The translations under genes were made by a program, and so were the position numbers. A stretch of 64,000 nt of DNA from Caldilineales bacterium (GTDB lineage Bacteria > Chloroflexota > Anaerolineae > J102): NCBI GenBank assembly GCA_037443945.1, contig JBBINH010000015.1, positions 4,475 to 68,474 of the forward strand, given 5' to 3'. The notes below the pieces were generated by a model. That model was not told where the DNA came from. It saw nothing but the letters and a program-made list of their open reading frames with translations, and did no database searches. How positions within the stretch are numbered: the stretch's first letter is position 1; each line of letters begins with the position of its first letter. This document shows positions 1 to 64,000 of the stretch, piece after piece.

Positions 1-35
1 TGGTGCAGATTTTTCGTCTGTAAGGAGCAAAGCGC

Positions 36-827
36 GTGACAACCGAGCCTTTTGCCGATGATGAGCGTGAGAATGCCGGTCGGGAAGCCGAAACAGCCAC
101 GCCGATGGTGTGGGTGACCTGGCCTCAAGGCGCAGAGCGGCCTTTGGTCACCTATACCATGATGGGTATCAGCCTGGTGGCCTTTGCCCTGCAGATGCTG
201 AGCCGGGGCATCTTGGGTTGGGATCTGCCGGGGCAGTTGGGCATGAAGGCGGCCGAGGCGATCCTAGCCGGGCAATGGTGGCGGCTGCTGACCCCCGTCT
301 GGCTTCATGGCGGGCTTTTGCATCTGGCTTTCAATATGTACGCCCTCTACGTCTTGGGCTCCGAGCTGGAACGTCTATACGGCCATGCCCGTTTTCTGGG
401 CCTGTATCTGCTGGCAGGCTTCGCCGGCAATGTCTTTTCGCTGATCCTGAGCCCGGCCTATTCCCTGGGATCGTCGACGGCCATTTTCGGGCTTTTGGCC
501 GCCTATGCCGTTTTCCTGTATCGCCACCGGGCTTTCCTCGGCGCGCGCGGCCGACCGGCTTTGACCCATATTCTCACCATTGCGGCCGTCAACTTCCTCA
601 TCGGCCTTGCGCCGGGGATCGACAATTGGGGCCATCTCGGCGGCTTTGTGGGCGGATTGGGCTTCGCCTGGTTCGCCGGTCCCCTTTTCCAGATAGAGGT
701 CGTCTCCGGGGATCGCTATACGATGCGCAATCGGGTGGGCAAGGCGCGGGTTTTGCTGGTAAGCCTTGTCCTTTTTGCCGTGATGACCATCCTGGTCATA
801 GGATGGATGGCCGGCCGAGCACCCTAA
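36..827 (+). CDS. Rhomboid-family intramembrane serine protease
   Basis: 263-aa polytopic membrane ORF (GTG start). It carries the rhomboid GxSx serine motif ('GSSTAIFGL') and a downstream His-containing TM helix ('HLGGFVGG'). Codon usage is strongly high-GC. Confidence 0.75.
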   Translation: MTTEPFADDERENAGREAETATPMVWVTWPQGAERPLVTYTMMGISLVAFALQMLSRGILGWDLPGQLGMKAAEAILAGQWWRLLTPVWLHGGLLHLAFNMYALYVLGSELERLYGHARFLGLYLLAGFAGNVFSLILSPAYSLGSSTAIFGLLAAYAVFLYRHRAFLGARGRPALTHILTIAAVNFLIGLAPGIDNWGHLGGFVGGLGFAWFAGPLFQIEVVSGDRYTMRNRVGKARVLLVSLVLFAVMTILVIGWMAGRAP

Positions 828-1360
828 CGGCCGGCGCGGCCGGTCCGTAACCAGCGCCACAGACGCCGCGGCTCATAAAGGCGCTGGTGACGGATATACC
901 AGGCCGCCGCCAGCAAGCCGCCCAGCTCCCAGCCCCACAGCTCCGGTCGGCGGGTGAAGGCAAACCAATAGGCCAGGCGGATATCGCTTTGTTCGCTGCC
1001 CCGTTTCTGCCAGACGTGAAAACGCCAGCCGCGCAAGGGCCAGTAGAAGGTGGCGGGGAAGAACCAGATGCGGTCGAGGAGCAGATGGCCGATGAAAGCC
1101 AGGCCATAGGGCCACCAGGACGGGCGCCGTCGCCACAGATAGAAGGCCAACCCTAGATTGAACACGAGGGTATGGGCAAAGAGCAAGGCCGCCTTGTAAC
1201 GACGGTAGAAGTACAGTGCCGCCAGGGGTTTATCGAGCAAGTCCGGCCCTGTGGCGGCCAGGGCGAGAAGACGGGCATCGAGCTCGGGCAGTTGGGGGAA
1301 CCGACGCCGGAGCTGTTCATAGGCAACCAGGGTGTAGGCGATATGGCTTTGCGGTAACAT
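824..1360 (-). CDS. Membrane-bound metal-dependent hydrolase-like protein (DUF457/YdjM-like)
   Basis: Trp/Arg-rich hydrophobic protein starting at an internal Met ('MLPQSHIAY'). It has a 'GPDLLDKP' segment resembling the DUF457 PDxD motif. The 5' extension of the ORF is probably not translated. Confidence 0.45.
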   Translation of the reverse strand: MLPQSHIAYTLVAYEQLRRRFPQLPELDARLLALAATGPDLLDKPLAALYFYRRYKAALLFAHTLVFNLGLAFYLWRRRPSWWPYGLAFIGHLLLDRIWFFPATFYWPLRGWRFHVWQKRGSEQSDIRLAYWFAFTRRPELWGWELGGLLAAAWYIRHQRLYEPRRLWRWLRTGRAGR

Positions 1361-1756
1361 GGCGAGGCAACGGGGGACACAAGCCGTCGTGACGAGGATG
1401 GAAGGTCGCCGCGCGGGTTTCTGAGGAGCGGCAAGCCGGTTTGGGGGATCGTGACAACGACCAAGAGGCAAGAACCATCTATAGGGGCATTACCTCCCTG
1501 TCGCGGTCTCCGGCGGCAAGGCACAGGAGGCCATTTTAGCAGAGTTCGGCAGAATCCCGCGTGCCCCTATGACCATGGCACGTATGTCCCGCACGCTGCC
1601 GGTATCCCCTTTCTGGGCGCGGTGGTCACAAATCCGCCCCGGCACGACGCGGCCATTCCTCGGCCCTCATCGGCAACGAACGGCGGACACCATGGCTGCC
1701 GCTATCGAACCGCAACTTGACGAGGGGTCTTGGCCACCGACGAAGTCGGGCTTGCC

Positions 1757-4717
1757 TCAACCGGCCACTCCGGCCTGGCGCAAGGCCCGCCATACCCGCT
1801 CCGGAGTGAAGGGGATCTGGCGGATGCGCACACCCGTGGCGTTGTAGATGGCATTGGCCAGCGCGGGTGCCACGCCGTCTTTCGGGATTTCGGCGATGGC
1901 CTTGGCGCCAAAGGGGCCGGTCGGTTCCAAGGTTTGCACCAGGGTGACGGCCAGTTTGGGCATCTCGTCGGCGCGATAGATTTTGTAGGGGCCGAGCCGG
2001 GGATTGAGCAGGCGCCCTTGCGCGTCGTAGACCATTTCCTCGCAATGGGCATAGCCCAGAGCCTGGGTCATGCCGCCTTCGACCTGACCGGTGGCCGTGA
2101 GCGGATTGATGGCCACGCCGCAGTCCACGGCCATGGCCAATTGCGTAACCGTGACCTGGCCTGTCTCGATATCCACCTCCACTTCGGCGAACTGGGCGCC
2201 AAAAGGTGGCGGCGAATCGGGCGAGACATAGGAGGCGCTGGCCATGAACTGGCGCTGATGGGCTTGATGCAGCGCGTGCAGGGCGATTTCGGCCAGCGAG
2301 AGCGAACGACCATCGGGCGCCCAAGCCCGGCGATCGCGCAAAACGATACCACTCTCATCGGCCAAACCGAGCATCAGCGCTGCCCGCTCCCGGATCTGCG
2401 CGGCCAGGTCTTCGGCGGCCTTCTTCACGGCCGTACCCGAGATATAGGTCGTGCTGGAGGCATAGGCGCCCACATCGAAGGGGGTCAGGTCGGTGTCGGA
2501 GGAGTAGACAATGATATCTTCCAGGGGGACCCCCAAGACCTCGGCGGCAATCTGGGCCAGCACCGTATCGGCGCCGGTACCCAGATCGGTGGCGCCGATC
2601 AACAGGTTGAAACTGCCGTCGTCGTTGATTTTGATGCTGGCGGCGCCCATATCGAGGCCGGGAATGGCCGTGCCGTGCATGCAGACGGCCATGCCGATCC
2701 CGCGACGGATGTGAGGCCGGTCCGGCGGCGCCTTCCACAATGGGTCCTGACGACGCTCCCAGCCGATGGCCTGCATGCCCTGGACGACGCATTCGCTCAG
2801 GCCGCTGCTCTGCACCACGGGTACCACGATGGTGTCGCTCTCCCGTTCACCCAGATAGGGCGCGATGTTGAGGGGATCGCCGACCTTCACCCAGTTCTTG
2901 CGTTTGAACGCGATGACGTCCATGCCCAGAGCCTCGGCGATCTCCTCCATGTGGCTTTCGAGGGCGAAATGGGCCTGGGGCGCGCCGTAGCCGCGGTAGG
3001 CTCCGGCTACCGGACGGTTGGTATAGACGACCAGGCATTCGAATTCCTTGTTCGGGCAGTTGTAGGTGCTCAATCCGCGCAGACCGGTCACGGTCTGCAC
3101 CGTAAGCCCATGGGTGGCATAGGCGCCGGTGTTGCCGATTACCGTCATCTTCATGGCCACCAGGGTGCCGTCCTTCTTGACGCCGGTCTTGTAGTGAATG
3201 GTCTGGGCATGGCGCGAGCGCGAGGATCTGAACTCCTCCTCGCGGCTCAGCTCCAGGCGAACGGGCCGCCCCGTGGCGATGACCAGATGTCCGACGATGT
3301 CCTCGATGAGCATCTCCTGCTTGGCGCCGAAGCCGCCACCGATGCGGGGTTTGATCACGCGAATCCGTTTGACGGGCAAGCCCAAAAGAGGCGCCACCAT
3401 GCGCCGCACATGGAAAGGCACCTGGGTGGACGTGCGCAACACCAGCCGCTCATCGGCGTCCCAGTAGCCGATGCAGATGTGCGGTTCGATGGGCACCTGT
3501 TGCACCTGATGGACCCGGTAGGTGTGCTCGAACACATAATCGGCCTCGGCGAAGCCCTTTTCCACATCGCCCACGGCGGCATGGATGCGATGGGAGATGT
3601 TATGCGCCGCGTCGTAGGCGCCTTCCATATCCGGTTCATCGTGGATGACGGGCGCGCCTTCCTTGATGGCCTCGTTTTCGTCGAAGACGGCCGGCAGGAC
3701 CTCGTAGGTCACGCGGATCCGTTTGATGGCCTCGGCTGCGATCTCCGGCGTTTCGGCGGCAACGGCCGCCACGCGATCGCCCACATGACGCACCTTGTTG
3801 TCGAAACTGACCTGGTCCCACGGTTTGGGATTGGGGTAGGATTGACCGCCGGAGGCATAGCGCACCCGCGGGATGTTTTTGTAATGAATCATGGCATGGA
3901 CGCCGGGCAAGGCACGCGCCTCGCTGTCGTCGATATCGAGGATTCGCGCATGCGCATGCGGACTCGTCAGGAGCTTGGCATGCAGCATACCCCGGATCTC
4001 AAAATCGTCCACAAAGGCCGGGTTGCCTTTGACCAGTTTGAGGGCATCGACCTTGACTTCGGGCTTGCCCACGACGCGCAGTTCCCGGAAAGGGGGCGCC
4101 ACGATGAACTTGGGCAGGGTCCGCGTGGCCGTGGTCGTAGGGCCGCCGCTGCCGACATCGGGCATTTCCTCCTCCCCGCCTACAGGCCCCCCTCCCTCAT
4201 CGGCGCCGGGTAGGGGCATCGGGGTTAGCACGTTGGGTTCAAAGACGGGCGGCTCTTCCCCGCGCAGGATGGCCGCGGCCTGCATAATGGCCTGTACCGG
4301 TTTGAGATAGCCTGTCTCGCGGTCGAGGATGCCGGATAGGGTATCGCGGATCTCCTCTTCGGTGGGATTGGGGTTGCGGTCCAGCAAGGCCTTGGCCGCC
4401 AGGACCATGGCCGGCGTGTTATAGCCCGACTGAATGGCGCCGGTGCGCATGAAGGCTTCCTGGATGGGATGCAATTGGGTTCCGCGCGACAGGCCCTCGA
4501 CCGTCTCGATGCTGTGGCCGTCGGCCTGGGCCGCCAGGAGGATATCGGCGCTGACAAGACGGCCATCGAGCAGGATGGCGGCGGCGCCGGTTTCGCCGGT
4601 ATCGGAACCATAGCGCAGGCTATAGTAACCGGCACGGCGGAGCACGACGCGCAGGTTCTCATGGGGTTGGCAGGTCAGCGTTTTGGCTTCACCGTTGATG
4701 GTCACATGGATTTCCAT
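1757..4717 (-). CDS. Xanthine dehydrogenase/aldehyde oxidase family protein: [2Fe-2S]-like small-subunit domain fused to a molybdopterin-binding large subunit
   Basis: The N-terminal ~150 aa align in pattern to CoxS-type ferredoxin subunits ('...INGE...LLDGR...SGYNTPAM...RETGY'). The remainder shows large-subunit hallmarks ('RIGGGFGAKQEM' Mo-cofactor motif) at roughly the right size. Start is placed at ATG 4717 ('MEIHVTINGE'), preceded by GAGAGG. Confidence 0.85.
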   Translation of the reverse strand: MEIHVTINGEAKTLTCQPHENLRVVLRRAGYYSLRYGSDTGETGAAAILLDGRLVSADILLAAQADGHSIETVEGLSRGTQLHPIQEAFMRTGAIQSGYNTPAMVLAAKALLDRNPNPTEEEIRDTLSGILDRETGYLKPVQAIMQAAAILRGEEPPVFEPNVLTPMPLPGADEGGGPVGGEEEMPDVGSGGPTTTATRTLPKFIVAPPFRELRVVGKPEVKVDALKLVKGNPAFVDDFEIRGMLHAKLLTSPHAHARILDIDDSEARALPGVHAMIHYKNIPRVRYASGGQSYPNPKPWDQVSFDNKVRHVGDRVAAVAAETPEIAAEAIKRIRVTYEVLPAVFDENEAIKEGAPVIHDEPDMEGAYDAAHNISHRIHAAVGDVEKGFAEADYVFEHTYRVHQVQQVPIEPHICIGYWDADERLVLRTSTQVPFHVRRMVAPLLGLPVKRIRVIKPRIGGGFGAKQEMLIEDIVGHLVIATGRPVRLELSREEEFRSSRSRHAQTIHYKTGVKKDGTLVAMKMTVIGNTGAYATHGLTVQTVTGLRGLSTYNCPNKEFECLVVYTNRPVAGAYRGYGAPQAHFALESHMEEIAEALGMDVIAFKRKNWVKVGDPLNIAPYLGERESDTIVVPVVQSSGLSECVVQGMQAIGWERRQDPLWKAPPDRPHIRRGIGMAVCMHGTAIPGLDMGAASIKINDDGSFNLLIGATDLGTGADTVLAQIAAEVLGVPLEDIIVYSSDTDLTPFDVGAYASSTTYISGTAVKKAAEDLAAQIRERAALMLGLADESGIVLRDRRAWAPDGRSLSLAEIALHALHQAHQRQFMASASYVSPDSPPPFGAQFAEVEVDIETGQVTVTQLAMAVDCGVAINPLTATGQVEGGMTQALGYAHCEEMVYDAQGRLLNPRLGPYKIYRADEMPKLAVTLVQTLEPTGPFGAKAIAEIPKDGVAPALANAIYNATGVRIRQIPFTPERVWRALRQAGVAG

Positions 4718-4736
4718 GGTCAACCTCTCTTCGCAC

Positions 4737-5474
4737 TCAGGACAGACGGGCAAGAACGCGGCGGGTGAGGACAACGGCCATCTCACGACGGTATTCGCGA
4801 CTTCCGCGAAAATCGCCCGGCGGCTCCAGGGTAGCTACCTGCTCGGGCGCAACAAGAATGGGCGTTTTGGCCACACCGCACAAGGCCAGGCGGATGTCGC
4901 CTTCCGGTGTCTTGCGGGCCACGGCGGCCACGATGGGCGTATCGGCCGGGGTGCGTGCGACCCGCTCGGCTGCGGCCAGGCCCGTTGTGGCCACCTTCAC
5001 CGCGGTGAGGATGCCGCTGGACAGGGCCGTCGGACCATCGGCCAGAAAAGCGGCTAGCGTCAGGGTGCGGCTGCCGGCCGACGTTTGTACCGTCACCTCG
5101 GTATCGAAGACGAGCAGCGCGGCCAGCAGCTCGCTCTCCGGATCGGCGCAGACGATGGCCCCGCCCACCGTGCCCTGATGACGGAAGGTATTCGGCCCTT
5201 CACGATGGGCGGCCTGACGCAGCACCGGTGGGGCGGCATCGAGTTCGACCAGGGTCTGCACACGCGTCATGGCTCCTATGTGCAGATAGCCATCGGCCAG
5301 AAGCACGTTGTCCAGACCCAAAGCCTGCAGATCCACCACCTCGTCTACCCCTTCGGCATGAGCATTGAGATACGTCCCCCCGGCGAGGACGGCCGTGGTA
5401 ACCCCCGGCCGAGCCAGCAATTGCAATGCTTCGCTCAGGCTTGTGGGGCGATAATAGGCACGAATGACTCCCAT
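4737..5474 (-). CDS. Xanthine dehydrogenase family FAD-binding subunit (CoxM/XdhB-like)
   Basis: 245 aa from the internal start '[20 protein letters not shown]' with an AAAGGAG RBS. It has the typical FAD_binding_5 opening ('VLAGGT') and a CO-dehydrogenase flavoprotein C-domain-like tail. It lies 19 nt upstream of the fused small/large subunit gene. Confidence 0.8.
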
Positions 5475-5715
5475 GGCATGCTCCTTTGCATACGATAGCG
5501 ATGGCAAACATCGACAAGACCGACGCGTTGCGATACTCAGTGTAACACAGGAACGACCCGAACGGATCATCCGGGGTGGAAGCCGTGCACGCTTCTTCAC
5601 AGGCTCCGGTTCCGTTTGGGCGATCGAGTTTTTCGGCGTTACACTAGGGCCGGCGTCCAAAGGTGGATGCCACGGTTATCCTGTTTTCACCCTAAATTGC
5701 GGGAGGCTGATTATG

Positions 5716-6291
5716 GCTAAGAAGATTTTGATGCTCGTCGGTGATTACGTTGAAGACTACGAAGTCATGGTTCCCTTCCAAGCCCTGCTAGCGCTAGGCT
5801 ACGAAGTGCATGCGGTGTGCCCGGATAAGAAGGCAGGCGATATCTGCCGTACAGCCGTGCATGACTTCGAGGGCGATCAGACCTATAGCGAGAAGCGCGG
5901 GCACAACTTCCGGCTGAATGCCACCTTCGCCGAGGTGGATGAGACCCAATACGATGCCCTGGTCATCCCCGGCGGCCGTGCGCCCGAATACATCCGCCTG
6001 AACCCGCGCGTGCTCGAGATCACCCGACATTTTGCCCAGGCCGAAAAGCCCATTGCCGCCATCTGTCATGGCGCGCAGGTGCTGGCCGCGGCCGGCGTGA
6101 TCGACGGCCTGACCTGCACGGCCTATCCGGCTGTGGCTCCGGATGTGACCCGGGCCGGCGGCAAGTATGTGGATGTCCCGGTCGATCAGGCCGTGACCGA
6201 TGGTGTGCTGGTGACGGCACCGGCCTGGCCGGCCCATCCGCAATGGCTGGCCCAGTTCCTCAAGGTCCTGGGGGCCAAGATCGAGATCTGA
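5716..6291 (+). CDS. DJ-1/PfpI family protein (type 1 glutamine amidotransferase-like)
   Basis: Start '[17 protein letters not shown]' with a GGGAGG RBS. Conserved nucleophile elbow 'AICHGAQVL' and 'VIPGG'. About 191 aa. Confidence 0.85.
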
Positions 6292-6311
6292 ACATCCGCT
6301 GTCGCCCTCAT

Positions 6312-6348
6312 CGGCCCCCGGTCGCCCCGCCGGGGGCTTTTTTGTGGG
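6312..6348 (+). terminator. Rho-independent terminator downstream of the DJ-1 family gene
   Basis: GC-rich inverted repeat 'cccccggtcgccccgccggggg' followed by a 'cttttttgt' U-tract. Confidence 0.6.
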
Positions 6349-6488
6349 ATGGCCGGCACCCCGATCCGGCGGGATAGCATCAAAGCCCTGCCGGTTTGCC
6401 TGCCTGCGAAGAAAGCCGTAAGATTGACCAGGGGCTTGTTGTGTGAACGGCATGCCCATACGTCAGTTTCCTCCTCGTCGTCCTGTCC

Positions 6489-8024
6489 ATGAGCACCGTA
6501 CGCGTCCGTTTTGCTCCCAGTCCTACCGGTTATCTCCACATCGGTGGCGCCCGCACGGCCCTGTTCAATTGGCTCTATGCCCGGCACACCGGCGGCACGT
6601 TCGTCCTGCGCATCGAAGATACCGATCGCTCCCGTTTTGTCCCCGGTTCCCTGGAGGACATCTTCACCAGCCTGCGCTGGCTGGGCCTCGATTGGGACGA
6701 AGGCCCCGAAGTCGGTGGGCCCTATGGGCCTTATTACCAATCGGAGCGATTACCCCTGTATCGGCAATGGGCCGACTGGCTGGTCGCCCACGGCAAGGCC
6801 TATCGCTGCTATTGCACGCCCGCCGAACTGGAGCAGATGCGAGAAGCCCAACGCGCCCGCAAGCAAGAAACAACCGGCTACGACCGCCGTTGTCGCCATC
6901 TTAGCCCGGCAGAGCGGGCCGCACGCGAGGCCGAAGGACGTCCCTGGGTCGTTCGTCTGGCCGTGCCCGAAACGGGCCAGGTGACCTTTCACGACGCCAT
7001 TCGCGGGGATATCACCTTCGACAATGCCCGGCTGCAAGACGTCATCTTGCTCAAGAGCGACGGCTGGCCCACCTATCATCTCGCCAACGTCGTGGACGAC
7101 CACTTTATGGCCATCACCCACATCCTGCGCGGGGATGAATGGCTTTCGTCTGTGCCGCTCCACTGGCATCTCTATGCGGCCTTTGGTTGGGAGCCGCCGG
7201 TATGGGCGCATTTGCCCGTCATTCTCAATCCGAACGGTCAGGGCAAAATGTCGAAACGGGAGATCATCATGCCCGACGGGCTGGTGGTACCCGTCTTCAT
7301 CCATCAGTATCGCGAGATGGGCTATTTGCCGGAGGCCATGTTCAACTTTTTGTGTGGGGTGGGCTGGGCCCTCGACGGCTTTACCGAAATCTACGACCGC
7401 GCCACGGCCATCGCCGCCTTCGACATTGCCCATGTCCAGGCCTCGCCCGGTGCTTTCCCCGCCGACAAGCTGGAATGGATGAACGGCGTGTATATCCGTC
7501 GGCTGGCGCCCGACGATCTGCTGGAACGCCTGTTGCCCTATCTCGCCCGCAGCCTTGACCAACCCATCGAAGTGCTGCGTCAACACGAGGGTTTGCGTCT
7601 GCTCTTGCCTTTCGTGCAAGAACGCATCAAAAAGCTGAGCGAAGCGGCCGACTACGTGGACTACCTGTTCCGCCGGGAGATCGTCGTCCCCGATCCGGCA
7701 GAACTGATCCCCAACGGCATGACGGCGGAGACCATGGCCACGGCCCTGGAGCGGGCCGCACAGACGCTGGAGGCCCTGCCGGCGTGGGAGGAACAGGCCA
7801 TCGAGACGGCCCTGCGCGACCTGGTGGCGACGCTGGGACTGAAATCGGGACAGCTCTTCGGGGCCATTCGCCTGGCCACAACCGGGAAAAAGGTCTCACC
7901 GCCTCTTTTCGTCACCCTCCAGGCCATCGGCCGTGAGCAGGTGTGCGCGCGACTAGCCGCGGCGGTGGCCGGTCTCAGAGCCAGGGGCCGAGGGCCAACG
8001 GCCGCGGTCCTGGGCGAGGCGTAG
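6489..8024 (+). CDS. gltX: Glutamate--tRNA ligase
   Basis: N-terminus 'RVRFAPSPTGYLHIGGARTALFNW' (HIGH motif) and 'KMSKR' (KMSKS motif). 511 aa with a class I aaRS catalytic domain and anticodon-binding tail. Confidence 0.95.
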   Translation: MSTVRVRFAPSPTGYLHIGGARTALFNWLYARHTGGTFVLRIEDTDRSRFVPGSLEDIFTSLRWLGLDWDEGPEVGGPYGPYYQSERLPLYRQWADWLVAHGKAYRCYCTPAELEQMREAQRARKQETTGYDRRCRHLSPAERAAREAEGRPWVVRLAVPETGQVTFHDAIRGDITFDNARLQDVILLKSDGWPTYHLANVVDDHFMAITHILRGDEWLSSVPLHWHLYAAFGWEPPVWAHLPVILNPNGQGKMSKREIIMPDGLVVPVFIHQYREMGYLPEAMFNFLCGVGWALDGFTEIYDRATAIAAFDIAHVQASPGAFPADKLEWMNGVYIRRLAPDDLLERLLPYLARSLDQPIEVLRQHEGLRLLLPFVQERIKKLSEAADYVDYLFRREIVVPDPAELIPNGMTAETMATALERAAQTLEALPAWEEQAIETALRDLVATLGLKSGQLFGAIRLATTGKKVSPPLFVTLQAIGREQVCARLAAAVAGLRARGRGPTAAVLGEA

Positions 8025-8048
8025 CGGCGAGGACTGCCATCCGCCGAT

Positions 8049-8081
8049 TGAGATTTTGGCCGGACGAGCGAGTATAATAAG
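8049..8081 (+). promoter_or_regulatory. Candidate sigma70-type promoter upstream of the ChlI-like gene
   Basis: 'TTGAGA' -35-like hexamer and a perfect 'TATAAT' about 19 nt downstream. It sits in the AT-richer gltX/chlI spacer. Confidence 0.35.
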
Positions 8082-8121
8082 GTGACATCCTGGTTCCCTA
8101 CTTTGGAGTTTTTTTCCTGCT

Positions 8122-9264
8122 ATGCCCAAGGTTTATCCCTTCACCGCCATTGTCGGCCAGGAGCGCATGAAGCGGGCGCTCATCCTCAATGCCATCAACC
8201 CCCAGATCGGCGGCGTGCTCATCCGTGGGGAGCGGGGCACGGCCAAATCCACTACCGCACGTGGCCTGGCCGCCCTATTGCCCGAAATCGAAGTCGTGGC
8301 CGATTGCAAATTCGGCTGCGATCCCGATCAACCCGTCTTTCTGTGCACCGAATGCCAGGAGCGTCTGGAACGCGAAGGCACACTGCCGGTCACCAAACGC
8401 CGCATCCGCTTTGTGGATCTGCCCGTCAGCGCCACCGAAGACCGCGTTGTCGGCACCCTGGACATCGAAAAGGCCATCAAAAAAGGCGAACGCCATTTCG
8501 AGCCGGGCATTCTGGCTGCGGCCAATCGGGGTCTGTTGTACGTGGATGAGGTCAACCTCCTCGACGACCATGTGGTGGACCTGCTCCTCGATTCGGCTGC
8601 GATGGGGGTCAATGTGGTCGAACGCGAAGGCATCAGCTTTCAACATCCGGCCGCCTTCATTCTGGTCGGCACGATGAACCCGGAAGAGGGTGATCTGCGG
8701 CCCCAGCTGCTCGACCGTTTTGCCCATGCCGTCGATATCGAGGGCATTTCCGATCCGGCGGCCCGTGTCGAGATCGTGCGGCGACGTTTGGCTTATGACC
8801 GGGACCCCGAAGGGTTCTACGAGGAATGGGCCGAGCATGAGCGCCAGCTTTCCGAAGAAATCGAGCGCGCCCGCAAGCGTCTGCCCATGGTGCGCTATAC
8901 CGATCGCGACATTTTCCTCATCGCCCATCTCACGTCGTCCTTCCATGTGGACGGCCATCGTGCCGATATCGTCATCCTGAAAACGGCGCTTGCCAACGCA
9001 GCCTTCGAGGGGCGATTGGAGATCAACGAGCACGATATCCTGATCGGGGCTGAACTGGCTCTGCCCCATCGTCTCAAGCGGCAACCTTTCCAGGATGCCA
9101 GTTTGCAACCGCAGCAGCTCCAGCAGCGCATGGAAGAGGCCCAGCGCCAGGCCGATATGCGGCAATGGCAGACGGCCGAGGCTGCCGGTGACGACGTAAA
9201 AAAAAAGACCGTGAGCGAGAAGGCGAGGATCTCGGTGATGACACCGCCGGATCGCCCGATCTGA
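8122..9264 (+). CDS. Mg-chelatase subunit I-like AAA+ ATPase (ChlI/BchI family)
   Basis: 'PFTAIVGQERMKRALILNAINPQIGGVLIRGERGTAKST' matches the ChlI/BchI N-terminus. Walker B is 'LLYVDEVNLL', with the arginine-finger region and typical C-terminal helical domain. Confidence 0.85.
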   Translation: MPKVYPFTAIVGQERMKRALILNAINPQIGGVLIRGERGTAKSTTARGLAALLPEIEVVADCKFGCDPDQPVFLCTECQERLEREGTLPVTKRRIRFVDLPVSATEDRVVGTLDIEKAIKKGERHFEPGILAAANRGLLYVDEVNLLDDHVVDLLLDSAAMGVNVVEREGISFQHPAAFILVGTMNPEEGDLRPQLLDRFAHAVDIEGISDPAARVEIVRRRLAYDRDPEGFYEEWAEHERQLSEEIERARKRLPMVRYTDRDIFLIAHLTSSFHVDGHRADIVILKTALANAAFEGRLEINEHDILIGAELALPHRLKRQPFQDASLQPQQLQQRMEEAQRQADMRQWQTAEAAGDDVKKKTVSEKARISVMTPPDRPI

Positions 9265-10160
9265 TGGAGCGGCATTCGGACCGGGATGGGACTCGGCCCG
9301 GTGAGAGAAAGGCGCCGATGCGTCCGGTGCAAGTCGGGGATACCTTCAAGGTCAAGCGCCTGGATACGCCCCTGGATAAATTGACCCGCGCCAAAGGCGG
9401 CCGCCGTTCGTCCACGCAAACCAAGCGCAAACGCGGGCGTTACGTGCGGGCGCGTCCGGCCCACGACCGCCTGGACGACATCGCTTTCGATGCCACCCTG
9501 CGCCAGGCAGCCGTTCAGCAGATCCACCGGCAGCGGGACGACGTCGCTTTTGCCGTCGAGCGGGAGGATTTGCAGCGCAAGGTGCGGGTGCGCCGCGCCG
9601 CCAATCTCATCCTCTTTGTGGTCGATGCCTCGTGGTCGATGGCGGCGGCCGAGCGCATGGAGGCGACCAAGGGTGCGGTCATGTCCCTGCTCATCGACGC
9701 CTACCAGCGCCGCGATCAGGTAGGCCTGGTTGTCTTCCAGAAAGACAAGGCGCGCGTGGTGTTGCCGCCCACCTCTAGTGTGGAACTGGCGCAAAAAGCC
9801 CTGCGCGAGGTGCCGGTAGGCGGGAAAACGCCCCTCTCGTCCGGTCTGTTGGTGGCCTACCAGGTGATCCTGGCCGCACGACGCCGCGATCAGGAGACCC
9901 GCCCCTTGATGATCCTCCTCACCGATGGCGCCGGCAACGTGAGCATGACCGGTATGCCGGCTCAGGAAGAGGCGCTGCGCATGGCCGAGCTGTTCAAACA
10001 GGCTCACATCCGCACAGTGACCATCAACATGGAGCATCAAGCCTTCGACCGCGGGCTGGCCCAACAGTTGGCCGATGCCCTGGGGGGGCCGTGCTATAAC
10101 CTGCCCGAACTGCGCGCCGAATCGCTGGTCAAGACCGTGCGTCTGGAAATGGAGCGCTGA
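9264..10160 (+). CDS. von Willebrand factor A domain protein (BchD C-terminal-like partner of the ChlI-like ATPase)
   Basis: VWA MIDAS signature 'FVVDASWSMAA' (DxSxS), then 'LLTDGAGN'. Its start overlaps the upstream stop (TGATG). Confidence 0.8.
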   Translation: MERHSDRDGTRPGERKAPMRPVQVGDTFKVKRLDTPLDKLTRAKGGRRSSTQTKRKRGRYVRARPAHDRLDDIAFDATLRQAAVQQIHRQRDDVAFAVEREDLQRKVRVRRAANLILFVVDASWSMAAAERMEATKGAVMSLLIDAYQRRDQVGLVVFQKDKARVVLPPTSSVELAQKALREVPVGGKTPLSSGLLVAYQVILAARRRDQETRPLMILLTDGAGNVSMTGMPAQEEALRMAELFKQAHIRTVTINMEHQAFDRGLAQQLADALGGPCYNLPELRAESLVKTVRLEMER

Positions 10161-10165
10161 GCCCC

Positions 10166-11086
10166 ATGATGCGACGTTTTCTGGCCGATCTGGCCCTCCT
10201 GGTGGTCACGGCCATCTGGGGCCTGACCTTTGTCATGGTCCGGGATGCCGTCCTTGCCTATCCGGTCTTTGCCTTTCTAGCGACCCGCTTCGCCCTGGCC
10301 CTGGTGGGGTTGCTGCCCGTTCTGCTCTGGCGACGGCATTATCTGCGTTCGGTTGGGCGGAGTCCCCGCTTGCTGCGACAGTTAGCCGCAGGCGCCCTTA
10401 TCGGTTTCGCCCTCTTTGCCGGCTATGCCTTCCAGACCACGGGCCTGCTCTTCACCACCCCGGCCAAAGCCGGTTTTATCACCGGCTTAAGTGTGGTCAT
10501 CGTGCCGTTGCTGGGCGTGCTGTTCTGGCGCGAACGGCTCCATCCGGCCGTTATCGGCGGTGTGGCCCTGGCCCTGGCCGGGATGGGATTTCTCTCCCTC
10601 AGCGGGATGGATGCGCCGCTGGCCGTCAATCCCGGCGATCTGTTGGTGCTGGTCTGTGCGGTCAGTTTTGCCGGCCAGATCGTCCTCGTCGGCCGCTTTG
10701 CCCCCCGCATGAATGCCCTGGTGCTGACCACCGCGCAAATCGCCACCGTGGCGTTGCTGTCTGCGGGTATCAGCCTGGTTTGGGAGCACCCTCCCATCTG
10801 GCCTCCGCGCGGCCAGCCTCTCTTTGCCGCCCTGTTTACGGGTCTGCTGGCCACGGCGCTGGCCTTTGCCGTCCAGACTGCGGCCCAGCGCTTCACCACG
10901 GCCACCCATGCCGCCCTTATCTTTGCCACCGAACCCATCTTCGCGGCCCTCGGTTCCTATCTGTTCATCGGTGAAGTGCTGTCTCCGTCGCAATGGCTGG
11001 GTTGCGGCCTGATTCTGGCCGGTATGCTCCTGGCCGAACTGGGACCGGGTCTGCGACGGCGGATGGCGGCCGTCGAATCGGTTTGA
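10166..11086 (+). CDS. EamA/DMT-family transporter
   Basis: 306-aa protein with ten predicted TM helices. It shows the two-repeat EamA architecture (Gly-rich 'GLLFTTPAKAGFITGL', 'IFATEPIFAALG'). Confidence 0.8.
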   Translation: MMRRFLADLALLVVTAIWGLTFVMVRDAVLAYPVFAFLATRFALALVGLLPVLLWRRHYLRSVGRSPRLLRQLAAGALIGFALFAGYAFQTTGLLFTTPAKAGFITGLSVVIVPLLGVLFWRERLHPAVIGGVALALAGMGFLSLSGMDAPLAVNPGDLLVLVCAVSFAGQIVLVGRFAPRMNALVLTTAQIATVALLSAGISLVWEHPPIWPPRGQPLFAALFTGLLATALAFAVQTAAQRFTTATHAALIFATEPIFAALGSYLFIGEVLSPSQWLGCGLILAGMLLAELGPGLRRRMAAVESV

Positions 11087-11095
11087 ATCCCTGCT

Positions 11096-12130
11096 ATGTC
11101 TTCTGACGCTGCCGTCTTCACCCATCGGCTGGGCCGTGTTTACCAAGTGCGCGGCCCTAAACAGAAAGGCGATCCGACGACGATCGTCGCCCTGACCGAC
11201 ATCAACCTCACCGTGGAGCGCGGGGAGCTGTTTGGCTTGCTGGGCCCGAACGGCGCCGGCAAGACCACCCTGATCAAAATCCTGACCACCCTGCTCCTGC
11301 CCACCACCGGCACGGCCATGGTGTTGGGATTGGACGTTGTGCAGCAGGCGCAGGCCATCCGTCGCCGTATCAGCATGGTCAGCGGCGGCGAGACGAGCGG
11401 CTACGGTCTGCTCACGGTGGAAGAGAACCTGTGGATGTTCGCCCGCTTCTACGGTCTCGATAGCAAGGTAGCCCGCCGGCGTATCGCCGAGATGCTCGAC
11501 GTGGTAGGGCTGGCCGACCGTCGGCGCAGCAAAATCTCCGACCTCTCCACCGGGCTGCGCCAAAAGATGAACTTCGTGCGCGGGTTTATCACCGATCCCG
11601 ATGTGGTCTTCCTGGACGAGCCAACGCTGGGTCTGGATGTGACGGCCGCCCGGCAGGTGCGCGAGTTCGTGCGCAACTGGATGCAGGCCCATCCTGACCG
11701 CACCGTCTTGCTGACCACCCATTACATGGCCGAAGCCGATGAGCTCTGCGACCGTCTGGCCATCATCGACAAGGGTCGGTTGCTGGCCCTGGATACACCG
11801 GCCAATCTCAAGCGACGGCTGCGGCGTGAGGCCGTCTTTACCCTGCGGGTGGCGCCTTTGGGCCGCCGCCCGCTTCGTCGCGAGGATATGCTCGAAGCCG
11901 TGCCGGGCGTGCGCCAAGTGACCGTGGCCGAAAAGGACGGCGCCACCGAGCTGAAGTTGATCCTGGAGAGCGAAGATGCGCTGACAGGGGTACTCGACCA
12001 TGTCCATCGCCGCGGGTCCGGGCTGATCGCGCTGGAGAAGCGCGAACCGACCCTTGAGGATGTGTTTATCGACCTGGTGGGTCGCGGTCTGGATGTGGAT
12101 ACTTCCGAAGGGCGGAAGAACGGGTATTGA
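11096..12130 (+). CDS. ABC transporter ATP-binding protein (DrrA-like exporter ATPase)
   Basis: Walker A 'GPNGAGKTT', signature 'LSTGLRQK', Walker B 'VVFLDEPTLGLD', H-loop 'LLTTHYM'. Confidence 0.9.
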   Translation: MSSDAAVFTHRLGRVYQVRGPKQKGDPTTIVALTDINLTVERGELFGLLGPNGAGKTTLIKILTTLLLPTTGTAMVLGLDVVQQAQAIRRRISMVSGGETSGYGLLTVEENLWMFARFYGLDSKVARRRIAEMLDVVGLADRRRSKISDLSTGLRQKMNFVRGFITDPDVVFLDEPTLGLDVTAARQVREFVRNWMQAHPDRTVLLTTHYMAEADELCDRLAIIDKGRLLALDTPANLKRRLRREAVFTLRVAPLGRRPLRREDMLEAVPGVRQVTVAEKDGATELKLILESEDALTGVLDHVHRRGSGLIALEKREPTLEDVFIDLVGRGLDVDTSEGRKNGY

Positions 12131-12131
12131 G

Positions 12132-12971
12132 ATGGACGGCGAGCGCGTGGTCAAACGACAAGGGCTGAGCCTCTTCTGGGCGACGATGTGGGCGCGGGCC
12201 TATCCGCGCATCGTCGGGACCTTCCGCGAGCGGAGCTGGATGTTTTTCGAGACCTTGCTGCCGGTGCTGGCCGTGTCGGGCTATGTCTTTATCTATCGGG
12301 CCATTCAGGCCCCGCCCGCCTACACCGGCTTTGCCGTCCTGGGCGGGGTCATGACGGCCTTCTGGCTGAATGTGCTCTGGAGCATGGCCAGTCAGCTCTA
12401 TTGGGACAAGGACCAGGGCAATCTGGAGATTTACGTCATGGCACCCGGTCCGCTCATGGCCGTGCTTCTGGGTATGGCCGTGGGCGGCATGGTGATGACG
12501 GGAACGCGCGCGGCCGCCATTCTGATCGTGTGTTCGCTCCTCTTCGATGTGACCTACCAGATCGCCCAGCCACTCTGGCTGGTGGCAGCCTTTGTGTTGA
12601 CCATGGCCGCGCTGTACGGCATGGGCATGCTCTTTGCCTCCATTTTTCTGGTCTCGGGCCGCGAAGCCTGGCATCTCTCCAATCTGTTGCAAGAGCCGAT
12701 TTATCTCGTCTCCGGCTTCTATTTCCCCGTCAAGGCCCTGGGCTTTTGGGTAGCGACGCTGGCGTCCATCATTCCCCTGACCCTGGGCCTGGATGCCATG
12801 CGTCAGCTCCTTTTTGCCGGCGATCCCAGCTTGGGCTTTTTGCCGGTGCCGGTGGAGGTGACCGTGCAGTTCGTCCTGGCCGTGGTCTTTATCACCGCTG
12901 CCTACGGGGCCCTGGCCAGGCTGGAGGCCATCGGCCGTCGGCAAGGGCGGCTGATCGAACGGAGGCGTTGA
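12132..12971 (+). CDS. ABC-2 type transporter permease
   Basis: ATG 2 nt after the ATPase stop. Six-TM ABC-2 membrane protein ('MDGERVVKRQGLSLFWA...'). Confidence 0.75.
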   Translation: MDGERVVKRQGLSLFWATMWARAYPRIVGTFRERSWMFFETLLPVLAVSGYVFIYRAIQAPPAYTGFAVLGGVMTAFWLNVLWSMASQLYWDKDQGNLEIYVMAPGPLMAVLLGMAVGGMVMTGTRAAAILIVCSLLFDVTYQIAQPLWLVAAFVLTMAALYGMGMLFASIFLVSGREAWHLSNLLQEPIYLVSGFYFPVKALGFWVATLASIIPLTLGLDAMRQLLFAGDPSLGFLPVPVEVTVQFVLAVVFITAAYGALARLEAIGRRQGRLIERRR

Positions 12972-12973
12972 GG

Positions 12974-13864
12974 ATGATTCTGGCACGAGGCGTGCTCGAT
13001 GCTCCTTACCTGCGCCGCCATGATGGTCTGCGCAGCTTTCTGGTGGCATCGTGGTTGGGCTGGCAGATCGAATCGAACTGGGCCGATCCCTTCCTCTTTG
13101 CCGTGTATGCCATTACCCGGCCCCTGGCAAACGTGCTCATCCTGGTGGTGATGTACGCCGTCATCACCGATGGCGCCTTCGAGCAGCCCATTTTCCCGTA
13201 CATTTACCTGGGCAATGCGTTGTACATTCTGGTCGGTCAGGTGATCACCGGCGTAAGCTGGGCCATCATCGACGACCGGGAACACTATCGGGTGGCCAAA
13301 CACCTCTATACGGCGCCTATTGACGGCTACGCCTACCTGTTTGGCCGCGGGGTGGCGCGACTCCTGATCGGCACGATTTCAGTCCTTATCGTCGTGGGTT
13401 TTGGCATGCTCCTGTTTCGCCTGCCCATCCACCTGAGCACGGTCGACTGGCCCTTGCTGCTGCTCAGCACGGCGTTGGGCGTGGCCGCGCTGGCCGGGCT
13501 GGGGGTGATCATCGGGGCCTGGACGATGACCATGGCCCGCCATTTCTGGTCGGTGGGCGAGGCCGTGGCCGGCGCTCTCTACCTCTTTAGCGGAGCCATC
13601 TTCCCCCTCGACCTGTTACCGACCTGGTTGCAGCCGTTGGGTTTTGCCTTGCCCGTGACCTATTGGCTGGAAGCGGCCCGTCGTGCCCTTCTGGGTCCGC
13701 ACGCCCACGGTTTTCAGACCCTGGCGGGGTTGTCGAACGTCGAACTGATCGGCATTCTGGCCGCCTTTGTGGCCGCTTTGCTACCCAGCTCGCGGCTTGT
13801 CTATCGGTGGACTTTGCATACGGCCAAGGAAAAAGGGCTGATCGATATGGAAACGGGCTATTGA
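12974..13864 (+). CDS. ABC-2 type transporter permease (second membrane subunit)
   Basis: ATG 3 nt after the preceding stop ('MILARGVLDAPYLRRHDG...'). Polytopic. The ORF-track 12188 ORF is an out-of-frame shadow up to this start. Confidence 0.75.
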   Translation: MILARGVLDAPYLRRHDGLRSFLVASWLGWQIESNWADPFLFAVYAITRPLANVLILVVMYAVITDGAFEQPIFPYIYLGNALYILVGQVITGVSWAIIDDREHYRVAKHLYTAPIDGYAYLFGRGVARLLIGTISVLIVVGFGMLLFRLPIHLSTVDWPLLLLSTALGVAALAGLGVIIGAWTMTMARHFWSVGEAVAGALYLFSGAIFPLDLLPTWLQPLGFALPVTYWLEAARRALLGPHAHGFQTLAGLSNVELIGILAAFVAALLPSSRLVYRWTLHTAKEKGLIDMETGY

Positions 13865-14561
13865 AGACGAGGACGAAAGGCCCGTTTGCCTCTACCGTGC
13901 CCGCGCTACTGCGACCATCAGGTCGGCCGGCGATCCCACCGATGCGGCCGCAGACGGGCGATCCGTTCCGGCGGCAGGAGGCCGGCGCCGCTGGTGTCGT
14001 CGCCGGTCTTGGCGCCGAGGGTAGCCTGCACCGGCAACGTGCTCGTTTCGGGAGGGTTTTTCCGGCTCGATGCGGCCGACATGGGAGATGACGCCACGCG
14101 AGAGGTGTCCAAGCCCGGCTTGACGCCGGGGGCGATGGGGATCGCCACGCGCGGCCAAACATGAGAATCGGCGCCGGGTGCAGGAGGTCCCACCCCGCAA
14201 GGCGGCGCCGAACGCAACCGGTTCACGCCTGGCCCGGCGCCGGGAACGGTTGCCGTCGCCACGCGCCCTACCTTGGGCTACGCGAACCACCAAACGGGCA
14301 AGCGGCGTCACGCGCAAGAGAACCCACCGCGCGTGGCGCCCCGATGGCAGAACATCGCGGCGCGGGCGTAACTGTCTACGTACCGACTGAGGTCGCCCGC
14401 CATAGGCCTTTGGCCCTTCGGTCGGCCTGTGCCGACCGGGTGCGTCGGCGCAGGCCGACGCCCGGCACAATGGCTCAGGAAAGCCGATTTGCAATCGGCG
14501 CACAAGGGCAGGCAGCCGCCGGGTAGGCAGTTACGCGCGGGCTAGGCCCACTACCCCAACC

Positions 14562-15956
14562 CTACACCTGCACCAACCATAAGGCCAGGGTTTGGATGAG
14601 CGAATCGAACACGGCCGGGTTCAGGGCAATCAACAGCCCGGCCAGCAACAAAGGCCAGATCAACCAGCGCAGGCCGTCTGCCTCGCGCGGCATGGAGCGG
14701 TCGCACAGCGGACGTTGCAAATGCGGCATCAACCGGGCCAATCCTACCGTGGCCAGAAAAAGGGCCAACATGGCGCCGAGAAAAGCAACGTTGTTGCCTG
14801 TGGCGGCCAGACGCAGCATCGCCATCCGCGCCGGAAACAGCGCGCCCAAGGGCCATCCCAACAAAAACAGCCCCCCGCCCGCCAGCGCAACGCCGGCCGT
14901 CGGCAGACGTTCCCCAACCCCGTGCAGGGCCGTGTAACCGGCATTATCGCCGAAACGCTCGGCCAGGGCCTGGTAGCCCGCCGCCGTCATCACCAGCACC
15001 AACGGGCGCGCCAGGAGCATCCCCAGCATGGCATCCACGCCGAACTCGCCGCTCAGACTCCACAACAACAGCGAGGCGCCGTAATCCCACAGGAGCAGAT
15101 AACCCCAGAGCTGGCCCAGTCTTCGGGCCGAGGCCGCAAACAGCCCGGCCCACACCATCTGGATGATGGCCAGCCACGGCAGCCAGCGCGCCGGATCGGC
15201 GAACTCGGCGATCAGAGGATAGGCCAGCAAAATGCGGCGCACAAGGGCATAAGTGGTTATCTGCCAGGTGCCCACGACAAAGGCCGCTGCAAGGGGCGGC
15301 GCGTGCTCACCCAGACTGACGATCCAGCCGTGCAAGGGGACCGGGGTAAGCAACAGAATAAGGGCTATGAACAACGCCCGCCACCCCAGAACCCACAACG
15401 CGGGGTCGCGCACGCTCAGATCGGGTTGCCCAATCGTCCACGAGGCAAACAAAAACACGGGGAAAGCCAAGGTGGGGACGAGCAGGATGCGCAAGGCGCC
15501 TCGCGCCAGCCGGGGAGTCGTACCCTGCGCCGCAAAGGCCATGAAGATCACGGCCACGACCAGCCAGAGCGGTGCGGTCAGCAGCGGCGTGCTGCTTAGG
15601 GTCAAGAGCAGCGCCATCAGGATCAAGGGAATACTCGGGAACAGCGCCCGATCACTCCGGGTCCAGGCTCCGGCCAGGGCAAACAAGGCCCCCCATCCCA
15701 GCAGAAGCAAGGCGGGGGCGCGCGTGGCCGTGTTCAGATGCAGGCGAAAACCCCAGAGCGTCGCCGTGCGATCCACATTGAGGGTGCGTCCCAACCAGGT
15801 GGTTTCACCCCCATGCGGTGCCCGCCACAAAAACCAGGCCAGGACAACCAGACCGACGGCGACGACGAGGCCCGGCAGCCAGGGCAGTCGTCGCAAGAGA
15901 TGGGCCAATAACGCCAACACCAACAACCAGAGGAGAACGGCCGTCAGCAGGTTCAC
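14562..15956 (-). CDS. Polytopic membrane protein with NuoN/MrpD-like proton-antiporter signature
   Basis: 464 aa with about 14 predicted TM helices. 'PLHGWIVSLGEHAPPLAAAFVVGT' resembles the conserved 'P-H-W-(PDA)-EG-AP-P-S/AA' TM7 segment of the NuoL/M/N/MrpA/D family. Confidence 0.5.
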   Translation of the reverse strand: MNLLTAVLLWLLVLALLAHLLRRLPWLPGLVVAVGLVVLAWFLWRAPHGGETTWLGRTLNVDRTATLWGFRLHLNTATRAPALLLLGWGALFALAGAWTRSDRALFPSIPLILMALLLTLSSTPLLTAPLWLVVAVIFMAFAAQGTTPRLARGALRILLVPTLAFPVFLFASWTIGQPDLSVRDPALWVLGWRALFIALILLLTPVPLHGWIVSLGEHAPPLAAAFVVGTWQITTYALVRRILLAYPLIAEFADPARWLPWLAIIQMVWAGLFAASARRLGQLWGYLLLWDYGASLLLWSLSGEFGVDAMLGMLLARPLVLVMTAAGYQALAERFGDNAGYTALHGVGERLPTAGVALAGGGLFLLGWPLGALFPARMAMLRLAATGNNVAFLGAMLALFLATVGLARLMPHLQRPLCDRSMPREADGLRWLIWPLLLAGLLIALNPAVFDSLIQTLALWLVQV

Positions 15957-16616
15957 GCATCCTCCGGATAAGGCCAGAAACGAGCGCCGTCCACGACGAT
16001 CAGATAGGAGATGGCAAAGCCCAGCAGAAGCTCAAGGCCGGCTAAAAGGGCCACGGTGTTGACATCCGTGCGCAGGGCAGGAACGGCAAAATGGGCGGTG
16101 AGCACCCACAACGACAGGCCAAACCCCCAGCGCATGGGCCGATCCCCCAATCCCAGTCCCACCAGTCCGGCCAGGGCCAGAAAGGTGGCCAATTGTGCCA
16201 GGTCGGGGTCGAGATCGGGCAAGGCGACAACCGGTCGCTGGCTGTAAACCACCACCAGCAACAACAGCACCAGGGCCAGCCGCATCAGAGTCGAGGCATT
16301 CAAGCGCCAGCGGGGTAGCCACCACGGTCGCTTTTCTTGTTTGCGCTGGATGCTCTCCACCCGTCGCGCCGAGAGAAACCACATGACGCCCACGAGGCCC
16401 CCCACAATCCAGGGCAGCAAAGCCCATTCCGGCGGCAGCAGCCGCGTGAGCAAAATACCGACCAGCACGTGCACAAGCGCAAAAGCGGCCAGGGCAAAGC
16501 GCCAATCGCTGAATACCAGCATAAAAGCCACCAACAGCAGGCTAAGCCCTACGGCGCCTTCCTGGGCCAGCGGCGTCACACGCGCCAGAAATGTGTCCAA
16601 AGTCGGCACCGGCATG
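15953..16616 (-). CDS. Small polytopic membrane protein (middle gene of the antiporter-like trio)
   Basis: Internal ATG 'MPVPTLDTFLARV' placed a few nt after the upstream gene's stop. About 221 aa, hydrophobic. The remainder of the ORF-track extension overlaps the neighbouring gene. Confidence 0.4.
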
Positions 16617-16620
16617 GTCG

Positions 16621-18328
16621 CTACCCGCGCAACAACAGCCAAGCCAGAAGGATGACGAGGAGGACATAGCCAAACTGTCCGGCCCCGTCCACCAGATCGG
16701 CGCCGTAACCAAGGCCGATCACCAGATAGTGGCCCACCCGGCCCAGACCACGACTCAACCAGTTCAGGGTCGCTACGCGACCTACCGTCTCGCGCCAGCG
16801 CTGCAGACTGCCAAACCAACGTTCGTCATGGCGGGACAAGAGCCAGCCCATGCCTAACGGCAAGACCAGGGTCAACCACCCACCCCATCCTGCCTGAGCC
16901 GGCAGAGTCAGGGCGGAGCCCTGCCGAGAGATGCCGGTGGTCTCGACATCGGTACCGCCGAGAACGACGAGGATACCGGGATGGAGTGCGTAGGCCAGGG
17001 TCAGCCCTGCGGTCAGGATCAAGGCCCCAAGCCGGATGAGAAGAAGCTCGCGCCCACGCCACCGGACCGGTCCCCACGGTCGCAGTCCTGACCTCGGCGC
17101 GGATGGCATCGCCTGAGACGCCGATGACGGCATGGCGGTTGGGGCCATCGGCTCCGGGAGGGCAGCCTCTGCGAATTGACGCAGCAAAGTCGCCACCAGC
17201 AAGCTCTGTCCTACCAGCACGGCCAGCCAACCGAACACCCCTACAGGCACGGCGGCCAGCCGTGCCAGAGTGAGGGTAGGCGCAAAGCCGGGCGTGAAGG
17301 GTATCCCGCCGAGAACGGCCACGGCCAGGCCCAGGGGCCAACGCCACCCCATATGCCGACGCAACCAGTGGCCCAACCACCACAAGGCCGTGCCCAGACC
17401 CAGGGTAAGCACGAGCAGCAAGGCCTGCGAGGGCTCCAACCCCATCACAAGCATGGCCCAGGTGGCACGGTTGACCCCAAGCAGCGTCATGCTCAGACCT
17501 TCACGGCGACAGGCCCACGCGGCCAACGCACTGCCCAAAAGGGCCATGGCGCCCAGGGGGACCCACAACTGACTGGCCAGCAGCGAAAGGTCCAGTCGCC
17601 TCAGCAAGGCCAGAATCGCCAGGGTCGGCACTAGATGACCTGCGGTCAGACGGGCCGTCGCCGTTGTTGTGGTGGCCGCGATCCCGCTCAGCCAGAGATG
17701 GAAGGGATAGGTCGCCAACGGGATGGCGGCAGCCACGATCACCAGCCATTGCGCCTGGGCATTGAGCACCGCTGTGGCCAGGGGCATTTCTAGGCTGCGA
17801 CCGCCGTTGAACAAAGGCGCCGCCATCATGGCAAGACCGGAAAACATCGCCCAGGCCCATACCCGGCCGGCACCGGGAGCGCCGATGACCAGACCCATCA
17901 GCATCCCTAGCGCCGTCCAGACCGGCAGCAGCGTCAGCCAGTTCCCGGCCATGAGCACCAGAAGGGCTGCCCCTACCAGCAGCAACGCCCAGGCCCGCGG
18001 ATCCGCAAAACCGGGGCGAACTTCCCAGCCCGGTGCCACCAGGAGGACCGGCAACAGAAGCAGGATGACGAGACCGACCACCCAGGCCTCTCCCGGCAGC
18101 TTGAGTCGCAGCACGGTAGGCAAGCTCAACGGTGCCGACCAGCTCCAGAAGAGTTGGGCGCGGTCCAATGTACCACGCAAGACCAACCAATCCAGCAAGG
18201 TCAGCCCGGCGATACCTACCGGCAATAAAGGCCATCGCCGGACGTGCCTGCCGCCGGCCACAAGCAAAAGGGCACCGGCAACGAGGAGGAAGACCGGCCC
18301 CAGGGGCGAAGTCCATACGAAAGTCACG
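16621..18328 (-). CDS. Large polytopic membrane protein, NuoL/MrpA-like (divergent)
   Basis: About 570 aa. 'YPFHLWLSGIAATTTTATARLTAG' is a degenerate version of the NuoL/MrpD 'FHxWLPDA...SAL...G' motif. GTG start at 18328 ('VTFVWTSPLG'). Confidence 0.45.
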
Positions 18329-18488
18329 GGATCGGGATTGTAGCACGGCCGGGCATGAAGCGCGAAGCCCACGCTACGCTCAGAATGTTTGCGACCCTGC
18401 CGGTTACCGCTTCGGCCGTTTGCGGTGCTACAATGCACGGCCGATCTCCCCTTGAGAAGCTCTCCTCCGGCTATTTCACCCCCAGGAG

Positions 18489-19607
18489 TTGGTCCCGTTG
18501 TCTACCGATAGCCTTGTGCAAGGACGGCTCACCGAACAGCTGCAGGCTGTCGTCGCCGACTACTTCCTCATCGAATCCATTCGCTTTGATGTCGTTTTTG
18601 GCCGTTTCGGCCATGCCATCCGCCTGAGCGGGCGGTTTTTAGCGCCCACGGCCGGCGCTTATGACGTCCTCGCCGGCCGCGCCGCCGCCTACGGTCTGCT
18701 CATCTTTTTCCGCCGCGAAGGGAAAGAAGAAGTCATCTACGCCGTGCAGGGGGCCTTACCCCGACACCGGCCGCGCTGGGCGCTGGCAATCTTGCTCTTT
18801 GTCGCCACCCTCGCTTCCGTGTTCCTAACCGGGGGGCTGCAAGAAACGCGCGGGGGCATACTCATCAACTGGCAGGAGGGTCTGGCATTTGCTCTGCCCC
18901 TGATGGCCATTCTGCTCGCCCACGAAATGGGGCATTTTCTTGTCGGCCGTCACTATCGCATGGCCATCAGCCCGCCCTTTTTTATTCCCTTGCCGGTGGT
19001 CTCCCTGGGCACCCTGGGTGCCGTGATCGTCATGCTGGCGCCGCCCAAAAACCGCCGGCAACTGCTGCAGATGGGTGCAGCCGGACCGTTGGCAGGGCTG
19101 CTTGTGGCCATCCCCATTCTGATCTACGGCTTGACCACCTCCTCGGTGGGTCCGTTACCGAACACGCCCTTCTTGTTAGAAGGCAACTCGATCTTCTACG
19201 GGCTAATGAAATGGCTTCTTTTTGGTCGTTGGCTGCCTTCCGGTGGTCTTGATGTCCAGCTCAACAACATCGCCTTTGCCGGTTGGGTGGGACTGCTGGT
19301 GACGGCGCTCAATCTGATCCCGGCCGGACAGCTCGATGGCGGTCATGCGGCTTTCACCCTCTTCGGCGGTTCGGTGCGGCCGCTGACCTGGGTGCTCATT
19401 CTCTTTATGCTGGGCTTGGCGGCCCTGACCGAGTTCTGGGGCTGGTTGCTCTGGGCCGGCCTGCTGTTCGTTTTCGGACAGGTCTATGCCGTCCCGATGG
19501 ACGATCTCACTCCCCTGGACGGCCGCCACAAGGCCCTGGCCATCCTGATGTTGGTTTTGGCCGTTTTGTTGTTCACCCCGATTCCGCTACGGGTGATCGT
19601 ACCCTGA
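18489..19607 (+). CDS. M50-family site-2 protease-like metallopeptidase
   Basis: Membrane protein with 'LAHEMGHFLVGR' (HExxH) and 'NLIPAGQLDGGH' (LDG motif). Confidence 0.8.
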   Translation: MVPLSTDSLVQGRLTEQLQAVVADYFLIESIRFDVVFGRFGHAIRLSGRFLAPTAGAYDVLAGRAAAYGLLIFFRREGKEEVIYAVQGALPRHRPRWALAILLFVATLASVFLTGGLQETRGGILINWQEGLAFALPLMAILLAHEMGHFLVGRHYRMAISPPFFIPLPVVSLGTLGAVIVMLAPPKNRRQLLQMGAAGPLAGLLVAIPILIYGLTTSSVGPLPNTPFLLEGNSIFYGLMKWLLFGRWLPSGGLDVQLNNIAFAGWVGLLVTALNLIPAGQLDGGHAAFTLFGGSVRPLTWVLILFMLGLAALTEFWGWLLWAGLLFVFGQVYAVPMDDLTPLDGRHKALAILMLVLAVLLFTPIPLRVIVP

Positions 19608-19637
19608 GGCGCTGCCGAGAGCATCCTCTGGCGGCCA

Positions 19638-20360
19638 TCAGAGTTCCTCGCGCGCAACGGCTTTGCTCCGGCGCGCCCAAAGCAATCGTAGGTGGACGGC
19701 CGCCCATTGGCGCAACATCGGCAAACGCAGCACCAACAAAAGCAAGAGCACGGCGCTGAAGAGCAAAGGTTGGCGGATATCGGATTTTTGCACCCATGTA
19801 TAATGGACCATCACCAAGACAGCCGCCGGATAGACCGCCTTATGCAGCGTTTTCCAACGGTGTCGCAGACGCCGCTGCCAGCCACGGGTCGAAGTGATGG
19901 CCAACGGCAGAAGCAGCAAAAAAGCGGCAAACCCGACCAGGACATAGCGCTTTTCGCTCAGTTCCAACGCAATCAGCCGTAGATCCAAGCCGTAATCCAC
20001 TCCCAGATACACCCAAAAGTGCAACGCAGCGTAAGCAAAGGCATAAAGCCCCAAGGCCCGACGTACCTTGAGCGCCTGACGAAAGCCCAGCCAGATGGCG
20101 AGTGGGGTGCAGCTCAGGGAGAGCAGCAGCAACACCATCGCCGTCTTGCCGGTACGAAAGGTGAGGTCCTGGATAGGATTGACACTAAGCCGACCGGTCA
20201 GACCGTCGGTCACCAGCAAGGCCAACGGTATCCACGCGGCCAGGTGAACAAGGGCTTGAAAGGGCGTCAAGCGAACACGTCCGATGGCAATGGGCTCATA
20301 AAGGGATGGCACAAAGCGCATGAGCGGAACGGCCTCCATCAGGTACAGGATTTTTGCCAA
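19638..20360 (-). CDS. msrQ: MsrQ/YedZ-like heme-binding membrane subunit (ferric-reductase-like TM domain)
   Basis: Six-TM protein with conserved His in the TM helices ('HLAAW', 'HFWVYLG', 'VHYTW'). Its size and pattern resemble the sulfoxide-reductase heme-binding subunit. True start is probably an internal Met (MEAV/MRFV). Confidence 0.65.
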   Translation of the reverse strand: MAKILYLMEAVPLMRFVPSLYEPIAIGRVRLTPFQALVHLAAWIPLALLVTDGLTGRLSVNPIQDLTFRTGKTAMVLLLLSLSCTPLAIWLGFRQALKVRRALGLYAFAYAALHFWVYLGVDYGLDLRLIALELSEKRYVLVGFAAFLLLLPLAITSTRGWQRRLRHRWKTLHKAVYPAAVLVMVHYTWVQKSDIRQPLLFSAVLLLLLVLRLPMLRQWAAVHLRLLWARRSKAVAREEL

Positions 20361-20633
20361 TGCTTTTGGGGAGATGATAGCATAGTTTCTTCGTTACCAT
20401 CTGTGCTCTACGCCACCGGGCGAAAGGAGTGCCCATTCATTATGAATTTTTTACCCGTTTATCATCTCGGCATAACCTTCTCTTATCCTGCACTTCACAT
20501 GGTCGTGTTATCCTTGGGGCAACATGACGAGTTGCTCCAACTACCCCCAGGCTGCTACCGGTCGGTCTCTTGGCGCAACGGCCGAGGCTGCGCGCGTCTT
20601 GGAGGATAACGACACACGCCAAAGGAGGAGAGG

Positions 20634-21260
20634 ATGAGACGAACGGGAACGATCACATTTGCCTGGTTACAACTGCAGCGCTCGGCCGATTACGTGGCCC
20701 ATTTGACCTCGGCCGTGTTATCACCACCTGTGCTGGCGGCAAGCATGATCGTCATGGTCACGGCTACCGTGCAACAAACTCTGGCCTGGCTGTGGGCCGG
20801 TATTGGCCTGGTGCTGAACGTGATTGCGCCCATGGCCTATGTGGTGCGGCTTTTTCGCCGTGGTCTTATCTCCGATGTCGAGATTAGCCGTCGTGAGGAG
20901 CGTCGCCGCCCGCTTGTGTTTACCCTGGCGTCGATGCTCAGCGGTGTGCTCGTGTTGGGGATGGGGACGGCGCCGCGTTTGTTGTTTGTCGTCGTGCTCG
21001 CCCAAATGGCGCAAACCATTCTCATCCTGCTGATCACCTTACATTGGAAAATCAGCGTCCACAGCGCGGCCATTGCCGCTTTTTGGGTGCTGTTGTTCTA
21101 TCTGGTGGGATCTCAGGCCACGTCGGCGCTGCCGGCCTTGCCTCTGGTGGCCTGGGCGCGCGTGCATCTGCGCCGCCATACGCCGACGCAGACCATCGTC
21201 GGCGCCGCCCTGGGTGGCCTCTTGACGTGGGGAGTACTCGCCTGGATGGCGCCGCTGTAA
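20634..21260 (+). CDS. PAP2-superfamily-like membrane protein
   Basis: Strong RBS 'aaaggaggagagg'. 208-aa TM protein with a 'KISVHSAAIAAF ... RVHLRRHTPTQTIVGAALG' pattern resembling PAP2 motifs II/III (PSGH, SRxxxxxHxxxD). Confidence 0.5.
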   Translation: MRRTGTITFAWLQLQRSADYVAHLTSAVLSPPVLAASMIVMVTATVQQTLAWLWAGIGLVLNVIAPMAYVVRLFRRGLISDVEISRREERRRPLVFTLASMLSGVLVLGMGTAPRLLFVVVLAQMAQTILILLITLHWKISVHSAAIAAFWVLLFYLVGSQATSALPALPLVAWARVHLRRHTPTQTIVGAALGGLLTWGVLAWMAPL

Positions 21261-21511
21261 GAAGCAGCGCGTTACGGCCGGATCCAACGAGCGGGATGCG
21301 TCTCGGTCCGGTGTCGGTAAAGGCCAGGCCCGGTCGATCGCTTCGGCATGTCCTATGCTGCTACCGAAACAAAAAACCTCTTGACTCGAAGCCGGACAGA
21401 AAGTCGTCCTGTCCGCCTGTGTCGGCCGCATCCGCCACATTGACAGAATATGACTTGCGGGCTATAAGGCGAGAAATCTCCATTGCTCTGTTGCGTTTGC
21501 CATTCTTGTCT

Positions 21512-22771
21512 GTGGACATCCCTTCCAGTCCTTCCCCTCCTTCGTTGCCGCGCGGTGTCGCCGACTACTTCGGTGGTGCTGCCTGGATGCGGCGTCAGGC
21601 CGAGGCCACCCTGCGCGAGCTGGCGCGCACCTGGGGCTATACCGAAGTCATTCCCCCCACCTTCGAATTCGCCGAGACCCTGGCCACGGCGGCCGGGGCC
21701 CGCTTGGCCGAAGAACTCTACCGTTTTCTCGACCGCGACGGCAGCGCCCTGGCCCTGCGCCCCGACCTCACCATCCCCACCGCCCGCATTGCCGGCTCTA
21801 AACTCTACGATCAACCGCTGCCCCAGCGGTTCTTCTATGCCGGCCCGGTCTTTCGGTTCGAAGAACCTCGTGCCGGCCGCCAACGTGAGTTCTGGCAGGC
21901 GGGCATTGAGTTGATCGGCGTCAAGAGCGCCGATGCCGACGCCGAAGTCCTCGCCTTTGCCGTTCGCGCTTTGCAGGCCCTCGGCCTGGCGGCCAGCCAT
22001 TTCACCCTGGGCCATCTGGGCTACTTCCACGGCCTCATCGCCCATTTGGGCCTGGAGCCAGAACTCGCCCAGGCCCTGCAATCGGCCCTCGACCGCAAGA
22101 GCTACGACGATCTGGGCGATGTGATCGCCACGCTCGGACTCCAGGCCGAGGACCGCGAGACCGTCCTGGGTCTGCTCGACCTCATGGGCGGCCAGGGCAC
22201 GGGCGTGCTGGCCCGGGCCGAAGCCCTGGCCCGGAACGAAGCCATGCGCGCAGCCGTGGCCGAACTACGGGCCGTGGAAACGCGCCTGGATCATTATGGC
22301 GTCAAGGGTTATTTCAGCGTGGACCTAAGCGATGTCCGCGGGATGGACTACTACACCGGCATCACCTTCAAGGCCTATACCGCCCACATGGGTGCTGCCA
22401 TTGTCAACGGCGGCCGTTATGACAATCTCATCGCCCATTTCGGCCCCGGTCGACCGGCCGTCGGCTGCGCTTTCTACCTCGACCGGCTTCTCCTGGCCCG
22501 CACGCGTCGCGAAGGACCGCCTCCCGACCCTCTTCCCGATCTGCTGATTCAGCCCTGCGGGTGCGGGGGTTATGTGGCGCTGGCCGACGAGGCCCGTGCG
22601 GCCGGTCTGATCGCTGTCCTGGCCCTGGGCCCGGAGCCGCCCCAGCGGGCGCCGGTCGTGCAATGCACCTGCGACGGTTTCGTGATCCGCCAGGACGACA
22701 CGACGACCACCCGCTTAGCTCGTCAGGGCTGGCTCCGGGCTTCGCTTGCTCCCGGTCAAGGCCAAGCCTGA
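21512..22771 (+). CDS. hisZ: ATP phosphoribosyltransferase regulatory subunit (HisRS-like)
   Basis: 'LPRGVADYF...RRQAEATLRELARTWGYTEVIPPTFEF' matches the HisZ/HisRS class II motif 1 region. 'RFFYAGPVFR' is motif 2 and 'GGRYDNL' is motif 3. Start is uncertain (GTG 21512 or ATG 21587). The long 5' ORF extension is not credible. Confidence 0.75.
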   Translation: MDIPSSPSPPSLPRGVADYFGGAAWMRRQAEATLRELARTWGYTEVIPPTFEFAETLATAAGARLAEELYRFLDRDGSALALRPDLTIPTARIAGSKLYDQPLPQRFFYAGPVFRFEEPRAGRQREFWQAGIELIGVKSADADAEVLAFAVRALQALGLAASHFTLGHLGYFHGLIAHLGLEPELAQALQSALDRKSYDDLGDVIATLGLQAEDRETVLGLLDLMGGQGTGVLARAEALARNEAMRAAVAELRAVETRLDHYGVKGYFSVDLSDVRGMDYYTGITFKAYTAHMGAAIVNGGRYDNLIAHFGPGRPAVGCAFYLDRLLLARTRREGPPPDPLPDLLIQPCGCGGYVALADEARAAGLIAVLALGPEPPQRAPVVQCTCDGFVIRQDDTTTTRLARQGWLRASLAPGQGQA

Positions 22772-22780
22772 GCCGTGGCC

Positions 22781-23674
22781 TTAGAGGCCGATGCCGACGG
22801 CCCGCAACACGGCGCGGGCGACGGCCTCGGCCGCCAGGATCCCGACCAGATTGGGGTCGGCTTCGGGACCACGACCGGTGCTGAGGGCAAACAGGGTATC
22901 GCCGTCGTAGAGGGTGTGGCTGGGACGGATGGTCCGCGCCAGACCGTCATGGGCCATCTGGGCCACCCGCAGGCATTGCGCCTTGCTTAGGGTACGGTCG
23001 GTGGCGACCACACCGATGGTGGTGTTCTGGCCCATTGCCGGGGCCGCAGGAGGGGCATCGGCAGCCGGGGGAACGGCCGCCACCACGACCCGACCTGTGG
23101 CCGGGTCCACGATCTCGCCGACGGCATTGACCGCCACTAGAGCGGCAACCCATCCCCCATCGGGTAGGGGCTGAGCCGCGCTGCCAAGCCCCCCCGGTTG
23201 GGCACCGGCAGGGCCGTAGAGCTTGGCCACGGTGGCCCCGGTCCCGGCACCCACACGACCCTGGGACACGGGCGCGTCTCCGGCAGCCTGACAGGCGCGG
23301 TAGCCGGCCGCGGCATCCGGCCACACATCGGCCCGCCCTTCGTTCAGGTCGAAAAGCACGGCTGCCGGCACGATCGGCACCCGCGCCCACGGTGTAACAA
23401 AGCCATAGCCGCGCTCGTACAGCCAACGCATGACGCCGTCGGCCGCCGCCAGACCGAAAGCCGAACCGCCGGTCAGCAGGATGGCGTGGACCTTGTCCAC
23501 CAGGTTCTCCGGCCGCAGCAGATCCGTCTCGCGCGTGCCGGGAGCAGCGCCACGGACATCCACGGCGGCCGTGGCGCCCTCAGGGGTCAGGACGACCGTG
23601 CAACCGGTAGCCGCTTCGACCTGGGTATCATGGCCGACCCACAAGCCGGCCAGGCAGGTGATGGTATCGTTCAT
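22781..23674 (-). CDS. P1-family peptidase (DmpA/L-aminopeptidase-like, S58)
   Basis: Start 'MNDTITCLAGLWVGHDT...GCTVVLT'. Ntn-hydrolase-like self-processing region 'GAGTGATV'. About 298 aa. Confidence 0.8.
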   Translation of the reverse strand: MNDTITCLAGLWVGHDTQVEAATGCTVVLTPEGATAAVDVRGAAPGTRETDLLRPENLVDKVHAILLTGGSAFGLAAADGVMRWLYERGYGFVTPWARVPIVPAAVLFDLNEGRADVWPDAAAGYRACQAAGDAPVSQGRVGAGTGATVAKLYGPAGAQPGGLGSAAQPLPDGGWVAALVAVNAVGEIVDPATGRVVVAAVPPAADAPPAAPAMGQNTTIGVVATDRTLSKAQCLRVAQMAHDGLARTIRPSHTLYDGDTLFALSTGRGPEADPNLVGILAAEAVARAVLRAVGIGL

Positions 23675-23750
23675 AGCAGCACCCCCATGGGAAGGGAGAG
23701 AAGGAGGGGAGATCAAGCGATATCGACGCCATAGAGGAGCTCCTATTATA

Positions 23751-24074
23751 ATGGAAAGCATGGAAGCCATCTATGCCGATCTGGAACGTCTGTTACAAAC
23801 GGGTGAGGTTGTTGCCCTGGCCACAATCGTGGCCACCAAAGGCTCGGTGCCGCGGAAGGTAGGCACCAAGATGATCATCCATTCGCTCGGCCAACACATC
23901 GGAACCATCGGCGGCGGTTGCGGTGAGGCCGAGGTCATTCGGGCCGGGCTGGATGTCATTCAGACCGGGCAACCGGCCCTGGTGCGTGTGGATTTGACCG
24001 AGCCGATCTCCATGCAAGCCCTGGGGGTATGCGGCGGCATCATGGACGTGTTCATTGTGCGCTGGCCGGCATAA
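23751..24074 (+). CDS. XdhC/CoxI-family Mo-cofactor insertion accessory protein, N-terminal domain
   Basis: 'LATIVATKGSVPRKVGTKMII...GTIGGGCGEAEV' is typical of the XdhC_CoxI N-domain. 107 aa. Confidence 0.7.
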   Translation: MESMEAIYADLERLLQTGEVVALATIVATKGSVPRKVGTKMIIHSLGQHIGTIGGGCGEAEVIRAGLDVIQTGQPALVRVDLTEPISMQALGVCGGIMDVFIVRWPA

Positions 24075-24083
24075 CCCGCAGCC

Positions 24084-24857
24084 ATGGCTTCTCTCGAGCT
24101 GCTCCGAGCACTCAACGAGGCCCTCGCACGCGGTGAGGCCGCCGCCCTGGTGACGGTGATCCGCAGCCGCGCCCCCGATCGGGTCGGCGCTGTGGCGCTG
24201 GTGCGGGCGGGGCAGCCGCCCCTGGGCGATCTGGGCCTGGGCGAGCCGGAAGCCGAGGTCTTGGCGGCGGCCGCCGCTGCCCTGGCCGCAGGACGACCGC
24301 AGCTCTTGCGTTTTCCCGAATGGGGCCTGGAGGTGTTTGTGGATGTGCAGGCACGGCCGCCGGAGCTGATTATCGTTGGCGCCGGCCACATCGCCGTCCC
24401 CCTGTGCGAGATCGGGGCCTTATGCGGGTTTCGGGTGACGGTTATCGACGACCGACCTCAATATGCCCATCCCGGTCGTTTCCCCAAGGCCGCGCGCGTC
24501 ATCGCCGCCGACATCCGTCGTACCGTGCGCGAGTTGCCGATGGATGCCAACACTTTCGTCGTCCTGGTCACGCGCGGGCACAGTCTGGATGTGGAATGCC
24601 TGCTGGAAATCCTGGACCGGCCCTTGGCCTATATCGGTATGATCGGCTCGCAGCGCCGGGTGCGCGCCGTCTTCGACCTGTTGGTGCGCGAACAGGGGAT
24701 TCCCCGGGCCAAACTGGAGCGCGTTTACGCGCCCATCGGCCTGGCCATCGGCGCCGAAACACCCGCCGAGATCGCCGTCGCCATCATGGCCGAAATCATC
24801 AACGTTCGCCGCGGGGGACAGGCCATCTCGTCGGCCGCTGCACGACCGCGCCTCTGA
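24084..24857 (+). CDS. XdhC-family accessory protein, Rossmann-like C-terminal domain
   Basis: 'LIIVGAGHIAVPL...VTVIDDR...YIGMIGSQRR' matches the XdhC Rossmann-like domain. It lies 9 nt after the N-domain ORF. Confidence 0.75.
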   Translation: MASLELLRALNEALARGEAAALVTVIRSRAPDRVGAVALVRAGQPPLGDLGLGEPEAEVLAAAAAALAAGRPQLLRFPEWGLEVFVDVQARPPELIIVGAGHIAVPLCEIGALCGFRVTVIDDRPQYAHPGRFPKAARVIAADIRRTVRELPMDANTFVVLVTRGHSLDVECLLEILDRPLAYIGMIGSQRRVRAVFDLLVREQGIPRAKLERVYAPIGLAIGAETPAEIAVAIMAEIINVRRGGQAISSAAARPRL

Positions 24858-24877
24858 GCGGGAACGGCGATACCTGA

Positions 24878-27448
24878 ATGGGCGTCTTGGCCGATATGCG
24901 CATGCGCACGCGATTCCATCAACGACGCCGTGTTACGATCGGGGTGGTCGCCCTGGCTCTGGTCCTGGTCGGATTATGGAGTGGCATCTGGGTCTATTTG
25001 GGACCGTTCCCCGACCTGAACGACCTCGACCGCCATCGGCCTGCCGCGGCCATTCGCATCCTCGACCGTCAGGGTCTGCTGCTCTACGAAGTGGCCGATC
25101 CGGCCCGCGGGAACTATCGGCCCATCCCGATGACGGCGATGCCCCTGGCCTGTCGGCAGGCGATCGTGGCCGCTGAAGATAGTCGCTTTTATCATCATCC
25201 GGGCGTGGACCTGCCTTCAATCCTGCGGGCGGCCTGGAGCAACTGGCGGGCCGGCGGGGTGGTCCAGGGCGGTTCGACCCTGACCCAACAACTGGCACGG
25301 CTCTTGTTGTTGGATGAGTCCGAACGTTATGAGCAGAGCCTGCGCCGCAAGTTGCGGGAGGCGGTGCTGGCCTGGCGGCTGGAACGTCGTTTCGGCAAGG
25401 ACGAGATCCTGACCCTGTATCTGAATCATGTCTACTTCGGCCATTTTGCCGTCGGTCTCGAGGCGGCGGCGCAGTCGTACTTCGGCCATCATGCCGCCGA
25501 GCTGGATCTGGCCCAGTGTGCGTTGCTGGCCGGGTTGCCGCAGGCGCCCGCAGTCTACAATCCGGTGGAACACATGGAGGCCGCCCGCCAACGCCAACGT
25601 TATGTGCTGGCCCGCATGGTGGAAGCCGGTTTTATCGACAGGACCACGGCCGCACGGGCGGCCGCCGAACCGCTCACGTTGGCGCCCACGCCGTTCCCCA
25701 TCGAGGCGCCCCATTTTGTGTTCTACGTTTACGGCCAACTGGAGGAGGCCATCGGCCGCGAACGGCTGAGGCAAGGCGGTCTCACCGTGTACACCACGCT
25801 CGACCTGCCCCTCAACCGCCATGCCGAACGCATCATCCGCCACCGCCTGGCCGAGCTTAATCGCCCCGGACCCGACGGCGGGCGCCAACGCCGGGCCGAA
25901 AATGCCGCTCTGGTGGCGCTGGATCCGGCAACGGGGGCCTTGCTCGCTTTGGTCGGCAGTCCCGATTATTTTGATGCCCGCATCGCCGGGGCCGTCAATG
26001 CGGCCCTGACCTTGCGCCAGCCGGGTTCGGCCATCAAACCGCTGACCTATGCCATAGCCCTCGATCCGAAGCTCAGCGCAGCCGCCGGCCGCCGGCCGTT
26101 CACGCCGGCCACCATCCTGGCCGATGTACCGAGTCGCTTCCTCACGCGCGAAGGAACTTACTACGAGCCCCTCAATTACGACCTGACCTTCCACGGACCC
26201 GTCTCGGTGCGGATGGCCCTGGCCAATTCGTACAACGTGCCGGCCGTGCACACCCTGGCCGTGATCGGGGTAGCAGCCCTGGTGGAGCAAGCCCGTCGGC
26301 ATGGCATCACGACCTTGGCTCGCCCCGAAGACCACGGCCTGGCCCTGACGCTGGGTGGGGGCGAAGTGCGCTTGTTGGAATTGACGACGGCCTACGCGCC
26401 CTTTGTGACGGGCGGCCGGACCCTCCAGCCCATCGCCATTGCCCGCATCGAGGACATCCAGGGTCGGCTGTTGTTTGCCGCCGGAGTGGACGGACCGGTT
26501 TTCAATCCCGAAGGCTGGCCGCTCCCCGTCGTCGGTGAACGTCCCCTCGTGCTCGATCCCCGCACGGCCTATCTCATCACCGACATCCTCAGCGACAACG
26601 ATGCTCGCAGTCGCAGTTTTGGGTTCTCCAGCCCGCTGCGCCTGGACCGACCGGCGGCCGCCAAGACGGGAACGACCACCGATTGGCGGGATAACTGGAC
26701 AATAGGCTACACCCCCGATCTGCTGACAGGGGTATGGGTGGGCAATGCCGACAATACGCCCATGTACGGCGTCGGCGGCATTGACGGCGCCGCGCCGATC
26801 TGGCATGACTTCATGACCGTGGCCCACCGTGGGCGTCCGGTGCGGTCCTTTGCCCGTCCACCGGGTCTGGTCGAACGGACCATCTGTCTTCCTTCCGGGT
26901 TGCTGCCTTCGCCTGCGTGTCCGCAGGTCGGTCGCGAACGGTTCATCGCCGGCACCGAACCCGATCGACCTGATGACCAGTACCGCATCATCGCCGTGGA
27001 TGGGCGCACCGGCCGACCGGCCACGGCCGAGACACCGGCCACGGCCGTGGTCTATCGCGTGGCCTGGGCGCCGCCGCCGGCGCTGCGCGATTGGGCCCGT
27101 CAACAGGGGATGCTGCTCCTGGCGGACGACAGCGCGGCTCCCACGACCATCAACGCCCAACCCATGTTGCAGATCGTCAGTCCCGAACCGAATGCCGTGT
27201 ATGTGTGGGACGAACGGCTGCCCCCAGACGTACAACGGCTGCAACTGGCCGTCAGCTATCACGGTCAGGACGCGCTAAGTGCCGTGACCTACCTGCTCGA
27301 TGACGCCGTGGCGCTCACGGCCACCGACTGGCCCTGGACGGCCTGGTGGCTGCCAACATCCGGCGAACACCGTCTGCGCGTGATTGCCCGTACCCGCAAC
27401 GGCCGGACATTGACGGCGGATCCCATCCGTTTTCGCGTGGAAAAGTAA
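24878..27448 (+). CDS. Bifunctional penicillin-binding protein 1A (GT51 transglycosylase / transpeptidase)
   Basis: N-terminal TM. GT51 motifs 'AAEDSRFYHHPGVD' and 'GGSTLTQQL'. Transpeptidase motifs 'SAIKP' (SxxK), 'SYN' and 'KTGTT'. Confidence 0.9.
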   Translation: MGVLADMRMRTRFHQRRRVTIGVVALALVLVGLWSGIWVYLGPFPDLNDLDRHRPAAAIRILDRQGLLLYEVADPARGNYRPIPMTAMPLACRQAIVAAEDSRFYHHPGVDLPSILRAAWSNWRAGGVVQGGSTLTQQLARLLLLDESERYEQSLRRKLREAVLAWRLERRFGKDEILTLYLNHVYFGHFAVGLEAAAQSYFGHHAAELDLAQCALLAGLPQAPAVYNPVEHMEAARQRQRYVLARMVEAGFIDRTTAARAAAEPLTLAPTPFPIEAPHFVFYVYGQLEEAIGRERLRQGGLTVYTTLDLPLNRHAERIIRHRLAELNRPGPDGGRQRRAENAALVALDPATGALLALVGSPDYFDARIAGAVNAALTLRQPGSAIKPLTYAIALDPKLSAAAGRRPFTPATILADVPSRFLTREGTYYEPLNYDLTFHGPVSVRMALANSYNVPAVHTLAVIGVAALVEQARRHGITTLARPEDHGLALTLGGGEVRLLELTTAYAPFVTGGRTLQPIAIARIEDIQGRLLFAAGVDGPVFNPEGWPLPVVGERPLVLDPRTAYLITDILSDNDARSRSFGFSSPLRLDRPAAAKTGTTTDWRDNWTIGYTPDLLTGVWVGNADNTPMYGVGGIDGAAPIWHDFMTVAHRGRPVRSFARPPGLVERTICLPSGLLPSPACPQVGRERFIAGTEPDRPDDQYRIIAVDGRTGRPATAETPATAVVYRVAWAPPPALRDWARQQGMLLLADDSAAPTTINAQPMLQIVSPEPNAVYVWDERLPPDVQRLQLAVSYHGQDALSAVTYLLDDAVALTATDWPWTAWWLPTSGEHRLRVIARTRNGRTLTADPIRFRVEK

Positions 27449-27519
27449 AGGATGACCGAGATCGTTTCCCCATCCGGCCCCAAGCGGAACCGGAAAGGCA
27501 GCGGTAACGTCCGGGTATC

Positions 27520-27560
27520 CGTAATCTTACGACCCGCCAACCCGCTTGCGGGCTTTCCTG
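27520..27560 (+). terminator. Possible terminator after the PBP gene
   Basis: 'cccgccaacccgcttgcgggc' inverted repeat followed by a 'tttcct' pyrimidine run. It is weak. Confidence 0.3.
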
Positions 27561-27650
27561 TCATTCTGTCATCTGCTATAATCGGCCGTCGTCGCCATAC
27601 CCAACGCGATGGCCGTCCATTTCATCCTCACTTCGAGGTTATAACTCGCC

Positions 27651-28610
27651 ATGTTGCTCCGCTTTCGCTTTCTTGCCTTCCTGATGATGGCCCTGGTCAT
27701 CGCCGCCTGTGGCAACCGGGCTACACCGGAACCGACACCGACCCGCACCCCTCGCCCCACCTTCACCCCCACCCCGATGGGGCAAACGGCCAACAGCCCC
27801 CTCTTTCAGACCCCCATTCCCGTGAATCCCACACCGGCCCCCTTGCCGACGGATACGCCGGTCCCGCCCACCGACACGCCTGTCCCGACCCCGACGCCGG
27901 AACCGCCCACACCGACGCCGCTACCGCCTCAGGTCTATGCGAATCAGGCCGTCAACGTGCGCGGGGGACCTGGGGTCAACTACCCTCGTTTGGGCGCGCT
28001 GGTGCCCGGACAGCGCTATGTTGTCACGGGGAAAAACCCGGCCGGCGATTGGTGGCAGATCGATTACAACGGCCGCGCCGGCTGGGTGACCGATAGCCTG
28101 GTGAGCAAAGAAGGCGCCATCGAAACCGTCGCCGTCGCCGCCAACATCCCCGCCCCACCGCCTCCGCGGCCCACGCAACCGCCGACGCCGACCCCGCCAC
28201 CGGCGCCCACCCCCACACCGGCGCCTGCGTATCCTTACTTCGTCCTGCGTGGGGTCGAACGCTGCGAACCCAACCCCGGCGTTACCTACTTCAAAGGCTT
28301 TGTACGCGACCGCAACAACAACCCCATCAACGGCGTCTGCGTCCACATCGCCTTCTACGGACCTCGCCAGACCAAATGCTCCGGCTGTGGCGAACCGGCC
28401 GGTGAATGGGGCTTTGCTCCCTTTGGCGGCCCTGCTCCGGCCAACACACCGATCGAAATCTTTGTCGTCGAGTGCCCGGCCGGGGGGCTTTCGGCCGGCG
28501 GCCAGTCTTACGACGGCGCCGGCAGTTCGCCGCCGCCGCTTTCCGACAAATGGACACGCACAATAACGGCCAGCGAGCAGTGCACGGGTATCACCTTTAT
28601 CAGGAACTGA
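27651..28610 (+). CDS. Lipoprotein with bacterial SH3 domain and Pro/Thr-rich linkers
   Basis: Signal/lipobox 'LVIAACG'. PT-rich linkers flank an SH3b-like 'VNVRGGPGVNYPRLGALVPGQRYVVTGKNPAGDWWQIDYNGRAGWV'. The C-terminal Cys-containing domain has unknown function. A TATAAT candidate lies at about 27579. Confidence 0.6.
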   Translation: MLLRFRFLAFLMMALVIAACGNRATPEPTPTRTPRPTFTPTPMGQTANSPLFQTPIPVNPTPAPLPTDTPVPPTDTPVPTPTPEPPTPTPLPPQVYANQAVNVRGGPGVNYPRLGALVPGQRYVVTGKNPAGDWWQIDYNGRAGWVTDSLVSKEGAIETVAVAANIPAPPPPRPTQPPTPTPPPAPTPTPAPAYPYFVLRGVERCEPNPGVTYFKGFVRDRNNNPINGVCVHIAFYGPRQTKCSGCGEPAGEWGFAPFGGPAPANTPIEIFVVECPAGGLSAGGQSYDGAGSSPPPLSDKWTRTITASEQCTGITFIRN

Positions 28611-28686
28611 CGGCCTTACCCCCGGTTCCTGCGAAGCCGAGCCCGAGCGCTCGGCTTCCTTGTGTTCGCTTGCGCCGGCCATCACC

Positions 28687-30453
<1,767 letters not shown>

Positions 30454-30535
30454 GCCGTTATCGTGTTTTTTTCTCCATTCTCTAATCGTTTCTTAATACG
30501 AAATATGAGCTGGCGCATAGAACACCCGGTTTTGG

Positions 30536-30552
30536 GGTAGTTATAATGCGCA
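30536..30552 (+). promoter_or_regulatory. Candidate promoter (-10 'TATAAT') in the AT-rich leader of the ccm operon
   Basis: 'ggtagTTATAATgcg' within a locally AT-rich 160-bp spacer upstream of ccmH. Confidence 0.35.
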
Positions 30553-30619
30553 CACCTTGCTCACGAAATCGTTCGTGCATGCAGCATCGCTGCAAACTCG
30601 CCATGGGTTCGTTCCGCCT

Positions 30620-31069
30620 ATGCTCCGTCGTCTTCTGCTCTTTTTCCTGTTCCTGGGCGTAACCGCGCCCGTTTTTGCTCAGGGCGACGACCCTAGAGAG
30701 CAATTGTTCAAAGAGCTGTGGTGCCCCATTTGCAACGGCATTCGTCTGGATGTCTGTGAGCAGCAGGTCTGCGAACAGATGCGCGCGCTGATCGACCAGG
30801 AACTGGCGGCCGGTAAGACGCCTGAACAGATCAAAGCCCAGTTTATCGATCTTTACGGCCCGGTTGTCCTGGGCGAGCCTCCGCGTGAGGGTTTCAACTT
30901 GATCGCCTGGATTGTGCCCGTGGTCTTGCTGATAGGAGGCCTGGCGACGGCCGTGCTTATCTCGCAACGCCACAAGCTGCGGGCGATCCCGCTCGCGGCA
31001 TCATCTGCCCCATCGGATGCTGCCGATCCGTATCTTGCCCGTGTCGATCGCGAGTTAGCCGATGAATGA
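30620..31069 (+). CDS. ccmH: Cytochrome c-type biogenesis protein CcmH/NrfF family
   Basis: Signal peptide, then 'LWCPICNG' (the CcmH LRCxxC-type redox motif), then a C-terminal TM anchor. Confidence 0.7.
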   Translation: MLRRLLLFFLFLGVTAPVFAQGDDPREQLFKELWCPICNGIRLDVCEQQVCEQMRALIDQELAAGKTPEQIKAQFIDLYGPVVLGEPPREGFNLIAWIVPVVLLIGGLATAVLISQRHKLRAIPLAASSAPSDAADPYLARVDRELADE

Positions 31070-31643
31070 CTCTGTCGTATCCCCTAATGCTCCTGCCCGT
31101 CGCCTTCGTCCAGGGGGGTTGCTCCTGGTGATAGGCATTGCGGTCATCGGGCTGATTTTCGTGGCCGTGTTCTATTACGGTGTCCTCAATCCACCCAGCC
31201 AGCGGGTAGGTTCGGGACCGGCGCCCGATTTTACCTTTACAACCTACGCCTTCGGCCTCAGCCCTTATGATGGCCAGACCTTTCGTCTGTCCGACTTTCG
31301 CGGTCAGCCGGTGGTTCTCAATTTCTGGGCGAGTTGGTGTGGGCCTTGCCGCGATGAACAGCCCCATCTGGAGGCGGCCTGGCGTCAGTATCAGGGTCGG
31401 GTCATGGTCATCGGCCTGGATTATCTGGACCAGGAGCCCAATGCTCGCGCTTACCTGACCGAATTCGGTGTCACCTACCCGAACGGCCCCGATCGAGGTA
31501 GCCGCGCTTACACGGCGTATCGCGTGCAGGGCGTACCGGAGACGTTCTTCATCGACGCCCAGGGTTTTGTCCGGGGCTACTACGTCGGCCCCATCACGGC
31601 GGCCGAGCTCGAACAACGTATCCAGGAACTGCTATCGCCATAA
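31062..31643 (+). CDS. Thiol:disulfide interchange protein (CcmG/ResA/TlpA family, thioredoxin fold)
   Basis: N-terminal TM plus 'LNFWASWCGPCRDE' (WCxxC thioredoxin active site). Overlaps the ccmH stop. Confidence 0.8.
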   Translation: MNDSVVSPNAPARRLRPGGLLLVIGIAVIGLIFVAVFYYGVLNPPSQRVGSGPAPDFTFTTYAFGLSPYDGQTFRLSDFRGQPVVLNFWASWCGPCRDEQPHLEAAWRQYQGRVMVIGLDYLDQEPNARAYLTEFGVTYPNGPDRGSRAYTAYRVQGVPETFFIDAQGFVRGYYVGPITAAELEQRIQELLSP

Positions 31644-31696
31644 GCACCCGGCGACAAGCCCGGTTATCTCTGCTTCTTACCCCCGGTACCCTTCCT

Positions 31697-33751
31697 ATGA
31701 TTGATATCGGTTACATTGCCCTCTTGTTCGCCTGCCTCACCGCCGCCTACGGCATCGTGGCCGGCTTCCTGGGTGGCCTCCGCCGCAACGCCGCTCTGGC
31801 CGCCAGCGGCCGCAATGCCCTCTTCGCAACGTCCGGGTTGGTCATGGTGGCCTCGATTGCCCTGTGGTACCTGTTGCTGACCAACGACATGTCGGTCGAA
31901 TACGTGTCCAGCCACAGCGAGCGCAATCTGCCTCTGTTCTATCGCTTTTCGGCCATGTGGGGCGGTCAAGCCGGTTCGCTCCTGTTCTGGGGGCTAATCC
32001 TGGCCGTGTACAGCCTCGTTTTTGTGGCCGTGGAGTGGAAACGACAGCCCCGACGAGGTCCTTATATCGTCGGGGTTTTGCTCATCGTCCAGCTCTTCTT
32101 CCTCCTCATCACGGTTTTTGCCGCCAATCCCTTCAACCGGCTGTGGCTCATGCCCGATGGCACGACCCACGGTGCCGTCTTCCGACCTCGAAACGCTGCC
32201 CTTTTCGTCCCCGCCGACGGCAACGGGTTGAATCCGCTGCTGCAGAACTACTGGATGGTCGTCCATCCCATCTTCCTGTACCTGGGCTACGTAGGGCTCA
32301 CTCTGCCGATGGCCCTGGCCGTGGCCGGGCTTCTGGCGGGTGATCTCGACAACCGATGGGTCAAACAGGTGCGGGTCTGGCTTCTTATCCCTTGGCTCTT
32401 CCTGGGCATCGGTATCCTCATGGGCAGTCAGTGGGCCTATATCGAACTCGGATGGGGTGGTTTTTGGGCCTGGGACCCGGTCGAGAACGCGTCCTTCATT
32501 CCCTGGTTGACGGCCACGGCCTTTCTCCACAGCATCATGATTCAGCAACAGCGGGGCATGCTGAAGGTGTGGAATGTCGTGCTGGCGTTTCTCAGCTTCT
32601 GGCTGGTGATCATCGGCACCTTCATCACCCGCAGCGGCATTATCGACTCGGTCCATGCCTTTGCTCTTTCCAACATCGGGCCCCTTTTCCTCAGCTTCAT
32701 CGTCTTCAGCTTTGCCGGCTTTTTGGCCTTGTTGTGGTGGCGCTTGCCCCTGCTGCAATCGGAGGCCGAGTTGGATTCGTTCTTCAGCCGCGAATCGGCT
32801 TTTCTGTACGTCAACGTCCTCTTTGTCGTGGCCGCGCTCGCCACTCTGTTCGGCACGATTTTCCCCATCATCTCGGAGGCGATTACGAAGACGAAAATTG
32901 CGGTCAGCGCGCCTTATTTCAACAAGGTCGATGGCCCCATTTTTCTGGTCCTTCTCGCCCTCATGGGCATCGGCCCCTTGCTGGGCTGGCGGCGCACTTC
33001 GCCGGAGATGCTGCGTCGCAATCTGACGGTGCCCATTGCGTTTGCCGTTGCCGTTGTTGTCCTCTTGGCGATGATGGTCACGCGACGATGGGTGCCGCTC
33101 CTGAGCTGGGGGATGAGCGCGCTGGCCCTGGGCGCCATTTTCTGGGAGTACTACCGAGGTGCGCGTGCCCGTCATAAAGCCACCGGCGAAGCCTGGCCTG
33201 TGGCCTTGTGGCAGGTCATGGTGCGCAATCAACGGCGGTACGGCGGTTACATCGTCCATCTCGGCGTTATCTTTATCGCCGTAGCCGTCACCGGTGCCAC
33301 CAGCTTCCAGTTCAACCTCAAACAGAGCCTGCGCCTGAACGAAAGCGCCAACCTGGCCGGCTACACCTTCACCTTCACCGGGCTCGAACAGGAGCGGGCC
33401 TCCAATCATAGCTCGGTGATCGCCCATGTGCTCATCGAGAAAGACGGCCAGGTCATCGGCACCCTCAAGCCACGCATGAACTTTTACGACGCCGTTCGCG
33501 GTCGCGAGATGGGACCGACCACCGAGGTGGGCCTCCACACCACGCCGCGCGAGGATGTGTATGTCGTGTTCAACGGCTGGGAGGAAAACGGCGAACTGGC
33601 CGCCTTTGAGTTTTTCGTCAATCCGCTCATGTTGTGGATGTGGATCGGTGGTCTGGTGATGATGGCAGGCACCCTTTTCGCCCTCTGGCCTGTGAGCGTC
33701 CAGACGACGCGGCGTCTGCCTGTTCCCGCTCCCCAACCCGTCTCGCCCTGA
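31697..33751 (+). CDS. ccmF: Cytochrome c-type biogenesis heme lyase CcmF/NrfE family
   Basis: 684-aa polytopic protein. WWD-domain signature 'MWGGQAGSLLFWGL' plus conserved His-containing TM helices. Confidence 0.9.
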   Translation: MIDIGYIALLFACLTAAYGIVAGFLGGLRRNAALAASGRNALFATSGLVMVASIALWYLLLTNDMSVEYVSSHSERNLPLFYRFSAMWGGQAGSLLFWGLILAVYSLVFVAVEWKRQPRRGPYIVGVLLIVQLFFLLITVFAANPFNRLWLMPDGTTHGAVFRPRNAALFVPADGNGLNPLLQNYWMVVHPIFLYLGYVGLTLPMALAVAGLLAGDLDNRWVKQVRVWLLIPWLFLGIGILMGSQWAYIELGWGGFWAWDPVENASFIPWLTATAFLHSIMIQQQRGMLKVWNVVLAFLSFWLVIIGTFITRSGIIDSVHAFALSNIGPLFLSFIVFSFAGFLALLWWRLPLLQSEAELDSFFSRESAFLYVNVLFVVAALATLFGTIFPIISEAITKTKIAVSAPYFNKVDGPIFLVLLALMGIGPLLGWRRTSPEMLRRNLTVPIAFAVAVVVLLAMMVTRRWVPLLSWGMSALALGAIFWEYYRGARARHKATGEAWPVALWQVMVRNQRRYGGYIVHLGVIFIAVAVTGATSFQFNLKQSLRLNESANLAGYTFTFTGLEQERASNHSSVIAHVLIEKDGQVIGTLKPRMNFYDAVRGREMGPTTEVGLHTTPREDVYVVFNGWEENGELAAFEFFVNPLMLWMWIGGLVMMAGTLFALWPVSVQTTRRLPVPAPQPVSP

Positions 33752-33760
33752 GCACGGCCT

Positions 33761-34291
33761 ATGTGGATCGTCGTTGCCTTGTTACTCTTGTTGGCGGCAG
33801 GCCTGGTCATTCTGTGGCCCTATCTGCGACCGCGCGCCACGGCGTTGACGGCGGCCGAGGCTGTGGAACTTGACCCGCGGCTGGCCGAGCTATACGAGCA
33901 GCGCGAGATGCTGTACAAGGCCATTCGCGATGCCCGGTTTGACCTGGAAATGGGCAAACTGTCTCCGGCCGACTACGAACAGCAGGAAGCCAAGTTGAAA
34001 TGGCAGGCGGCGGCCGTGCTGCGCGCCATTGATGAGCTGGAACAGACCCTGTTTTCGCCTCAACTCGATGCGCGTCTGGAAGCCGAGATCGCGGCCGTGC
34101 GGGCGGCTGCTCTTGAGTCCGCCACCGAGGAGGCGATCCCCGTTCGCGAGCATAACGGCGGCGCCATCGCTGCCAAGACGCCGGTCACGGCAGCCGTTGG
34201 GGATCGCTTTTGTGGCTATTGCGGCCATAAACTGCGGCCGGGGGACCGTTTTTGTGGGCGATGTGGCCGGGCCGTCCGGCGCGAGATGTAA
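33761..34291 (+). CDS. Membrane-anchored coiled-coil protein with C-terminal double zinc-ribbon
   Basis: N-terminal TM, helical middle, and 'CGYCGHKL...CGRCG' zinc-ribbon. Lies 10 nt after ccmF and may be a CcmH/CcmI-like accessory. Confidence 0.45.
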   Translation: MWIVVALLLLLAAGLVILWPYLRPRATALTAAEAVELDPRLAELYEQREMLYKAIRDARFDLEMGKLSPADYEQQEAKLKWQAAAVLRAIDELEQTLFSPQLDARLEAEIAAVRAAALESATEEAIPVREHNGGAIAAKTPVTAAVGDRFCGYCGHKLRPGDRFCGRCGRAVRREM

Positions 34292-34433
34292 GGCGAAAGA
34301 CGGTTCAGGCTTACCCTAAGAACAGCGCGCATGTCCTGGGCAAGACCGTCGCCTGGCCTGGGACCTATGGGCATCGGGGAGAGAGCGAAGAAGACTCGGT
34401 TCCGGAGTGTGTTGGCGCAAGAGCGGCAGGCAT

Positions 34434-34473
34434 AACGTTCTAACGTTCAAACGTTCTAACGTTCTAACGTTCT
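34434..34473 (+). repeat. Five tandem copies of an 8-bp unit (TAACGTTC/AAACGTTC), each with an AACGTT palindrome
   Basis: 'taacgttc taacgttc aaacgttc taacgttc taacgttc' read directly. It sits about 80 bp upstream of the FGE-like gene start. Confidence 0.9.
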
Positions 34474-34551
34474 CACCAACAGAAGATAGAACCGAGTCGC
34501 GAAGAATGGACGGCACCGCCGGCGATGGTGATAATGGCATAATCTCCCATC

Positions 34552-35403
34552 ATGGCCCGTCGTCCTACGCATCGCCTTATCTTCATCCCGGCCGGACCGT
34601 TCATTTACGGGCCGGAAGTCGTCTACGAACGCCATGCCGGCACGCGGCCGCTGCGCCCGCGGCAGACGTTATGGCTACCGGCCTTCTCCATTCAGGCCTA
34701 CCCGGTGACCTATGCCGAATGGAAGGCCTTTTTGGACGCCACCGGCTATGCCTGGGAAGGGCGTTGGTGGGCCATTCGCCGCCGCGGTTGGCGGCGATGG
34801 TGGCGGCGTTTTGCTCCGGTGGACACGTACCCGCCGGATATGGCAAACTATCCTATCGTGGATGTGTCCCAAGCCGACGCCCTTGCCTATGCCGCCTGGC
34901 TGAGTGAGCAACACGGTCTGGCCTATACCCTGCCGACCGAGGAGCAATGGGAGAAGGCTGCCCGTGGCACCGACGGACGCACCTATCCCTGGGGCGAAGC
35001 GCCGCCACGGCCCGAACTCATGCATTTGCCGGCCATCCATACCCTGGGCCTCGACTATTTCCTCTACAACCTCTGCCGCAAACCGACCATCGAGCGCGCC
35101 CGCAGCGGCTGGTACTGGCGTATCGGCACGCCTGTGCCCGTGGGTAGCATCCCGGAGAATCGGTCACCCTACGGTTGTCTGGACATGGCCGGCAATGTCT
35201 GGGAATGGACTCTCAGCCCGTATCACCCGGACGATCCCCGTTTTCATGTCGTCAAAGGCGGATCGTGGGGTTATAGCCCCCATCATACTGCCTGTTACGT
35301 GCGCTCGGCCTGCTCCATCACCATCCCCAGCGCCGTCTATCGCGCCCAGGGGACCGGTTTTCGCCTGGTGTGCAACGACCCGCTCCCTCCACCCCCGCCA
35401 TGA
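34552..35403 (+). CDS. Formylglycine-generating enzyme (SUMF1/EgtB/PvdO) family protein
   Basis: FGE-sulfatase fold signatures 'YPIVDVSQADALAYAAWL', 'RLPTEEQWEKAARG', 'GNVWEWT' and 'RVVKGGSW'. Confidence 0.8.
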   Translation: MARRPTHRLIFIPAGPFIYGPEVVYERHAGTRPLRPRQTLWLPAFSIQAYPVTYAEWKAFLDATGYAWEGRWWAIRRRGWRRWWRRFAPVDTYPPDMANYPIVDVSQADALAYAAWLSEQHGLAYTLPTEEQWEKAARGTDGRTYPWGEAPPRPELMHLPAIHTLGLDYFLYNLCRKPTIERARSGWYWRIGTPVPVGSIPENRSPYGCLDMAGNVWEWTLSPYHPDDPRFHVVKGGSWGYSPHHTACYVRSACSITIPSAVYRAQGTGFRLVCNDPLPPPPP

Positions 35404-36839
35404 CCGCCGATGCCCGTGCGATGGGCCGCAGCCTGTCGCTGATCAGCCTGAATAAGTTGGTCCAACTCCTCGGCGGCGTCCTCTGGGCCGCCATCATCCC
35501 CCGCTGGTTGGGACCCGAAGTCTACGGCCGCTTTGCCCTGGCCATGTCCATTTCGTTGCTCCTGTGGTGGGTGGGTGACTTCGGCGGATTGGAGGTGTTC
35601 GGCCGTTTTCTGCCGGGGCTGGCCGAGCGCGATCCGGGCGCAGCCCGCCGGCTGTTCGGGCAGATGTTCCTGCTGCGTTGTCCGGTGGGCCTGAGCCTGG
35701 TGCCCTTTATGCTCATCGTCGGGCCCTTGATCGCGCCCTGGCTGGCGGGCTGGCCGGCAGCGCTGGTAGGCCTTGCGGCAGGCTTACACATCATCTCGTG
35801 GACGAGCTATCACACCCTTTACGCCCGTAAAGAAATGGGCAAATGGGCCGTGGAGCTCTCGTGGCGGTTGATCACGCAAGTGCCCCTTGTCCTGCTCCTG
35901 GGTCGATGGGGACTGACGGCGCAGATGGCGGCCTACACCCTGAACGAGTTGATCTATCTGCTGCTAGGGCTGTGGTGGACCCGAAACGACTTCAGCCGCG
36001 CCGGGCTGCGACCGGACCGGCGTTTCTTGCGGCCTTATCTGGCCGTAGGGCTGGGTTTTTGGGTCACCAATGTCGGCCTGATCGTGCTCTTTCGCGCCGG
36101 CACCACCCTGGTGCAGCTCTTCACCCGTGACGCGGCCGAGGTCTCCTATTACGACCTGGCCCTGGTGGTCTTTTTCCTGATCTACACCATTGTCGATCAG
36201 CTTATCCGCGCCTTTCTGCCCATGGTCAGCACCTTCAAAGAGGAAGGACAAGACGAACGGGTGGGCACCTGGTTGCAGATCGTAGCGCAGTGGAGCGCCG
36301 CTTTGGGGATCCTGTTCGTGGTGGTTGTGCACTACACGGCCGCCTGGATCATGCCCTTCATCCTGGGCGTCGCCTATAGCCGATCGGCCGCCGTGCTGCA
36401 GGTGATGCTGCTGGCCTTGCCGGCCCTGGCCCTGGTCAGCGTGGGCACGGTGGCAACGGCCGTGCGTGCCAGCGCCCGGGCCAAACTGATTGCCATCCTC
36501 GGCGGCATCGTGGCTTTCGGCGGCAGCAGCCCCTGGCTCATTGCCCGGTTCCAGGCCATCGGCGCTGCCTGGGCCCTGGCCGTAGGCCTGGTGGTCTATG
36601 CCGTCGTCTTATTTGCCTTCATCCGTCATGACCTGCGGCTGCGTTGGTCGGCGTTGCTGGGCCTGATGGCCTTAGCACTGCCGTTGCTGGCCCTGCGTCC
36701 GCTCATCGGCGAACGGTTCGGGCTGGCCCTCACCCTCAGTCTCCTGGCTACGGTCGGGTATGTCGGCCTGGCTTTGATCCTGCGCCTGCTTTCACCGGCT
36801 CCCCTGCGGCTTGTGCCGCGCTTGCTGTTCTCTCGTTGA
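35400..36839 (+). CDS. MOP-superfamily polysaccharide/oligosaccharide flippase-like membrane protein (Wzx/MurJ-like)
   Basis: About 480 aa with roughly 14 TM helices. Start ATG overlaps the FGE stop (ATGA). Confidence 0.7.
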   Translation: MTADARAMGRSLSLISLNKLVQLLGGVLWAAIIPRWLGPEVYGRFALAMSISLLLWWVGDFGGLEVFGRFLPGLAERDPGAARRLFGQMFLLRCPVGLSLVPFMLIVGPLIAPWLAGWPAALVGLAAGLHIISWTSYHTLYARKEMGKWAVELSWRLITQVPLVLLLGRWGLTAQMAAYTLNELIYLLLGLWWTRNDFSRAGLRPDRRFLRPYLAVGLGFWVTNVGLIVLFRAGTTLVQLFTRDAAEVSYYDLALVVFFLIYTIVDQLIRAFLPMVSTFKEEGQDERVGTWLQIVAQWSAALGILFVVVVHYTAAWIMPFILGVAYSRSAAVLQVMLLALPALALVSVGTVATAVRASARAKLIAILGGIVAFGGSSPWLIARFQAIGAAWALAVGLVVYAVVLFAFIRHDLRLRWSALLGLMALALPLLALRPLIGERFGLALTLSLLATVGYVGLALILRLLSPAPLRLVPRLLFSR

Positions 36840-36842
36840 AAC

Positions 36843-37175
36843 GTGCGCCTGTCGGCGCGTTGTATCCCGTTACCCCGTTTCCCGAATCTTGGCACCATGC
36901 TGAGCCTGAGCGATCGTCTTCGTCCTGCCGAACATACGGCCTCCGAAACCACAGAAGGCCAAACCATCATCATCAACTTGCAAACCGGTACCTTGTTTTC
37001 CCTCAATACCACCGGCACGTTCATCTGGCAACGACTGGACGGCCAGACCACCCTGAACGAAGTGGCCGCCGCCCTGGCCGCAGCCTTTGGCGTAGGCACC
37101 GAGGTCACAGGACCGGATGTGTTGGAGCTGGCCACGGCGCTCTTGCAGGAAGGTCTGGTCTGCAAAGTTCATTAG
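36843..37175 (+). CDS. PqqD-family protein (RiPP recognition element-like)
   Basis: 'EGQTIIINLQTGTLFSLNTTGTFIWQRLDGQTTLNEVAAALAAAFGVGTEVTGPDVLELATALLQEGLV' is a close pattern match to the PqqD/RRE consensus. Translated start is probably the internal ATG 36897. Confidence 0.75.
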   Translation: MRLSARCIPLPRFPNLGTMLSLSDRLRPAEHTASETTEGQTIIINLQTGTLFSLNTTGTFIWQRLDGQTTLNEVAAALAAAFGVGTEVTGPDVLELATALLQEGLVCKVH

Positions 37176-37185
37176 CACAACCGAC

Positions 37186-39039
37186 ATGTGCGGCATTATC
37201 GGCTCGTATCGCCGGGATGGCGTGGTACCCGATGTGGCGGCGGGGCTTGCCTGTCTTATCCATCGCGGCCCCGATGATGAGGGGCACTGGCGGGAGCGAA
37301 GCGACCGGATTGCCGTGGTCCTGGCTGCGCGACGCCTGGCGATTATCGATCAGGAAGGCGGTCATCAACCCTTGGCGAGCGAAGACGGTCAGGTGGTGGC
37401 CGTTCAGAACGGTGAAATTTACAACTACCGTGAGCTGATGGCCGAGCTGGCAAAACGAGGGCATCGCTTTCGCACCCGTAGCGATACCGAAGTCCTGGTC
37501 CATGCCTGGGAGGAATGGGGCGAGCGTTGCCCGGAGCATCTGCGCGGCATGTTCGCCCTGGCCATTTACGACCGCCGTCGGCAGACCCTGTTTCTGGCCC
37601 GCGACCGGTTTGGGATCAAGCCGCTCTTCTACAGCTACGGCCGCGATTATCTCGTCTTTGCCTCGGAGCTGCCGGCTCTGCGACGGCTATTGCCAGGGGT
37701 CCCCCGGCTCAACGTCCGTCCCCTGCCGCGGCTGCTCAGCCTGGGCTGGATACCCGGCCCGGAGACGCTGTACGAGGAGGTCTTTCACCTGCCGCCGGCC
37801 CACGCCCTGATGCTCAGCCCAACCGAGATGCGGCTGTGGCGCTACTGGCAACCGACGCCACCCCCGGCCGCCGCACTGCAGCGGCCCCGGCATCCGGGCG
37901 AGACCTTGCGGGCGCTGCTGCTCACCGTGGTGGACCTGCACCGCCGGAGCGATGTGCCTGTCGGCGCGTTGTTGAGCGGTGGCCTCGATTCCGGCCTCCT
38001 GGTGGCCCTGTTGCACCGTCTTGACCGGAACGAGCTTCACACTTTTAGCCTCGGTTTTACCGACCCGGCCTACGACGAAAGCCGCTATGCGCGCATGGTG
38101 GCCGAGTCCCTGGGCGTGCGTCATCACATGGTGCGTTTTGACGAAGAGGCCATGGCGCACCTGCCCCGCCTGATCGTCTCTTATGGTCAGCCCGTGGGCA
38201 GTGCCACCCACATCGCCATCGCTCTGCTCTTTGCCGCCTGCGCTGCCCGGGGCTTGAAGGTGATCCTAACGGGTGAAGGGGCCGACGAGCTGTTCGGCGG
38301 CTATCCCTGGTATCGCGGTGAAGCGCAGTTGGCCCTCCTGCGCGGATTACCGACGCCCTTGCGTCAGGTCGCCATCGGTCTGGCACGCCGGTGGCGGGTG
38401 TCGGCAACAGCAGCCGAGCTCTTGCGCCGCCCGGACCTGTCCTTGCCGGAGCGCTATCGACGCTGGCTCAGTCCTCATGCTCCTGCGGATGCCCTCGACT
38501 GGCTCGTCCCTGAGCTGCGCCATCGGGTTGACACCTCATTGCCCTGGACGGCGCCCGACCCTGACCTGCACCCCCTTCATGCCCTCACCCTGCTTGACCT
38601 GCAAAGCCGTCTACCCGATTTTATCAATCTGGAGGTCGATCGGATGAGCATGGCTGCCAGCGTGGAGGCGCGCGTGCCTTTCCTCGACCATGGGCTTTGG
38701 GAGGCGATCTTGCCATGGGATCCGGGCCTCAACGGCCGGGAAAAGGCCCTGGAACGAAAGGCCGCGCAGGGCCTGTTGCCCCCGGTTATCCGGCGGCGGC
38801 GTAAACAAGGCCTGGCTGCGCCTCATGGCCGATGGTGGCGACAACCGCGCTTGCCCGATTGGGCCGAGGCCTGTCTGACCCCGGCGGCGCTGACGGCCAC
38901 GGGGCTTTTTCGGCCCTCGGCCGTAGCCGCATTGCGGGCCATCCATCGCGAAGGCCGCGGTTCCTATGCCACACCGCTCACGGCCATTCTGACCACGCAG
39001 CTCTGGCTGCAACAGGAGGATAAGCCCTCCATCGCCTGA
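37186..39039 (+). CDS. Asparagine synthetase (glutamine-hydrolysing) family amidotransferase (lasso-cyclase/AsnB-like)
   Basis: 'MCGIIGSY' Ntn glutaminase start with the Cys retained, and PP-loop 'LLSGGLDSGLLVALL'. 617 aa. ATG lies 10 nt after the PqqD stop. Confidence 0.9.
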   Translation: MCGIIGSYRRDGVVPDVAAGLACLIHRGPDDEGHWRERSDRIAVVLAARRLAIIDQEGGHQPLASEDGQVVAVQNGEIYNYRELMAELAKRGHRFRTRSDTEVLVHAWEEWGERCPEHLRGMFALAIYDRRRQTLFLARDRFGIKPLFYSYGRDYLVFASELPALRRLLPGVPRLNVRPLPRLLSLGWIPGPETLYEEVFHLPPAHALMLSPTEMRLWRYWQPTPPPAAALQRPRHPGETLRALLLTVVDLHRRSDVPVGALLSGGLDSGLLVALLHRLDRNELHTFSLGFTDPAYDESRYARMVAESLGVRHHMVRFDEEAMAHLPRLIVSYGQPVGSATHIAIALLFAACAARGLKVILTGEGADELFGGYPWYRGEAQLALLRGLPTPLRQVAIGLARRWRVSATAAELLRRPDLSLPERYRRWLSPHAPADALDWLVPELRHRVDTSLPWTAPDPDLHPLHALTLLDLQSRLPDFINLEVDRMSMAASVEARVPFLDHGLWEAILPWDPGLNGREKALERKAAQGLLPPVIRRRRKQGLAAPHGRWWRQPRLPDWAEACLTPAALTATGLFRPSAVAALRAIHREGRGSYATPLTAILTTQLWLQQEDKPSIA

Positions 39040-39285
39040 GTCGGGTTTACCGCCGTGTTCCGGCCGGGAGCAAGCATGCGAACCCTTGCCGACCACCGAG
39101 GGCGACAAAGCCATCCCACCGGCGGCTAATTGCCCGCGAGCGGGTTCTGCGTAATACCGGTCCCAACACGGCGGCAAAACGATGCCCTTTCATGGCGGCG
39201 TCTACCCGTGGCTGGTTCCACGCTCTCCTCGACCCTTCAAACCCCCTCGCACCCTGCCACAGGCTTACCGGAGGATTGAACGCCC

Positions 39286-39957
39286 ATGCTTTGCTACATT
39301 GACCTCGAACCCTCCTCGGCTTTGACCGACCCGCGCCTGCGCAAGGAACATCAGCGGGACCGCCACCACGAACAGGCCCTGTTCGCCAGGCTGAGCGGGC
39401 GACCTTGCCAACTGCTGGTCCTGGAACAAGACGTTGACCGCCTTGACACCATCGAGGCCGATGCCGTTTTGCTCAGCGGCCTGCGCAGCGATTTCACCGC
39501 CCATGACCCGGAGCATCTGGCGCGGCTTGGAGAGTTTATCCGCCGTTGGCCGAAGCCCCTCATCGGCTTTTGCGGCGGCCATCAACTCATCGCCCATGCT
39601 TTCGGCGCCGTTATCGGCCCATTAGGCCCCCTGTCCCCGGGCGAAGCCGATCCCGACCCCGGTTTCGGCCCCGGCATGCGCAAAGAGGTGGGGATGACCG
39701 CCGTTACCCTGCAGGAGGACGACCCACTGTTCACCGGTCTGCCCAATCCGGCCGTCTTCTACGAAGAACACTACTGGGAGGTCAAAAACCTGCCGCCCGA
39801 TTTCATCTGTCTGGCCACCGGTCCCCTGTGCAAGATCCAGGCCTTGCGCCATCGCCACCGTCCCATTTACGGGACGCAATTCCATCCCGAACGCGCCGAT
39901 GCCGCCCACCCTGCGGGCTGGCGGCTGCTGCAGAACTTTTTTGCCCGCCTTCCGTAA
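39286..39957 (+). CDS. Class I glutamine amidotransferase-like protein
   Basis: Nucleophile elbow 'LIGFCGGHQL' and 'YGTQFHPE' His/Glu motif. RBS 'ggagga'. Confidence 0.8.
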   Translation: MLCYIDLEPSSALTDPRLRKEHQRDRHHEQALFARLSGRPCQLLVLEQDVDRLDTIEADAVLLSGLRSDFTAHDPEHLARLGEFIRRWPKPLIGFCGGHQLIAHAFGAVIGPLGPLSPGEADPDPGFGPGMRKEVGMTAVTLQEDDPLFTGLPNPAVFYEEHYWEVKNLPPDFICLATGPLCKIQALRHRHRPIYGTQFHPERADAAHPAGWRLLQNFFARLP

Positions 39958-40047
39958 TCGTTCGGCCTGTTGCGGGCTTCTCGCCGCGATTTCCATTCGC
40001 ACAATCCCGGCGGAGCTTTGGCCGTAAAGCGCCCGGCCTTGCGCCCC

Positions 40048-40905
40048 TCAATGGCGCTCCGAGCGTGCCATACGCTCTTCCAGCTTGCGTTGCAGCCATT
40101 CCGAGACAATGGTCAGGATCCAATAGATGGCCGCCGCCAACAGAAACATCTCCATGAACTTGCTGTCTTTGCGCGCCAGGCGATTGGCCCGGTAGGTAAT
40201 CTCCCAAATCCCCATCAGGGAGACCAATGTGGAATCCTTTTGCATGGAGATGAACTGGTTGCCGATGGCGGGGATGACGGTGCGGATGGCCTGGGGAAGC
40301 ACGATAAAACGCAGGGTCTGCCAACGACTCATCCCCAAAGCCGCGGCGGCCTGCCATTGCCCTGCCGAAACGGCCTGGATGCCGGCCCGGAAAATCTCCG
40401 TCATATAGGCCCCGTAGTTCAAACTGAGGGCGAGAATGCCCGACTGCAAGGCACTCAGGATGAACAGTTCGCCGATTTGTGGATAGCCGGCATTGGTTAC
40501 CTGTTTGCCTAGCTGAGGTAGTCCCAAATAGATGATGTAAATTTGCACCAATAGAGGTGTTCCGCGAATAAGTGAGATATAAAAGGAAGAAATACCAAAA
40601 GCGATTGAATTGCTCGAAAGTCGTCCTAAAGCCCCCAAAAGTCCCAAAATTGAGGCAAATGCAATAGAAGCCAGCGAGACACCGATAGTCACCAGAAGAC
40701 CCTGCACAACAAAACCGGCGTTGTTCAGCATGTAGGCCGGATCCAACTGCAGCTGCAACAGCATAAAACTCAACAGCGCCAATAGGAACAGAATCACCAA
40801 CCCCACTTTCATCTGTTGCACCCGCTTCCGGCGCTCTGCCTCACGCACCAGCTCGACGGCCTGAGCTGCATACACATCTCGCTGCGACATGGTACCGGCG
40901 CTCAC
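40048..40905 (-). CDS. Polar amino-acid ABC transporter permease (His/Glu/Gln/Arg/opine family)
   Basis: EAA-like loop region 'AAALGMSRWQTLRFIVLPQAIRTVIPAIGNQFI', typical of the HisM/GlnP family. Confidence 0.85.
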   Translation of the reverse strand: MSAGTMSQRDVYAAQAVELVREAERRKRVQQMKVGLVILFLLALLSFMLLQLQLDPAYMLNNAGFVVQGLLVTIGVSLASIAFASILGLLGALGRLSSNSIAFGISSFYISLIRGTPLLVQIYIIYLGLPQLGKQVTNAGYPQIGELFILSALQSGILALSLNYGAYMTEIFRAGIQAVSAGQWQAAAALGMSRWQTLRFIVLPQAIRTVIPAIGNQFISMQKDSTLVSLMGIWEITYRANRLARKDSKFMEMFLLAAAIYWILTIVSEWLQRKLEERMARSERH

Positions 40906-41014
40906 GACAGTCCCTCACCGTTGCAAAAAGCGATACAAAGGCAAGAAAGTGACGACCGGCGTCCTGCCGGGGCCGATACTCAAAGCCCCGGCAGGACATC
41001 GCCGCAGACTCACC

Positions 41015-41950
41015 TCACTGTTTGAGCATATTCAAGTCGAACGCCGCCGCTGCGCTGGCCAGGTCGATCCCGTAGTACTTTTCCGACAGCCTCTTGAGGG
41101 TCCCGTCGGCGTGCATGGCGCGGATAATCTCGTTCACTTTAGCCTGGAAGCTCCTGGTATCCAGGCTGCTGCCCTTATCGAAGGCAGCGGCAAGGTACTC
41201 GAAATAGACCGGTTCGCCGAGCTGTTTGATGGGCAATCCATCTTTGATGGCACCGAGCCCGGTGGGCTGAGCCGTCAGGACGGCATCCAACCGCACCCCA
41301 TCGCCCAAGGCCAGGTCCTGGAGGGCGGGGAGATCGGTTTCGTAGCCGACGAATTGGGCATCCTTGATGACAAAGTTGATGGTCTCGCCGGGGATGGAGA
41401 GGGTGCCGTCGATGTAGAACTCATAGGTGCAGCCGGTGCAGCCCCCCACCCGCTTGCCCGAGAGATCGGCAGGCGAGGTGTAGGTCGTGTTATCCTTGTG
41501 GACGAAGAGGGCTGCGGGGGTCGTGTAGTAGGGCTGGGAGAAGAAAAGCTTCTCCATCCGTTCCGGCGTGATCGTCATCGACCCAACGCTGATATCCCAG
41601 CGGTCGGCCCAGTTCCCACCGGTGATCAGCGTCCAATCCGGCGTGACAAAACACGGTTCCACGCCCAGCCGCTTGGCGATCTCGACGGCGGTATCGATGT
41701 CGAAGCCGGTAAACTCGCCGGCCGTGCGCTCTTCGGCGCCGCATTTGGTTTGTTCAGCCCGCCTGGCATCCGGCACGAGTTCCGACTGGGGCGGGTAGGC
41801 GGGATCGGTCGAGATGCGGAGGGTACCGCGTGCCATGATGGCGGCCAGGAGATCCGAAGGGGTAGGTGTAGGCGCCGGTGCAGACGGCGTACAGGCAACC
41901 AGAACCATAGCCAGCAAAGCCGGCAAGAGAAAGGCGAGGCGAACGTTCAT
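41015..41950 (-). CDS. Amino-acid ABC transporter substrate-binding lipoprotein (SBP family 3)
   Basis: Lipobox 'LVACT', periplasmic binding fold, RBS 'aaaaaggaga'. Confidence 0.8.
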   Translation of the reverse strand: MNVRLAFLLPALLAMVLVACTPSAPAPTPTPSDLLAAIMARGTLRISTDPAYPPQSELVPDARRAEQTKCGAEERTAGEFTGFDIDTAVEIAKRLGVEPCFVTPDWTLITGGNWADRWDISVGSMTITPERMEKLFFSQPYYTTPAALFVHKDNTTYTSPADLSGKRVGGCTGCTYEFYIDGTLSIPGETINFVIKDAQFVGYETDLPALQDLALGDGVRLDAVLTAQPTGLGAIKDGLPIKQLGEPVYFEYLAAAFDKGSSLDTRSFQAKVNEIIRAMHADGTLKRLSEKYYGIDLASAAAAFDLNMLKQ

Positions 41951-42057
41951 CGGGCTATCTTCTCCTTTTTGATAACGAACAGAAAGGGGAACAACCGGAT
42001 AGGCGGTACAATACACCAATTGCGGTGATTGTTCAAGCTTTGTGCGGGCCAATGGGC

Positions 42058-42618
42058 TCAAGCGGTCGTCTCCGGTGGGGGCAACAGCAGCACATGCAAC
42101 TGTCGCGGTCCGAACATGCCCGTGTGCGCATGCCATTCGAGATCGGCGCTCATGCTGGGGCCGCCGATGATCAGCACGCTCACCGGGTCCTCCGCTTTTT
42201 GCGCGCGTTGCCAGGCGACCAGGTCGTTAAAAAGCCGTGTGATGGGCAGCAAGACGATGAGATACACAGGCAACAAAGCCGGCAGCCAGGCGCCCACGGA
42301 CGGGCCGGCCAGGACCAGCGAGCCGGTTGTGGCCAAACCGGCAGCGGCATCGGTCAGTCCGACGGTCAACTCGGCCCGCAACCGCTCCCGTTCGGGTTGG
42401 CTCAGGGCGATACCGGCATCGGCCAGGGCTTCGGCCAGACCGGGCAGGAGTGAGGCAGCCGACGGCCGGGCCAGGATCTCGCGAACCCCCAACTCGCGCA
42501 AAGTCAGCAACACACGCAGGCGGGCGGCCGCCTGGCTGGTGGGGGTCTCGATGCGGCCGCCTCGCCGTTGCCAGACGGTCATAAAGTGGCGGGCCAGCGG
42601 ACTGCGTTCGTCGTTCAT
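42058..42618 (-). CDS. lutC: LutC/YkgG-family lactate utilization protein (LUD domain)
   Basis: Start 'MNDERSPLARHFM' overlaps the lutB stop (ATGA). The LUD-domain-like tail is 'LVLAGPSVGAWLPALLPVYLIVLLP'. Confidence 0.6.
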   Translation of the reverse strand: MNDERSPLARHFMTVWQRRGGRIETPTSQAAARLRVLLTLRELGVREILARPSAASLLPGLAEALADAGIALSQPERERLRAELTVGLTDAAAGLATTGSLVLAGPSVGAWLPALLPVYLIVLLPITRLFNDLVAWQRAQKAEDPVSVLIIGGPSMSADLEWHAHTGMFGPRQLHVLLLPPPETTA

Positions 42619-43828
42619 GCTCGCCGGACCAGGCGAAAAGCCAGGCGAAGGGCCGGGATGAACAGCCGAGGATAGGGCAACAACCGTTGCCATAGCCAGA
42701 AAACCAGGCGCTCCTCCCACGAGGCCGAGACGGCCGCGTGGCGGCGCTGCCGGGCCAACAGCTCCGGCAGATCGATACCGACAGGACAAACGGTCGCGCA
42801 GGCCCGGCAACCGCTGCTGAGATAGGGCTGGTCTTGCGTTCGTCGTTCTGGCCACATGACAGGATTGAGCACGGCGCCGATCGGACCGCTCCGGGCATGA
42901 CGACCGTAAGCCATCGCCCCGACCTGCCGATACACGGGGCAGACGGCATGGCAGGCCCCACAACCGATACAGGCCAACGCTGCAGTCAGACCGGCGGCCA
43001 GCGCACGGCGTCGACCGTTATCGAGCAAAATCACATCCACCTGCTGGGGTCCATCGGCCGTGCGCTGCGGGCCGGCGATGATGCCGACATAGTGGGCCTG
43101 GTCCTGTCCCCATGCACCCAGGCTAAAAGCGCGGATGAGCAGCTCTAGATCGGCGATATCCGCCACCACCTGCTCGATTCCGACCAGACAAATGAGATGC
43201 CCGGCCAGGGCGATGAGATGGGCGTTGTGGCCATCGTTATCCAGGCAAACCAGGCGGCCGTCGGCGGCGACGGCAAAATGGACGCCGATGACGGCCACTT
43301 TTGCGGCCAGCAAAAGCGGTCGCAGCCGCAGCCGTGCGGTACCGGCCAGCAGATCGGGGTCGAAACTCGGCGGCACCTTCCAGGCCCTTGCCATGGCCGT
43401 CGCCAGATGGCGCAGACCGAGATGGGCCGAGGACCAGATGGGATGCAAGGGCGGGGCACCGGTCAGCTTGAGGTAGTGATCACCGGGATGAATCGGGATC
43501 AGCTCGACGCCGTTGCCGGCGGCAGCCCGATCCAGGGCGATTTCGTCGAACAGGGGCGAGTGGTTGCGCAGGACCTCGGTGCAACCGCTCGCCCGAATCC
43601 GCTCGATCACGAGACGGTCGGCCTCCTGGTAATCCTCGGCCCGCCACACCTGCATGCCCTGGGCCCGGGCCTGGGCCTCGAAGCGGTGCAGGTAGGTTTC
43701 CAACTCGGCCAGCACCCGCCGACGGGCCTCACCGGCTGCCGACGGCAGTTCCGGTGATAAGGGGGGCCTGCGTTCGACGAGTTGACCAAGGCGATAAAGG
43801 GCCTGGCGCGTAGAGGGATCGGCCGGCA
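42615..43828 (-). CDS. lutB: LutB-like iron-sulfur protein (4Fe-4S ferredoxin plus DUF162/LUD domain)
   Basis: Two CxxCxxCxxxCP motifs ('CIGCGACHAVCPV', 'CRACATVCPV'). 5' end is uncertain: GTG 43828 is chosen to avoid a long overlap with lutA. Confidence 0.7.
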
Positions 43829-43833
43829 CGAAA

Positions 43834-44556
43834 CTACCTCGGGGGCACAATACGACAACAATCCGGATCGGCCAGAAACTCGACGAGATGCCGCAACACC
43901 GGGCCGCCGCGGCGGCGTTGCTGCGCCAGCAGATGAACCAGGCACCCGACCTCATCGGTGAGCACAAGAGCAGCTCCGCTTAGGCGCAGGGTCATCAGCA
44001 CCGGTTCGGCCATGGCCCGACTCAACTCGGGATAACGCCAGACCAGATTCAGGCCGTAGCCGCAACAGTCTTGCCTGAAAGCGGCCGGTTGTTCGTCACC
44101 GGTTAGGCGGGCCAGAAGGAGGCGCGTGGCGGCTTCCTCGGCGCCGGTGCAGGCCGGAAAATAGTCGATGCGGCCGCGAAAACAAGGCTCGAAGCGCTCT
44201 ACCCCCACATGGGCGACCAGAAACGAAGGCCAGGTGAGCACGCGAGCGGCCAGAGCTGTGGCTGCGGTTGCTTCCGGTTCCGTCGCCAGCAATACCGGCA
44301 TGTGCTCACAGACCATACGGCGGCAGACCGGCGAGGGGGTGAGGACGAGGTCATAGCCGGCGAAGACGCGCACAAATTGCCGCGCCGCCACCCGCGCCGG
44401 CTCAAGCCGGCCGGCATCCCAGGCCGGCAACCCGCAACACGTCTGCGGCGGCGTTACCATGGTCAGGCCCAGGGCCTGGGCCAGCTTCTGGCCGGCCGCC
44501 GTCAGGGCGGGACGGAAGGCTTGCGCCGTACAGGTGGCAAAAAGGGCAATCCGCAC
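43834..44556 (-). CDS. lutA: LutA-like (Fe-S) oxidoreductase with CCG cysteine-rich domains
   Basis: 'MRIALFATCT...PPQTCCGLP' and a second 'CCG' segment. About 240 aa. Confidence 0.8.
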   Translation of the reverse strand: MRIALFATCTAQAFRPALTAAGQKLAQALGLTMVTPPQTCCGLPAWDAGRLEPARVAARQFVRVFAGYDLVLTPSPVCRRMVCEHMPVLLATEPEATAATALAARVLTWPSFLVAHVGVERFEPCFRGRIDYFPACTGAEEAATRLLLARLTGDEQPAAFRQDCCGYGLNLVWRYPELSRAMAEPVLMTLRLSGAALVLTDEVGCLVHLLAQQRRRGGPVLRHLVEFLADPDCCRIVPPR

Positions 44557-44573
44557 GGACGAGCCGACCGCTC

Positions 44574-45807
44574 TCAGGAAAGGGGGGGCAGCAGGCGCAC
44601 GAAATGGCGCTTGCCCTTTTGCAAAACCAGACCCTCGGGACCCGGTTTCGGCTCTAAATAGGGATCGGAGACGACGACGCCGTCAAGCCGCACGCCCCCA
44701 CCCTGGATATCGCGCTTGGCCTGGCTGCGGCTGGGGACAAAGCCGGCGCGCTCCAGCAGATCGACCACCGTGTCCCCAGGTCGCACCACCAGCGTGGGCA
44801 TCTCCGGCGGAAGCTCTTTTTTCTGGAAGGTGCGGACGAAATGCTCTTCGGCCGCCTGCACGGCCTGGGGAGGGTGGAACAGCCCCGTGATCTCGCGGGC
44901 CAGGGCCATCTTCAGATCGCGCGGGTGCAGGCGACCGGCCTCCAGGTCGGCAAAGAGCTGCTCGATATAGGCCGGATGCCAAGAGGTGACCAGCTCGGCG
45001 TAATTGCGCATGGCGCTATCGGGGATGGACATGACCTTGCCGTACATCTCCTCGGCCGGCTCGGAGATACCGATGTAGTTGCCGGTGCTTTTGCTCATGC
45101 GCAGATGGCCGTCGGTTCCCACCAGGATGGGCAGGGTCAACGCCACTTGGGGTCGCAAACCGAAGACCTCCATGAGCTTGCGCCCGGCCATCAAGTTGAA
45201 CAACTGATCGGTCCCGCCCAATTGCACATCCGTCTGCAAGGCGACGGCATCGTAGCCCTGCATCAGGGCGTAGAAAAATTCGTGCAGCCAGATGGCTTCA
45301 CCCCGGGCATAGCGCAGGGCAAAGCTTTCCCGGGCCAGGAATTGCTGGACGGTGAAATGGCTGGCCAGGCCGATTACGTCCTTGAAGGTCAGTCGGCTCA
45401 GCCATTCATCGTTGTAGCGAATTTGGGTCCGTGCGGGATCGAGGATCTTGAAGGCCTGTTCGGCGTAGGTGCGGGCCTTGGCTTTCACCTCTTCCTCGGT
45501 CTGTTGCGGGCGGGCGCTATCCTTGTCGCTGGGATCCCCGATGAGGCCGGTGAAGGTGCCGATGAGGAAGATTGCCTCGTGGCCCAGGTCCTGGAACTGC
45601 CGCAGCTTGCGCATGGTGACGGTATGACCCAGATGGAGATCGGGCGAGGTAGGGTCATAGCCGCAATAGACACGCAACGGCCGACCGGTAGCCACGCTTT
45701 CTTCCAGGCGCTGGCGCAGTTCGGCCTTCATGTTCTCGTAGGTCAGCGGGTCGCCGAAGTCGACCCCGCGCATGAGGATGGTGAGTTGTTCGTCAACGGG
45801 AAGCATG
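44574..45807 (-). CDS. tyrS: Tyrosine--tRNA ligase
   Basis: '[17 protein letters not shown]' (HIGH), 'KMSKSTGN' (KMSKS), C-terminal S4-like domain. Start 'MLPVDEQL'. Confidence 0.9.
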
Positions 45808-45838
45808 AACGGAAAGCAGGCGAGGAAGGGAGAAGGGC

Positions 45839-47411
45839 CTAGCGGGTGACCACCGTTTGGCTTTGTTCGTGCATGTAGAGAGGGAGATAGTAGAAGGAAC
45901 CGGCCGCTTTGCCGGTCGTGCCGGAGCCTTTCCAGCCGCCGAAGGCCTGATAGCCCGGCCAGGCGCCGGTCGTGGCGCTGGCACGACGATTGGCATAAGC
46001 GACACCGATTTCGATATTGGCGAAGAACCACTCCACCTCATCGGGCGCGCCGTAGAACCCGGCCGTAAGGGCGTAGGTGTGGTCATTGGCCAGTTGCATC
46101 GCCTCTGCCAGGTCCTCGACGGGATGGACGGCCACAATGGGGAGAAACATCTCCACCTTCCAGAGGGGATGGGAAATGGGCAGATCGGTGACGATGGTCG
46201 GGGCCACGAAGTACCCGTGGTCGTACTCATCGCCGGTGAGGACCTGACCGCCGTAGAGGATTTCGCCCGCCTCGCGCAGGGCTGCGCAGTAGCGTTGATA
46301 GTCCTCATAGGCCTTGCGGTTGATCACCGGACCCATAAAGACATCGGCCTGGGTGGGGTCGCCGACTTTGATGGCCTCGGTATAGCGCAAGAGGCCGTGC
46401 AAGAAATCGTGGTAGACGGGCCGCTCCACATAAACCCGAGAGGCGGCCGAGCATTTCTGGCCCTGCAGCCCGAAGGCCGCGCGCATGACGCCATAGGCGG
46501 CATCATCGAGATCGGCATGACGGCTGATGATGACCGGATTCTTGCCACCCATTTCGGCGATGACGGGCCGTGGATAGGGCCCTTGGGCCACCGTGCGCAG
46601 GATGTGCATGCCGACGTCGTAGGAACCGGTAAAGGTATAGCCATCGAGGTCATGGCTGGTGATGAGGGTTTCGCCCACCGTGGCACCCGGGCCGGTGATG
46701 AAATTGAGCACACCGTCGGGCAAACCGGCCTCGCGGAAGCATTCGACCAGCTTCCAGGCGGTGTAAGGCGTATCGGTGGCCGGCTTGAGCACCACCGTGT
46801 TACCGGCTACCAAAGCGGCGCCAGTAGGCCCACCGGCCAGCGCTGCCGGGAAGTTGAAGGGCGAAATAACACACCAGGCGCCGTAGGGCTTGAGGACGCT
46901 GTAGTTGTGATGGCGAGGCGACTCGCTGAGCAAGGGCCGTCGGTAGCCCTCGTTCTTCTCCATGTCATCGCAGTAATAGCGGATGAGATCGGCGGTTTCG
47001 GCCACATCGCCCAAGGCCTCCAGGCGATTTTTGCCGACTTCGATGCTCATAATGGCCGCAATCTCGAACGTGCGTTCGTCGATCAGGGCAGCGGCGCGAC
47101 GCAGGATGGCCACGCGCTCTTGCCAGGGCCGACGGCCCCAATCCCGTGCGGCTGCTTTGGCCGCGGCAATGGCATCGAGGGCATCCTGGCGGTCCCCTTT
47201 TTGGAAATAGCCGAGCACCCAATTCGTATCGATAGGACTGGTATCACGAAAGGACTCGGTGGCACGACGTTCTTCGCCACCGATGAACAGGGGAAAACTA
47301 CGGCCGAATTGGGCTTTGGCCTGGACAACGGCCGCCTCGTAAGCGGCATGAAGTTCGGGATTGTCCACCGAAAGCGTGGAATAGGTGATTTTCAAGGGAG
47401 GTGCGGTCATG
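45839..47411 (-). CDS. pruA: L-glutamate gamma-semialdehyde (1-pyrroline-5-carboxylate) dehydrogenase, aldehyde dehydrogenase family
   Basis: ALDH catalytic region 'FTGSYDVG' and 'GQKCSAASR', with a Glu-containing 'IAEMGGKNP' (ELGGK-like). Size about 524 aa and the N-terminus 'KITYSTL' fit the P5CDH subgroup. Confidence 0.8.
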
Positions 47412-47493
47412 GCAGGTCTCCTTCGGGGCGGTGAGCCGGTGCACGGGGCCGCCGACCGGGATACCCCGGCCGCAGGCCTATAAACCGTCGGCA

Positions 47494-48177
47494 ATGATTC
47501 CCTATTCTAACCCAGCCATGCTAAAATCGGTAGCCTCTAACCTTTCGATCCGTTGTCCTCTACGTCCGACCTTGAGCCTTTCGCCCTCTCCCGATCAAAT
47601 CCGCTGGGACGAACGCTATCGCTGCGGTCGCGGGCCATGCCATAACGAGATCGACGCCTGGGTGGCAGCGCAGCATGCGTATCTCACCGGTGGTCGCGCG
47701 CTGGATGTCGCCTGTGGCACCGGGCGCTATAGCCTGTGGCTGACGCGGCTGGGTTACGAGGTCGAGGCCGTGGATATCAGCCCGGTAGCCCTGGAACGGC
47801 TGGCCGCAACGGCGGCCGCGCAGGGGCTGGCCGAGCGTATCCACATCCTCCAGGCGGACCTGACGCACTGGCACCCCCCGCCTGAGCGCTATGACCTGGT
47901 GCTGGTCTCGCTCTATCTGGAGCGCAAGCTGCTGCCGGCCTTGCGTGCGGCCTTGCGCCCACGGGGCTTGCTCCTCTATACGACGTTTCACACCGATCTC
48001 TTGCGCCTGCCCGGCGAGTTCAACCCGGCCTATCTGCTCCAGCCCGGCGAGCTTTTGCTGACCTTTGCCGATTGGGAGCTGCTGGCCTATGAGGAACGGC
48101 GCCTGCCTCGTAGCGGTGGCCGCCGCCGCGACTGTCTCAGCTCCATCCTTGTCCGCAAACCCGAAACAGGCGGATAG
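47494..48177 (+). CDS. Class I SAM-dependent methyltransferase (TehB-like)
   Basis: Motif I 'ALDVACGTGRYSLWL', an acidic 'VEAVDIS', and motif post-I/II. Start is uncertain (47494 or 47518). Confidence 0.65.
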   Translation: MIPYSNPAMLKSVASNLSIRCPLRPTLSLSPSPDQIRWDERYRCGRGPCHNEIDAWVAAQHAYLTGGRALDVACGTGRYSLWLTRLGYEVEAVDISPVALERLAATAAAQGLAERIHILQADLTHWHPPPERYDLVLVSLYLERKLLPALRAALRPRGLLLYTTFHTDLLRLPGEFNPAYLLQPGELLLTFADWELLAYEERRLPRSGGRRRDCLSSILVRKPETGG

Positions 48178-48235
48178 GCCTGTTTTCCGGCCGCTCCGAT
48201 CTGCCGGCCATGCGCTCTGCGCTTCCCGTTTGGCC

Positions 48236-49498
48236 ATGAAAGCCGATATTCCTGCCCTGATGCGGGCACGACAACTCGATGCGATCGTCGTGCGCGGCGA
48301 TACGGATACCAGCACCGACCTGGCTTATCTGGTCGGTGGGATCAAGCTGGAAAATGCCCTCTACCTGCAAAAAGCCGACGGTCCGCCTCTACTCATTGCC
48401 AGCCCCCTGGAGCGCGATGCGGCGGCTAGGACGGGTTATCGACTGCGTTTGTGGTCCGATTACGACCTGGTCGAATACACCAAACGACACCACAACGACC
48501 GTTTGCGCGCATCGGTGGCCATTCTTAGCGATGTCCTGCGCGATGAGGGCGTGAGCGGTCGCGTCGGCTTTTACGGTCTGGCCGATCAGGGCTATAGCTA
48601 TGTCTTCCTGCGGGCCCTGGCCGCGGCCAATCCCCAGATCGAAATCGTGGGCGAAGCCTACCCCAATCTGTTCCACAGCGCCCGCCAGACGAAAGATGCC
48701 GCAGAGCTGGCCGCCATGCGCCATGTCGGCCAACAGACGGCCCGCCTGATCGAGAGTGTTTTCGACTTCCTGAGCATGCAGCGCGCTCGCGACGGCGTCC
48801 TCGTCCATGCCGATGGTCGGCCGGTGACCGTGGGCGATGTCAAAACCTACATCCGCATGGAACTGGCCCGATTGCACCTGGCCGAAACCCACGAGAACAT
48901 CTTTTGCCCCGGCGCCGAAGCCGCCGTCCCGCACAACACTGGTCAACCGGAACGGGTCCTGCGCCTGGGGGAAAGCATCGTCTTCGACGTCTTTCCCTAT
49001 GACCCTACGACCGGCTATTTCCACGACGTCACCCGCACCTTCTTCCTGGGCTATGCTCCCGACCCCCTGGCCGAACGTTGGGAGCAGGTCAAGACCGTGT
49101 TCGATCGCGTCATGGCCGCATTGCGTTTGGGCGAACGGTGCACGTTCTACCAGGAAATGGTCTGTGCCTACTTCGAGGGCCTAGGATTTCCCACCCTGCG
49201 CCTTGATCCCAAGACCCGACGCGGCTATATCCACAGCCTAGGCCACGGCCTGGGTCTGGATATCCATGAACCGCCGGCGCTCAATCTCATGCCCGATAAC
49301 GACACCGTCTTCCAACCCGGCCATGTCTTCACCATCGAGCCGGGACTCTACGAGCCGGACACCCCACCCGGCGGCGGACCGGGGGGTTGGGCCATTCGCC
49401 TCGAAGACACGGTCGCCTTCGATCAGGAGGGTCGGCTCATCAATCTGACCGCTTATCCTTGCCCGATGGTCATCCCCGTCCGGCCCATTTCCGGCTGA
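48236..49498 (+). CDS. M24-family metallopeptidase (Xaa-Pro aminopeptidase/creatinase-like)
   Basis: Pita-bread fold metal ligands 'HSLGHGLGLDIHE', 'FTIEPG' and 'IRLEDTV'. N-terminal creatinase-like domain. Confidence 0.85.
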   Translation: MKADIPALMRARQLDAIVVRGDTDTSTDLAYLVGGIKLENALYLQKADGPPLLIASPLERDAAARTGYRLRLWSDYDLVEYTKRHHNDRLRASVAILSDVLRDEGVSGRVGFYGLADQGYSYVFLRALAAANPQIEIVGEAYPNLFHSARQTKDAAELAAMRHVGQQTARLIESVFDFLSMQRARDGVLVHADGRPVTVGDVKTYIRMELARLHLAETHENIFCPGAEAAVPHNTGQPERVLRLGESIVFDVFPYDPTTGYFHDVTRTFFLGYAPDPLAERWEQVKTVFDRVMAALRLGERCTFYQEMVCAYFEGLGFPTLRLDPKTRRGYIHSLGHGLGLDIHEPPALNLMPDNDTVFQPGHVFTIEPGLYEPDTPPGGGPGGWAIRLEDTVAFDQEGRLINLTAYPCPMVIPVRPISG

Positions 49499-49508
49499 GG
49501 ACAAGGCC

Positions 49509-51023
49509 ATGGCGACCACTTCGCCTCCGGTAAGTCGTCCGTGGCAGCGGGCCAAAGCGTTTCCCCACCGTCTGGGGGCGCTGGGTTTGCTGCTGGCACT
49601 GCTATTGGCCGGCGGTTGGGCGTATGTGCAACGGTTGCCGGAGGTCACGGTGGTCGTTGACGGTCGCGAGCATCGCGTGCGCACGACGGCCAGGACGGCG
49701 GCGGAGCTGATGGCGGATTTGCACCTGCACCCCCAGGACCGGGTCAGCAGCCCTCCGGGTCGCTTACAAAGCGGACAACGGCTGGAGATCACGCGCGCCC
49801 GACCGGTGCAGGTGTCCATCGGCGATACCGCCATTGTTTACCACACCCATGCCTCCACCATCGCCGCGTTCTTGGCCGAAGCGGGCATCGGCCTCTTGCC
49901 GGGAGATGGGCTGCTGCTCGAAGGAGAGGTGGCCGAACCCGAAACGCTCCTGCCCCCCGCCGTGTGGACGGCTCCGGCCGATGGCCTGCCCCACCCGGCC
50001 TGGCACGAAACGGCCCGACCCATTGCGCTTGCCGTCATCCGCAGCGCTAAGATCACGGTGGTGGATGGTCACGCCCCACCCATCACCCTCTACACAACGG
50101 CGACCACCGTGGGCGCAGCCCTGGCCCAGGCCGAAATCCCCGTCTACGAAGGGGACAGCCTGTTCCCGCCGTTGGCCAGTCGGGTGTGGCCCGGTCAACG
50201 CATCGTCATTCAACGTTCCTTGCCGCTAACGGTTGTCGTCGACGGCCGACGCCTGAGCACGCGCACCCGCCAGAGGACGGTTGGCGCCGCCCTAGCCGAA
50301 ATGGGCCTGGCCCCGATGGGTCTGGACCGGGTGGCACCGCCTCTGCACGCCGAATTGCGTCCTTATGCCACCATCCAAATCACCCGTGTGCGCGAGGAGA
50401 TCGTCTACGAGGAAACGCGCGTGCCGTTTCAGACCGTCCTGGTCCCGGATGACGAGCTGCTTATCGACCACGAACGGGTGGTCTATCCGGGAACCGAGGG
50501 TATCCAACGGAAGCGGGTGCGGGTGCGATTTGAGGACGGAGTTGAGGTAAGCCGTGCGGTTGAGGACGATTGGCTGGCCGTCTCGCCCCAAGACCGGGTC
50601 ATTGCCTACGGTCGTAAAATCGTGCCGCAAACCCTGGAGACACCGGAAGGCACCCTGACCTACTGGCGCAAGATGCGGGTCTATGCGAATTCCTACAGCC
50701 CGGCACGGTCGGGCACGCCGCCAACGGCGCCCTGGTACGGCCGCACCCGCATCGGGCTGCCCCTTCGCAAAGGCCTGGTGGCCGTAGACCCGGCCGTTAT
50801 CTCCATGGGCCAGCGGATGTATGTGCCCGGTTACGGCCTGGCGATGGCGGCGGATACGGGCGGCGGCATCAAGGGACGGCATATTGACCTGGGCTATGAG
50901 GATGCCGATTACGTCTCCTGGCATTGGTGGGTGGACATCTACCTGCTGTGGCCGCCGCCGCCGGCTTACAGCATCAACTATCGCTTGCCCGACTATCCCC
51001 GCTTCCCCGACCGTCGGCGCTGA
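49509..51023 (+). CDS. YabE-like cell-wall protein (DUF348/G5 repeats plus C-terminal 3D domain)
   Basis: N-terminal TM, repeated beta-rich 'VVVDGR...TVG' DUF348-like modules, and a C-terminal 3D-domain region 'RIGLPLRKGLVAVDPAVISMGQRMYVPGYG'. Confidence 0.65.
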   Translation: MATTSPPVSRPWQRAKAFPHRLGALGLLLALLLAGGWAYVQRLPEVTVVVDGREHRVRTTARTAAELMADLHLHPQDRVSSPPGRLQSGQRLEITRARPVQVSIGDTAIVYHTHASTIAAFLAEAGIGLLPGDGLLLEGEVAEPETLLPPAVWTAPADGLPHPAWHETARPIALAVIRSAKITVVDGHAPPITLYTTATTVGAALAQAEIPVYEGDSLFPPLASRVWPGQRIVIQRSLPLTVVVDGRRLSTRTRQRTVGAALAEMGLAPMGLDRVAPPLHAELRPYATIQITRVREEIVYEETRVPFQTVLVPDDELLIDHERVVYPGTEGIQRKRVRVRFEDGVEVSRAVEDDWLAVSPQDRVIAYGRKIVPQTLETPEGTLTYWRKMRVYANSYSPARSGTPPTAPWYGRTRIGLPLRKGLVAVDPAVISMGQRMYVPGYGLAMAADTGGGIKGRHIDLGYEDADYVSWHWWVDIYLLWPPPPAYSINYRLPDYPRFPDRRR

Positions 51024-51024
51024 T

Positions 51025-51879
51025 GTGGTCGCTCCGGCCCCCGCTTCGCTCCTGAGCAAACTGCACGAACTGGGCCTGGGTCCGCGCAAGAGCCTGGGCC
51101 AGCACTATCTGAGCGATCCCAGGCTGCTGGCGGGCATTGTGGCGGCTGCCGAATTGCCCCCCGCTGCCGTGGTTATCGAGATCGGCCCCGGCCCCGGCAC
51201 GCTAACGGCGGCCTTGTTACCCCATGTCGGGCGGCTGATCGCCATCGAACTCGATGATACGCTGGCGCCGCTCCTGGCCGAGCATTTCCGGGAATGGTCG
51301 CAATTTCATCTCATCCACGGCGACGCGCTTCAGATCGACCCCCATGAGGCGCTGGAGGCGACAGGCGGGACGGCGCCTTACTATCTTGTGGCCAACCTGC
51401 CCTACTATCTGGCAGCGGCCCTACTGCGGCACTACCTGGAGGCCGAACCGCCGCCGGAACGGGTCGTGGTGACGGTGCAGCTCGAGGTGGCGCAGCGCAT
51501 TGCGGCCCGACCACCGCAGATGAGCCTGTTGGGCGTGGCCGTTCAGGCGCTGGCCCGGCCCCAAATCGTGCGCCGGCTACCGCCGGGGGCCTTTTATCCG
51601 CCGCCCAAGGTCCATTCGGCCGTGCTGCGGCTGGACCCCTACAAGCCGCCGCGTCTGCCCGGCAATGAGCGGGCATGGTTTTTCACCGTGGTGCGGGCCG
51701 GTTTTGGGCAACGGCGTAAGACCTTGCGCAACAGTTTGGCCGCCGGCCTGGGTCTGGAACCGGACCTCGTTGTGACCGCGCTCCAAGCTTTGGGGATCGC
51801 CCCGGCCGCGCGGGCCCAGGAGCTGACGGTGGAGCAGTGGCTGGTCCTGGCCCGAGCCCTGGCGCGCCATGCGGGTTAG
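51025..51879 (+). CDS. rsmA: 16S rRNA (adenine1518/1519-N6)-dimethyltransferase
   Basis: 'KSLGQHYLSDPRLLAGIV' and 'VIEIGPGPGTLT' (SAM motif). GTG start 2 nt after the upstream stop. Confidence 0.9.
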   Translation: MVAPAPASLLSKLHELGLGPRKSLGQHYLSDPRLLAGIVAAAELPPAAVVIEIGPGPGTLTAALLPHVGRLIAIELDDTLAPLLAEHFREWSQFHLIHGDALQIDPHEALEATGGTAPYYLVANLPYYLAAALLRHYLEAEPPPERVVVTVQLEVAQRIAARPPQMSLLGVAVQALARPQIVRRLPPGAFYPPPKVHSAVLRLDPYKPPRLPGNERAWFFTVVRAGFGQRRKTLRNSLAAGLGLEPDLVVTALQALGIAPAARAQELTVEQWLVLARALARHAG

Positions 51880-52055
51880 GTCCCCTGCGCGTGGCGCCGA
51901 GCCGGCGGCCCGGCGCCGGGCGTGGCCGGCCCTTGCGCCGGGCCACGCCGTCGATGGGAGGGGTCGCCCGACCTTGCGCGCGCCGGATTGGCCCCTCGGC
52001 GCCACGCACGCCGGCTCCCCTCTCGCGTGGCGAACAGAACGCAAGCACCGCGACC

Positions 52056-52559
52056 TTACGGCCCGGGCATTCCCTCCACAGGGCCGAACAACGGCGGCAA
52101 ATAGGGCGAGCGTTCGCCCCCAACGGGCACGTCGAGCACGACCGCCGGTGTCGGGACCGCTACCGGCGTGGGCAGCTTATCCGGCATTGCCGCCCGCCAA
52201 CGCCAGCCGACTACTCCCAGTCCCAACAGCACCGCTGCCAGCAGAAACGTCAACACCCGACGTCCCTGGGGTCGCCGCCACCACAGAACCGGCAGATCGG
52301 GCACAACGACCGGCGACGGGGGCGGCGGCGTCGGCACTCCGGTGGCGTAGGTGGGCAAGGGACGGTGTTGTTGCCGTCGAAACCGCGGGCATTCGCCGTG
52401 GCGACCTCCCAGACAATAGCGGGCTTGCTGGGCTCGGGGCAAATGGATGGCCGGAATGACGACGCAGTGATTGTCCCAGCTCGGCTGCAGCACAGGTAGC
52501 CCCTGGACTCGCCCGCGCAGGTAAGGGCAAACCCGGTCGGCAGGTACACCCTCAGGCAT
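52056..52559 (-). CDS. Cys-rich, proline-rich single-pass membrane protein (possible zinc-finger/anti-sigma-like)
   Basis: Internal ATG at 52559 lies 4-7 nt from the plsC stop. N-terminal 'CPYLRG...HCVVIP...CLGGRHGECPRF', PPPPSP linker, one TM ('VLTFLLAAVLLGLGVVGW'). Confidence 0.4.
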   Translation of the reverse strand: MPEGVPADRVCPYLRGRVQGLPVLQPSWDNHCVVIPAIHLPRAQQARYCLGGRHGECPRFRRQQHRPLPTYATGVPTPPPPSPVVVPDLPVLWWRRPQGRRVLTFLLAAVLLGLGVVGWRWRAAMPDKLPTPVAVPTPAVVLDVPVGGERSPYLPPLFGPVEGMPGP

Positions 52560-53205
52560 AGGGACCACGGCGGTCGGGTGGCAGCAAGGCCGCAATGCGA
52601 CGCATGATATGCTCGGTGTACGGCTCCAGGTCGCGACTGCGTGCCTGCCCGGCCTCAGGCGGAAGACGGAACGGCTCGCCCACACGTATGTGCACCAACG
52701 GCCGCCGGAGTCGTTTCCAATCGGCGGTGATCTGCTCGTGTCCCCAGATGGCAATAGGCACGATAAGCGCATCCGTGCGGGCGGCCAGCCAGGCGGCTCC
52801 GTCCCGTCCCTTGCTGAGAATGCCGGTGTAGGAGCGGGTCCCCTCCGGCGCTACCCCCAGGACCTTGCCCGCTCGCAGGGCTTCGACCGCGGCCTGGAGG
52901 GCCTGACGGTCGACTTCGCCGCGCCGGACGAAAATGGCATTCCCCAGGTAGCGCATGAGCGGCCCGACCAGGGGATGGTGCTCCCATTTCTCGGCGGCAA
53001 AGGTTACGACCGGTGCTTTGGTGTAGGCAAAAATGGGCACGACATCGAACCAGACCACGTGGTTGGGTGCCAGGATGGCCGGCCCGGTAGCCGGAAGATG
53101 TTCCAGACCGGCGACATCAAGGCGGGTCAGCAGGTGCATCAGCAGGCGGACGATGGCCTGGCCCAGGCGATAATACCAGGGCCGGGAAAACGCAACGGTT
53201 TTCAT
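52552..53205 (-). CDS. plsC: 1-acyl-sn-glycerol-3-phosphate acyltransferase (lysophospholipid acyltransferase family)
   Basis: 'PNHVVWFDV' (HxxxxD) and 'APEGTRS' acyltransferase motifs. Confidence 0.8.
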   Translation of the reverse strand: MKTVAFSRPWYYRLGQAIVRLLMHLLTRLDVAGLEHLPATGPAILAPNHVVWFDVVPIFAYTKAPVVTFAAEKWEHHPLVGPLMRYLGNAIFVRRGEVDRQALQAAVEALRAGKVLGVAPEGTRSYTGILSKGRDGAAWLAARTDALIVPIAIWGHEQITADWKRLRRPLVHIRVGEPFRLPPEAGQARSRDLEPYTEHIMRRIAALLPPDRRGPYA

Positions 53206-54203
53206 GGTGTGGGCGTAGGAGTGGGCAAACGGCGACCCCAGGCCTTCACCCGAACCTGGGTTACGGGGCCGCCCAGAGGAATCGCGACAACCTGAAAGGG
53301 TGTTTCGCCACCGGGGGCAATGCGATTGTGTTCGGGTTCGGCTACCACAAAGCCGATAACCTGTCCCAAAGCATCGTAGAGAGTGACCACCAGGCGCACT
53401 TCGACGGCGGTTTCCGGACCCGTATTGCGAATGCGTCCTTCCACCCGGTAGAGCGCATAGCGTTCGCCCTCCCAGGTCACGTCGGTGGCCAGCAGATCGA
53501 GGTAATAACGGCCGAGATGGGCCGGAAACGCGCTTTGCGTTTCCATCATATAACCGCTAAACCGCTGCGGTGGTCGGGCGAAGTAGACCCCGAAAGGACT
53601 CGTTTCACCCGGCAAAATGACATCGCCGACGGCCATGGTCTCGTCCTCGGCCAACACCTGACCATCCTCCCCTCGCAGCCGTGTGCGCAGGCGCACCCCT
53701 TCCAACGGCTGTGCTCCGGGATTGCTCACCTCACCCAGGAGCCAGAGGCCGCCGTTGGGGCTATAACCGAAATAGACAGGACCGATATCCACCGGCAAGG
53801 GCGTGGACACAGGTGTAGGCAAGCTTTCGCCACTCGCAGCCGGCACAGGCGGCGGAGGGATAAAAATCTGCTGGCCCACCTGCAACCGCCGCGGGTCGGT
53901 GATGCCGTTCAGCTCCTGAATGGCCGCTGCACTGACACCGTAACGGGCGGCAATGGCGATGAGGGTCTCGCCACGGGCAATGGTGTGGATAATCGGGGTG
54001 GGTGTCGGGGTGGGTGTCGCCGTCGGTGCGGGCGTATAAGGAACCGGTGTTGCGGTCGGCGGCAGGGTTGGCATGGGCGAGGGGGTAGGGGTCATTGTAG
54101 GTGGTATCGGGGTGGGCGTAGGTCGGGTGATCAGTTGCCCACAGGCCGTGAGAAAAAACGCCGCCAGCAGGGCCATCGATCGGCACAGGAGATCATGCTG
54201 CAT
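53202..54203 (-). CDS. LysM domain-containing lipoprotein
   Basis: Lipobox 'LTACG', PT-rich linker, LysM 'HTIARGETLIAIAARYGVSAAAIQELNGI'. Overlaps the plsC start by 4 nt. Confidence 0.75.
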   Translation of the reverse strand: MQHDLLCRSMALLAAFFLTACGQLITRPTPTPIPPTMTPTPSPMPTLPPTATPVPYTPAPTATPTPTPTPIIHTIARGETLIAIAARYGVSAAAIQELNGITDPRRLQVGQQIFIPPPPVPAASGESLPTPVSTPLPVDIGPVYFGYSPNGGLWLLGEVSNPGAQPLEGVRLRTRLRGEDGQVLAEDETMAVGDVILPGETSPFGVYFARPPQRFSGYMMETQSAFPAHLGRYYLDLLATDVTWEGERYALYRVEGRIRNTGPETAVEVRLVVTLYDALGQVIGFVVAEPEHNRIAPGGETPFQVVAIPLGGPVTQVRVKAWGRRLPTPTPTP

Positions 54204-54291
54204 GGTTGCGATTATAAAAGCTCGGCATGCGCAATGGGTAATCGGCCCGTGATGGCAGCAAAACAACAGGCTGTGCTAAAATCAAAGGCTG

Positions 54292-55350
54292 ATGAGAGCG
54301 CTCCCTGCCCTTTATCCTCTGCGTTTGGAACGTCGGCTTGACCATCGCTTGTGGGGTGGCTCGCGGCTGGCCGCCTGGTTGCATCTGCCCCCGCCGTGGC
54401 CGAACGATCTGGCCGAGTCCTGGCAGGTGTATGCCGAGAATCGGGTTCTGAACGGGCCTCTGGCCGGTCACACGCTGGCCGAGCTCTGCCACGAGTATGG
54501 CCCTGCCCTGCTCGGCACCCTCAGCGTGCAACGCTACGGCGACGATTTTCCTCTCCTGGCCAAATTCATCGATGCCAACGACCGGCTTTCCATCCAGGTC
54601 CATCCCGACGACGAGTACGCGCATACGATGGAAGCGCATACCGGCTTTCACGGCAAGACCGAGGCCTGGTACATTATCGCCGCCGAGCCGGGGGCCAGTG
54701 TGGTGTATGGCCTGCGTCGGGCTACCGACCCGACTGTGTTCCGTGAAGCGGTTGCGAAGGAGCGTCTGGAGGAGCTGCTCAACATCGTGCCCGTCCGGGC
54801 CGGCGATGTCATTTTCGTCCCGGCCGGTACTCTCCACGCCATCAACGCCGGCATCCTCCTCTTCGAGATCCAGCAGAAATCGGATCTCACCTATCGCGTT
54901 TACGACTACGGTCGTCGGGATGGGCAGGGTCGTCTCCGCGAACTTCACCTCGATAAAGCCATGGCCGTCCTCGATTTCGAAGCGGCCGGTCCGGCCCATG
55001 TGTCGCCGCTGCCGCTGGCGCCGGGGCATGAATTGCTGGTGGCCTGTCCTTATTTTGCCCTGGAGCGCCTACGTGGAGGGAACCATCAACTGGAGGTAGG
55101 GCCGACCAGTTTTGAGATCCATACCCTCATTGCCGGACAGGCCATCGTCGCCGGCGAAGTCCTAACGCCGGGCGAGTCCTTGCTTCTTCCGGCGCAATGG
55201 GGAACGTATTCCCTCGACCTTTCCGCCGATGCCGTTTTGCTACGCGTTTACGTGCCCGATCTAAGCGGTCGGGTATGGCAACATCTACAAGCCCTTGGCT
55301 ATCCTGAGTCCCGTTTGATGGCTACAGTGCGCTTCCATCCCAGAAATTGA
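54292..55350 (+). CDS. manA: Type I phosphomannose isomerase (cupin)
   Basis: 'LWGGSRLAAW', 'QVHPDDEYAH' and 'KTEAWYII' are PMI class I zinc-ligand motifs. Confidence 0.8.
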   Translation: MRALPALYPLRLERRLDHRLWGGSRLAAWLHLPPPWPNDLAESWQVYAENRVLNGPLAGHTLAELCHEYGPALLGTLSVQRYGDDFPLLAKFIDANDRLSIQVHPDDEYAHTMEAHTGFHGKTEAWYIIAAEPGASVVYGLRRATDPTVFREAVAKERLEELLNIVPVRAGDVIFVPAGTLHAINAGILLFEIQQKSDLTYRVYDYGRRDGQGRLRELHLDKAMAVLDFEAAGPAHVSPLPLAPGHELLVACPYFALERLRGGNHQLEVGPTSFEIHTLIAGQAIVAGEVLTPGESLLLPAQWGTYSLDLSADAVLLRVYVPDLSGRVWQHLQALGYPESRLMATVRFHPRN

Positions 55351-55970
55351 TGTTTGCTCCTTTACCCCCTGGTATGGAGGAGCTCGCATCCCCTATGGCC
55401 GAGAAGCTACGCATTTTCGTCAGCGCTACTGCCGATCTGGAGGCCGAACGCGGGATCATTGCCCGCACGCTGGCCGACCTGCCCCTGCGGGTAGGGGCGG
55501 AGATCCGTCGCTGCCCGCCGGAGGGGGTCTCTTACGAAACGCTTTTCGAGCTGATCAGCAATGTGGACCGGGTCTACTTTCTGCTGGGGCAGGACATTAC
55601 GGCCCCGGCCGGAGCCGAATGGGACCTGGCCATTGAACTGGAACGGCCCATTCTGGCCTTACGGGCGGCCCGACGCCTGACCCCCGCCGCCCAGCAGTTC
55701 CTACGCCTGGCCTTTCATCAGGTGACCCCGACCGCATGGAAAATCTTCCACTCCGATGCGGAACTGGCCCGCTTCGTCACCCTCGATCTGATCGATATCT
55801 TCCTCCATCCCGCCAATCGCTACGGTCTCTCGGTCGAAGAAGTCGTCGAGCTTGAACAATACCGCCGCCGCCTGTTGACACCGACGACCGTAACAACCGC
55901 CGCAGGCGGGCCGACCGACGCGGCCATCATCCTGGAACAACGCCCTCCCTCAGAGGACGGCCAGGAGTGA
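55350..55970 (+). CDS. DUF4062-like (TIR/nucleoside-deoxyribosyltransferase-like fold) protein
   Basis: 'KLRIFVSATADLEAERGIIARTLADL...VDRVYFLLG' resembles the DUF4062 N-terminal consensus. Start overlaps the manA stop (TGATG). An alternative start is 55395. Confidence 0.45.
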   Translation: MFAPLPPGMEELASPMAEKLRIFVSATADLEAERGIIARTLADLPLRVGAEIRRCPPEGVSYETLFELISNVDRVYFLLGQDITAPAGAEWDLAIELERPILALRAARRLTPAAQQFLRLAFHQVTPTAWKIFHSDAELARFVTLDLIDIFLHPANRYGLSVEEVVELEQYRRRLLTPTTVTTAAGGPTDAAIILEQRPPSEDGQE

Positions 55971-55994
55971 GCCCGAAGGCGACATGGTCGATTC

Positions 55995-58199
55995 ATGACC
56001 CGTCTCAACCCCGACATCCCCAATCCCGAACTCACTCAGGCCCTCGATCAGGCGGCCGACGCCATGCGGGACGCCGGCCACAGCGTGCTCACGCCCGAAT
56101 GGCTTCTGCTTATCCTGGCCCGTAGCGAGAGCACGGATGCCGGCCGTTTGCTGCGCCATCTGGCCCAGGAACGCGGCTTTTCCCTGACCGCCTTTGTCGA
56201 GACGGCCGCGCAGATGGCCCGTCTGCGCCAAGGCCGCGATGGCAAGCTCCGTTTCCTCACGGCCGGCGGTGTCGAGATCGCCCTTTCCGATGAGCTGATC
56301 ATCGTCCTCGACGAAGGCCGCGGCATCGCCCGCGCCCTGGATGAAGTTCAGGTCGGCACGCATCATGTCCTGGCGGCCATGGCGGAGCGAGGCGTGAGCA
56401 CCAGCGCCTTCTTGCAGAGTCACGGCATCACTCCAGAAGTCATGACCGACCGCCTTATGGCGGCGGCGGCAGTCCGCAAGCAAACGACCGGTGACCTGGT
56501 GGGGCAGGCCCAGGCCGGCGAGCTGCGGCCGGTGTATTATCGGCAGACCCTGCTGCGCGATCTGAGCACCCTGCTGGCCCTGGTCGGCCCGCGGCATGTG
56601 CTTCTGGTCGGTCCGCCGGGGGTGGGCAAGCGTGCGCTGGTGCAGGCGCTGGCCTTGCTCATGGCCGAGGGTAAAGGCCCCACCGGCCTGAAAGCCCTCA
56701 TCACCGTCAGTGAGTCGGCCCTGCTGACCGATGCGGCCCAGGCCCTGGAGGCCGCCTTGCGCCAGGCCCGTGGGGGCATTCTGTTCCTGCCGAACATCCA
56801 ACGCTTTTGCGGAGGGCCGCTCGATGCCGTGTTTCCCAAGGCCGAGCGCGCCCTGCAAAAAGCCTTTCTGGCCCGCGACCCGGTCCTCATCGGCAGTCTC
56901 AGCCCTCAGGACTATGAGCACTTCATCGCCAAAACGCCGGCCATCCGCGAAAACAGCCATCGCCTGGATGTGCCCGAACCGACCCCGGAGGAGACGGCGG
57001 CCATCCTCGCCGTCCATCGGCCCCATCTCGAAGCCGAATACGGGCTGAGCATTGACCCTGACGCCATGCCCACGGTAGCCCGGCTGGCCCGTCGCTATCT
57101 CACGGCCACGCCCCTACCGGCGTCGGCTTTGCAATTGCTCCATCGCGCCTGCGCGCTGGTCGTGGCCAGTCAGCAAGCGCAAAATCCGTTCCGACCGCCC
57201 CAGGCCGGTGACGGTCAGCGGGTCGACGGCGAGGACGTGGCTCTGGCCCTCAGCCTGATGACCGGTATCCCCGTGACGCGACTGGGCGTGGATGAACGTG
57301 CCCGCTATGCCACCATGGTCGCAGCCATCCGTCGGCGCATTGTCGGTCAGGACGAGGCCGTGCTGGCCGTGACACGGGCCATCAAGACGGCACGGGTGGG
57401 CTTGAAGGACCCGAAACGGCCGATCGGCTCCTTCCTTTTCCTGGGGCCTACCGGGGTCGGGAAGACCGAGCTGGCGAAGGCGCTGGCCGAGTTCATGTTC
57501 GGTGACGAGTCGGCGCTGTTTGCCCTCGACATGAGCGAGTATCAGCAGGAGCACAGCGTGGCCCGCTTGATCGGCGCGCCGCCGGGCTATGTGGGCTACG
57601 AGAGCGGCGGGCAACTCACGGACCATGTGCGACGACAGCCCTATACCGTTATCCTGTTCGACGAGGTGGAGAAAGCCCATCCGCGCGTGCTCGATGTCCT
57701 CCTCCAGGTCATGGAGGAAGGCCGGCTGACCGACGGCCGGGGACGCACCGCTTTCTTCCACGAAGCCGTCCTGATCCTGACCAGCAATCTCGGGTCGGAG
57801 TATCTGACCGAACCCGTCGTTGGCGAACGGCAACGGGAATTGGTGATGGCGGCCGTGCGGAGCTTCTTTCGGCCTGAATTCCTCAACCGCCTGGATGAAA
57901 TCGTCCTTTTCCGTGCGCTTTCCCCCGACGAATTGGCCCGCATCCTCGATTTGCTCCTGGAGAAGGAAGCCCAGCTGTTGGCCCTCCGCCAACTCCGCCT
58001 GGAAGTGGACCAAGCGGCTCGGACCTGGCTGCTGGCGCAGAATACGCAGCCCGAATGGGGTGCACGGCCTCTGCGCCGCATCCTGCAGAAGCACCTGCGC
58101 GAACCCCTGGCCGATTACCTGCTGGCCCACGATCCGGCGCCGGGCACCGTGGTGCGGATGCATCTGCAGAACGGGCATCCGGTCTTCGACATGGCCTGA
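55995..58199 (+). CDS. Clp/Hsp100-family AAA+ ATPase with Clp-N repeats (ClpC-like, degenerate first AAA domain)
   Basis: Clp_N repeats are present. D1 has 'GPPGVGKRA' and no DE Walker B. D2 is intact ('GPTGVGKTELAKALA', 'ILFDEVEKAHP', sensor 'TSNLGS'). Confidence 0.85.
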   Translation: MTRLNPDIPNPELTQALDQAADAMRDAGHSVLTPEWLLLILARSESTDAGRLLRHLAQERGFSLTAFVETAAQMARLRQGRDGKLRFLTAGGVEIALSDELIIVLDEGRGIARALDEVQVGTHHVLAAMAERGVSTSAFLQSHGITPEVMTDRLMAAAAVRKQTTGDLVGQAQAGELRPVYYRQTLLRDLSTLLALVGPRHVLLVGPPGVGKRALVQALALLMAEGKGPTGLKALITVSESALLTDAAQALEAALRQARGGILFLPNIQRFCGGPLDAVFPKAERALQKAFLARDPVLIGSLSPQDYEHFIAKTPAIRENSHRLDVPEPTPEETAAILAVHRPHLEAEYGLSIDPDAMPTVARLARRYLTATPLPASALQLLHRACALVVASQQAQNPFRPPQAGDGQRVDGEDVALALSLMTGIPVTRLGVDERARYATMVAAIRRRIVGQDEAVLAVTRAIKTARVGLKDPKRPIGSFLFLGPTGVGKTELAKALAEFMFGDESALFALDMSEYQQEHSVARLIGAPPGYVGYESGGQLTDHVRRQPYTVILFDEVEKAHPRVLDVLLQVMEEGRLTDGRGRTAFFHEAVLILTSNLGSEYLTEPVVGERQRELVMAAVRSFFRPEFLNRLDEIVLFRALSPDELARILDLLLEKEAQLLALRQLRLEVDQAARTWLLAQNTQPEWGARPLRRILQKHLREPLADYLLAHDPAPGTVVRMHLQNGHPVFDMA

Positions 58200-58202
58200 G
58201 GC

Positions 58203-59120
58203 TCAGGCTGCCCGCCGCCGTGAAGGAACCTCTTTCACCAAGGCCACCTCATCCATCGTCAGCGGTGGGTCGAGCTCCTCCTCGGCATTCGTATCGGCAT
58301 TGTCGGCACGTTTAGGGACCTTTGGCGACCTGTTGACATCCGAGTTCAAGCCAAGCTCGATCTCGGATTGGCCGTTGGGCGTGAGGCGGGTATTGATCTC
58401 CAAAGCGCCTGAGGGGGTGGGAATTTGCAGGGGCGGTGGCTGCAGACCTTCGACGACGGCCATCAGGTGGGTCTGCAGATGGGGCGGGTAATCGCGGATA
58501 AGCCGCAGGATTTGCTCCCATTTGCCGGTCAGACGCTGTATATGCACCCGGTCGGCGCGGGCGCGGTCAAACGCTTCGATCAGGGTCGGCGGTAGCGAAT
58601 CGAGGACCATCCAGCAGGGTTCCGCTTCATTGAGCACATAACCGAAGCGGGCCAGAACCCTCCCCAGATGACGGCGGATGTTGAGCATGAGGGCCTCGTT
58701 CTGCCGGGTCATCGTGAGGATATGGGACAACTGGGTGTAGAAATCGGCATCGGCGGGCACCGGATGGCGTCGCTCGTATTCCCTGACCATCTGGATGACC
58801 AGATGCTGAACGGCATCGTCCAGTTTGTCCTTCCGATCCTGCTCATTCCAGGAGGCCAGCTCGGCCAGACGGGCGAAATCCTGCCCTGCTGTGCGACGCA
58901 GGTCAAGGCTGGCATGAAAAGACAACCGCAGGGTGACAGGCACCCCACTTCCGGCAAAGGTTCGGATCAACACAATGAGCCTTGTCTGCCGCACATCGAG
59001 GATGGCGTGACATTCGTCCACGTGCGGCCATAGCCAGATCAGTCCCGGACCGGCGATGCGATGGAAGCGGCCCAGACGATAGATAACCGCTTCGTATCCT
59101 TCTTCCACTTTCAAGAACAT
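58203..59120 (-). CDS. SPFH/band-7 domain protein (soluble, no TM anchor)
   Basis: 'VEEGYEAVIYRLGRFHRIAGPGLIWLWPHVDECHAILDVRQTRL' fits the SPFH N-terminal consensus. Confidence 0.65.
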   Translation of the reverse strand: MFLKVEEGYEAVIYRLGRFHRIAGPGLIWLWPHVDECHAILDVRQTRLIVLIRTFAGSGVPVTLRLSFHASLDLRRTAGQDFARLAELASWNEQDRKDKLDDAVQHLVIQMVREYERRHPVPADADFYTQLSHILTMTRQNEALMLNIRRHLGRVLARFGYVLNEAEPCWMVLDSLPPTLIEAFDRARADRVHIQRLTGKWEQILRLIRDYPPHLQTHLMAVVEGLQPPPLQIPTPSGALEINTRLTPNGQSEIELGLNSDVNRSPKVPKRADNADTNAEEELDPPLTMDEVALVKEVPSRRRAA

Positions 59121-59124
59121 AGTG

Positions 59125-60120
59125 CTACAAATCCGAAAATTTTAGATAGTTTTCGAACAAAAGACTAAAAATCCGATCATTAGGCTCGAGTAAAAGACCG
59201 CGTCGACGTAGCAGAAAGAGCGCGGGGGCATCGCCGGTGCCGGGCGTTTGGCCGTGGGTCAACATCCAGAGTACCTGTTGTTCATGCCGATGGAGGGAGC
59301 GGAAGATGCGCTCACAGGCTTCGCGAATGGCCGGCTGAGCCAGGAGATCGCCGGTGGGGTTCCGAGAGGAAGGGGGATCGATCAGGTATTGCTCATGGAC
59401 CAACCTGAGCAACCTGGCATGCCCGCCGGCCAATTGGTAGATGAAACGCAGCGTGGAATTCGCCAGTGGCTGCGCCGCCTGAGCGTTGAGAAATTGCAAC
59501 ATGTGCCAGGCATCGGCCCGGTTATAAAGGCGCAGAACGAAGATGTGGGAGACAAACAACCGGTAAAATTTGCTCTCCTCGGTGAGCCGAATCGTGCGGC
59601 CCAGGCGATGGGGCAACCGATTGACAAACAGCATAAAAGCAAGGGCATCACGGTTTTCGTCCCGCAGGGTGCGGAGCTGCTCCAACAAGGCCAGCGGACC
59701 GCGGCGCAGGAGTTTATCGGCATCGTCGAAAACGAGAAGAAGCCGTTGATCGGGTTGGTGGCAAAAGGCGTTGGCCAGTTGACGGGTGATGAGATTATCG
59801 CGCGCGACCGGATCGCTGCTCAGGGGAATCACGTTACTCGGCGATAAGACCTTCTCCGTCTCACGACGCAGCAGGTGCCAAAAGTCCACCTGACCTCCGT
59901 TCCAATCATTGCAATCCACAAGCACCGTTTTCAGGACGATGGCCGTGCCATCGGGCGCAGACACACGACCATAATGTCGCATCAGACAATTGACCAGATT
60001 CGATTTACCGCTACCGGGAATACCGATAAAAACACAGGAAAGACCCCGCCGCGCATAATCGGTGATCAAGGCCAATTCATCCCGGCGATAATGGGGGGAA
60101 AAACGGGGAAAGGAGGACAT
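59125..60120 (-). CDS. P-loop NTPase (AAA/STAND-like)
   Basis: Walker A 'GIPGSGKSNL' and Walker B 'LLLVFDDADKL'. 331 aa. Lies 4 nt upstream of the SPFH gene. Confidence 0.7.
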   Translation of the reverse strand: MSSFPRFSPHYRRDELALITDYARRGLSCVFIGIPGSGKSNLVNCLMRHYGRVSAPDGTAIVLKTVLVDCNDWNGGQVDFWHLLRRETEKVLSPSNVIPLSSDPVARDNLITRQLANAFCHQPDQRLLLVFDDADKLLRRGPLALLEQLRTLRDENRDALAFMLFVNRLPHRLGRTIRLTEESKFYRLFVSHIFVLRLYNRADAWHMLQFLNAQAAQPLANSTLRFIYQLAGGHARLLRLVHEQYLIDPPSSRNPTGDLLAQPAIREACERIFRSLHRHEQQVLWMLTHGQTPGTGDAPALFLLRRRGLLLEPNDRIFSLLFENYLKFSDL

Positions 60121-60190
60121 AGGAAGTCCTCATCGTATCCGAGGGCTAAAAAACCGGCGTCAAAAAGTATAGACCGACTTTTTTCTGCCA

Positions 60191-62770
60191 TCAAGTTGCA
60201 GCGATACCGATCACGCGCTGCAAGCAGATATCGATCAAAGGCGTTGCCTCTGCCAACGCGTTGGGGAGATCGAGCACGGCCTGCAGTTTGCCCGAAGCAA
60301 AGGGTTCCACCTTCAACGGCAGGTCACGCAATCGGTCGGGGGAGATGGCCAGGGCCAACCGCATCTTGTCAGGGCGATCCACAGGCCGAAAGAACAAGGC
60401 CACAAGGCCGCCATCGGCGGCATGAACCTCACATCGTCGGCTCTGAATGTGGACATCCAGCGCCGGCCATCGTCGACGCACGTACTCGGCCATGGTCCAC
60501 AGCGGTTCGGCGGGTGTTTCATCCCTCTGCCGGGGGTCGGCGCCGAACAACAGGGCCGGTAGAGGTTCGGCGCCGTCCAGATAGGCTTCCAGCTCGTGCA
60601 ATAACCGCAAGGCCTCACCGTAGAGCAGAAGCGTATGTTCGAAGAATCGCACGCGTGCGGCCAGGAGCAAGAGACGAACGCTTGTCGCCAACCATAGGCG
60701 TGGCTTCCAGTATTCCGTATCGCGTAATCGACGGGCCTCCTGTTCGATTTGGCTAAAAATGGCCTGTTGGAAATATCGCGTTAGAGGACGCAAGAAAAGA
60801 TTCTTTTCTTCCACAGTTACTACATACGTATCACCACGCCGATGATGGCGAATCTTATCCAAGCTTATATAACCTGCCATTTCCGGATTACGAATATAAC
60901 GATATAAACATGCATCTTCTAATAGTATAGCATAATCATCGATATAATCGCCATTTTGGTTCATATGATCTAAATCAATAAAAAATACCTTTATTTTAGA
61001 ATTATCTGTTCTAGAGTCATCGATCATGATATTACGTGTATGACAGTCTCCGTGGACTAATCCTATTGTTGACGGCCGCAAAATACGAACATGTTTCTGC
61101 AAAACGCGCAAATAATGATTAAGAGAAGAATAACAAAAATCGTTATACTCTAATTTCTGTAATTCTACACGAAATTGTGATTTATTACAAATAAACATTA
61201 AAGCAGTATTTTCTACAGGACTTAAGTACAATCGAGATAAATGATCACCAGGTAGGTTATCACGACTCTTGCGAAAACTTGTACAATTATGCAATTTTCT
61301 AAGAGATTCTCCTAAAGCGACGATAATGTTTTCGAGTCTATTGCGATGACTCTGTGCCAAAGCAATGCGATCGATGTTCGCTAAAAAGGTCTCAAGGGTC
61401 TTTTTGTCCTTCAGATCCTCCATGATGAGATAACCCTGTCCCTCCTCGGTGGTCGAAAGCGCGATCGGAGGGTGGCCGTGGGTGGCAAACAAAGGGCGGA
61501 TCTCCGCCGGTAAGCGCCTGTATTCCTCTACGGCCCGACGGAGATCGGCGTAGCGTCCTCTCTTGACGATGATCTGCTGCGGTCGCGATTCGTAGACCAT
61601 GCCGGGATGCTCTTGACTGTAGCTCGGCAGGCGCACGAGAAACTCGACCTCAAAGACCTTTTCCGAACGCACCCCTCCACTGATGGCCTCAACCTGAAGG
61701 ATTTGGATCTGCAGTTGGCGGAGTAGGACCTCCTTCAATTCCTCCTTGAGTTTATGCTGAAGCGTATCGTAGGCGCGGCGATGGCTATCCTGATGCATCC
61801 GGAATAAGCGGCCGTAAATGGCCCGGTTGAGTTCAGAACCATGACGCGTCGCCAACAGACGCAAAACAAGGCAATGGAAGACGAAATCTTGGGTCGCTAA
61901 AGTACCGGATGCGCTGTACCCGCGATGCAGATGCATAATCGCTTCGGCAACCGTAGCCTCGGCATCGGGTTGGCCTTGAAAATGCTGGCAGAGCTGAATG
62001 GCGCAGTACAGAGGCTCGGAACCAAAGGCTGTCGTCTTTTGCACGACGGCAATAAGGCGATCCCGTACCTTTTGCAACGTATGCTCATCCTCGAGATACC
62101 CGTAGCGCTTCAAGATGTCGAAGGCATAGCTCAGCTCCTGCCAGGAGTGGAAAGGATCGGGCTTCTGGGAATGGTATTCCCAATCCTGCCAGGCCTTCCG
62201 GATGGCTTGCAGGGCGCGTTCGCAACGTTGACGTATCCCGCGAGACAGCGAGGTGGACTGGGCATGCCGATTGAGCCAGTAGAGGGTATCGAGATAGATG
62301 AGGGTCGCCAGATAGGGGCGCGGCAAATCAAGAAGGTCTTGACGCCATCGGCGGTCGAGGGTGTGGAAGTCCTCCCATAAATGTTCATCCTTGAAATGAT
62401 TGGTCCAGGCCAGGGTTTTGAAGCGGCTGGGGTTGAAACGAGGGGAGTTCTCCCACTCGAAATCACCCCGATCGGGGCTTTCGGAAACATTGACCAGCCA
62501 GGCCACGCCGTTTTGCAGAGGTTCCTGCAAGGGCGATGAAGGTCCCAACAGATGAAAAGCCTCCACAGCGTGACAGACATTGCGCAGCATTTTTTGGGGC
62601 TCGCGATCAACCCAGGCTCCACTTTCCGGATCCTGAGTGATGCAGAGGAAATCGATCACATACATGGCCAAGCTGGCATCTTGCTCCAGGGTAGAAGCGC
62701 CGCTTGCCTGGAAGGGATACATCTCCCAAAAGGCATGAAAATTGGGAGGGTAAAAGGTGGAAGTGCTCAT
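60191..62770 (-). CDS. Large multidomain protein with APH/protein-kinase-like catalytic core
   Basis: 859-aa continuous ORF. 'LVHGDCHTRNIMIDD' (HGDxxxxN catalytic loop) and 'FFIDLDHM' (DFG-equivalent IDLD). The N-terminal ~400 aa and C-terminal ~180 aa are unassigned. Confidence 0.7.
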   Translation of the reverse strand: MSTSTFYPPNFHAFWEMYPFQASGASTLEQDASLAMYVIDFLCITQDPESGAWVDREPQKMLRNVCHAVEAFHLLGPSSPLQEPLQNGVAWLVNVSESPDRGDFEWENSPRFNPSRFKTLAWTNHFKDEHLWEDFHTLDRRWRQDLLDLPRPYLATLIYLDTLYWLNRHAQSTSLSRGIRQRCERALQAIRKAWQDWEYHSQKPDPFHSWQELSYAFDILKRYGYLEDEHTLQKVRDRLIAVVQKTTAFGSEPLYCAIQLCQHFQGQPDAEATVAEAIMHLHRGYSASGTLATQDFVFHCLVLRLLATRHGSELNRAIYGRLFRMHQDSHRRAYDTLQHKLKEELKEVLLRQLQIQILQVEAISGGVRSEKVFEVEFLVRLPSYSQEHPGMVYESRPQQIIVKRGRYADLRRAVEEYRRLPAEIRPLFATHGHPPIALSTTEEGQGYLIMEDLKDKKTLETFLANIDRIALAQSHRNRLENIIVALGESLRKLHNCTSFRKSRDNLPGDHLSRLYLSPVENTALMFICNKSQFRVELQKLEYNDFCYSSLNHYLRVLQKHVRILRPSTIGLVHGDCHTRNIMIDDSRTDNSKIKVFFIDLDHMNQNGDYIDDYAILLEDACLYRYIRNPEMAGYISLDKIRHHRRGDTYVVTVEEKNLFLRPLTRYFQQAIFSQIEQEARRLRDTEYWKPRLWLATSVRLLLLAARVRFFEHTLLLYGEALRLLHELEAYLDGAEPLPALLFGADPRQRDETPAEPLWTMAEYVRRRWPALDVHIQSRRCEVHAADGGLVALFFRPVDRPDKMRLALAISPDRLRDLPLKVEPFASGKLQAVLDLPNALAEATPLIDICLQRVIGIAAT

Positions 62771-63266
62771 AAGAGAAACCCTGAATCACTGAAGGCAAAA
62801 AACTTGATTGTCTTAAGTAATATAACCAAGCAAAGCCGATTCTTGGGTCCTATGTCTCGTCAACAGTCGCACGATCTTGAAGAACGACTCTTCCCAACCC
62901 ACCCTACCGGACTACCTGCACCTCTGGGCAGCATGGGCGGCCTTCCGAAGATAGCCGTTTTCTTCCGGCCATGCTCCCCGGTGGGCCCATGGTAAACGAG
63001 GAAAGCAACTCTAGCCGTTCAGGCGCTTCTGCCGCTCTCTACCCCCTCCGCACCGGGCACGCTGGGGAAAGCACCGGTTACGAATCGGCGGCAGCCGGCC
63101 GGTGCTGTGCGGACACAACAGCCCATCCTGGTCTGTTGTGATGCCGACCCTTGCGCACTAAACCCCAAAGTCCACGGCAACGCCCATCAGGACGGCATGA
63201 CCACCCGCTGCCTCTCCCTACGGCATCAGCCCTTATAACGAATGTCTCGCAACGGCGGCGTGGTTT

Positions 63267-63650
63267 TCAGGTTGCCGAGGGCACTTGTGAGGAGTGATGA
63301 TGCACGATCGGTGCAGGCTTCGAAAGGTCAATCACGTAACTGAATCGCGCTTTGAGGCGCTGCTCTTCGCCCTCGACCAGAAAGCGCCATTCGTAAACGC
63401 CGCTCAAAATGAACGTGTTGTCGGACAGTTCCTGAAGGAGGAGGGTTTGCGGATCAAAAACAATATGCAAGCCCTGGCGCCGACCAAGCGACTCGAAATA
63501 GCCTTTGAGTTCGCCGGGCGTGTTCAAGGGTCGATCGGCAAAGGTGGGGATCAGTACGGCCTGGGGATCGTATAGCCCCAGCAAGGTTTGCAGGTCGCCC
63601 TGGTTGACGGCCTGTATCCATTGCGCAAACATCGTGCGTGCCTGTTCCAT
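63267..63650 (-). CDS. SnoaL/NTF2-like (DUF4440-like) small protein
   Basis: Start 'MEQARTMFAQWIQAVNQGDLQTLLGLYDPQAVL' is a typical NTF2-like cone-fold opening. About 128 aa. Confidence 0.45.
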   Translation of the reverse strand: MEQARTMFAQWIQAVNQGDLQTLLGLYDPQAVLIPTFADRPLNTPGELKGYFESLGRRQGLHIVFDPQTLLLQELSDNTFILSGVYEWRFLVEGEEQRLKARFSYVIDLSKPAPIVHHHSSQVPSAT

Positions 63651-63767
63651 GAGCAATCTCTCGCAACCGAAGAAGCATGACAAGCGGGTAGAGTATAGCA
63701 TAAGCCAACAATCGTAGGGGGTTTTGACCGGTATGGAAAAAAGGGACTACGATAGGGCTGCGATGAA

Positions 63768-64000
63768 ATCTGGGCTATGCTTTTGCCCGGGAGGTTGCTC
63801 GTTTCTCCGGATTGACTCCGGCTGCGTTGGACGCCCTCCCGGCGCAGGCGGGTACTGTCTGGTATGGCTTGCACCCCTGGATTGAAAGCGGCTTCAAAGA
63901 CCTCAAGCGAGGCGGCTGGCAATGGCACCAGACGCGCATTACCAACCCCCGACGCACCGAACGCTTCTGGCTTGTCTTGGCTGTGGCTACCCTCTGGGTC
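63768..64000 (+). mobile_element. IS4/IS701-like DDE transposase C-terminal fragment (relic), running off the window end
   Basis: The frame opens directly after a stop with no start codon. 'WYGLHPWIESGFKDLKRGGWQWHQTRITNPRRTERFWLVLAVATLW' carries the Y-x2-(R->H)-x3-E-x6-K block typical of IS4-family transposase C-termini. Confidence 0.5.

Follow-up and report, generated by a model that had tools for sequence, protein, structure and literature searches.

A Two-Gene Operon Encodes an XdhD-like Protein and a Predicted FAD Subunit

The window, the whole 64,000-nucleotide stretch of DNA analysed here, carries an operon of only two genes: a ygfM-like gene and, 19 nt further on, an xdhD-like gene whose product fuses an Fe-S-like module to a molybdopterin-binding subunit. 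The features discussed below are as follows.

1757..4717, minus strand: xdhD-like gene, fused cluster-free Fe-S-like module and molybdopterin-binding subunit (ORF, translation, Pfam, NCBIfam, AF2)
4508..4717, minus strand: plant-ferredoxin-like domain, aa 1-70, former Fe-S II site (alignment to solved Fe-S subunits, pLDDT 78-96)
4604-4606 (S38), 4589-4591 (T43), 4580-4582 (A46) and 4544-4546 (D58), minus strand: former Fe-S II ligand positions
4286..4504, minus strand: Fer2_2-like four-helix domain, aa 72-144, former Fe-S I site, beside the pterin (Pfam PF01799, E=2.8e-22; alignments)
4427-4429 (S97), 4418-4420 (N100), 4322-4324 (D132) and 4316-4318 (E134), minus strand: former Fe-S I ligand positions
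4073..4267, minus strand: variable linker rich in Pro, Gly and Glu, aa 151-215, joining the module to the Mo part (identity, dN/dS, pLDDT)
1958..4027, minus strand: hammerhead and two MoCo-binding domains, aa 231-920 (Pfam; alignment to 4-HBCR and CODH large subunits)
Motifs of the Mo part: Q432 (STQVPF), GGGFGAKQE (aa 460-468), R575-G-Y577 and E624 (LGE)
1889-1891, minus strand: catalytic E943, just beyond the aa 231-920 domain
4737..5474, minus strand: ygfM-like FAD-binding subunit gene, 245 aa, same operon (Pfam FAD_binding_5, E=1.5e-25)
23430..24857, plus strand: two adjacent XdhC-family (Mo-cofactor insertion/maturation) ORFs (NCBIfam NF045664/TIGR02964; Pfam XdhC_CoxI and XdhC_C)

The xdhD-like gene begins with an ATG at 4717, preceded by a GAGAGG ribosome-binding site, and stops at 1757-1759. 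Reading the plus strand across 1757-4717 yields no protein. Starting instead at GTG 4786 would lengthen the ORF and bring in a CPEC motif. This reading was rejected: the added stretch runs into the FAD gene, relatives have stops in it and do not conserve it, and the ribosome-binding site belongs to ATG 4717.

Pfam matched Fer2_2, Ald_Xan_dh_C, MoCoBD_1 and MoCoBD_2, with the MoCo-binding and hammerhead domains of the xanthine oxidase (XO) family scoring 280 bits (PF02738), 264 bits (PF20256) and 97.5 bits (PF01315). The translation and these matches bear out the first-pass annotation of an intact, 986-aa fused subunit of the XDH family. The best NCBIfam model was TIGR03313, the YgfN/XdhD-type Mo/'Fe-S'-binding subunit, at 757.9 bits; this lies under the curated cut-off of 1101.9, which counts against an XdhD-type reading. 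The best PDB sequence match was 4-hydroxybenzoyl-CoA reductase alpha (E=7e-112). An AF2 model of the protein (pLDDT 82) gave TM scores of 0.67-0.86 against XO-family structures in Foldseek; the best structural match, Desulfovibrio aldehyde oxidoreductase (AOR), aligned over the full length (TM 0.77-0.85).

The Fe-S-like Module Has Lost All Eight Cluster Ligands

Two [2Fe-2S] clusters are the textbook, family-defining trait of xanthine-oxidase-type molybdoenzymes. The first-pass annotation had proposed that the N-terminal ~150 aa are homologous, position by position, to Fe-S subunits, that every ligating Cys is substituted, and that either a lack of homology or a mere shift of the Cys would overturn this. 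A phmmer search of aa 1-163 against the PDB returned Fe-S subunits at high significance (4zoh_C, E=7e-34; 8uem_C, 3e-32; 3hrd_D, 7e-31; 1t3q_A, 1e-27), and in these alignments S/T/A/D and S/N/D/E of the query fall exactly on the eight cluster Cys of the solved subunits, so that 8/8 positions are substituted. The motif strings quoted in that annotation are all present in the translation: RYGSDTGETGAAAILLDG at aa 35-58, QSGYNTPAM at aa 96-104 and LDRETGY at aa 131-137. The profile-HMM comparison that it suggested matched Fer2_2 (79 bits) on the module and gave no match to Pfam Fer2; the Cys replacements themselves were confirmed by alignment.

No shifted ligand set was found. The module holds a single cysteine, C16, which is conserved in the clade, and the second clade-specific Cys, C679, lies in the Mo part; alternative Cys rebuilding a cluster are thereby excluded. 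Alignment of the clade (39 members in the ligand-column comparison) with its sister clade (52 members) revealed no other clade-specific Cys motif. A gained Tyr/Trp hopping chain was also considered, and no such pattern appeared among 63 clade-specific substitutions; aromatic hopping is in any case thermodynamically unsuited to low-potential electrons.

Structure prediction, likewise suggested at first pass, gave a folded module (pLDDT 76-96 across aa 1-150) that docks canonically, as in Desulfovibrio AOR, and still covers the pterin side. The linker behind it is far more variable, with a mean identity of 47% versus 75-81% in the flanking domains, a dN/dS of 0.26 and pLDDT below 50 at aa 172-198. 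The N-terminal module, descended from a two-[2Fe-2S] unit, is now a folded scaffold without clusters that contacts the pocket of the Mo-pterin as well as the partner subunit. Because all eight ligands are gone, the canonical Mo-FeS-FeS-FAD wire cannot run, as had been argued from the single sequence.

The Molybdenum Site Is Intact

The Mo-binding large-subunit part is retained, in keeping with the first-pass reading: its Pfam domains are present, RIGGGFGAKQEM occupies aa 458-469, and 91 sequences show no variation at Q432, E943 or the GGGFG motif. In CODH and 4-HBCR the Glu of GVGES/EASE is the alignment counterpart of E943, which lies in AIAEIP; we take E943 to correspond to the catalytic Glu of the bovine enzyme (E1261), and Q432 to the Gln that contacts Mo=O (bovine Q767). 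E624, in YLGE, aligns with E606 of E. coli XdhD, a Glu proposed to orient urate. The equivalent of E606 occurs in the sister clade too, and is therefore not specific to the Cys-less clade.

Cysteine Loss Is Conserved and Occurred Twice

The Cys-less clade comprises at least 80 loci in at least 79 species-representative genomes of two phyla, with 308 candidate stretches. Among the 80 sequences scored (79 such genomes, from Chloroflexota and Acidimicrobiia, plus the window), the ligand set is absent in 78, and the other two retain just the four Cys of Fe-S I. None of the 120 homologues at least 75% identical to the window protein has the ligand set in the eight columns (120/120), which rules out a sequencing artefact and answers the question, raised at first pass, of whether the variant marks a conserved clade. 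The purifying selection postulated there was likewise recovered: the module averages 75% identity within the clade, and dN/dS is 0.093 for the module, 0.032 for the Mo part and 0.088 for the FAD subunit. Gene decay is ruled out by the module's low dN/dS and by clade-wide conservation. By these measures the clade is large and slowly evolving. It also contains intermediates (L034/L035 and P0124), in which Fe-S II, the FAD-proximal cluster, is lost and Fe-S I is kept.

In the sister clade (Chloroflexota; P0121, P0271-P0389), 52/52 sampled members have Cys at 8/8 columns. E. coli XdhD (YgfN, b2881), by alignment, has 0/8; the feature is therefore not unique to the window clade. The tree joins the window clade to its all-Cys sister at 99.5% bootstrap and places E. 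coli XdhD outside. With all eight Cys kept in the sister clade and E. coli XdhD branching beyond it, the two losses are independent and convergent. The Cys-free state of E. coli XdhD was absent from the first-pass annotation, as was the pathway context described below, and databases still annotate XdhD proteins as 'Fe-S binding'. We found no prior mention of a Cys-less XdhD/YgfN in the literature searchable without subscription.

The FAD Subunit Is Under Selection, but the FAD Link Appears Dispensable

The separate FAD subunit gene reported at first pass is present; its predicted product matches PF00941, keeps the AGGT and TxGG motifs, and scores 95 bits, under the cut-off, with TIGR03312. In 54 partner genes the aGGT, T.GG and PP.DFRGS..YR motifs are at least 90% conserved, and the pair is translationally coupled in most loci. 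In 12 loci with one residual Cys, however, no ygfM lies upstream, and in 7/12 a UacX-like gene stands there instead. Candidates for a diverged FAD subunit upstream in FAD-less L005, L007, L035 and L041 proved to be an aldolase, dehydrogenases, a solute-binding protein and an RNA ligase. Because ygfM is missing from these 12 loci and the intermediates lost only Fe-S II, the FAD link appears dispensable.

E. coli XdhD-YgfM converts urate to 2,8-dioxopurine ('yanthine') with NADH, in a reductive uricolytic pathway (PMC12507026), and the literature assumes that electrons enter there through FAD. The YgfM-like subunit could be the point of entry, passing electrons from NAD(P)H via FAD to Mo over an alternative relay, an option also raised at first pass. 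In place of clusters on Cys, the gap might be bridged through an altered quaternary structure, an organic cofactor bound there, or a metal coordinated by the replacing Asp, Glu, Ser or Thr. The NADH dependence, the conserved FAD motifs, the translational coupling and the subunit's dN/dS all speak for this, as does the conservation of the replacing residues, many of them acidic (D58, D132, E134; Asp in the E. coli lineage). Nevertheless, zero Cys remain to hold any known Fe-S cluster, the adjacent FAD gene is missing in several lineages, and it was the FAD-proximal cluster that the intermediates lost first. The predicted canonical fold and docking would also put FAD far from Mo, going by the cofactor distances of XDH structures. 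The E. coli activity itself was an end-point assay at 10 µM enzyme, with no XdhD-alone control described (PMC12507026). We consider entry through FAD unlikely, if still a serious candidate.

Relatives Place the Gene in a Putative Reductive Urate Pathway

Neither pathway genes nor YqeB or YqeC occur within the 64-kb window. The XdhC-family ORFs at 23430-24857, 19 kb away, are possible accessory genes for the xdhD-like enzyme. The operon has no conserved neighbours; DJ-1/PfpI, gltX, rhomboid and YdjM genes vary between loci.

Relatives are more informative. In ~30 loci the gene belongs to a tightly packed FAD-xdhD*-XdhC-YqeB-YqeC operon, with XdhC directly downstream of the xdhD-like gene; relatives' YqeB and YqeC score 306 bits (TIGR03309, cut-off 220) and 182 bits (TIGR03172, cut-off 73). 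Among 79 loci, neighbours included guaD-like (19), ssnA-type (12), hyuA (11), DHO_dh/UacX-like (8), ygeW, ygeY and ygfK (6 each) and F420-type luciferase-like genes (6). L017/L020 carry ygeY-luciferase-ygfM*-xdhD*-ssnA in a single operon; ygeX was not found near any of the loci examined. Within these catabolic clusters the xdhD-like gene is the sole XdhD-type candidate. The neighbourhood thus appears to be that of the reductive urate (2,8-dioxopurine) pathway, and since the window lacks the pathway genes, the assignment rests on relatives at 68-82% identity. The clostridial 2,8-dioxopurine enzyme DOPDH requires SelD, and YqeB/YqeC occur in every strain with the urate gene cluster (bioRxiv 10.1101/2025.04.24.650524). 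We take the xdhD-like product for the large subunit of a molybdenum hydroxylase of the XdhD/YgfN type, very probably selenium-dependent in the window lineage.

These observations bear on two suggestions made at first pass. One was a pseudo-enzyme, taken here as catalytically dead with a structural or regulatory role, as loss of the family-defining cofactor set and a window operon standing alone without pathway genes might suggest. It is hardly credible, because relatives' operons carry maturation genes (at ~30 loci) and reductive urate pathway genes; furthermore, the Mo part evolves at a dN/dS of 0.03 with an invariant catalytic Glu/Gln, and the Cys-free E. coli XdhD is active (PMC12507026). 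With the Mo site intact and XdhC/YqeB/YqeC maturation in relatives, we strongly infer that the protein would be a working catalyst.

The other was a non-redox, hydratase-like role. Spelled out for Mo as hydratase or dehydratase chemistry, it would have urate reduced at a flavin to a dihydro intermediate (hydrated 2,8-dioxopurine), leaving Mo only to add or remove water. Such a scheme would explain why FAD and Mo were kept and the wire discarded. However, the enzyme retains the Glu/Gln set typical of redox hydroxylases, co-operonic YqeB/YqeC, genes of the Se-cofactor trait, point to redox chemistry at Mo=Se, and we know of no precedent in the XO family. We regard it as very improbable.

Electrons May Be Delivered Directly at Molybdenum

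By the cofactor spacings of solved family members, FAD and Mo are estimated to lie ~25-30 Å apart, too far for tunnelling; without a wire, electrons would have to be handed to Mo within the active site or close to it. Our preferred reading, to which we give a probability of roughly 0.55, is an XdhD-type urate/2,8-dioxopurine Mo enzyme in which the Fe-S module is a cluster-free scaffold and electrons are delivered directly at the Mo site. The two electrons would most likely come from a two-electron or hydride donor, or from a second hydroxylatable substrate, binding in the substrate funnel and reacting with Mo by a ping-pong mechanism. We know of no XO-family enzyme in which NAD(P)H or F420H2 reduces Mo directly. 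A purine-purine ping-pong is weakened because xanthine is neither a substrate of clostridial DOPDH nor, according to PMC12507026, consumed by an E. coli xdhA mutant; a xanthine-urate exchange was accordingly demoted to one version of direct delivery. Two further points count against the preferred reading. The window holds the two-gene operon only, without pathway or YqeB/YqeC genes in 64 kb; and the strong purifying selection on the FAD subunit, its retained FAD motifs and the NADH activity reported for E. coli argue for a continuing catalytic role of the flavoprotein, one that delivery at Mo leaves unexplained.

Alternatively, an external redox partner might dock near the pterin, or near the now empty Fe-S I site, in the manner of Mo-only enzymes from other families; candidates are a ferredoxin, a YgfK-like Fe-S flavoprotein, a UacX-like FMN enzyme or an F420-dependent luciferase-like enzyme. 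The UacX-like gene takes the ygfM position directly upstream in seven FAD-less loci, YgfK-like or F420-type genes share operons with the xdhD-like gene, and no physiological donor is established for clostridial DOPDH. Yet the YgfK, UacX and F420-type neighbours are already assigned to reducing 2,8-dioxopurine, the cluster-free module would still shield the pterin side in the AF2 model, and the 64-kb window encodes none of the candidates. A docking partner therefore seems improbable.

Extending direct delivery to the whole type, we tentatively suggest that XdhD-type enzymes, E. coli XdhD included, may be the first wire-free XO-family molybdoenzymes. A hydride donor (NAD(P)H, F420H2), or else a second purine, would enter the substrate funnel and reduce Mo(=S/Se) directly, the purine version being a redox-neutral 'transhydroxylase'; the flavoprotein would have been repurposed, and the wire discarded at least twice, perhaps against electron leak to O2 during a reductive reaction in aerobic or facultative bacteria.

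Both clusters have thus been dispensed with independently in two lineages, each of which retains its Mo site, its maturation genes and, in most cases, its flavoprotein partner. Two cluster-free lineages mean that the opening step of the reductive urate pathway cannot draw its electrons in the way so far assumed. This newly described pathway has medical relevance to gout and hyperuricaemia, and how electrons are supplied in cluster-free enzymes is directly testable in E. coli. The clade's natural intermediates and the sister clade, which shows the opposite loss in retaining Fe-S but not the FAD motifs, extend the series available for comparison.

Comparison with Known Systems

The window protein shares the folds of all domains and the catalytic Glu/Gln with R. 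capsulatus and bovine XDH, CoxLMS, Desulfovibrio AOR and 4-HBCR; these canonical enzymes carry two [2Fe-2S] clusters on eight Cys, whereas the window protein has 0/8. Pyrogallol-phloroglucinol transhydroxylase, of the DMSO-reductase family, hydroxylates and dehydroxylates at a single Mo centre without any net input of electrons. It is a working analogy only for chemistry directly at Mo, its fold and cofactor type being unrelated.

Members of the sister clade are 59-62% identical to the window protein and share its fused architecture and phylum; unlike the window clade, they match Pfam Fer2 and have different neighbours. Their 'FAD subunit', whether upstream or fused, is truncated and without the AGGT/TxGG motifs in 3/3 examples checked. 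Clostridium sporogenes XdhAC, the selenium-dependent DOPDH, probably shares the reaction and the pathway and is linked to SelD/YqeB/YqeC (bioRxiv 10.1101/2025.04.24.650524). By its description, which is the basis of this comparison, it differs in having Fe-S-binding domains, no FAD subunit and no use of NAD(P)H, and it clusters with nicotinate dehydrogenases.

E. coli XdhD, of all characterised enzymes the nearest, is 42% identical to the window protein across 926 aligned residues, with the E606-equivalent Glu shared, and has the same organization, a fused Fe-S-like module and Mo part with a short YgfM-type FAD partner directly upstream. Relatives of the window gene resemble its locus in their ssnA, hyuA, ygeW, ygeY, ygfK, yqeB and yqeC neighbours. 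The replacements differ, D,A,D,S/S,N,S,D in E. coli versus S,T,A,D/S,N,D,E in the window. The window clade is further set apart by its hosts (Chloroflexota/Acidimicrobiia), by its sub-cut-off TIGR03313 score, and by the F420-type or UacX-type reductases that replace YgfK in some of its clusters.

Gene structure and operon

The first-pass annotation had described 1757-4717 as an XDH-family fused subunit without any of the eight Fe-S cysteines. We refer to this gene as xdhD*, the window-clade version of the XdhD-type Mo large subunit, and to the short YgfM-type FAD subunit gene preceding it as ygfM*. The initiating ATG of xdhD* is preceded by GAGAGG, and every sequence string cited in the annotation was found in the encoded protein. 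A plus-strand reading of the same interval gave a meaningless translation. A longer ORF from an upstream GTG, which adds a CPEC motif, was rejected because the added stretch runs into the FAD gene and contains stops in relatives. The top NCBIfam model for the protein was TIGR03313 (YgfN/XdhD type), at 758 bits, below its cut-off of 1102.

Features of the window and of the xdhD* protein
1757-4717, minus strand: xdhD* gene; ATG at 4717, stop at 1757-1759, 986 aa
xdhD* aa 72-144: Fer2_2 (Pfam)
xdhD* aa 231-342: a/b hammerhead (Pfam)
xdhD* aa 371-608: MoCoBD_1 (Pfam)
xdhD* aa 647-920: MoCoBD_2 (Pfam)
Fe-S II site, ferredoxin-like domain: S38, T43, A46, D58 in place of Cys
Fe-S I site, four-helix domain beside the pterin: S97, N100, D132, E134 in place of Cys
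4737-5474, minus strand: ygfM* gene; FAD_binding_5, short YgfM type, 245 aa, 19 nt upstream of xdhD*
5713-6291, plus strand: DJ-1/PfpI family gene, divergent from the ygfM*-xdhD* operon; adjacency not kept elsewhere
23430-24074, plus strand: XdhC-family ORF 1; XdhC_CoxI N-domain only, after a ~115-aa unrelated lead
24084-24857, plus strand: XdhC-family ORF 2, adjacent to ORF 1; XdhC_CoxI and XdhC Rossmann domain

The window has a G+C content of 63%, and the flanks of the operon (DJ-1/PfpI, gltX, rhomboid, YdjM) are not kept from locus to locus. The two XdhC-family ORFs adjoin a gene (24878-27448) for a class A penicillin-binding protein. A BchI/BchD-like pair lies at 8122-10160 on the plus strand in a non-photosynthetic-looking context: an AAA+ Mg-chelatase/MoxR-like ATPase and, after it, a VWA-domain protein. 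The source contig also carries, ~3 kb from xdhD* and just outside the left edge of the window, a tungsten-type aldehyde:ferredoxin oxidoreductase gene (AFOR_N/AFOR_C; L001 13734-15593). With it, the genome has genes for at least two pterin-dependent enzymes, besides XdhC maturation genes.

The N-terminal module is conserved without its cluster ligands

Residues 1-163 of the xdhD* protein aligned end to end with [2Fe-2S] small subunits in a phmmer search against solved structures (4zoh_C, 7e-34; 8uem_C, 3e-32; 3hrd_D, 7e-31; 1t3q_A, 1e-27), and in these alignments a non-Cys residue occupied each of the eight cluster columns. The loss reported in the first-pass annotation thus concerns a true Fe-S-subunit homologue. 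Pfam profiles agreed, matching Fer2_2 and finding no Fer2 domain in the protein. Ligand columns were likewise substituted in all 120 database homologues of 75-100% identity to the window protein, the residues in column order being S / T / A,S,G / D,E / S / S,A / D (C in 12) / E.

Across these homologues, mean identity was 75% in the module (the N-terminal ~150 aa), 81% in the Mo part and 47% in the linker. In a comparison with a 96%-identical relative, dN/dS was lowest in the Mo part (0.032), followed by the FAD subunit (0.088) and aa 1-150 (0.093), and highest in the linker (0.26). The AlphaFold2 model (mean pLDDT 82, pTM 0.82) showed a confident module (pLDDT 76-96) and a disordered linker at aa 172-198. 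Foldseek matched the whole chain of this model, module included, with the fused aldehyde oxidoreductases of Desulfovibrio (TM 0.77-0.85), so that docking of the module at the canonical place is predicted. The Cys-free state is conserved and is not damage. The module is conserved and folded, and is unable to ligate [2Fe-2S] clusters.

With each species represented by one genome, a scan brought up 308 related stretches, of which the best 80 (68-83% identity) were analyzed. Hosts among these 80 were Chloroflexota (Caldilineaceae, Ardenticatenaceae, Promineifilaceae, Anaerolineales and others) and Actinomycetota (Acidimicrobiia). Two ~69% identical members, L052 and L055, are labelled Saprospiraceae and Candidatus Brocadiia; because their gene order is identical to that of Acidimicrobiia loci, these labels probably reflect mis-binning and not a wider distribution. 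Ligand columns were scored in 80 sequences (79 loci plus the window, L047 being left out for its truncated N-terminus). None of the eight Cys was present in 66, a single Cys at position 7 remained in 12, and in two the Fe-S II Cys were gone but the four Fe-S I Cys were kept. The latter two, both from Anaerolineae (L034 20-2956, GTSD-CCCC; L035 9998-12949, STSD-CCCC), are natural intermediates.

The molybdenum site and the flavoprotein partner

Alignments of the Mo part with CO dehydrogenase and with 4-hydroxybenzoyl-CoA reductase (E=7e-112) locate the catalytic Glu (E943), the Gln of the STQ motif (Q432) and the GGGFG loop. All three are invariant across a 91-sequence alignment, and by these features the Mo site looks functional. 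E624 is the conserved equivalent of E606 of E. coli XdhD, a Glu proposed to orient urate (PMC12507026). A pseudo-enzyme, one of the roles offered in the first-pass annotation, is the least likely of the explanations considered.

Of the 66 fully Cys-free sequences, 47 have the partner gene ygfM* no more than 300 bp upstream, frequently with a 4-nt overlap. On average, ygfM* copies are 51% identical to that of the window, with conservation of at least 90% in the motifs aGGT, T.GG and PP.DFRGS..YR. In two loci the otherwise coupled gene pair is split by mobile DNA: a XamI/Eco57I-type restriction-modification pair (L004 1575-4174) and a DDE transposase (L023 7619-9088). Unrelated genes lie upstream at several Caldilineaceae loci. 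ygfM* was missing upstream in all 12 single-Cys loci (Ardenticatenaceae/Promineifilaceae), seven of which carry a DHO_dh/UacX-like gene in that position.

In the sister clade, a Chloroflexota lineage represented by P0121 with all eight ligand Cys, three examples of the FAD partner were truncated or fused and without AGGT and TxGG (L084 8348-9004, L085 8253-9011 and P0317 aa 1-260, each missing the N-terminal ~70 residues and the FAD motifs). Whereas the sister clade kept Fe-S and apparently lost FAD, the window clade did the reverse. Fer4-type proteins are encoded directly downstream in L084 and L086.

Genomic neighbors and pathway

About 30 loci, mostly Acidimicrobiia-type, carry the operon FAD-xdhD*-XdhC-YqeB-YqeC, in which stops overlap the starts that follow. 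YqeB scored 306 bits (TIGR03309 cut-off, 220) and YqeC 182 bits (TIGR03172 cut-off, 73); both are marker genes of selenium-dependent molybdenum hydroxylases (PMC2276186; bioRxiv 10.1101/2025.04.24.650524). Neighbors across the 79 loci were identified with E. coli queries and Pfam.

Pathway neighbors of xdhD* across 79 loci
guaD-like: 19 loci
canonical xdhA-type: 13 loci
ssnA-like: 12 loci
hyuA: 11 loci
DHO_dh/UacX-like: 8 loci
mocA: 7 loci
adenosine deaminase: 7 loci
ygeW: 6 loci
ygeY: 6 loci
ygfK-like: 6 loci
F420-type luciferase-like: 6 loci

L017 and L020 carry a single operon, ygeY - luciferase-like - ygfM* - xdhD* - ssnA, and L008 has the order ssnA, ygeW, ygeY, ygfM*, xdhD*, hyuA, guaD. 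These recurrent neighbors correspond to the genes of the reductive urate (2,8-dioxopurine) pathway, which was described in 2025. There, E. coli XdhD-YgfM uses NADH to reduce urate to 2,8-dioxopurine; YgfK/UacX reduce this product in turn, before SsnA, HyuA, YgeW, YgeY and YgeX act (PMC12507026). The first enzyme in C. sporogenes (DOPDH) is SelD-dependent (bioRxiv 10.1101/2025.04.24.650524), and clustering of Chloroflexota SsnA with an F420-type enzyme has been reported previously (PMC12507026). Within the 64-kb window pathway genes are absent, only the two XdhC-family ORFs (23430-24857) being found, and the window xdhD* is therefore assigned by orthology. We strongly infer that the xdhD* protein is an active, probably selenium-dependent, Mo enzyme of the urate/2,8-dioxopurine step.

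In L021 (1742-8622) a Cys-free xdhD-like gene and yqeB are followed by another fused xdhD-like gene, which falls among all-Cys lineages; the two xdhD-like products are possibly a pair of selenium-dependent hydroxylases that act one after the other. A nicotinate phosphoribosyltransferase gene lies directly upstream of the five-gene operon in Acidimicrobiia-type loci L036 (7602-9176), L039, L042, L045 and L049, and L036 has a canonical XdhB/XdhC/XdhA-type trio some kb downstream.

Electron supply

The Cys-free module is accompanied by a conserved Mo site and a conserved partner gene. FAD and Mo are separated by roughly 25-30 Å in solved family members (from XDH structures). Across such a gap without the two clusters, intramolecular FAD-to-Mo electron transfer in the xdhD* complex would not be credible. 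In our leading hypothesis, a two-electron donor or else a second substrate would enter the substrate funnel and reduce Mo there directly. Against direct reduction, the partner flavoprotein is clearly under selection, and E. coli XdhD-YgfM was active in an end-point assay with 10 µM enzyme and 1 mM NADH, for which no control with XdhD alone is described (PMC12507026). Beside these points stand two rival explanations, a hidden non-Fe-S relay from FAD, akin to the alternative relay in the first-pass annotation, and an external redox partner that docks. Xanthine as second substrate also meets objections: it is not used by clostridial DOPDH, nor was it consumed by an E. coli xdhA mutant (PMC12507026). 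A non-redox role at Mo, resembling the hydratase-like role first offered, is a further rival to direct reduction. The original observation of Cys loss is confirmed, and the interpretation attached to it is partly supported.

Independent cluster loss and comparison with E. coli XdhD

The first 160 residues of E. coli K-12 XdhD (b2881; L083 21317-24187) contain no Cys. In an alignment with 3hrd_D, the Fe-S subunit of nicotinate dehydrogenase (E=1.3e-17), the ligand columns of XdhD hold D, A, D, S / S, N, S, D, and Pfam matched Fer2_2 only. The Fe-S binding in its RefSeq name, 'molybdopterin-binding subunit and Fe-S binding subunit', and in that of NCBIfam TIGR03313 looks wrong, judging from these columns. 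The 2025 papers, including PMC12507026, took R. capsulatus XDH as the template for XdhD-YgfM, called YgfM 'the electron-transfer module' and left the missing ligands unmentioned.

A search of 1.84 billion cluster representatives returned 46 relatives with the module, 41 of which had all eight Cys. The others were P0135 and P0172 (Cys-free, about 50% identical to E. coli XdhD), P0124 (Fe-S II only lost), P0194 (a window-clade fragment) and P0133 (N-terminus truncated). In a neighbor-joining tree built on 734 columns from the Mo part alone, with 200 bootstraps, the window clade was monophyletic (100%) with the all-Cys P0121 lineage as its sister (99.5%), and E. coli XdhD plus P0135 (100%) fell outside this pair. 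All 52 sampled sister-clade members, also Chloroflexota, had eight Cys and a Pfam Fer2 match. Regain of eight ligands being implausible, the clusters were lost at least twice, independently in the window clade and the E. coli XdhD lineage; counting P0124, Fe-S II was lost at least three times. L034 and L035 are placed within the clade with weak support (55-70%), which does not distinguish one from several Fe-S I losses.

xdhD* is of the XdhD kind, a new variant whose cluster-free state arose independently. No paper remarking on the Cys-less state of E. coli XdhD was found in the openly available literature searched. Like the window protein, this closest characterized enzyme has none of the eight [2Fe-2S] ligand Cys, and the local oddity becomes a testable question about the electron supply of XdhD-type molybdoenzymes.

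Follow-up and report, generated by a model that had tools for sequence, protein, structure and literature searches.

A 64-kb stretch of a Caldilineales genome (phylum Chloroflexota), referred to here as the window, contains a four-gene locus that we read as a reduced member of a family of gene clusters widespread in Chloroflexota, related to the split-B lasso clusters and non-canonical in character. We put the probability of this reading, with the amidation route that it includes, at slightly below one half (about 0.48). At the conserved core of the family, a discrete PqqD precedes an AsnB-type enzyme, in most cases alongside one orthologous FGE-like protein. The fuller clusters of this family are lasso-peptide-like and so far undescribed; for the combination found in the window, FGE-like/MOP/PqqD/AsnB, we found no description in the literature, in agreement with an earlier note on this DNA. 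The observation made in that note was confirmed, and its interpretation was partly supported.

The four-gene locus

The four genes lie on the forward strand at positions 34552-39039, and profile matches, together with the predicted fold of the MOP protein, support the identity of each. The first (34552..35403, +) encodes an FGE-like protein of 283 aa (PF03781 FGE-sulfatase, E 4e-46), the second (35400..36839, +) a MOP-superfamily flippase, a membrane protein of 479 aa with a MurJ-like fold of 14 helices by AlphaFold/Foldseek, the third (36897..37175, +) a PqqD of 92 aa (PF05402, E 8e-17, above the gathering score), and the fourth (37186..39039, +) an AsnB-type enzyme of 617 aa that begins with MCGIIG (GATase_7, 5e-49; Asn_synthase, 3e-80). 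The four had been described as an operon with 4-nt overlaps. There is one such overlap, the ATGA at 35400-35403 that joins the FGE-like and MOP genes; the conserved start of PqqD, set via homologue alignment, is the ATG at 36897, 57 nt from the MOP stop at 36839. The 10-nt gap reported between PqqD and AsnB was confirmed.

Purifying selection acts on all four genes (dN/dS 0.03-0.18), with PqqD and AsnB both at 0.18 and the FGE-like gene, the most conserved of the four, at 0.025 (versus its counterpart in L029). The arrangement exceeds chance, because it is found again in at least eight other Caldilineales loci. The wider window consists of housekeeping genes, including ccm genes and those for HisRS, a ClpB-like protein and KsgA.

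The 260-nt gap 5' of the FGE-like gene contains a tandem repeat, TAACGTTC x 5.1, at 34433..34473 (no strand assigned; TRF score 75, 93% matches), which is possibly a regulatory site. A sigma-70-like promoter match (TGGACG-17-GATAAT; 34507..34535, +; 9/12 matches in a consensus scan) lies 17 nt ahead of the FGE-like start and is a weak candidate for the operon promoter; the scan returned two sites in the region against 0.9 expected. An Rfam scan of the whole window gave no family matches.

The PqqD-AsnB pair

PqqD and AsnB are a conserved pair and not chance neighbours. Of 12 independent contexts with an AsnB homologue, 10 have PqqD immediately 5' of it, at AsnB identities of 42-100%. In one locus (L068) the bare pair stands in an unrelated neighbourhood with no flippase nearby, and in two others (L061 and L065) the AsnB homologue has no PqqD nearby. 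No fusion of the two proteins was found among the best 150 PqqD relatives in a search of 1.84 billion representatives.

These data bear on the possibility that the four genes have no joint function, and that a housekeeping Asn synthetase and a housekeeping flippase of lipids adjoin two small accessory genes by shared ancestry within one order. The AsnB does pass the asparagine-synthase equivalog cut-off, the MOP gene belongs to the core, the rest of the window is housekeeping, and the 57 nt ahead of PqqD, like the PqqD-AsnB gaps of up to roughly 100-180 nt in relatives, would suit such an explanation; in the MAG JAGFJG01 the gene order is broken, with FGE-MOP-PqqD on one contig and the AsnB orthologue on another. 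We nevertheless consider it improbable, since PqqD and AsnB stay adjacent down to 42% AsnB identity in otherwise unrelated neighbourhoods, and since FGE tracks PqqD. Of the MOP loci whose flanks are visible, 7/8 PqqD-positive ones have FGE and 0/16 PqqD-negative ones do (Fisher p ~2e-5 by our own arithmetic, which ignores shared ancestry), and one locus (L009) has the same downstream neighbours as the window, yet is missing FGE and PqqD-AsnB jointly.

Judged from its sequence, the window AsnB is a glutamine-dependent amidotransferase with its Ntn-glutaminase site and PP-loop intact. In 120 homologues, residues C2, R50, N75-G76-E77 and D100 and the SGGxDS motif (S264-G-G-x-D-S) vary little or not at all, and the glutaminase residues are kept by 120/120, B2-linked ones included. 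The intact N-terminal Cys had been taken as the sign of a real glutamine-dependent enzyme, which holds; the Cys is, however, a mark of the whole AsnB family rather than of the window copy, because the B2-linked relatives also keep it. Canonical lasso cyclases such as McjC are not known to have this residue.

The enzyme scores 418.2 bits on TIGR01536 (asparagine synthase, glutamine-hydrolysing; cut-off 267.1), and because it passes this equivalog cut-off it could still simply make Asn. With asparagine synthetase B (E. coli AsnB, PDB 1CT9) it shares the Cys nucleophile, the R/N-G-E/D glutamine pocket and the SGGxDS PP-loop, but it differs in its low score on the AsnB-proper model NF006949 (262 bits, cut-off 499) and in its persistent pairing with PqqD. 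This persistent partner argues for an acceptor other than free L-aspartate. Among solved structures, the best relative is not AsnB but the hydroxyamidotransferase 7YLZ. Although PF00733 is present, a typical lasso cyclase was rejected, as both lasso-cyclase cut-offs were missed (NF033535, 225 bits against 525; NF033561, 51 against 300). The XrtA/PEP-CTERM amidotransferase model TIGR03108, which describes an AsnB paralogue of exopolysaccharide loci, ranks first or close to first among NCBIfam models for the window AsnB and for its relatives (415-501 bits), and a glycan-type gene setting is common to both; however, the window enzyme fails the cut-off by far (415.1 against 816.9 bits), and neither exosortase nor PEP-CTERM genes were seen. 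The TIGR03108 family is itself of unproven function (model type hypoth_equivalog).

The window PqqD is, by its sequence, a candidate RiPP recognition element (RRE) of the lasso B1-like kind. Its best NCBIfam matches are lasso PqqD chaperones, whose cut-offs it misses (39 bits against 70, and 35 against 80), and it shares 37-45% identity with the PqqD proteins encoded in clusters that have a B2. Because the predicted structure reached a pLDDT of only 46, it is the Pfam match that points to the RRE fold. PqqD proper, of PQQ biosynthesis, was rejected (32.9 bits on TIGR03859, cut-off 46), and the annotated neighbours of the gene include no pqq genes such as pqqA, B, C or E.

Fuller clusters in relatives

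In six contexts (L064, L066, L067, L069, L071 and L072) a lasso-type B2 protease lies between PqqD and AsnB; the two copies tested both score above the NF033537 cut-off, and the Cys/His/Asp motif is visible. Besides B2, these fuller versions usually hold the orthologous FGE-like gene and add B12 radical-SAM, HPr-kinase-like, NTP_transf_5 and DUF5693 genes, glycosyltransferases, a second MOP flippase and a YxxPxL peptide. The FGE orthologues are 55-67% identical in the distant B2-type clusters, and 55-79% within PqqD-AsnB clusters of distant Chloroflexota; the FGE-like gene and MOP-type flippases accompany PqqD-AsnB at deep divergence. These results support an evolutionary tie of the pair to lasso-type B1-B2-C triads. 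The earlier description of the pair as the B1-C hallmark of lasso clusters stands to this extent, but the AsnB does not score as a lasso cyclase.

The literature documents lasso clusters that include an HPr-kinase homologue along with a nucleotidyltransferase, for example those for paeninodin and pseudomycoidin (PMC8498205). As in the window, these split-B clusters have a discrete PqqD-type RRE beside an Asn-synthetase-family enzyme, and the window's relatives likewise have B2 (Transglut_core3), HprK-like and NTP_transf_5 genes and a short YxxPxL peptide. The window differs in that it lacks B2, kinase, nucleotidyltransferase, precursor and ABC exporter, and in that its AsnB has an entire glutaminase site and scores too low on the lasso-cyclase models. 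Moreover, the FGE-like, B12 radical-SAM, DUF5693, GT2, PMT_2 and MOP genes do not belong to the lasso machinery.

Three of the six clusters (L064, L069 and L072) encode a peptide of 21-22 aa, M(T)YxKPxLTxH[DE][DE]Lxx[VI]TFSSH, in a small ORF that adjoins NTP_transf_5 and is preceded in each case by a Shine-Dalgarno sequence. The three ORFs end at the same position with three different stop codons and show 4-6 synonymous codon changes. The peptide has the lasso-type YxxPxL motif and a Ser near its C-terminus; with 12-14 residues past the motif and no Asp/Glu at core positions 7-9, it is too short and has no ring-forming acid, and therefore cannot form a lasso.

No B2 protease or precursor had been noticed beside the pair, and the search, which covered the 64-kb window of this genome, extends this to its whole length. 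By tblastn and six-frame HMM (all E>0.09) we were not able to find B2, NTP_transf_5, HprK-like, B12 radical-SAM or DUF5693 genes there; for B2, tblastn with the relatives' proteins gave nothing and the best six-frame HMM match had an E of 0.12. The window also has no convincing or conserved small ORF with the features of a precursor (YxxPxL leader, Thr at -2, core Asp/Glu at 7-9), and no Caldilineales locus of the window type has a precursor-like ORF, B2, kinase or radical-SAM gene. Because of these absences, the peptide substrate of the window locus is one that we infer.

An ordinary split lasso cluster, with B2 and precursor elsewhere in the genome and AsnB as macrolactam cyclase, would account for the PqqD-B2-AsnB triads of relatives with their paeninodin-type HprK-like and NTP_transf_5 genes, and for the lasso chaperones as best matches of PqqD; lasso cyclases also routinely carry an asparagine synthetase annotation (PMC12710340). 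We find this quite unlikely given 64 kb without B2, the model scores of AsnB (225/525 and 51/300 bits/cut-off on the lasso-cyclase models, but 418/267 on TIGR01536), a glutaminase site invariant in 120 homologues that would be useless to a cyclase, and a sole conserved peptide in relatives that is unable to form a lasso.

The flippase, the FGE-like protein and a proposed route

The MOP protein has no match of its own in Pfam or NCBIfam, even at E<=10, but many homologues at 60-70% identity carry PF01943. Its AlphaFold model (pLDDT 89, pTM 0.88) has the two-lobed 12-14-helix MOP fold, and in Foldseek it superposes over its full length on MurJ as top match (TM 0.67-0.73, ~500 columns), followed by WzxE (TM 0.58-0.62) and MATE (0.55-0.66), all with probability 1.00; its sequence is only 13-18% identical to those of solved flippases. 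The predicted fold thus agrees with the proposed 14-TM flippase. Any role for it in the pathway is conjectural, because it is a core gene of Caldilineales/Anaerolineae: orthologues 60-70% identical occur in about 24 species, and in 16 of these the gene lies amid unrelated housekeeping neighbours, its flanks lacking AsnB, PqqD and FGE alike. FGE and PqqD/AsnB flank it in a single Caldilineales subclade only. On this view the MurJ-like flippase is a core envelope gene, accessory genes settled on its flanks, and it may or may not export the pathway product.

AsnB-family enzymes amidate meso-DAP in peptidoglycan, and LtsA/AsnB1 amidates the stem peptide. A cell-envelope pathway is a related possibility, in which AsnB would amidate a lipid-linked precursor (peptidoglycan stem peptide or uronic acid), the MurJ-like protein would flip it, and PqqD and the FGE-like protein would be adaptors. 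The 14-helix fold and core status of the MOP protein, the about equal scores of AsnB on the EPS-locus model TIGR03108 and TIGR01536, and the joint occurrence of GT2, PMT_2-type GT-C, DUF5693 and a second MOP flippase in relatives' clusters are consistent with this. However, the PqqD family is known for peptide-binding RREs, relatives additionally encode a B2 of leader-peptidase type and a conserved small peptide, the TIGR03108 score is far under its cut-off (415 vs 817), the MOP orthologue of 16 species has none of the other three genes beside it, and the pair of L068 has no flippase nearby; we regard the envelope pathway as rather unlikely.

The FGE-like protein covers PF03781 at profile positions 4-254 of 255, with no evident signal peptide and no NCBIfam subfamily model near or above cut-off. 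It is full-length domain coverage that it has in common with FGE and other PF03781 proteins (EgtB C-domain, pFGE/SUMF2, PvdO, PorK/GldK), and its best matches among solved structures are EgtB, ToxD and SUMF2; EgtB has a DinB domain, whereas the window protein has none. In its C-terminal motif, GGSWGYSPHHTAC-x-VRSAC, neither Cys is invariant among eight orthologues: the first is replaced by Ser or Leu and the second by Ala, differently in different orthologues. We take these residues to be equivalent to the Cys pair of human FGE. A canonical, copper-dependent formylglycine-generating enzyme was rejected because this catalytic pair is not conserved, and the oxidase suggested in the earlier note thus finds no support. 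The protein may lack catalytic activity altogether, or catalyse something new.

For the reduced, lasso-related cluster that we favour, we propose the following route. PqqD would bind a short ribosomal peptide, whose gene would lie at another place in the genome, and hand it to AsnB, which would adenylate a carboxylate of the peptide (an Asp/Glu side chain or the C-terminus). Ammonia from AsnB's own glutaminase domain would resolve the acyl-adenylate to an amide, in place of the intramolecular lactam made by lasso cyclases, and the FGE-like protein would make or recognise a further modification. The locus would then represent a new variety of RRE-dependent, lasso-related peptide modification.

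The flippase and its accessory genes

The four genes are co-directional across 34552-39039 and encode an FGE-like protein (34552-35403, +; PF03781, E 4e-46), a 479-aa membrane protein (35400-36839, +), a 92-aa PqqD protein, a candidate peptide-binding RRE (36897-37175, +; PF05402, E 8e-17), and a 617-aa AsnB homologue (37186-39039, +; GATase_7 5e-49, Asn_synthase 3e-80). An earlier note had the genes joined by 4-nt overlaps. This holds for the FGE-like and flippase genes, which share ATGA, and fails between flippase and PqqD, where 57 nt separate stop from start, with no overlap, once the PqqD start is assigned to the ATG common to ten homologues. The gap between PqqD and AsnB measures 10 nt, as the note had it.

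The membrane protein has no family match of its own in profile searches. Its homologues match PF01943, and its AlphaFold model (pLDDT 89) superposes on MurJ over ~500 columns with TM 0.67-0.73, and also on WzxE; from homologues and model together it is predicted to be a MOP flippase. In a scan of a genome collection, 24 species from Caldilineales, Anaerolineae and related Chloroflexota proved to have an orthologue at 60-70% identity. In 16 loci with visible flanks, the neighbours are unrelated housekeeping genes (FHA, PPIase, ClpB-like, SurE, EF-G) and an HMM search detects no PqqD within 10 kb, and the flippase is therefore a core gene.

PqqD directly follows the flippase in one subclade (comparison loci L005, L007, L008, L014, L018, L029, L030, L033 and L062), and AsnB comes next wherever the sequence continues, L007 excepted. 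The FGE-like gene precedes the flippase in seven of eight PqqD-positive loci, as against none of the 16 PqqD-negative ones. Locus L009 (1-4400) reads tRNA genes, MOP orthologue, a PrpD/MmgE-like gene and then the GATase and ABC permease that the window also has; neither FGE nor PqqD-AsnB is there, and the tRNA genes and the PrpD-like gene take their places. The accessory genes are gained and lost together around a fixed core gene. Compared with the 87-98% identical locus L029, dN/dS is 0.025 for FGE, 0.125 for MOP, 0.176 for PqqD and 0.184 for AsnB, so that none of the four genes is decaying and the FGE-like gene is the most constrained.

The flanks of the set are housekeeping: ccmH, thioredoxin, ccmF and a zinc-ribbon protein upstream, a class-I GATase and ABC transport genes downstream, and HisRS, KsgA, a ClpB-like gene and others farther out. 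The class-I GATase (39286-39957) is not a member, since in L029 a 5-kb insertion parts it from AsnB and since L009 has it without PqqD-AsnB. Nor is the zinc-ribbon gene (33761-34291), whose conservation beside FGE extends only to L027, the closest relative. The gap that precedes the FGE-like gene contains TAACGTTC five times in tandem (34433-34473), just before a promoter-like match at 34507-34535; the corresponding gap of L027 (575-900) holds longer repeats instead, of about 60-70 nt.

Window GC is ~63%, and an Rfam search of the window gave no match. A protein identical to the window AsnB is encoded on contig JBBITA010000024.1 of MAG GCA_037441015.1, and close homologues of flippase and AsnB carry a Caldilineales annotation. 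Two further stretches of the window stand out. Three successive minus-strand ORFs without Pfam match (464, 288 and 605 aa) occupy 14562-18438, where AT skew is strong (+0.35) and opposite to that of the stretch at 12-14 kb before it (-0.25). At 60000-62770, GC drops from about 0.64 to 0.50 over an 859-aa minus-strand ORF whose sole Pfam match is an APH phosphotransferase domain; this is possibly foreign DNA.

The AsnB, PqqD and FGE-like proteins

The window AsnB scores 418 against TIGR01536 (cut-off 267). Its score against the EPS-locus amidotransferase model TIGR03108 is on a par with this (415, cut-off 817), and it lies below both lasso/macrolactam cyclase cut-offs (225 against 525, 51 against 300). 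The N-terminus reads MCGIIG, as had been noted from the sequence, and the glutaminase residues are intact across the family: all of 120 aligned homologues keep the nucleophile Cys, R50, N75-G76-E77, D100 and the SGGxDS loop, save where the N-terminus is truncated. The family therefore appears to be under selection to hydrolyse glutamine, an activity that, judged from sequence, would fit amide formation rather than purely intramolecular cyclisation. Canonical lasso cyclases such as McjC are not known to have this N-terminal Cys. A plasmid-collection search for annotated lasso cyclases returned 'asparagine synthase' annotations only, and the one Bacillus context inspected was no lasso cluster.

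A word-indexed search with PqqD alone gave only 5 close relatives; the AlphaFold model built from 5 close sequences reached pLDDT 46 and was left out of the fold search. An exhaustive profile search yielded 6289 PqqD relatives, among which the long matches scanned are tandem PqqD proteins, with no fusion to AsnB or to B2, the lasso-type leader peptidase. Many close relatives of the window PqqD in the representative library (P0195, P0196, P0203, P0205, P0206, P0216 and P0291) have two tandem PqqD domains, and some have long unannotated extensions, up to 659 aa. Two PqqD proteins 54-55% identical to that of the window stand in other contexts, one followed by a LysM-repeat protein and FtsY (L031:246-524), the other coming after an HtrA-like protease and a NUDIX hydrolase, with the locus sequence ending right behind it (L032:1359-1643); this PqqD subfamily is therefore not always beside MOP or AsnB.

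The FGE-like protein falls in no curated subfamily by profile models. Among solved structures it is closest to the EgtB C-domain, ToxD and SUMF2, the last of them non-catalytic; a comparison of its C-terminus with solved structures gave alignments to SUMF2, OvsA and CalU17 only. Each of the two Cys of the C-terminal motif is substituted in some orthologues; with neither kept throughout, the name 'oxidase' given to this protein in the earlier note is unjustified.

Fuller clusters and a candidate precursor peptide

AsnB homologues form an orthologue group at no less than 59% identity and a large group at 39-48%. Twelve contexts were inspected, and in 10 of them PqqD immediately precedes AsnB; one of the ten, L068, is a bare pair in an unrelated neighbourhood. 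That the window genes are coincidental housekeeping neighbours is very unlikely, given that the adjacency is held at 42% identity in unrelated contexts.

In six loci (L064, L066, L067, L069, L071, L072) a Transglut_core3 protein of 160-175 aa lies between PqqD and AsnB. Those of L064 and L066 (43 and 38 bits) exceed the NCBI lasso B2 cut-off of 33 bits; that of L069, overlooked by the gene caller, is evident when the DNA is translated, Cys and His motifs included. The AsnB relatives linked to B2 behave towards the models as the window AsnB does. The recurring order of these fuller clusters is NTP_transf_5, DUF5693, FGE-like, B12 radical-SAM, HprK-like (on the opposite strand), PqqD, B2, AsnB, and their FGE-like proteins are 55-67% identical to that of the window. 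Often alongside are GT2, PMT_2-type GT-C enzymes, Exo_endo_phos and a second MOP paralogue, which shares ~30-36% identity with the flippase of the window. L063 has this gene set without B2, and the Caldilineales locus L007 reads GT2, PMT_2/TPR, DUF5693, the second MOP paralogue, FGE, MOP and PqqD, with its AsnB orthologue on another contig. Two unrelated loci have, no more than a few kb from their PqqD-AsnB clusters, a protein in which TIR_2 is fused to an FGE-sulfatase domain (L063:10777-12276, -; L066:5472-7184, +, the latter also with EAD7).

In the 64 kb of the window, searches detected no B2, kinase, nucleotidyltransferase, radical-SAM or DUF5693 gene and no precursor-like ORF, which extends the earlier observation that B2 and precursor are missing near the pair. 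In three B2-containing clusters a tiny ORF of 21-22 aa adjoins NTP_transf_5: MTYTKPTLTKHDELKSVTFSSH (L064:236-301, +), (M)YEKPELTEHDELTQITFSSH (L069:1941-2006, +) and MYVKPELTKHEDLKQVTFSSH (L072:2953-3018, +), with the pattern M(T)YxKPxLTxH[DE][DE]Lxx[VI]TFSSH. All three have a Shine-Dalgarno sequence, and the start codon stands 0-2 codons ahead of the Tyr; they end at the same position with three different stop codons, and from one to another 4-6 of 20 codons change synonymously and 5-6 non-synonymously. This ORF is likely an unannotated precursor or scaffold peptide. Its YxKPxL fits the YxxPxL-type recognition sequence that lasso and PqqD RREs bind (PMC12710340).

Only 12-14 residues follow the motif, with no acid at ring positions 7-9, and the peptide is unable to make a lasso. 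We consider it quite improbable that the window holds one part of a split canonical lasso cluster, an explanation contradicted by this peptide shape as well as by the model scores and the glutaminase conservation.

A peptide HMM found no match in the window or any Caldilineales locus, and one weak relative, in L043 beside a distant PqqD. There (9932-12516), a 99-aa PqqD and a 644-aa protein without Pfam match are followed by the small ORF MKKEKKKYTKPIIKKNDPLVNITFASVGGAATITGGSVASGAATPT, whose first part is similar to the Chloroflexota peptide, and upstream there is a sulfatase-TPR gene; the set is possibly another kind of RRE-dependent system. In the GC-rich six-frame translations of the window, regex searches for lasso-type leaders produced nothing above noise, and when all small ORFs were clustered, only shadow frames of real genes emerged.

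A proposed lasso-related system with amidation chemistry

The best-supported reading, which we put at slightly below an even chance, is that the window holds a reduced derivative of a Chloroflexota-wide, lasso-related, non-canonical peptide-modification system. At its core would be PqqD and an AsnB enzyme that depends on glutamine, constantly accompanied by the FGE-like protein; a peptide carboxylate would be adenylated and then amidated under RRE guidance. The window copy is a minimal, substrate-less form, which limits conclusions drawn from the window alone.

More tentatively, Chloroflexota may possess a ribosomal-peptide pathway of an undescribed class. A PqqD-type RRE would bind the 21-22-residue peptide, and its processing would then involve B2, the glutamine-dependent AsnB (by amidation, not lasso cyclisation), the B12 radical-SAM enzyme, the FGE-like protein and the kinase/nucleotidyltransferase pair, in a pathway coupled to the glycan machinery (GT2, GT-C, DUF5693, MOP flippase). 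The window would hold its B2-independent minimal form, with FGE-like protein, PqqD and AsnB brought together around the MurJ-like flippase of the cell. The glycan genes and the flippase fold would also suit an envelope pathway in which a lipid-linked precursor is amidated and then flipped by the MurJ-like protein; B2 and the small peptide make this unlikely, as does the pair's independence of any flippase.

Our literature search found no paper on PqqD with glutamine-dependent AsnB, FGE-like proteins or MOP flippases, and none mentioning DUF5693, in line with the earlier view that the combination is not a described one. Of described systems, lasso clusters tailored by an HPr kinase and a nucleotidyltransferase come nearest (PMC8498205).

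Automated miners would overlook the window cluster, which lacks B2, or would wrongly take its relatives for lasso clusters. RRE proteins serve as class-independent markers of ribosomal peptide natural products, and Asn-synthetase homologues beside them are assigned the lasso-cyclase label automatically. We know of almost no characterised peptide natural products from Chloroflexota. The complete glutaminase site in 120 homologues and a pairing with PqqD that is seen both with and without a leader peptidase point to RRE-guided amidation as a chemistry of its own, and the repeated association with flippases, GT-C and GT2 enzymes suggests that a peptide-glycan conjugate is made or the envelope modified.

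Follow-up and report, generated by a model that had tools for sequence, protein, structure and literature searches.

A three-gene cluster encoding a kinase-fold protein, a small STAND/ORC-like P-loop ATPase and an SPFH/Band_7 protein was characterized in a Caldilineales bacterium (GCA_037443945.1). Comparison of related sequences indicates that the trio is a real, recurrent gene module of filamentous Chloroflexota, and it resembles a signalling device more than a system of anti-phage defence. The window, i.e., the whole stretch of DNA that was analysed, comprises 64,000 nt of contig JBBINH010000015.1 (positions 4,475 to 68,474 of the forward strand).

Gene organization

The open reading frames and Pfam matches bear out the three minus-strand genes, spacers and domain content that an initial annotation had proposed (Table 1). 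The kinase and ATPase genes are separated by 70 nt and the ATPase and SPFH genes by 4 nt. The GC content is 0.54 over the trio and 0.64 in the remaining window. A block spanning positions 57961-62851 is shared with the loci L069/L070 at 82% identity (blastn). The last 81 nt of this block, upstream of the kinase gene, are probably promoter-proximal sequence or a 5' UTR. They contain no called sigma-70-like site and no Rfam match; no RNA element or riboswitch was found within 55-64 kb at E<=1, and the promoter and terminator scans yielded no more than the shuffled expectation.

Table 1. Features of the trio and its flank (window coordinates)
Feature	Position	Strand	Basis or remark
Kinase-fold protein, 859 aa ("type A" kinase of the triad)	60191..62770	-	ORF, Pfam APH, AF2 model
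N-terminal (α/α)6 barrel domain, residues 10-333	61772..62743	-	Proposed input/sensor
APH/choline-kinase-like phosphotransferase core, residues 354-735	60566..61711	-	
Small α/β C-terminal domain, residues 756-854	60209..60505	-	Secondary structure in AF2 model
STAND/ORC-like P-loop ATPase, 331 aa	59125..60120	-	AAA_22, AAA_16, invariant Walker residues
SPFH/Band_7 protein, 305 aa, without N-terminal membrane anchor	58203..59120	-	Band_7 profile
Region 5' of the kinase gene, 81 nt	62771..62851	-	Conserved with 75%-identity relative; end of shared block
DDE transposase C-terminal fragment (IS relic)	63767..64000	+	DDE_Tnp_1 match; extends past the window edge

The IS relic noted earlier beside the trio is supported by a DDE_Tnp_1 match that lies just under the cutoff (E=2.5e-4) and covers profile positions 148-199 of 200. 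It is a flank of the trio and not a member of the module. L070 has a copy of it upstream of the kinase gene, 84% identical and interrupted by an in-frame stop. The SPFH gene is bordered by the STAND-like ATPase gene and by a convergent Clp-like gene. Pfam confirmed the Clp-like ATPase. The TIR-like label of its supposed companion, a 207-aa open reading frame, finds no support, as this frame has no match in Pfam, PADLOC, NCBIfam or PDB. The Clp-like gene was rejected as a fourth component: an intact copy adjoins the trio only in the window, the closest relative has a remnant of 105 aa, and the other loci lack the gene.

Conservation of the trio

For non-redundant ATPase relatives at about 34% identity or more, all 33 assessable loci had an SPFH gene next to the ATPase gene, and 26 of 26 had a neighbouring kinase-fold gene (10 of the barrel type and 16 of the TCAD9 type). 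In the tier of 27-30% identity, the SPFH gene was adjacent in 8 of 11 loci and a PKL kinase in 6 of 7. A kinase-based search recovered the trio in 12 non-redundant loci. The genes occur in the orders kinase-ATPase-SPFH and ATPase-SPFH-kinase, or with the kinase gene divergent from the ATPase and SPFH genes (S<-N|K->), and the flanks differ at each locus. Because the same three families co-occur in dozens of independent loci, the association is far beyond chance, and the proposal that the trio is conserved as a unit holds across many genomes with varied flanks and gene orders.

The annotated genome loci all belong to Chloroflexota metagenome-assembled genomes, except for one bin labelled "Aminicenantes". 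The mobility signature expected from unrelated genomes was not seen, as no other phylum is represented among these loci. The trio has a patchy distribution, and paralogues occur. Its GC content is below that of the flanks in five of the 12 type-A loci (the window, L069, L001, L035 and L002); together with the adjacent IS relic, this suggests lateral transfer.

The kinase partner takes two forms, either a barrel-kinase protein, as in the window, or a receiver-TCAD9 kinase that lies behind a GAF histidine kinase. The second form is exemplified by the Caldilineaceae loci L071-L073, which contain, in this order, genes for a histidine kinase with three GAF domains, a receiver-TCAD9 kinase, the ATPase and a Band_7 protein. 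Their kinases score 76-108 bits against TCAD9 (cutoff 40) and their ATPases show 36-41% identity to that of the window. The type-B kinases of the sister triads as a whole score 76-137 bits and thus exceed the cutoff; the HMM for this type was built from kinase-only seeds, with the receiver domain left out against drift. The ATPases of barrel-type and TCAD9-type loci interleave in a neighbour-joining tree. More distant relatives of the ATPase lack an SPFH partner and pair with giant TCAD9 proteins instead; the most distant tier adjoins EAD7-TCAD9-cyclase-AAA_16-TPR and TCAD9-Pkinase giants.

In Ktedonobacterales, orthologues of the barrel-kinase are single genes in conserved synteny with no adjacent ATPase or SPFH gene, so the kinase can work without partners, or at least without adjacent copies. 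A neighbouring 450-aa protein was considered as a disguised ATPase or SPFH protein and rejected, since this polytopic membrane protein resembles neither by hmmsearch or hhalign. Single genes in a conserved chromosomal context, which had been named beforehand as evidence against the initial proposal, therefore do occur in part, namely for the kinase in this order, and this speaks against the suggested defence island.

The kinase-fold protein

The 859-aa protein was modelled by AF2 with a pLDDT of 85.6. About 400 residues at its N-terminus had been described as unassigned; the Pfam APH match does begin only at residue 399, but the preceding region is confidently modelled as an (α/α)6 barrel of the terpene-cyclase/glycosidase type. 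Class II terpene cyclase activity was rejected, since residues 1-345 contain no DxDD general-acid motif on direct inspection; the protein also has no match to Pfam SQHop_cyclase or Prenyltrans. Column entropies show that the barrel is conserved to the same degree as the catalytic core and is not hypervariable, and the most variable part of the protein is the C-terminal domain (mean column entropy of 2.28 bits vs. about 1.8 in the kinase core). The fusion of barrel and kinase is rare (78 representatives among 1.84 billion proteins), and at its full length of about 850-900 aa the family is confined to Chloroflexota. The α and β regulatory subunits of phosphorylase kinase contain GH15-like (α/α)6 domains that regulate a kinase. 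That enzyme is eukaryotic, carries barrel and kinase on separate subunits and has a Hanks-type catalytic subunit; it has no sequence relationship to the trio kinase and serves as an analogy only.

The kinase core has the bilobal PKL fold and matches Pfam APH over residues 399-619 (38.1 bits vs. a cutoff of 23.2). The residues K403, H573, G574, D575, H577, N580 and D599, which correspond to the β3 lysine, the HGDxxxxN loop and the metal-binding aspartate, are invariant in 52 sequences. With every catalytic residue invariant, the kinase is predicted to be catalytically competent. It shares the fold and all catalytic motifs with APH, choline kinase and YihE (SrkA), but differs in its length of 859 aa, its unique N-terminal barrel, its added C-terminal domain and its gene context. 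Identity with an antibiotic-resistance kinase or SrkA was rejected because the scores fall far beneath the NCBIfam cutoffs; with 12.3 bits for APH_3p (cutoff 205) and 12.2 bits for Mph(C) (cutoff 550), the module is not an antibiotic phosphotransferase. Identity with TCAD9 (PF19974) was rejected as well, at 20.6 bits against a cutoff of 40 and over the catalytic-loop region only.

In structure the kinase is closest to small-molecule kinases, and a protein substrate is therefore putative. The 859-aa protein could accordingly be a bifunctional metabolic enzyme whose barrel binds or transforms a sugar or isoprenoid and whose APH-type domain phosphorylates the same molecule. The ATPase and SPFH genes would then be accessory or loosely related, and this reading is considered improbable. 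A RiPP-type (lanthipeptide-like) modifying enzyme, in which a kinase and an α/α-barrel cyclase would act on a peptide, is largely refuted and retains only a very slight probability. The 859-aa protein has its domains in the reverse order to class III/IV lanthipeptide synthetases (lyase-kinase-LanC-like) and lacks a lyase domain. The top 60 structure matches of the barrel include none of the LanC type, and there is no LANC_like Pfam match. Furthermore, no precursor-peptide, transporter or protease gene is conserved beside the trio, and partners of the ATPase and SPFH types are foreign to RiPP clusters.

The ATPase

The window ATPase matches Pfam AAA_22 (42.7 bits vs. a cutoff of 27) and falls just short of AAA_16 (31.1 bits vs. 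32.6). It is a P-loop NTPase of the AAA_16/AAA_22 type with Walker A (G33..G36-x-G38-K39-S40, GxxGxGKS) and Walker B (D132-D133) motifs that are invariant among its relatives. R153, R157 and G233-H234-A235 are also invariant; the last three are part of a longer conserved motif, G233-H234-A235-x-L, and about 70 aa at the C-terminus form a further conserved segment. The top PDB profile match is archaeal Orc1/Cdc6 (2qby_A, E=8e-4); sequence-only PDB searches with the ATPase and SPFH proteins returned P-loop noise at most. The window protein has no match to nSTAND1 (PF20703) at E<=0.1. Its relative in L112 comes close to the nSTAND1 cutoff (25.8 vs. 27.1 bits), and P0105 and P0106 have precomputed nSTAND1 matches. 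The protein ends at residue 331, with no Pfam match to C-terminal sensor repeats (TPR, WD40, LRR) or effector domains. Some relatives end in a Trans_reg_C domain (29-39 bits vs. a cutoff of 26.2), namely the ATPases of L006, L012 and the distant tier; the window ATPase has no such OmpR-type DNA-binding extension.

The SPFH protein

The 305-aa protein matches Pfam Band_7 with 30.5 bits (cutoff 23.6). No hydrophobic segment was found in it (maximum KD19 = 1.46) and only seven in-frame codons lie upstream of its start; it is therefore truly anchor-less, as had been proposed. Its counterpart in the type-B triad of L071, which is anchored, is 34% identical to it (E=1e-26). An N-terminal hydrophobic anchor is present in 45 of the 61 SPFH proteins of the family. 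The anchored form is thus taken as ancestral, which would place the original site of action at the membrane, and the window copy has lost its anchor. Neither an NfeD partner nor an FtsH-type operon partner was found in the flanks of the SPFH gene.

Signalling or defence

The trio was earlier suspected to belong to a conflict, defence or signalling island. An NTP-dependent biological-conflict system (anti-phage or programmed-death) of multicellular bacteria would assign the STAND-like ATPase the role of a threshold switch, the kinase that of a modifying effector or signal amplifier, and the SPFH protein that of a superstructure-forming or membrane-perturbing effector. This reading is the main rival to signalling, possible but rather unlikely. 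The kinase family borders TCAD9, a PKL domain named after the vWA-MoxR-VMAP ternary systems, and the effectors described for these systems (Kaur, Burroughs, Iyer and Aravind, 2020/2021) include Band7-like and aminoglycoside-kinase-like domains. The giant TCAD9 partners of the distant ATPases, of a kind that is typical for these systems, point the same way, as does a 1006-aa AAA_16 protein with a weak EAD1 match in the flank of L071. The low GC content in the five loci listed above, the nearby IS relic, the sharp limits of the block shared with the closest relative, the patchy distribution and the paralogues are also consistent with a conflict system.

Against this, none of the three proteins has a meaningful match in PADLOC-DB v2.0: the kinase and SPFH proteins have none, and the sole match of the ATPase, mad8 (E=0.0036), is confined to the P-loop. 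No relatives of the kinase or ATPase were found in viral contigs, and phage origin or association was rejected on this ground. The trio has no classical toxic effector (nuclease, TIR, pore-former or protease), its putative sensor domain is not hypervariable, its flanking genes mainly have housekeeping or signalling roles, and the synteny around the Ktedonobacterales orthologues is conserved. At the loci examined, no integrase or recombinase recurs as a conserved neighbour of the trio. The GAF histidine kinase-receiver input of the sister loci fits an endogenous signal better than the sensing of an invader. On the absence of viral relatives and of a conserved integrase, the ordinary flanks and the conserved sensor domain, the suggested defence flavour was not upheld; the signalling alternative is favoured by the link to GAF histidine kinases and receivers and by the DNA-binding domains on some ATPases.

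The systems of Kaur et al. resemble the trio in their occurrence in multicellular bacteria, including Chloroflexi, and in sharing TCAD9/aminoglycoside-kinase PKL domains, STAND-like NTPases, Band7-like superstructure-forming domains and receiver domains. The trio differs in lacking the MoxR-vWA pair, VMAP, GAP1 or EACC1 core and in having its SPFH component as a separate gene and not as a vWA-fused domain. Neither in the window nor at the other loci examined does a MoxR, vWA or VMAP gene adjoin the trio. An unrelated MoxR-VWA_CoxE pair is located about 4 kb from the trio of L006.

The statement that the combination is not a catalogued system agrees with the lack of a PADLOC match and with the literature searched, in which no description of the triad was found.

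Proposed mechanism

On gene neighbourhood and fold, the trio is quite possibly a signalling module that combines a sensor kinase with a STAND-like ATPase as the switch and an SPFH protein as the scaffold. The linkage of the genes, the identities of their domains, the invariant catalytic residues, the exchangeable inputs and the loss of the anchor are observed directly; for the ligand, the phosphorylation targets and the output, we infer the following. The constant core would be the small STAND/ORC-like ATPase, whose gene is tightly, and probably translationally, coupled to that of the SPFH scaffold. A PKL enzyme with an exchangeable N-terminal input domain would act with this pair. In the window the input would be the (α/α)6 barrel, whose conserved pocket may accept a defined small ligand such as a glycan, an isoprenoid or a lipid. 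The bound ligand would switch the APH-type kinase. By analogy with the action of AfsK on AfsR and with flotillin-scaffolded kinases, the targets of the kinase may be the ATPase, the SPFH protein or both. Phosphorylation would alter the ATPase, held on a multimeric SPFH ring, in its nucleotide state or its oligomerisation. In variants with an OmpR-type winged helix on the ATPase, the output would probably be transcription. The window variant would be a trimmed cytosolic form, as both the DNA-binding domain and the SPFH anchor have been lost. Since its ATPase has no DNA-binding domain or sensor repeats and its SPFH protein no anchor, the model derived from relatives may transfer only partly to it.

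A more specific version is doubtful. It would make the trio an undescribed three-component signalling system of multicellular Chloroflexota, in which an SPFH ring scaffold holds a minimal STAND-like ATPase that acts as a transcription factor in some variants, a kinase-fold enzyme with plug-in inputs controls the release or activation of this ATPase, and the barrel is a unique terpenoid or glycan sensor of a type not known elsewhere.

A close parallel to the proposed signalling module is the AfsK-AfsR pair of Streptomyces, in which the kinase is of the Ser/Thr type. AfsR combines a STAND ATPase with an OmpR-type DNA-binding domain, and its phosphorylation by AfsK alters its ATPase activity and oligomerisation (PMC10936776). 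As in AfsK-AfsR, a kinase gene is linked to the ATPase gene, and an OmpR-family winged helix occurs on the ATPases of L006, L012 and the distant tier. The trio kinase, however, has an APH/TCAD9-like and not a Hanks-type fold, and the 331-aa ATPase is minimal, lacking a TPR sensor and, in the window copy, the DNA-binding extension. In addition, the close tier has an obligatory SPFH partner, and phosphorylation is presumed for the trio. A 2009 survey of prokaryotic SPFH operons does not mention kinase or ATPase partners (PMC2636767). HflK/C-FtsH, stomatin-NfeD and flotillin-scaffolded sensor kinases resemble the trio in placing an SPFH gene beside an NTPase or signalling partner, with presumed assembly, but the partner in the trio is a STAND/ORC-like ATPase and not an FtsH-type AAA+ protease or NfeD.

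Significance

SPFH proteins occur throughout life and, to our knowledge, their bacterial clients beyond FtsH and NfeD are largely unknown. The strict pairing with a STAND-like ATPase and a kinase provides a concrete, testable client set. The exchange of barrel and receiver on a constant ATPase-SPFH core offers a clean natural experiment in modular signalling. Given the confident model and the strong conservation of the sensor-like barrel, a search for its ligand should be tractable. The trio further bears on the "conflict system" repertoire of multicellular bacteria, which is under debate, and an answer as to whether kinase/STAND/SPFH sets serve immunity or ordinary regulation would clarify how such repertoires are to be interpreted. 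If true, the three-component reading would represent a new class of SPFH clients and a new family of sensor domains.

Gene content and domain architecture of the trio

A three-gene module was identified on the minus strand, with open reading frames exactly where the initial annotation had placed them and spacers of 70 and 4 nt. The three proteins match Pfam APH (residues 399-619, 38.1 bits, cutoff 23.2), AAA_22 (42.7 bits, cutoff 27, with a sub-threshold AAA_16 match) and Band_7 (30.5 bits, cutoff 23.6), respectively, in agreement with the domains first assigned to them. Each is a member of a known superfamily, namely the APH-type PKL kinases, the STAND/ORC-like P-loop ATPases and the SPFH proteins. 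The trio region is compositionally distinct, with a GC content of 0.54 versus 0.64 in the remainder of the window. A sigma-70-like hexamer pair (TTGATG-17-TATACT) inside the kinase-ATPase spacer could be a promoter of the ATPase-SPFH pair's own; such matches are no more frequent around it than expected from shuffled sequence of the region.

The AlphaFold2 model of the kinase protein, built on 52 family members, is confident (pLDDT 85.6) and contains three domains: an N-terminal (α/α)6 barrel, the APH-type core and, at the C-terminus, a small α/β domain (residues 756-854) in which the protein varies most. The protein is a PKL kinase that is catalytically competent (catalytic residues include K403 and D575), and its N-terminal input is exchangeable. 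W91, R116, K118, D161, W197 and Y215 belong to the pocket of the barrel. A search of 1.84 billion representative proteins with the barrel profile returned only 78 matches. All full-length matches are proteins of 850-900 aa with the barrel at the N-terminus, so the barrel family exists solely in fused form with this kinase, and the fused proteins make up a rare, uncharacterised family. NCBIfam models of resistance phosphotransferases were missed by an order of magnitude, and this assignment was rejected. It is improbable that the protein is a bifunctional small-molecule enzyme to which its partners are accessory, and a role in RiPP-type modification is very hard to credit.

In the ATPase the Walker A (GxxGxGKS) and Walker B (DD) motifs are invariant, and arginines and a GHA-x-L motif are conserved as well. 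Among solved structures, profile comparison ranks archaeal Orc1/Cdc6 first (E=8e-4), and relatives of the protein nearly reach the nSTAND1 cutoff (25.8 vs 27.1 bits). The description that fits it best is a minimal ATPase of the STAND/ORC-like kind that lacks sensor repeats. Some variants carry a DNA-binding winged helix (29-39 bits, cutoff 26.2).

The SPFH domain of the third protein begins at its very start. The open frame reaches just 7 codons further upstream and the protein has no hydrophobic segment, so it is truly anchor-less. The N-terminus is strongly hydrophobic in 45 of the 61 SPFH proteins of the family, and the anchor is absent only in a clade comprising the window and the surveyed loci L069/L070/L074, L075, L001/L032 and L008. 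A separate group contains a weaker amphipathic segment of the PPLLRLLLF type. The membrane anchor is the ancestral condition and the anchor-less form is derived.

Conservation of the gene set

The kinase-based genome survey yielded 61 loci. Full-length relatives of the kinase were found only in Chloroflexota MAGs, apart from one contig of an Aminicenantes-labelled bin; one weak match in a Bathyarchaeota MAG covers the kinase domain only. The full-length family forms two groups, with and without the ATPase and Band_7 partners. The first group comprises 12 non-redundant loci, each with different flanking genes. The order is kinase-ATPase-SPFH in most of them and ATPase-SPFH-kinase in L019 and L035, whereas in L002/L003 the kinase diverges from the ATPase-SPFH pair. 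In L002/L003 the trio is accompanied by two further Band_7 genes (546 and 431 aa), with BMC shell genes adjoining, and in L025 and L027 another ATPase paralogue precedes the kinase.

The second group, from Ktedonobacterales and some Chloroflexia MAGs, has a conserved syntenic neighbourhood of aldehyde dehydrogenase, a convergent polytopic membrane protein, HhH-GPD glycosylase and a large GT. There the genes of the orthologous barrel-kinase and of this membrane protein, which has 450-480 aa and no Pfam match, always converge (L004, L005, L013-L017, L020, L024, L026, L031, L034 and L037). This protein is a possible alternative partner of the kinase.

The ATPase-based metagenome survey added 79 loci, which were counted in tiers after clustering at 90% identity. 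At about 34% identity or more to the ATPase of the window, SPFH genes were adjacent in 33/33 assessable cases and PKL kinase genes in 26/26. The corresponding counts were 8/11 and 6/7 at 27-30% identity, and 4/22 and 18/18 at 22-26%. In the closest tier the SPFH gene is directly downstream of the ATPase gene. Across the ATPase-SPFH pairs as a whole, the junction is 4 nt or overlapping in most loci. The ATPases of the most distant tier are longer, carry a C-terminal Trans_reg_C winged helix and are followed by large TCAD9 proteins. The tier counts and these architectures indicate that the deep core is an ATPase-PKL kinase dyad and that the SPFH gene, tightly coupled to it, is a third element specific to the closer tiers. 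The ATPase-TCAD9 dyads at L120, L122 and L129 lack an SPFH component, and this dyad may itself be an undescribed system. The trio is a unit: the same companions recur in both surveys, and the flanks vary.

Two kinase architectures occur in the closest tier, the barrel-containing type A (10/26) and a shorter type B (16/26), and BLASTP barely aligns them. At three Caldilineaceae loci (L071-L073), the type B kinase starts with a receiver domain, to which a genuine TCAD9 domain (76-108 bits, cutoff 40) is joined, and its gene directly follows that of a triple-GAF histidine kinase. The L071 SPFH protein and that of the window share 34% identity (E=1e-26). In L073, a second REC-TCAD9 kinase and a GAF histidine kinase are located downstream in convergent orientation. 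In a neighbour-joining tree of the ATPases, which is rough, without bootstrap support and thus indicative only, type A- and type B-linked members interleave at at least five positions and the clade of the window is monophyletic. Read most simply, the ATPase-SPFH pair stays constant, and the kinases that serve it have input domains that can be exchanged.

Surroundings and signs of rearrangement

The module in the window shows signs of rearrangement. The DNA in common with the closest relative (L069/L070, 75% identity) is a sharply bounded 4.9-kb block of 82% identity, which covers 81 nt in front of the kinase gene, the trio itself and the terminal 240 nt of the Clp-like gene that converges on it. 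Of the Clp-like gene, the relative has kept just the last ~105 codons, still joined to the trio, with SMC after them. The insertion sequence relic of the initial annotation is supported by a DDE_Tnp_1-type C-terminal fragment that scores just below the cutoff. Upstream of the kinase, L070 has a pseudogenised copy (84% identity, in-frame stop), whose orientation relative to the trio is reversed. An NTF2/SnoaL-like gene occupies the same low-GC stretch between the trio and the relic, and is absent from the DNA shared with the closest relative.

The first ring of the Clp-like protein has a Walker B segment, read by eye as GILFLPNIQ, without an acidic pair, so D1 is probably hydrolysis-dead. No Pfam, PADLOC, NCBIfam or PDB sequence match was obtained for the adjacent 207-aa product, which leaves its former label, TIR-like, unsupported. 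Its gene and the mannose-6-phosphate-isomerase-like gene upstream share 4 nt at the stop of the latter, and 24 nt separate it from the Clp-like gene, so it is probably co-transcribed with both.

Features of the window and of related loci
Feature	Sequence	Position	Strand	Remarks
207-aa ORF	window	55347-55970	+	
ClpA/B-like two-ring AAA+ protein, 734 aa	window	55995-58199	+	convergent with SPFH gene
Block shared with closest relative	window	57961-62851		
SPFH protein, 305 aa	window	58203-59120	-	
ATPase, 331 aa	window	59125-60120	-	
Candidate hexamer pair	window	60166-60194	-	
Kinase-fold protein, 859 aa	window	60191-62770	-	
NTF2/SnoaL-like ORF, 144 aa	window	63267-63701	-	CaMKII_AD/DUF4440; GC 0.55
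DDE-transposase C-terminal relic	window	63767-64000	+	E=2.5e-4; runs off window end
Pseudogenised transposase copy	L070	about 1620-1722		
Extra Band_7 genes	L002	2676-5611		
Polytopic membrane protein (example)	L005	10667-12028	-	
Second ATPase paralogue	L025	6-1148		
Second ATPase paralogue	L027	2-778		
Second REC-TCAD9 kinase with GAF histidine kinase	L073	9432-12358		
Giant TCAD9 protein	L120	1987-7404		EAD7-TCAD9-guanylate cyclase-AAA_16-TPR
Giant TCAD9 protein	L122	6458-9769		TCAD9-Pkinase
Giant TCAD9 protein	L129	5879-8308		TCAD9-AAA_16

Proposed function

A signalling role is proposed with slightly less than even confidence. A defined small ligand would bind the barrel and gate the kinase, which would phosphorylate the ATPase and/or the SPFH protein. 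Phosphorylation would alter how the ATPase oligomerises in dependence on nucleotide, or how it is retained on an SPFH ring, and transcription would be the output wherever the ATPase has a winged helix. The form in the window, without SPFH anchor and DNA-binding extension, is a trimmed cytosolic variant. AfsK-AfsR is the nearest functional precedent. AfsR is a STAND ATPase with an OmpR-type DNA-binding domain, and its phosphorylation by AfsK increases ATPase activity and oligomerisation (PMC10936776).

A conflict or abortive-infection system is the main rival and is less likely; the initial annotation had named conflict, defence and signalling as alternatives. The kinase family borders TCAD9, a PKL domain that owes its name to its occurrence with vWA-MoxR-VMAP systems, and the effectors that Kaur et al. 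listed for such conflict systems include domains resembling Band7 and aminoglycoside kinases. EAD/TCAD9/STAND giants are abundant in the distant ATPase tier, and the GC content of the trio is below that of its flanks in 5/12 type A loci. However, PADLOC gives no meaningful match for any of the three proteins, and the kinase and ATPase have no relative in 2.9 million viral contigs. The flanks are mainly housekeeping and signalling genes (tRNA synthetase, RuvABC, SMC, STAS/SpoIIE, GAF kinases), and neither an integrase nor a recombinase is a conserved neighbour of the trio in the loci examined. The barrel is conserved like the catalytic core (mean column entropy 1.90 vs about 1.8 bits), unlike arms-race sensors, and the type B input comes from two-component partners.

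The combination was rightly described as uncatalogued: it is absent from PADLOC and from two Aravind-lab papers on NTP-dependent conflict systems, and the 2009 survey of prokaryotic SPFH operons does not mention kinase or ATPase partners (PMC2636767). Among known kinds, the NTP-dependent kinase/STAND signalling systems that multicellular bacteria possess come nearest. That the module is real is solidly established; its taxonomic range is narrow and its function a proposal. With it come a concrete set of new clients for SPFH scaffolds and a new family of sensor domains.

What the first reader, a model, noticed from the sequence alone, without database searches (positions are those of the whole stretch)
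60840..61420. ~0.6 kb low-GC stretch embedded inside the high-GC kinase-like ORF, encoding its catalytic core
Within one uninterrupted 859-codon ORF, nucleotide composition drops from about two-thirds G+C to roughly one-third over ~580 bp. The affected codons are rich in Asn/Lys/Ile/Tyr/Phe. They encode exactly the conserved catalytic loop and metal-binding motifs ('HGDCHTRNIMIDD', 'FFIDLDHM'). This mosaic pattern suggests a recent in-frame domain replacement by recombination with a low-GC donor, or a segment subject to unusual mutational or selective pressure.
Basis: seen in the sequence. Interest (0 to 1): 0.75.

Follow-up and report, generated by a model that had tools for sequence, protein, structure and literature searches.

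The report
Old decaying low-GC patch in kinase gene
A 0.55-kb AT-rich patch really does sit inside a GC-rich kinase-like gene of an uncultured Chloroflexota bacterium, but it is an old, vertically inherited compositional relic that is slowly drifting back to host composition, not a recent domain swap or an assembly error, and its origin is still unexplained.

Summary
Inside the 859-codon ORF (60191-62770, minus strand), codons ~485-666 (window 60773-61318) have GC 0.33 and GC3 0.21. The gene's flanks have GC3 0.64-0.70 and the window averages GC 0.63 (z about -8, unique in 64 kb). The patch encodes the kinase C-lobe core, including HGDCHTRN and IDLD.

"Recent" is refuted. Four independent assemblies carry the patch. 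Orthologues 72-75% identical in protein have it at the same codons. Relatives at 56-59% carry shorter nested versions around codons 584-630. Relatives at 39% or less have none.

A foreign donor is unsupported. Island and flank protein trees are congruent, there is no excess protein divergence, and an exhaustive search of 1.84 billion representative proteins, phages and plasmids found nothing closer.

The patch is out of equilibrium. Polarised changes are 51 AT>GC against 18 GC>AT, while flanks show 80 against 93. Crown-ancestor GC3 was about 0.13. So it is decaying, not maintained.

No promoter, RNA, repeat, alternative ORF or DGR signal was found.

Best reading: a relic of an old episode, either replacement from an unsampled very low-GC close homologue or in-situ AT-directed change. 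Origin unresolved.

The parts
60191..62770 (-). 859-aa protein with four regions: an N-terminal all-alpha domain (aa 11-332), an APH/choline-kinase-like kinase with N-lobe 354-450 and C-lobe 459-731, and a C-terminal alpha/beta domain (755-854).
   Evidence: ORF. Pfam APH scores 38.1 bits against a cut-off of 23.2. The AF2 model has mean pLDDT 82.8. Foldseek matches PsiK, choline kinase, FN3K and maltokinase, and the N-terminal domain weakly matches terpene cyclase MstE.
60773..61318 (-). Low-GC island, codons 485-666: GC 0.33 and GC3 0.21, with 26% of codons rare in the host. It encodes the kinase C-lobe core.
60881..61021 (-). Core of the island (codons 584-630), the part that is low in GC3 in all seven close lineages.
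   Evidence: Nested best-fit segments are L066 584-630, L067 581-669, L072 539-647, and window clade 461/485 to 635/666.
61031..61054 (-). Catalytic loop HGDCHTRN (codons 573-580), the Brenner motif HxDxxxxN.
   Evidence: Sequence. H573, G574, D575, H577 and N580 are invariant in 35 sequences.
60962..60985 (-). Metal-binding segment FFIDLDHM (codons 596-603).
   Evidence: Sequence. D599 is invariant.
59125..60120 (-). Downstream operon gene encoding an AAA_22/AAA_16 (ORC/Cdc6-like) ATPase of 331 aa. It has no island.
58203..59120 (-). Downstream operon gene encoding an SPFH/Band-7 protein of 305 aa. It has no island apart from an ordinary AT-rich start region.

Best explanation
The island is a real, old, vertically inherited compositional relic inside a functional APH/choline-kinase-like gene of a Caldilineales-type Chloroflexota lineage.

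Shown: it was already present, and more extreme (GC3 about 0.13), in the common ancestor of the window lineage and its 72-75% orthologues. Since then it has evolved under the same substitution regime as the rest of the gene, so it is slowly ameliorating towards host GC. It carries no detectable DNA- or RNA-level element.

Inferred origin: a stretch that spent a long time in a very AT-rich background replaced the resident C-lobe-coding segment in frame. The source would be a close homologue from the clade's own stem lineage, for example a copy on an unsampled AT-rich mobile replicon. Either further events or partial back-conversion then produced the nested extents seen in sister lineages.

Inferred consequence: the run of host-rare codons (TTA, ATA, AGA, ACA, TCT; 26% of island codons) probably slows translation of the catalytic core, but this is a side-effect and not a maintained function.
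For: The island is real and not a chimera: four independent assemblies carry it.

It is shared at the same codons by L004, L005 and L070, with GC3 of 0.17-0.24 against 0.64-0.69 in their flanks. It is absent in 25 relatives at 39% identity or less.

Step-like borders fit as well as gradients: 2dLL is 2.6-4.9 with 2 degrees of freedom.

All three codon positions and the amino-acid usage are shifted. FYMINK is 0.31 against about 0.20, and GARP is 0.18 against about 0.28, compared with high-GC relatives over the same region.

The differences from the outgroup are rich in transversions: outgroup G corresponds to island T 27 times and A 9 times. Codon choice is idiosyncratic, dominated by TTA, ATA, ACA and CGT. 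Both fit long evolution at low GC and not a transition-type mutational burst.

The flux is out of equilibrium. Polarised singletons in L004, L005 and L070 are 51 W>S against 18 S>W (third positions 30 against 9), while flanks show 80 against 93. Binomial p = 9e-5 and Fisher p = 1e-4. The changes are scattered along the island, and Fitch reconstruction gives a crown GC3 of 0.13 against 0.21-0.28 today.

Fourfold-site identity within the clade is lower in the island (0.42-0.67) than in the flanks (0.68-0.86), so there is no sequence-specific constraint.

There is no promoter or terminator excess, no Rfam hit, no border repeats, no alternative ORF and no DGR template.
Against: No donor was found. 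The island peptide's best matches among 1.84 billion representatives are its own relatives: P0007 at 60%, P0006 at 58% and P0008 at 45%. Nothing turned up in IMG/VR, phages or plasmids. Every sampled family member lies in a Chloroflexota genome with locus GC of 0.46 or higher.

Island and flank trees are congruent. The island-to-flank protein distance ratio on the stem is 0.91, equal to that in lineages without an island. A donor would therefore have to be a very AT-rich sister of a GC-rich lineage.

Homologous recombination between versions with GC3 of 0.1 and 0.7 would lack identical runs, yet the junctions carry no indels. This point is an inference.

The nested islands of different extent in L072 and L066/L067 require more than one event, or partial reversal.
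Confidence: 0.5

Rival explanations
1. In-situ episode. The resident GC-rich segment was driven to AT-richness in place, by a localised AT-directed mutational process or by a lapse of the GC-maintaining force, filtered by purifying selection on the kinase. It would have started at the core (codons about 584-630) and spread to different extents in different lineages. The process has since stopped, and the segment is drifting back.
For: The protein phylogeny is congruent and there is no excess divergence. There are no junction indels. No donor exists anywhere. The islands are nested around one core, from narrow and shallow to wide and deep. The T:A ratio at fourfold sites in the island (0.43:0.25) resembles that of the flanks (0.16:0.09).
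Against: No known mechanism confines such a bias to 0.5 kb inside a gene.

By my estimate, it would need roughly a ten-fold acceleration of GC>AT change at synonymous sites on the stem.

The changes are rich in transversions (G>T 27 against G>A 9) and Ile is ATA-dominant, which is not what deamination produces.

A single burst is impossible, because third positions changed far more than first and second positions.

Present-day per-site rates equal those of the flanks, so the process would have had to cease in every sampled lineage.
Confidence: 0.27
2. Maintained functional element. AT-richness or a rare-codon cluster in the catalytic core is selected, for example as a translational throttle for a potentially toxic kinase or as a nucleation site for an AT-binding silencer of this operon.
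For: A low-GC3 core persists in seven lineages whose flank fourfold-site identity is only 0.45-0.50. GC3 in region B of the window clade and L072 (0.18-0.28) is lower than my rough neutral-amelioration expectation from a single origin at that depth (about 0.36-0.48). Host-rare codons make up 26% of the island.
Against: The flux is strongly unbalanced towards GC, 51 against 18, whereas a maintained feature should show balanced flux.

Synonymous sites evolve faster in the island, not slower.

The amino-acid composition is shifted as well, so codon-level selection alone cannot explain it.

There is no conserved motif, promoter excess or RNA structure.

The extent differs three-fold between lineages.
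Confidence: 0.15
3. Assembly or binning artefact: a chimeric join of reads from a low-GC organism.
For: None beyond the composition itself.
Against: The same gene occurs in four independent assemblies. Diverged orthologues from JGI, ENA, NCBI and Logan data carry the island at the same codons. The reading frame and the family-invariant residues run continuously through both junctions.
Confidence: 0.01

Closest known systems
Mosaic genes made by partial (intragenic) horizontal transfer, followed by amelioration. Examples are the pbp and penA mosaics; the amelioration concept is from Lawrence and Ochman (my own knowledge). Mosaic-gene detection is reviewed in PMC3241670 (listed; I did not read it).
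   Same: An in-frame block with foreign-looking composition, step-like borders, and a directional drift back towards host composition.
   Different: Classical mosaics show phylogenetic incongruence, and their donors are 75-95% identical in DNA. Here the block's protein phylogeny matches the flanks, no donor is known, the compositional gap is extreme (GC3 about 0.13 against 0.7), and nested versions occur in sister lineages.
AT-rich islands in GC-rich genomes that are bound by xenogeneic silencers such as Lsr2, MvaT and H-NS (PMC6584129 and PMC8476142, abstracts listed).
   Same: A short AT-rich stretch in a GC-rich genome, of the kind such proteins recognise, and which can misdirect RNA polymerase.
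   Different: No silencer is known or tested in Chloroflexota. The island lies wholly inside a conserved catalytic domain and is losing AT-richness, not being maintained.
APH/choline-kinase-like small-molecule kinases (Pfam PF01636). The related TCAD9 kinase-like domain (PF19974) belongs to the NTP-dependent ternary conflict systems, and Kaur et al. 2020 (PMC7159879) mention active APH-superfamily kinases among their effectors.
   Same: The fold and all catalytic motifs. The gene sits in an operon with an NTPase.
   Different: The TCAD9 score is below the cut-off (20.6 against 40 bits). There are no vWA or MoxR partners; the partners are an AAA_22/AAA_16 ATPase and an SPFH protein. PADLOC gives no significant hit.
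Variable regions of diversity-generating retroelements in conflict-system proteins of multicellular bacteria (10.1101/2023.09.22.558884, abstract listed).
   Same: Localised, targeted sequence change inside a gene from a lineage rich in conflict systems.
   Different: There is no template repeat and no reverse transcriptase in the 64 kb. The segment is conserved in protein, not hypervariable, and the change is a compositional shift, not adenine-specific.

Membership tests
APH / choline-kinase-like phosphotransferase (PF01636) | Pfam model score above the gathering threshold | tested here: met
   38.1 bits against a cut-off of 23.2, covering aa 399-619.
APH / choline-kinase-like phosphotransferase (PF01636) | Catalytic loop HxDxxxxN, a downstream metal-binding Asp, and an N-lobe Lys | tested here: met
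   H573, D575, N580, D599 and K403 are invariant in 35 relatives. K403 lies in N-lobe strand 398-406 of the model.
APH / choline-kinase-like phosphotransferase (PF01636) | Bilobal kinase fold similar to solved family members | tested here: met
   Foldseek probability is 1.00 to PsiK, choline kinase alpha, FN3K and maltokinase, with TM-scores (target-normalised) of 0.45-0.55.
TCAD9 / ternary vWA-MoxR conflict system | PF19974 score above the gathering threshold | tested here: not met
   20.6 bits against a cut-off of 40. The precomputed hits in relatives are marked weak.
TCAD9 / ternary vWA-MoxR conflict system | Neighbouring vWA and MoxR-type AAA+ genes | tested here: not met
   The neighbours are an AAA_22/AAA_16 ATPase and an SPFH protein.
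Mosaic gene by partial horizontal transfer | Compositional discontinuity with step-like borders | tested here: met
Mosaic gene by partial horizontal transfer | Phylogenetic incongruence between the segment and its flanks | tested here: not met
   NJ trees of the island and flank partitions give the same clades and the same sister group, with bootstrap support of 99-100. Distance ratios are equal.
Mosaic gene by partial horizontal transfer | Identifiable donor lineage | tested here: not met
Mosaic gene by partial horizontal transfer | Amelioration towards host composition | tested here: met
   W>S 51 against S>W 18 in the island, and 80 against 93 in the flanks.
DGR variable region | Template repeat and reverse transcriptase nearby | tested here: not met
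   There is no second copy and no RT-like ORF in the window.
Selected AT-rich or rare-codon regulatory element | Composition held at equilibrium, with balanced W>S and S>W flux | tested here: not met
Selected AT-rich or rare-codon regulatory element | Binding by a silencer, or a measurable effect on expression | not testable with these tools
   This needs ChIP, TSS mapping, ribosome profiling or recoding experiments.

The most novel reading that the evidence does not exclude
A recurrent, locally targeted process repeatedly recodes the catalytic-core DNA of this Chloroflexota kinase towards extreme AT-richness. It would leave nested islands of different extent in at least three lineages, around one core at codons 584-630, without changing the protein's phylogenetic position. 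The process could be either a previously undescribed intragenic AT-directed mutational or repair mechanism, or episodic selection for an AT-rich or rare-codon throttle on a conflict-system effector.
Probability: 0.15. Interest if true: 0.8.

Novelty: new variant of a known kind. Interest (0 to 1): 0.5.

Why it matters
If the origin is a segmental transfer, this is an unusually clean natural case of an in-frame replacement across a roughly 0.6 gap in GC3. The phylogeny is intact and the amelioration clock is measurable, which makes it useful for calibrating amelioration rates and the limits of recombination between compositionally distant homologues.

If the origin is in situ, it would point to an unknown process able to shift the base composition of about 0.5 kb inside a gene.

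Either way it is a warning for compositional HGT detectors. A strong compositional signal here comes with no phylogenetic signal.

On present evidence it has no demonstrated functional role, and it occurs in an uncharacterised operon of uncultured bacteria.

Tried and rejected
- Word-index protein search with the island peptide alone. It returned nothing, not even the parent protein, so this is a tool limitation and not evidence. It was replaced by the exhaustive HMMER search.
- Look-up of the window's exact protein. It failed because the window differs from P0001 by 3 residues.
- Metagenome scan. It returned only the already known L005 contig.
- Deaminase-type, transition-only hypermutation. 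Rejected, because outgroup G corresponds to island T more often than A, and because third positions changed far more than first and second positions.
- Gradient-shaped borders. Not significantly better than steps.
- A second low-GC dip at 59020-59170. It is the stop/start junction of the AAA and SPFH genes, about 100 nt long, and is an ordinary translation-initiation region.
- Testing whether residual G/C third positions are retained ancestral bases. Only about 10 usable fourfold sites, so inconclusive.
- Correlation of T-versus-A codon preference between host and island. Spearman 0.47, not significant.
- Polarising changes in L066, L067, L072 and the window branch. I judged these compositionally biased by the outgroups and did not rely on them.
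- The promoter, terminator, Rfam, repeat, alternative-ORF and DGR searches were all negative.
Full report
**1. Observation**

The ORF at 60191-62770 on the minus strand is uninterrupted and 859 codons long. GC in 200-nt windows drops to 0.30-0.33 between about 60800 and 61300. The window averages 0.629. No other 300-nt window in the 64 kb goes below 0.45, and the island minimum is 0.297, about 8 SD below the rest.

By codon position, the island (codons 481-655) has GC1/GC2/GC3 of 0.45/0.31/0.23. The rest of the gene has 0.62-0.71/0.40-0.44/0.66-0.70, and the neighbouring ClpC-like gene has GC3 of 0.79. A maximum-likelihood step scan on third positions places the island at codons 485-666, which is window 60773-61318. 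Its likelihood gain exceeds that of all 100 permutations.

Codons that are rare in the host (below 5 per 1000 in 25 large ORFs of the window) make up 26% of the island. They make up 5% of the flanks and 3.5% of host genes. TTA runs at 57 per 1000 against 2.2 per 1000.

The island encodes HGDCHTRN (codons 573-580) and IDLD (598-601). H573, G574, D575, H577, N580 and D599 are invariant in 35 relatives.

**2. What the gene is**

Pfam gives APH above threshold and TCAD9 below threshold. An AlphaFold model (mean pLDDT 82.8) shows four parts: an N-terminal all-alpha domain, a bilobal kinase, and a C-terminal alpha/beta domain. Foldseek matches the kinase to small-molecule kinases such as PsiK, choline kinase, FN3K and maltokinase. 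The N-terminal domain matches a type II terpene cyclase weakly. The island covers most of the C-lobe, from helix 473-494 through strands 640-653.

The gene heads a three-gene operon with an AAA_22/AAA_16 ATPase and an SPFH/Band-7 protein. This operon is conserved down to relatives at 37% identity. PADLOC and NCBIfam give nothing significant. The family was found only in Chloroflexota, in Caldilineales, Ktedonobacterales and Anaerolineae, apart from one bin labelled Aminicenantes.

**3. Not a chimera and not recent**

Three further assemblies carry the same gene with 7 nt differences.

| Relatives | Protein identity | Low-GC3 segment |
|---|---|---|
| L004, L005/6/7, L070 | 72-75% | Same codons as the window; GC3 0.17-0.24 inside, 0.64-0.69 outside |
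| L072 | 59% | Codons 539-647, GC3 0.18 |
| L066, L067 | 56% | Codons 584-630 and 581-669, GC3 0.29 and 0.44 |
| 25 distant relatives | 39% or less | None at the kinase core |

The nested segments in L072, L066 and L067 are each significant by permutation. The feature therefore belongs to one subclade and is at least as old as that subclade's window-containing branch.

**4. No sign of a foreign protein segment**

- Amino-acid identity to the 56% relatives is as high in the island (45-69% by sub-segment) as in the flanks (54-57%).
- The island-to-flank distance ratio between the island clade and the 56% clade is 0.91. Lineages without an island give 0.92-0.94.
- NJ trees of the two partitions give the same clades and the same sister group, with bootstrap support of 99-100.
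- An exhaustive HMMER search with the island peptide against 1.84 billion representatives returned the protein's own relatives as best hits: 60%, 58% and 45% identity.
- IMG/VR, GenBank phages and PLSDB plasmids hold no relative.

**5. The island is decaying**

Fourfold-site identity within the island clade is 0.68-0.86 in the flanks but 0.42-0.67 in the island, so there is no sequence-level constraint.

I polarised singleton changes in L004, L005 and L070 against the other three members, which share the island's composition. This gives 51 AT>GC against 18 GC>AT in the island, and 30 against 9 at third positions. The flanks give 80 against 93. Binomial p is 9e-5 and Fisher p against the flanks is 1e-4. 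Both halves of the island behave alike, at 23:8 and 27:8.

Per-site rates resemble those of the flanks. From the counts, W>S is about 0.155 per W site in the island against 0.107 in the flanks, and S>W is about 0.10 against 0.086. The changes are scattered along the island. Fitch reconstruction gives a crown-ancestor GC3 of 0.13 (bounds 0.10-0.32), against 0.21-0.28 today. The island is therefore out of equilibrium and ameliorating under the host's ordinary regime.

**6. Nature of the past event**

A transition-only (deaminase-like) burst is rejected. Where the outgroup has G, the island has T 27 times and A 9 times. Third positions also changed far more than first and second positions, which needs many rounds of mutation and selection.

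Amino-acid usage was dragged along: FYMINK is 0.31 against about 0.20, and GARP is 0.18 against about 0.28. The bias therefore acted on DNA and was not only a matter of codon choice. Codon choice is idiosyncratic, dominated by TTA, ATA, ACA and CGT with little AGA. Borders are adequately described by steps.

These traits fit a stretch that evolved for a long time at very low GC. Against that, no donor is known. The protein tree requires any donor to be a sister of this GC-rich lineage. Recombination between such compositionally distant homologues is mechanistically awkward, yet it left no junction indels. The nested extents also demand more than one event or a partial reversal.

An in-situ episode explains the congruence and the nesting, but it lacks any known mechanism and must have ceased in every sampled lineage.

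From my rough calculation on the rates, the window clade's island cannot be much older than its crown unless amelioration is slowed. This is the main hint for either repeated events or weak selection.

**7. No present-day element**

- Promoter-like and terminator-like sites are at chance level.
- There is no Rfam match.
- There are no repeats at the borders.
- No ORF of 30 aa or more exists in any other frame.
- There is no template repeat or reverse transcriptase that would indicate a DGR.

**8. Verdict**

| Reading | Weight |
|---|---|
| Old relic of a segmental replacement, now ameliorating | about 0.5 |
| Past in-situ AT-directed episode | about 0.27 |
| Maintained AT-rich or rare-codon element | about 0.15 |
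| Artefact | about 0.01 |

The case is a curious variant of mosaic-gene evolution with an unresolved origin. I rate it of moderate interest.

Noticed in passing
window 59020-59170: A second, short (about 100 nt) low-GC dip at the stop/start junction of the AAA ATPase and SPFH genes. GC in 150-nt bins is 0.47 here and 0.36-0.43 in L004, L005, L068 and L072, and the dip is absent in L008. It looks like an ordinary AT-rich translation-initiation region of a translationally coupled gene.
   Followed up: yes
window 60992-61006 (approximately codons 589-593): The window lineage has a 5-codon AT-rich insertion (SRTDNSKIK where the orthologues have SET-----K) between the catalytic loop and the IDLD motif. 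It is absent from all six close relatives.
   Followed up: partly
window 58203-62770; also L004, L005, L008, L010, L030, L066-L069 and L072: The three-gene operon (terpene-cyclase-like/kinase fusion, AAA_22/AAA_16 ATPase, SPFH protein) is conserved in Caldilineales-type Chloroflexota down to 37% identity and has no PADLOC assignment. Its function is unknown. The kinase evolves faster (75% identity) than its partners (80-82%).
   Followed up: partly
window 58203-62770, compared with the rest of the window: The whole operon is somewhat GC-poorer than neighbouring genes: GC3 is 0.64-0.71, against 0.79 for the adjacent ClpC-like gene. Its flank substitutions lean GC>AT (80 W>S against 93 S>W).
   Followed up: no
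window 40366-40838: The second-lowest GC stretch of the window (minimum 0.45 in 300 nt), in a region with no ORF of 350 aa or more, just upstream of the ORF at 40889-42028 (+). It is probably an intergenic or promoter region.
   Followed up: no
window 10000-18000 and 31000-37000: Strong AT skew that switches sign (from -0.34 to +0.43 per kb) and appears to track gene orientation, consistent with the T>A preference seen at fourfold sites on the coding strand.
   Followed up: no
window 34433-34473: A tandem array of an 8-nt unit (TAACGTTC), 5.1 copies, 93% matches.
   Followed up: no
L005/L006, downstream of the operon: In the 75% orthologue's genome the ClpC-like neighbour is reduced to a 105-aa fragment (ClpB_D2-small) and is followed by an SMC gene. 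Synteny outside the three-gene operon is therefore not conserved.
   Followed up: no
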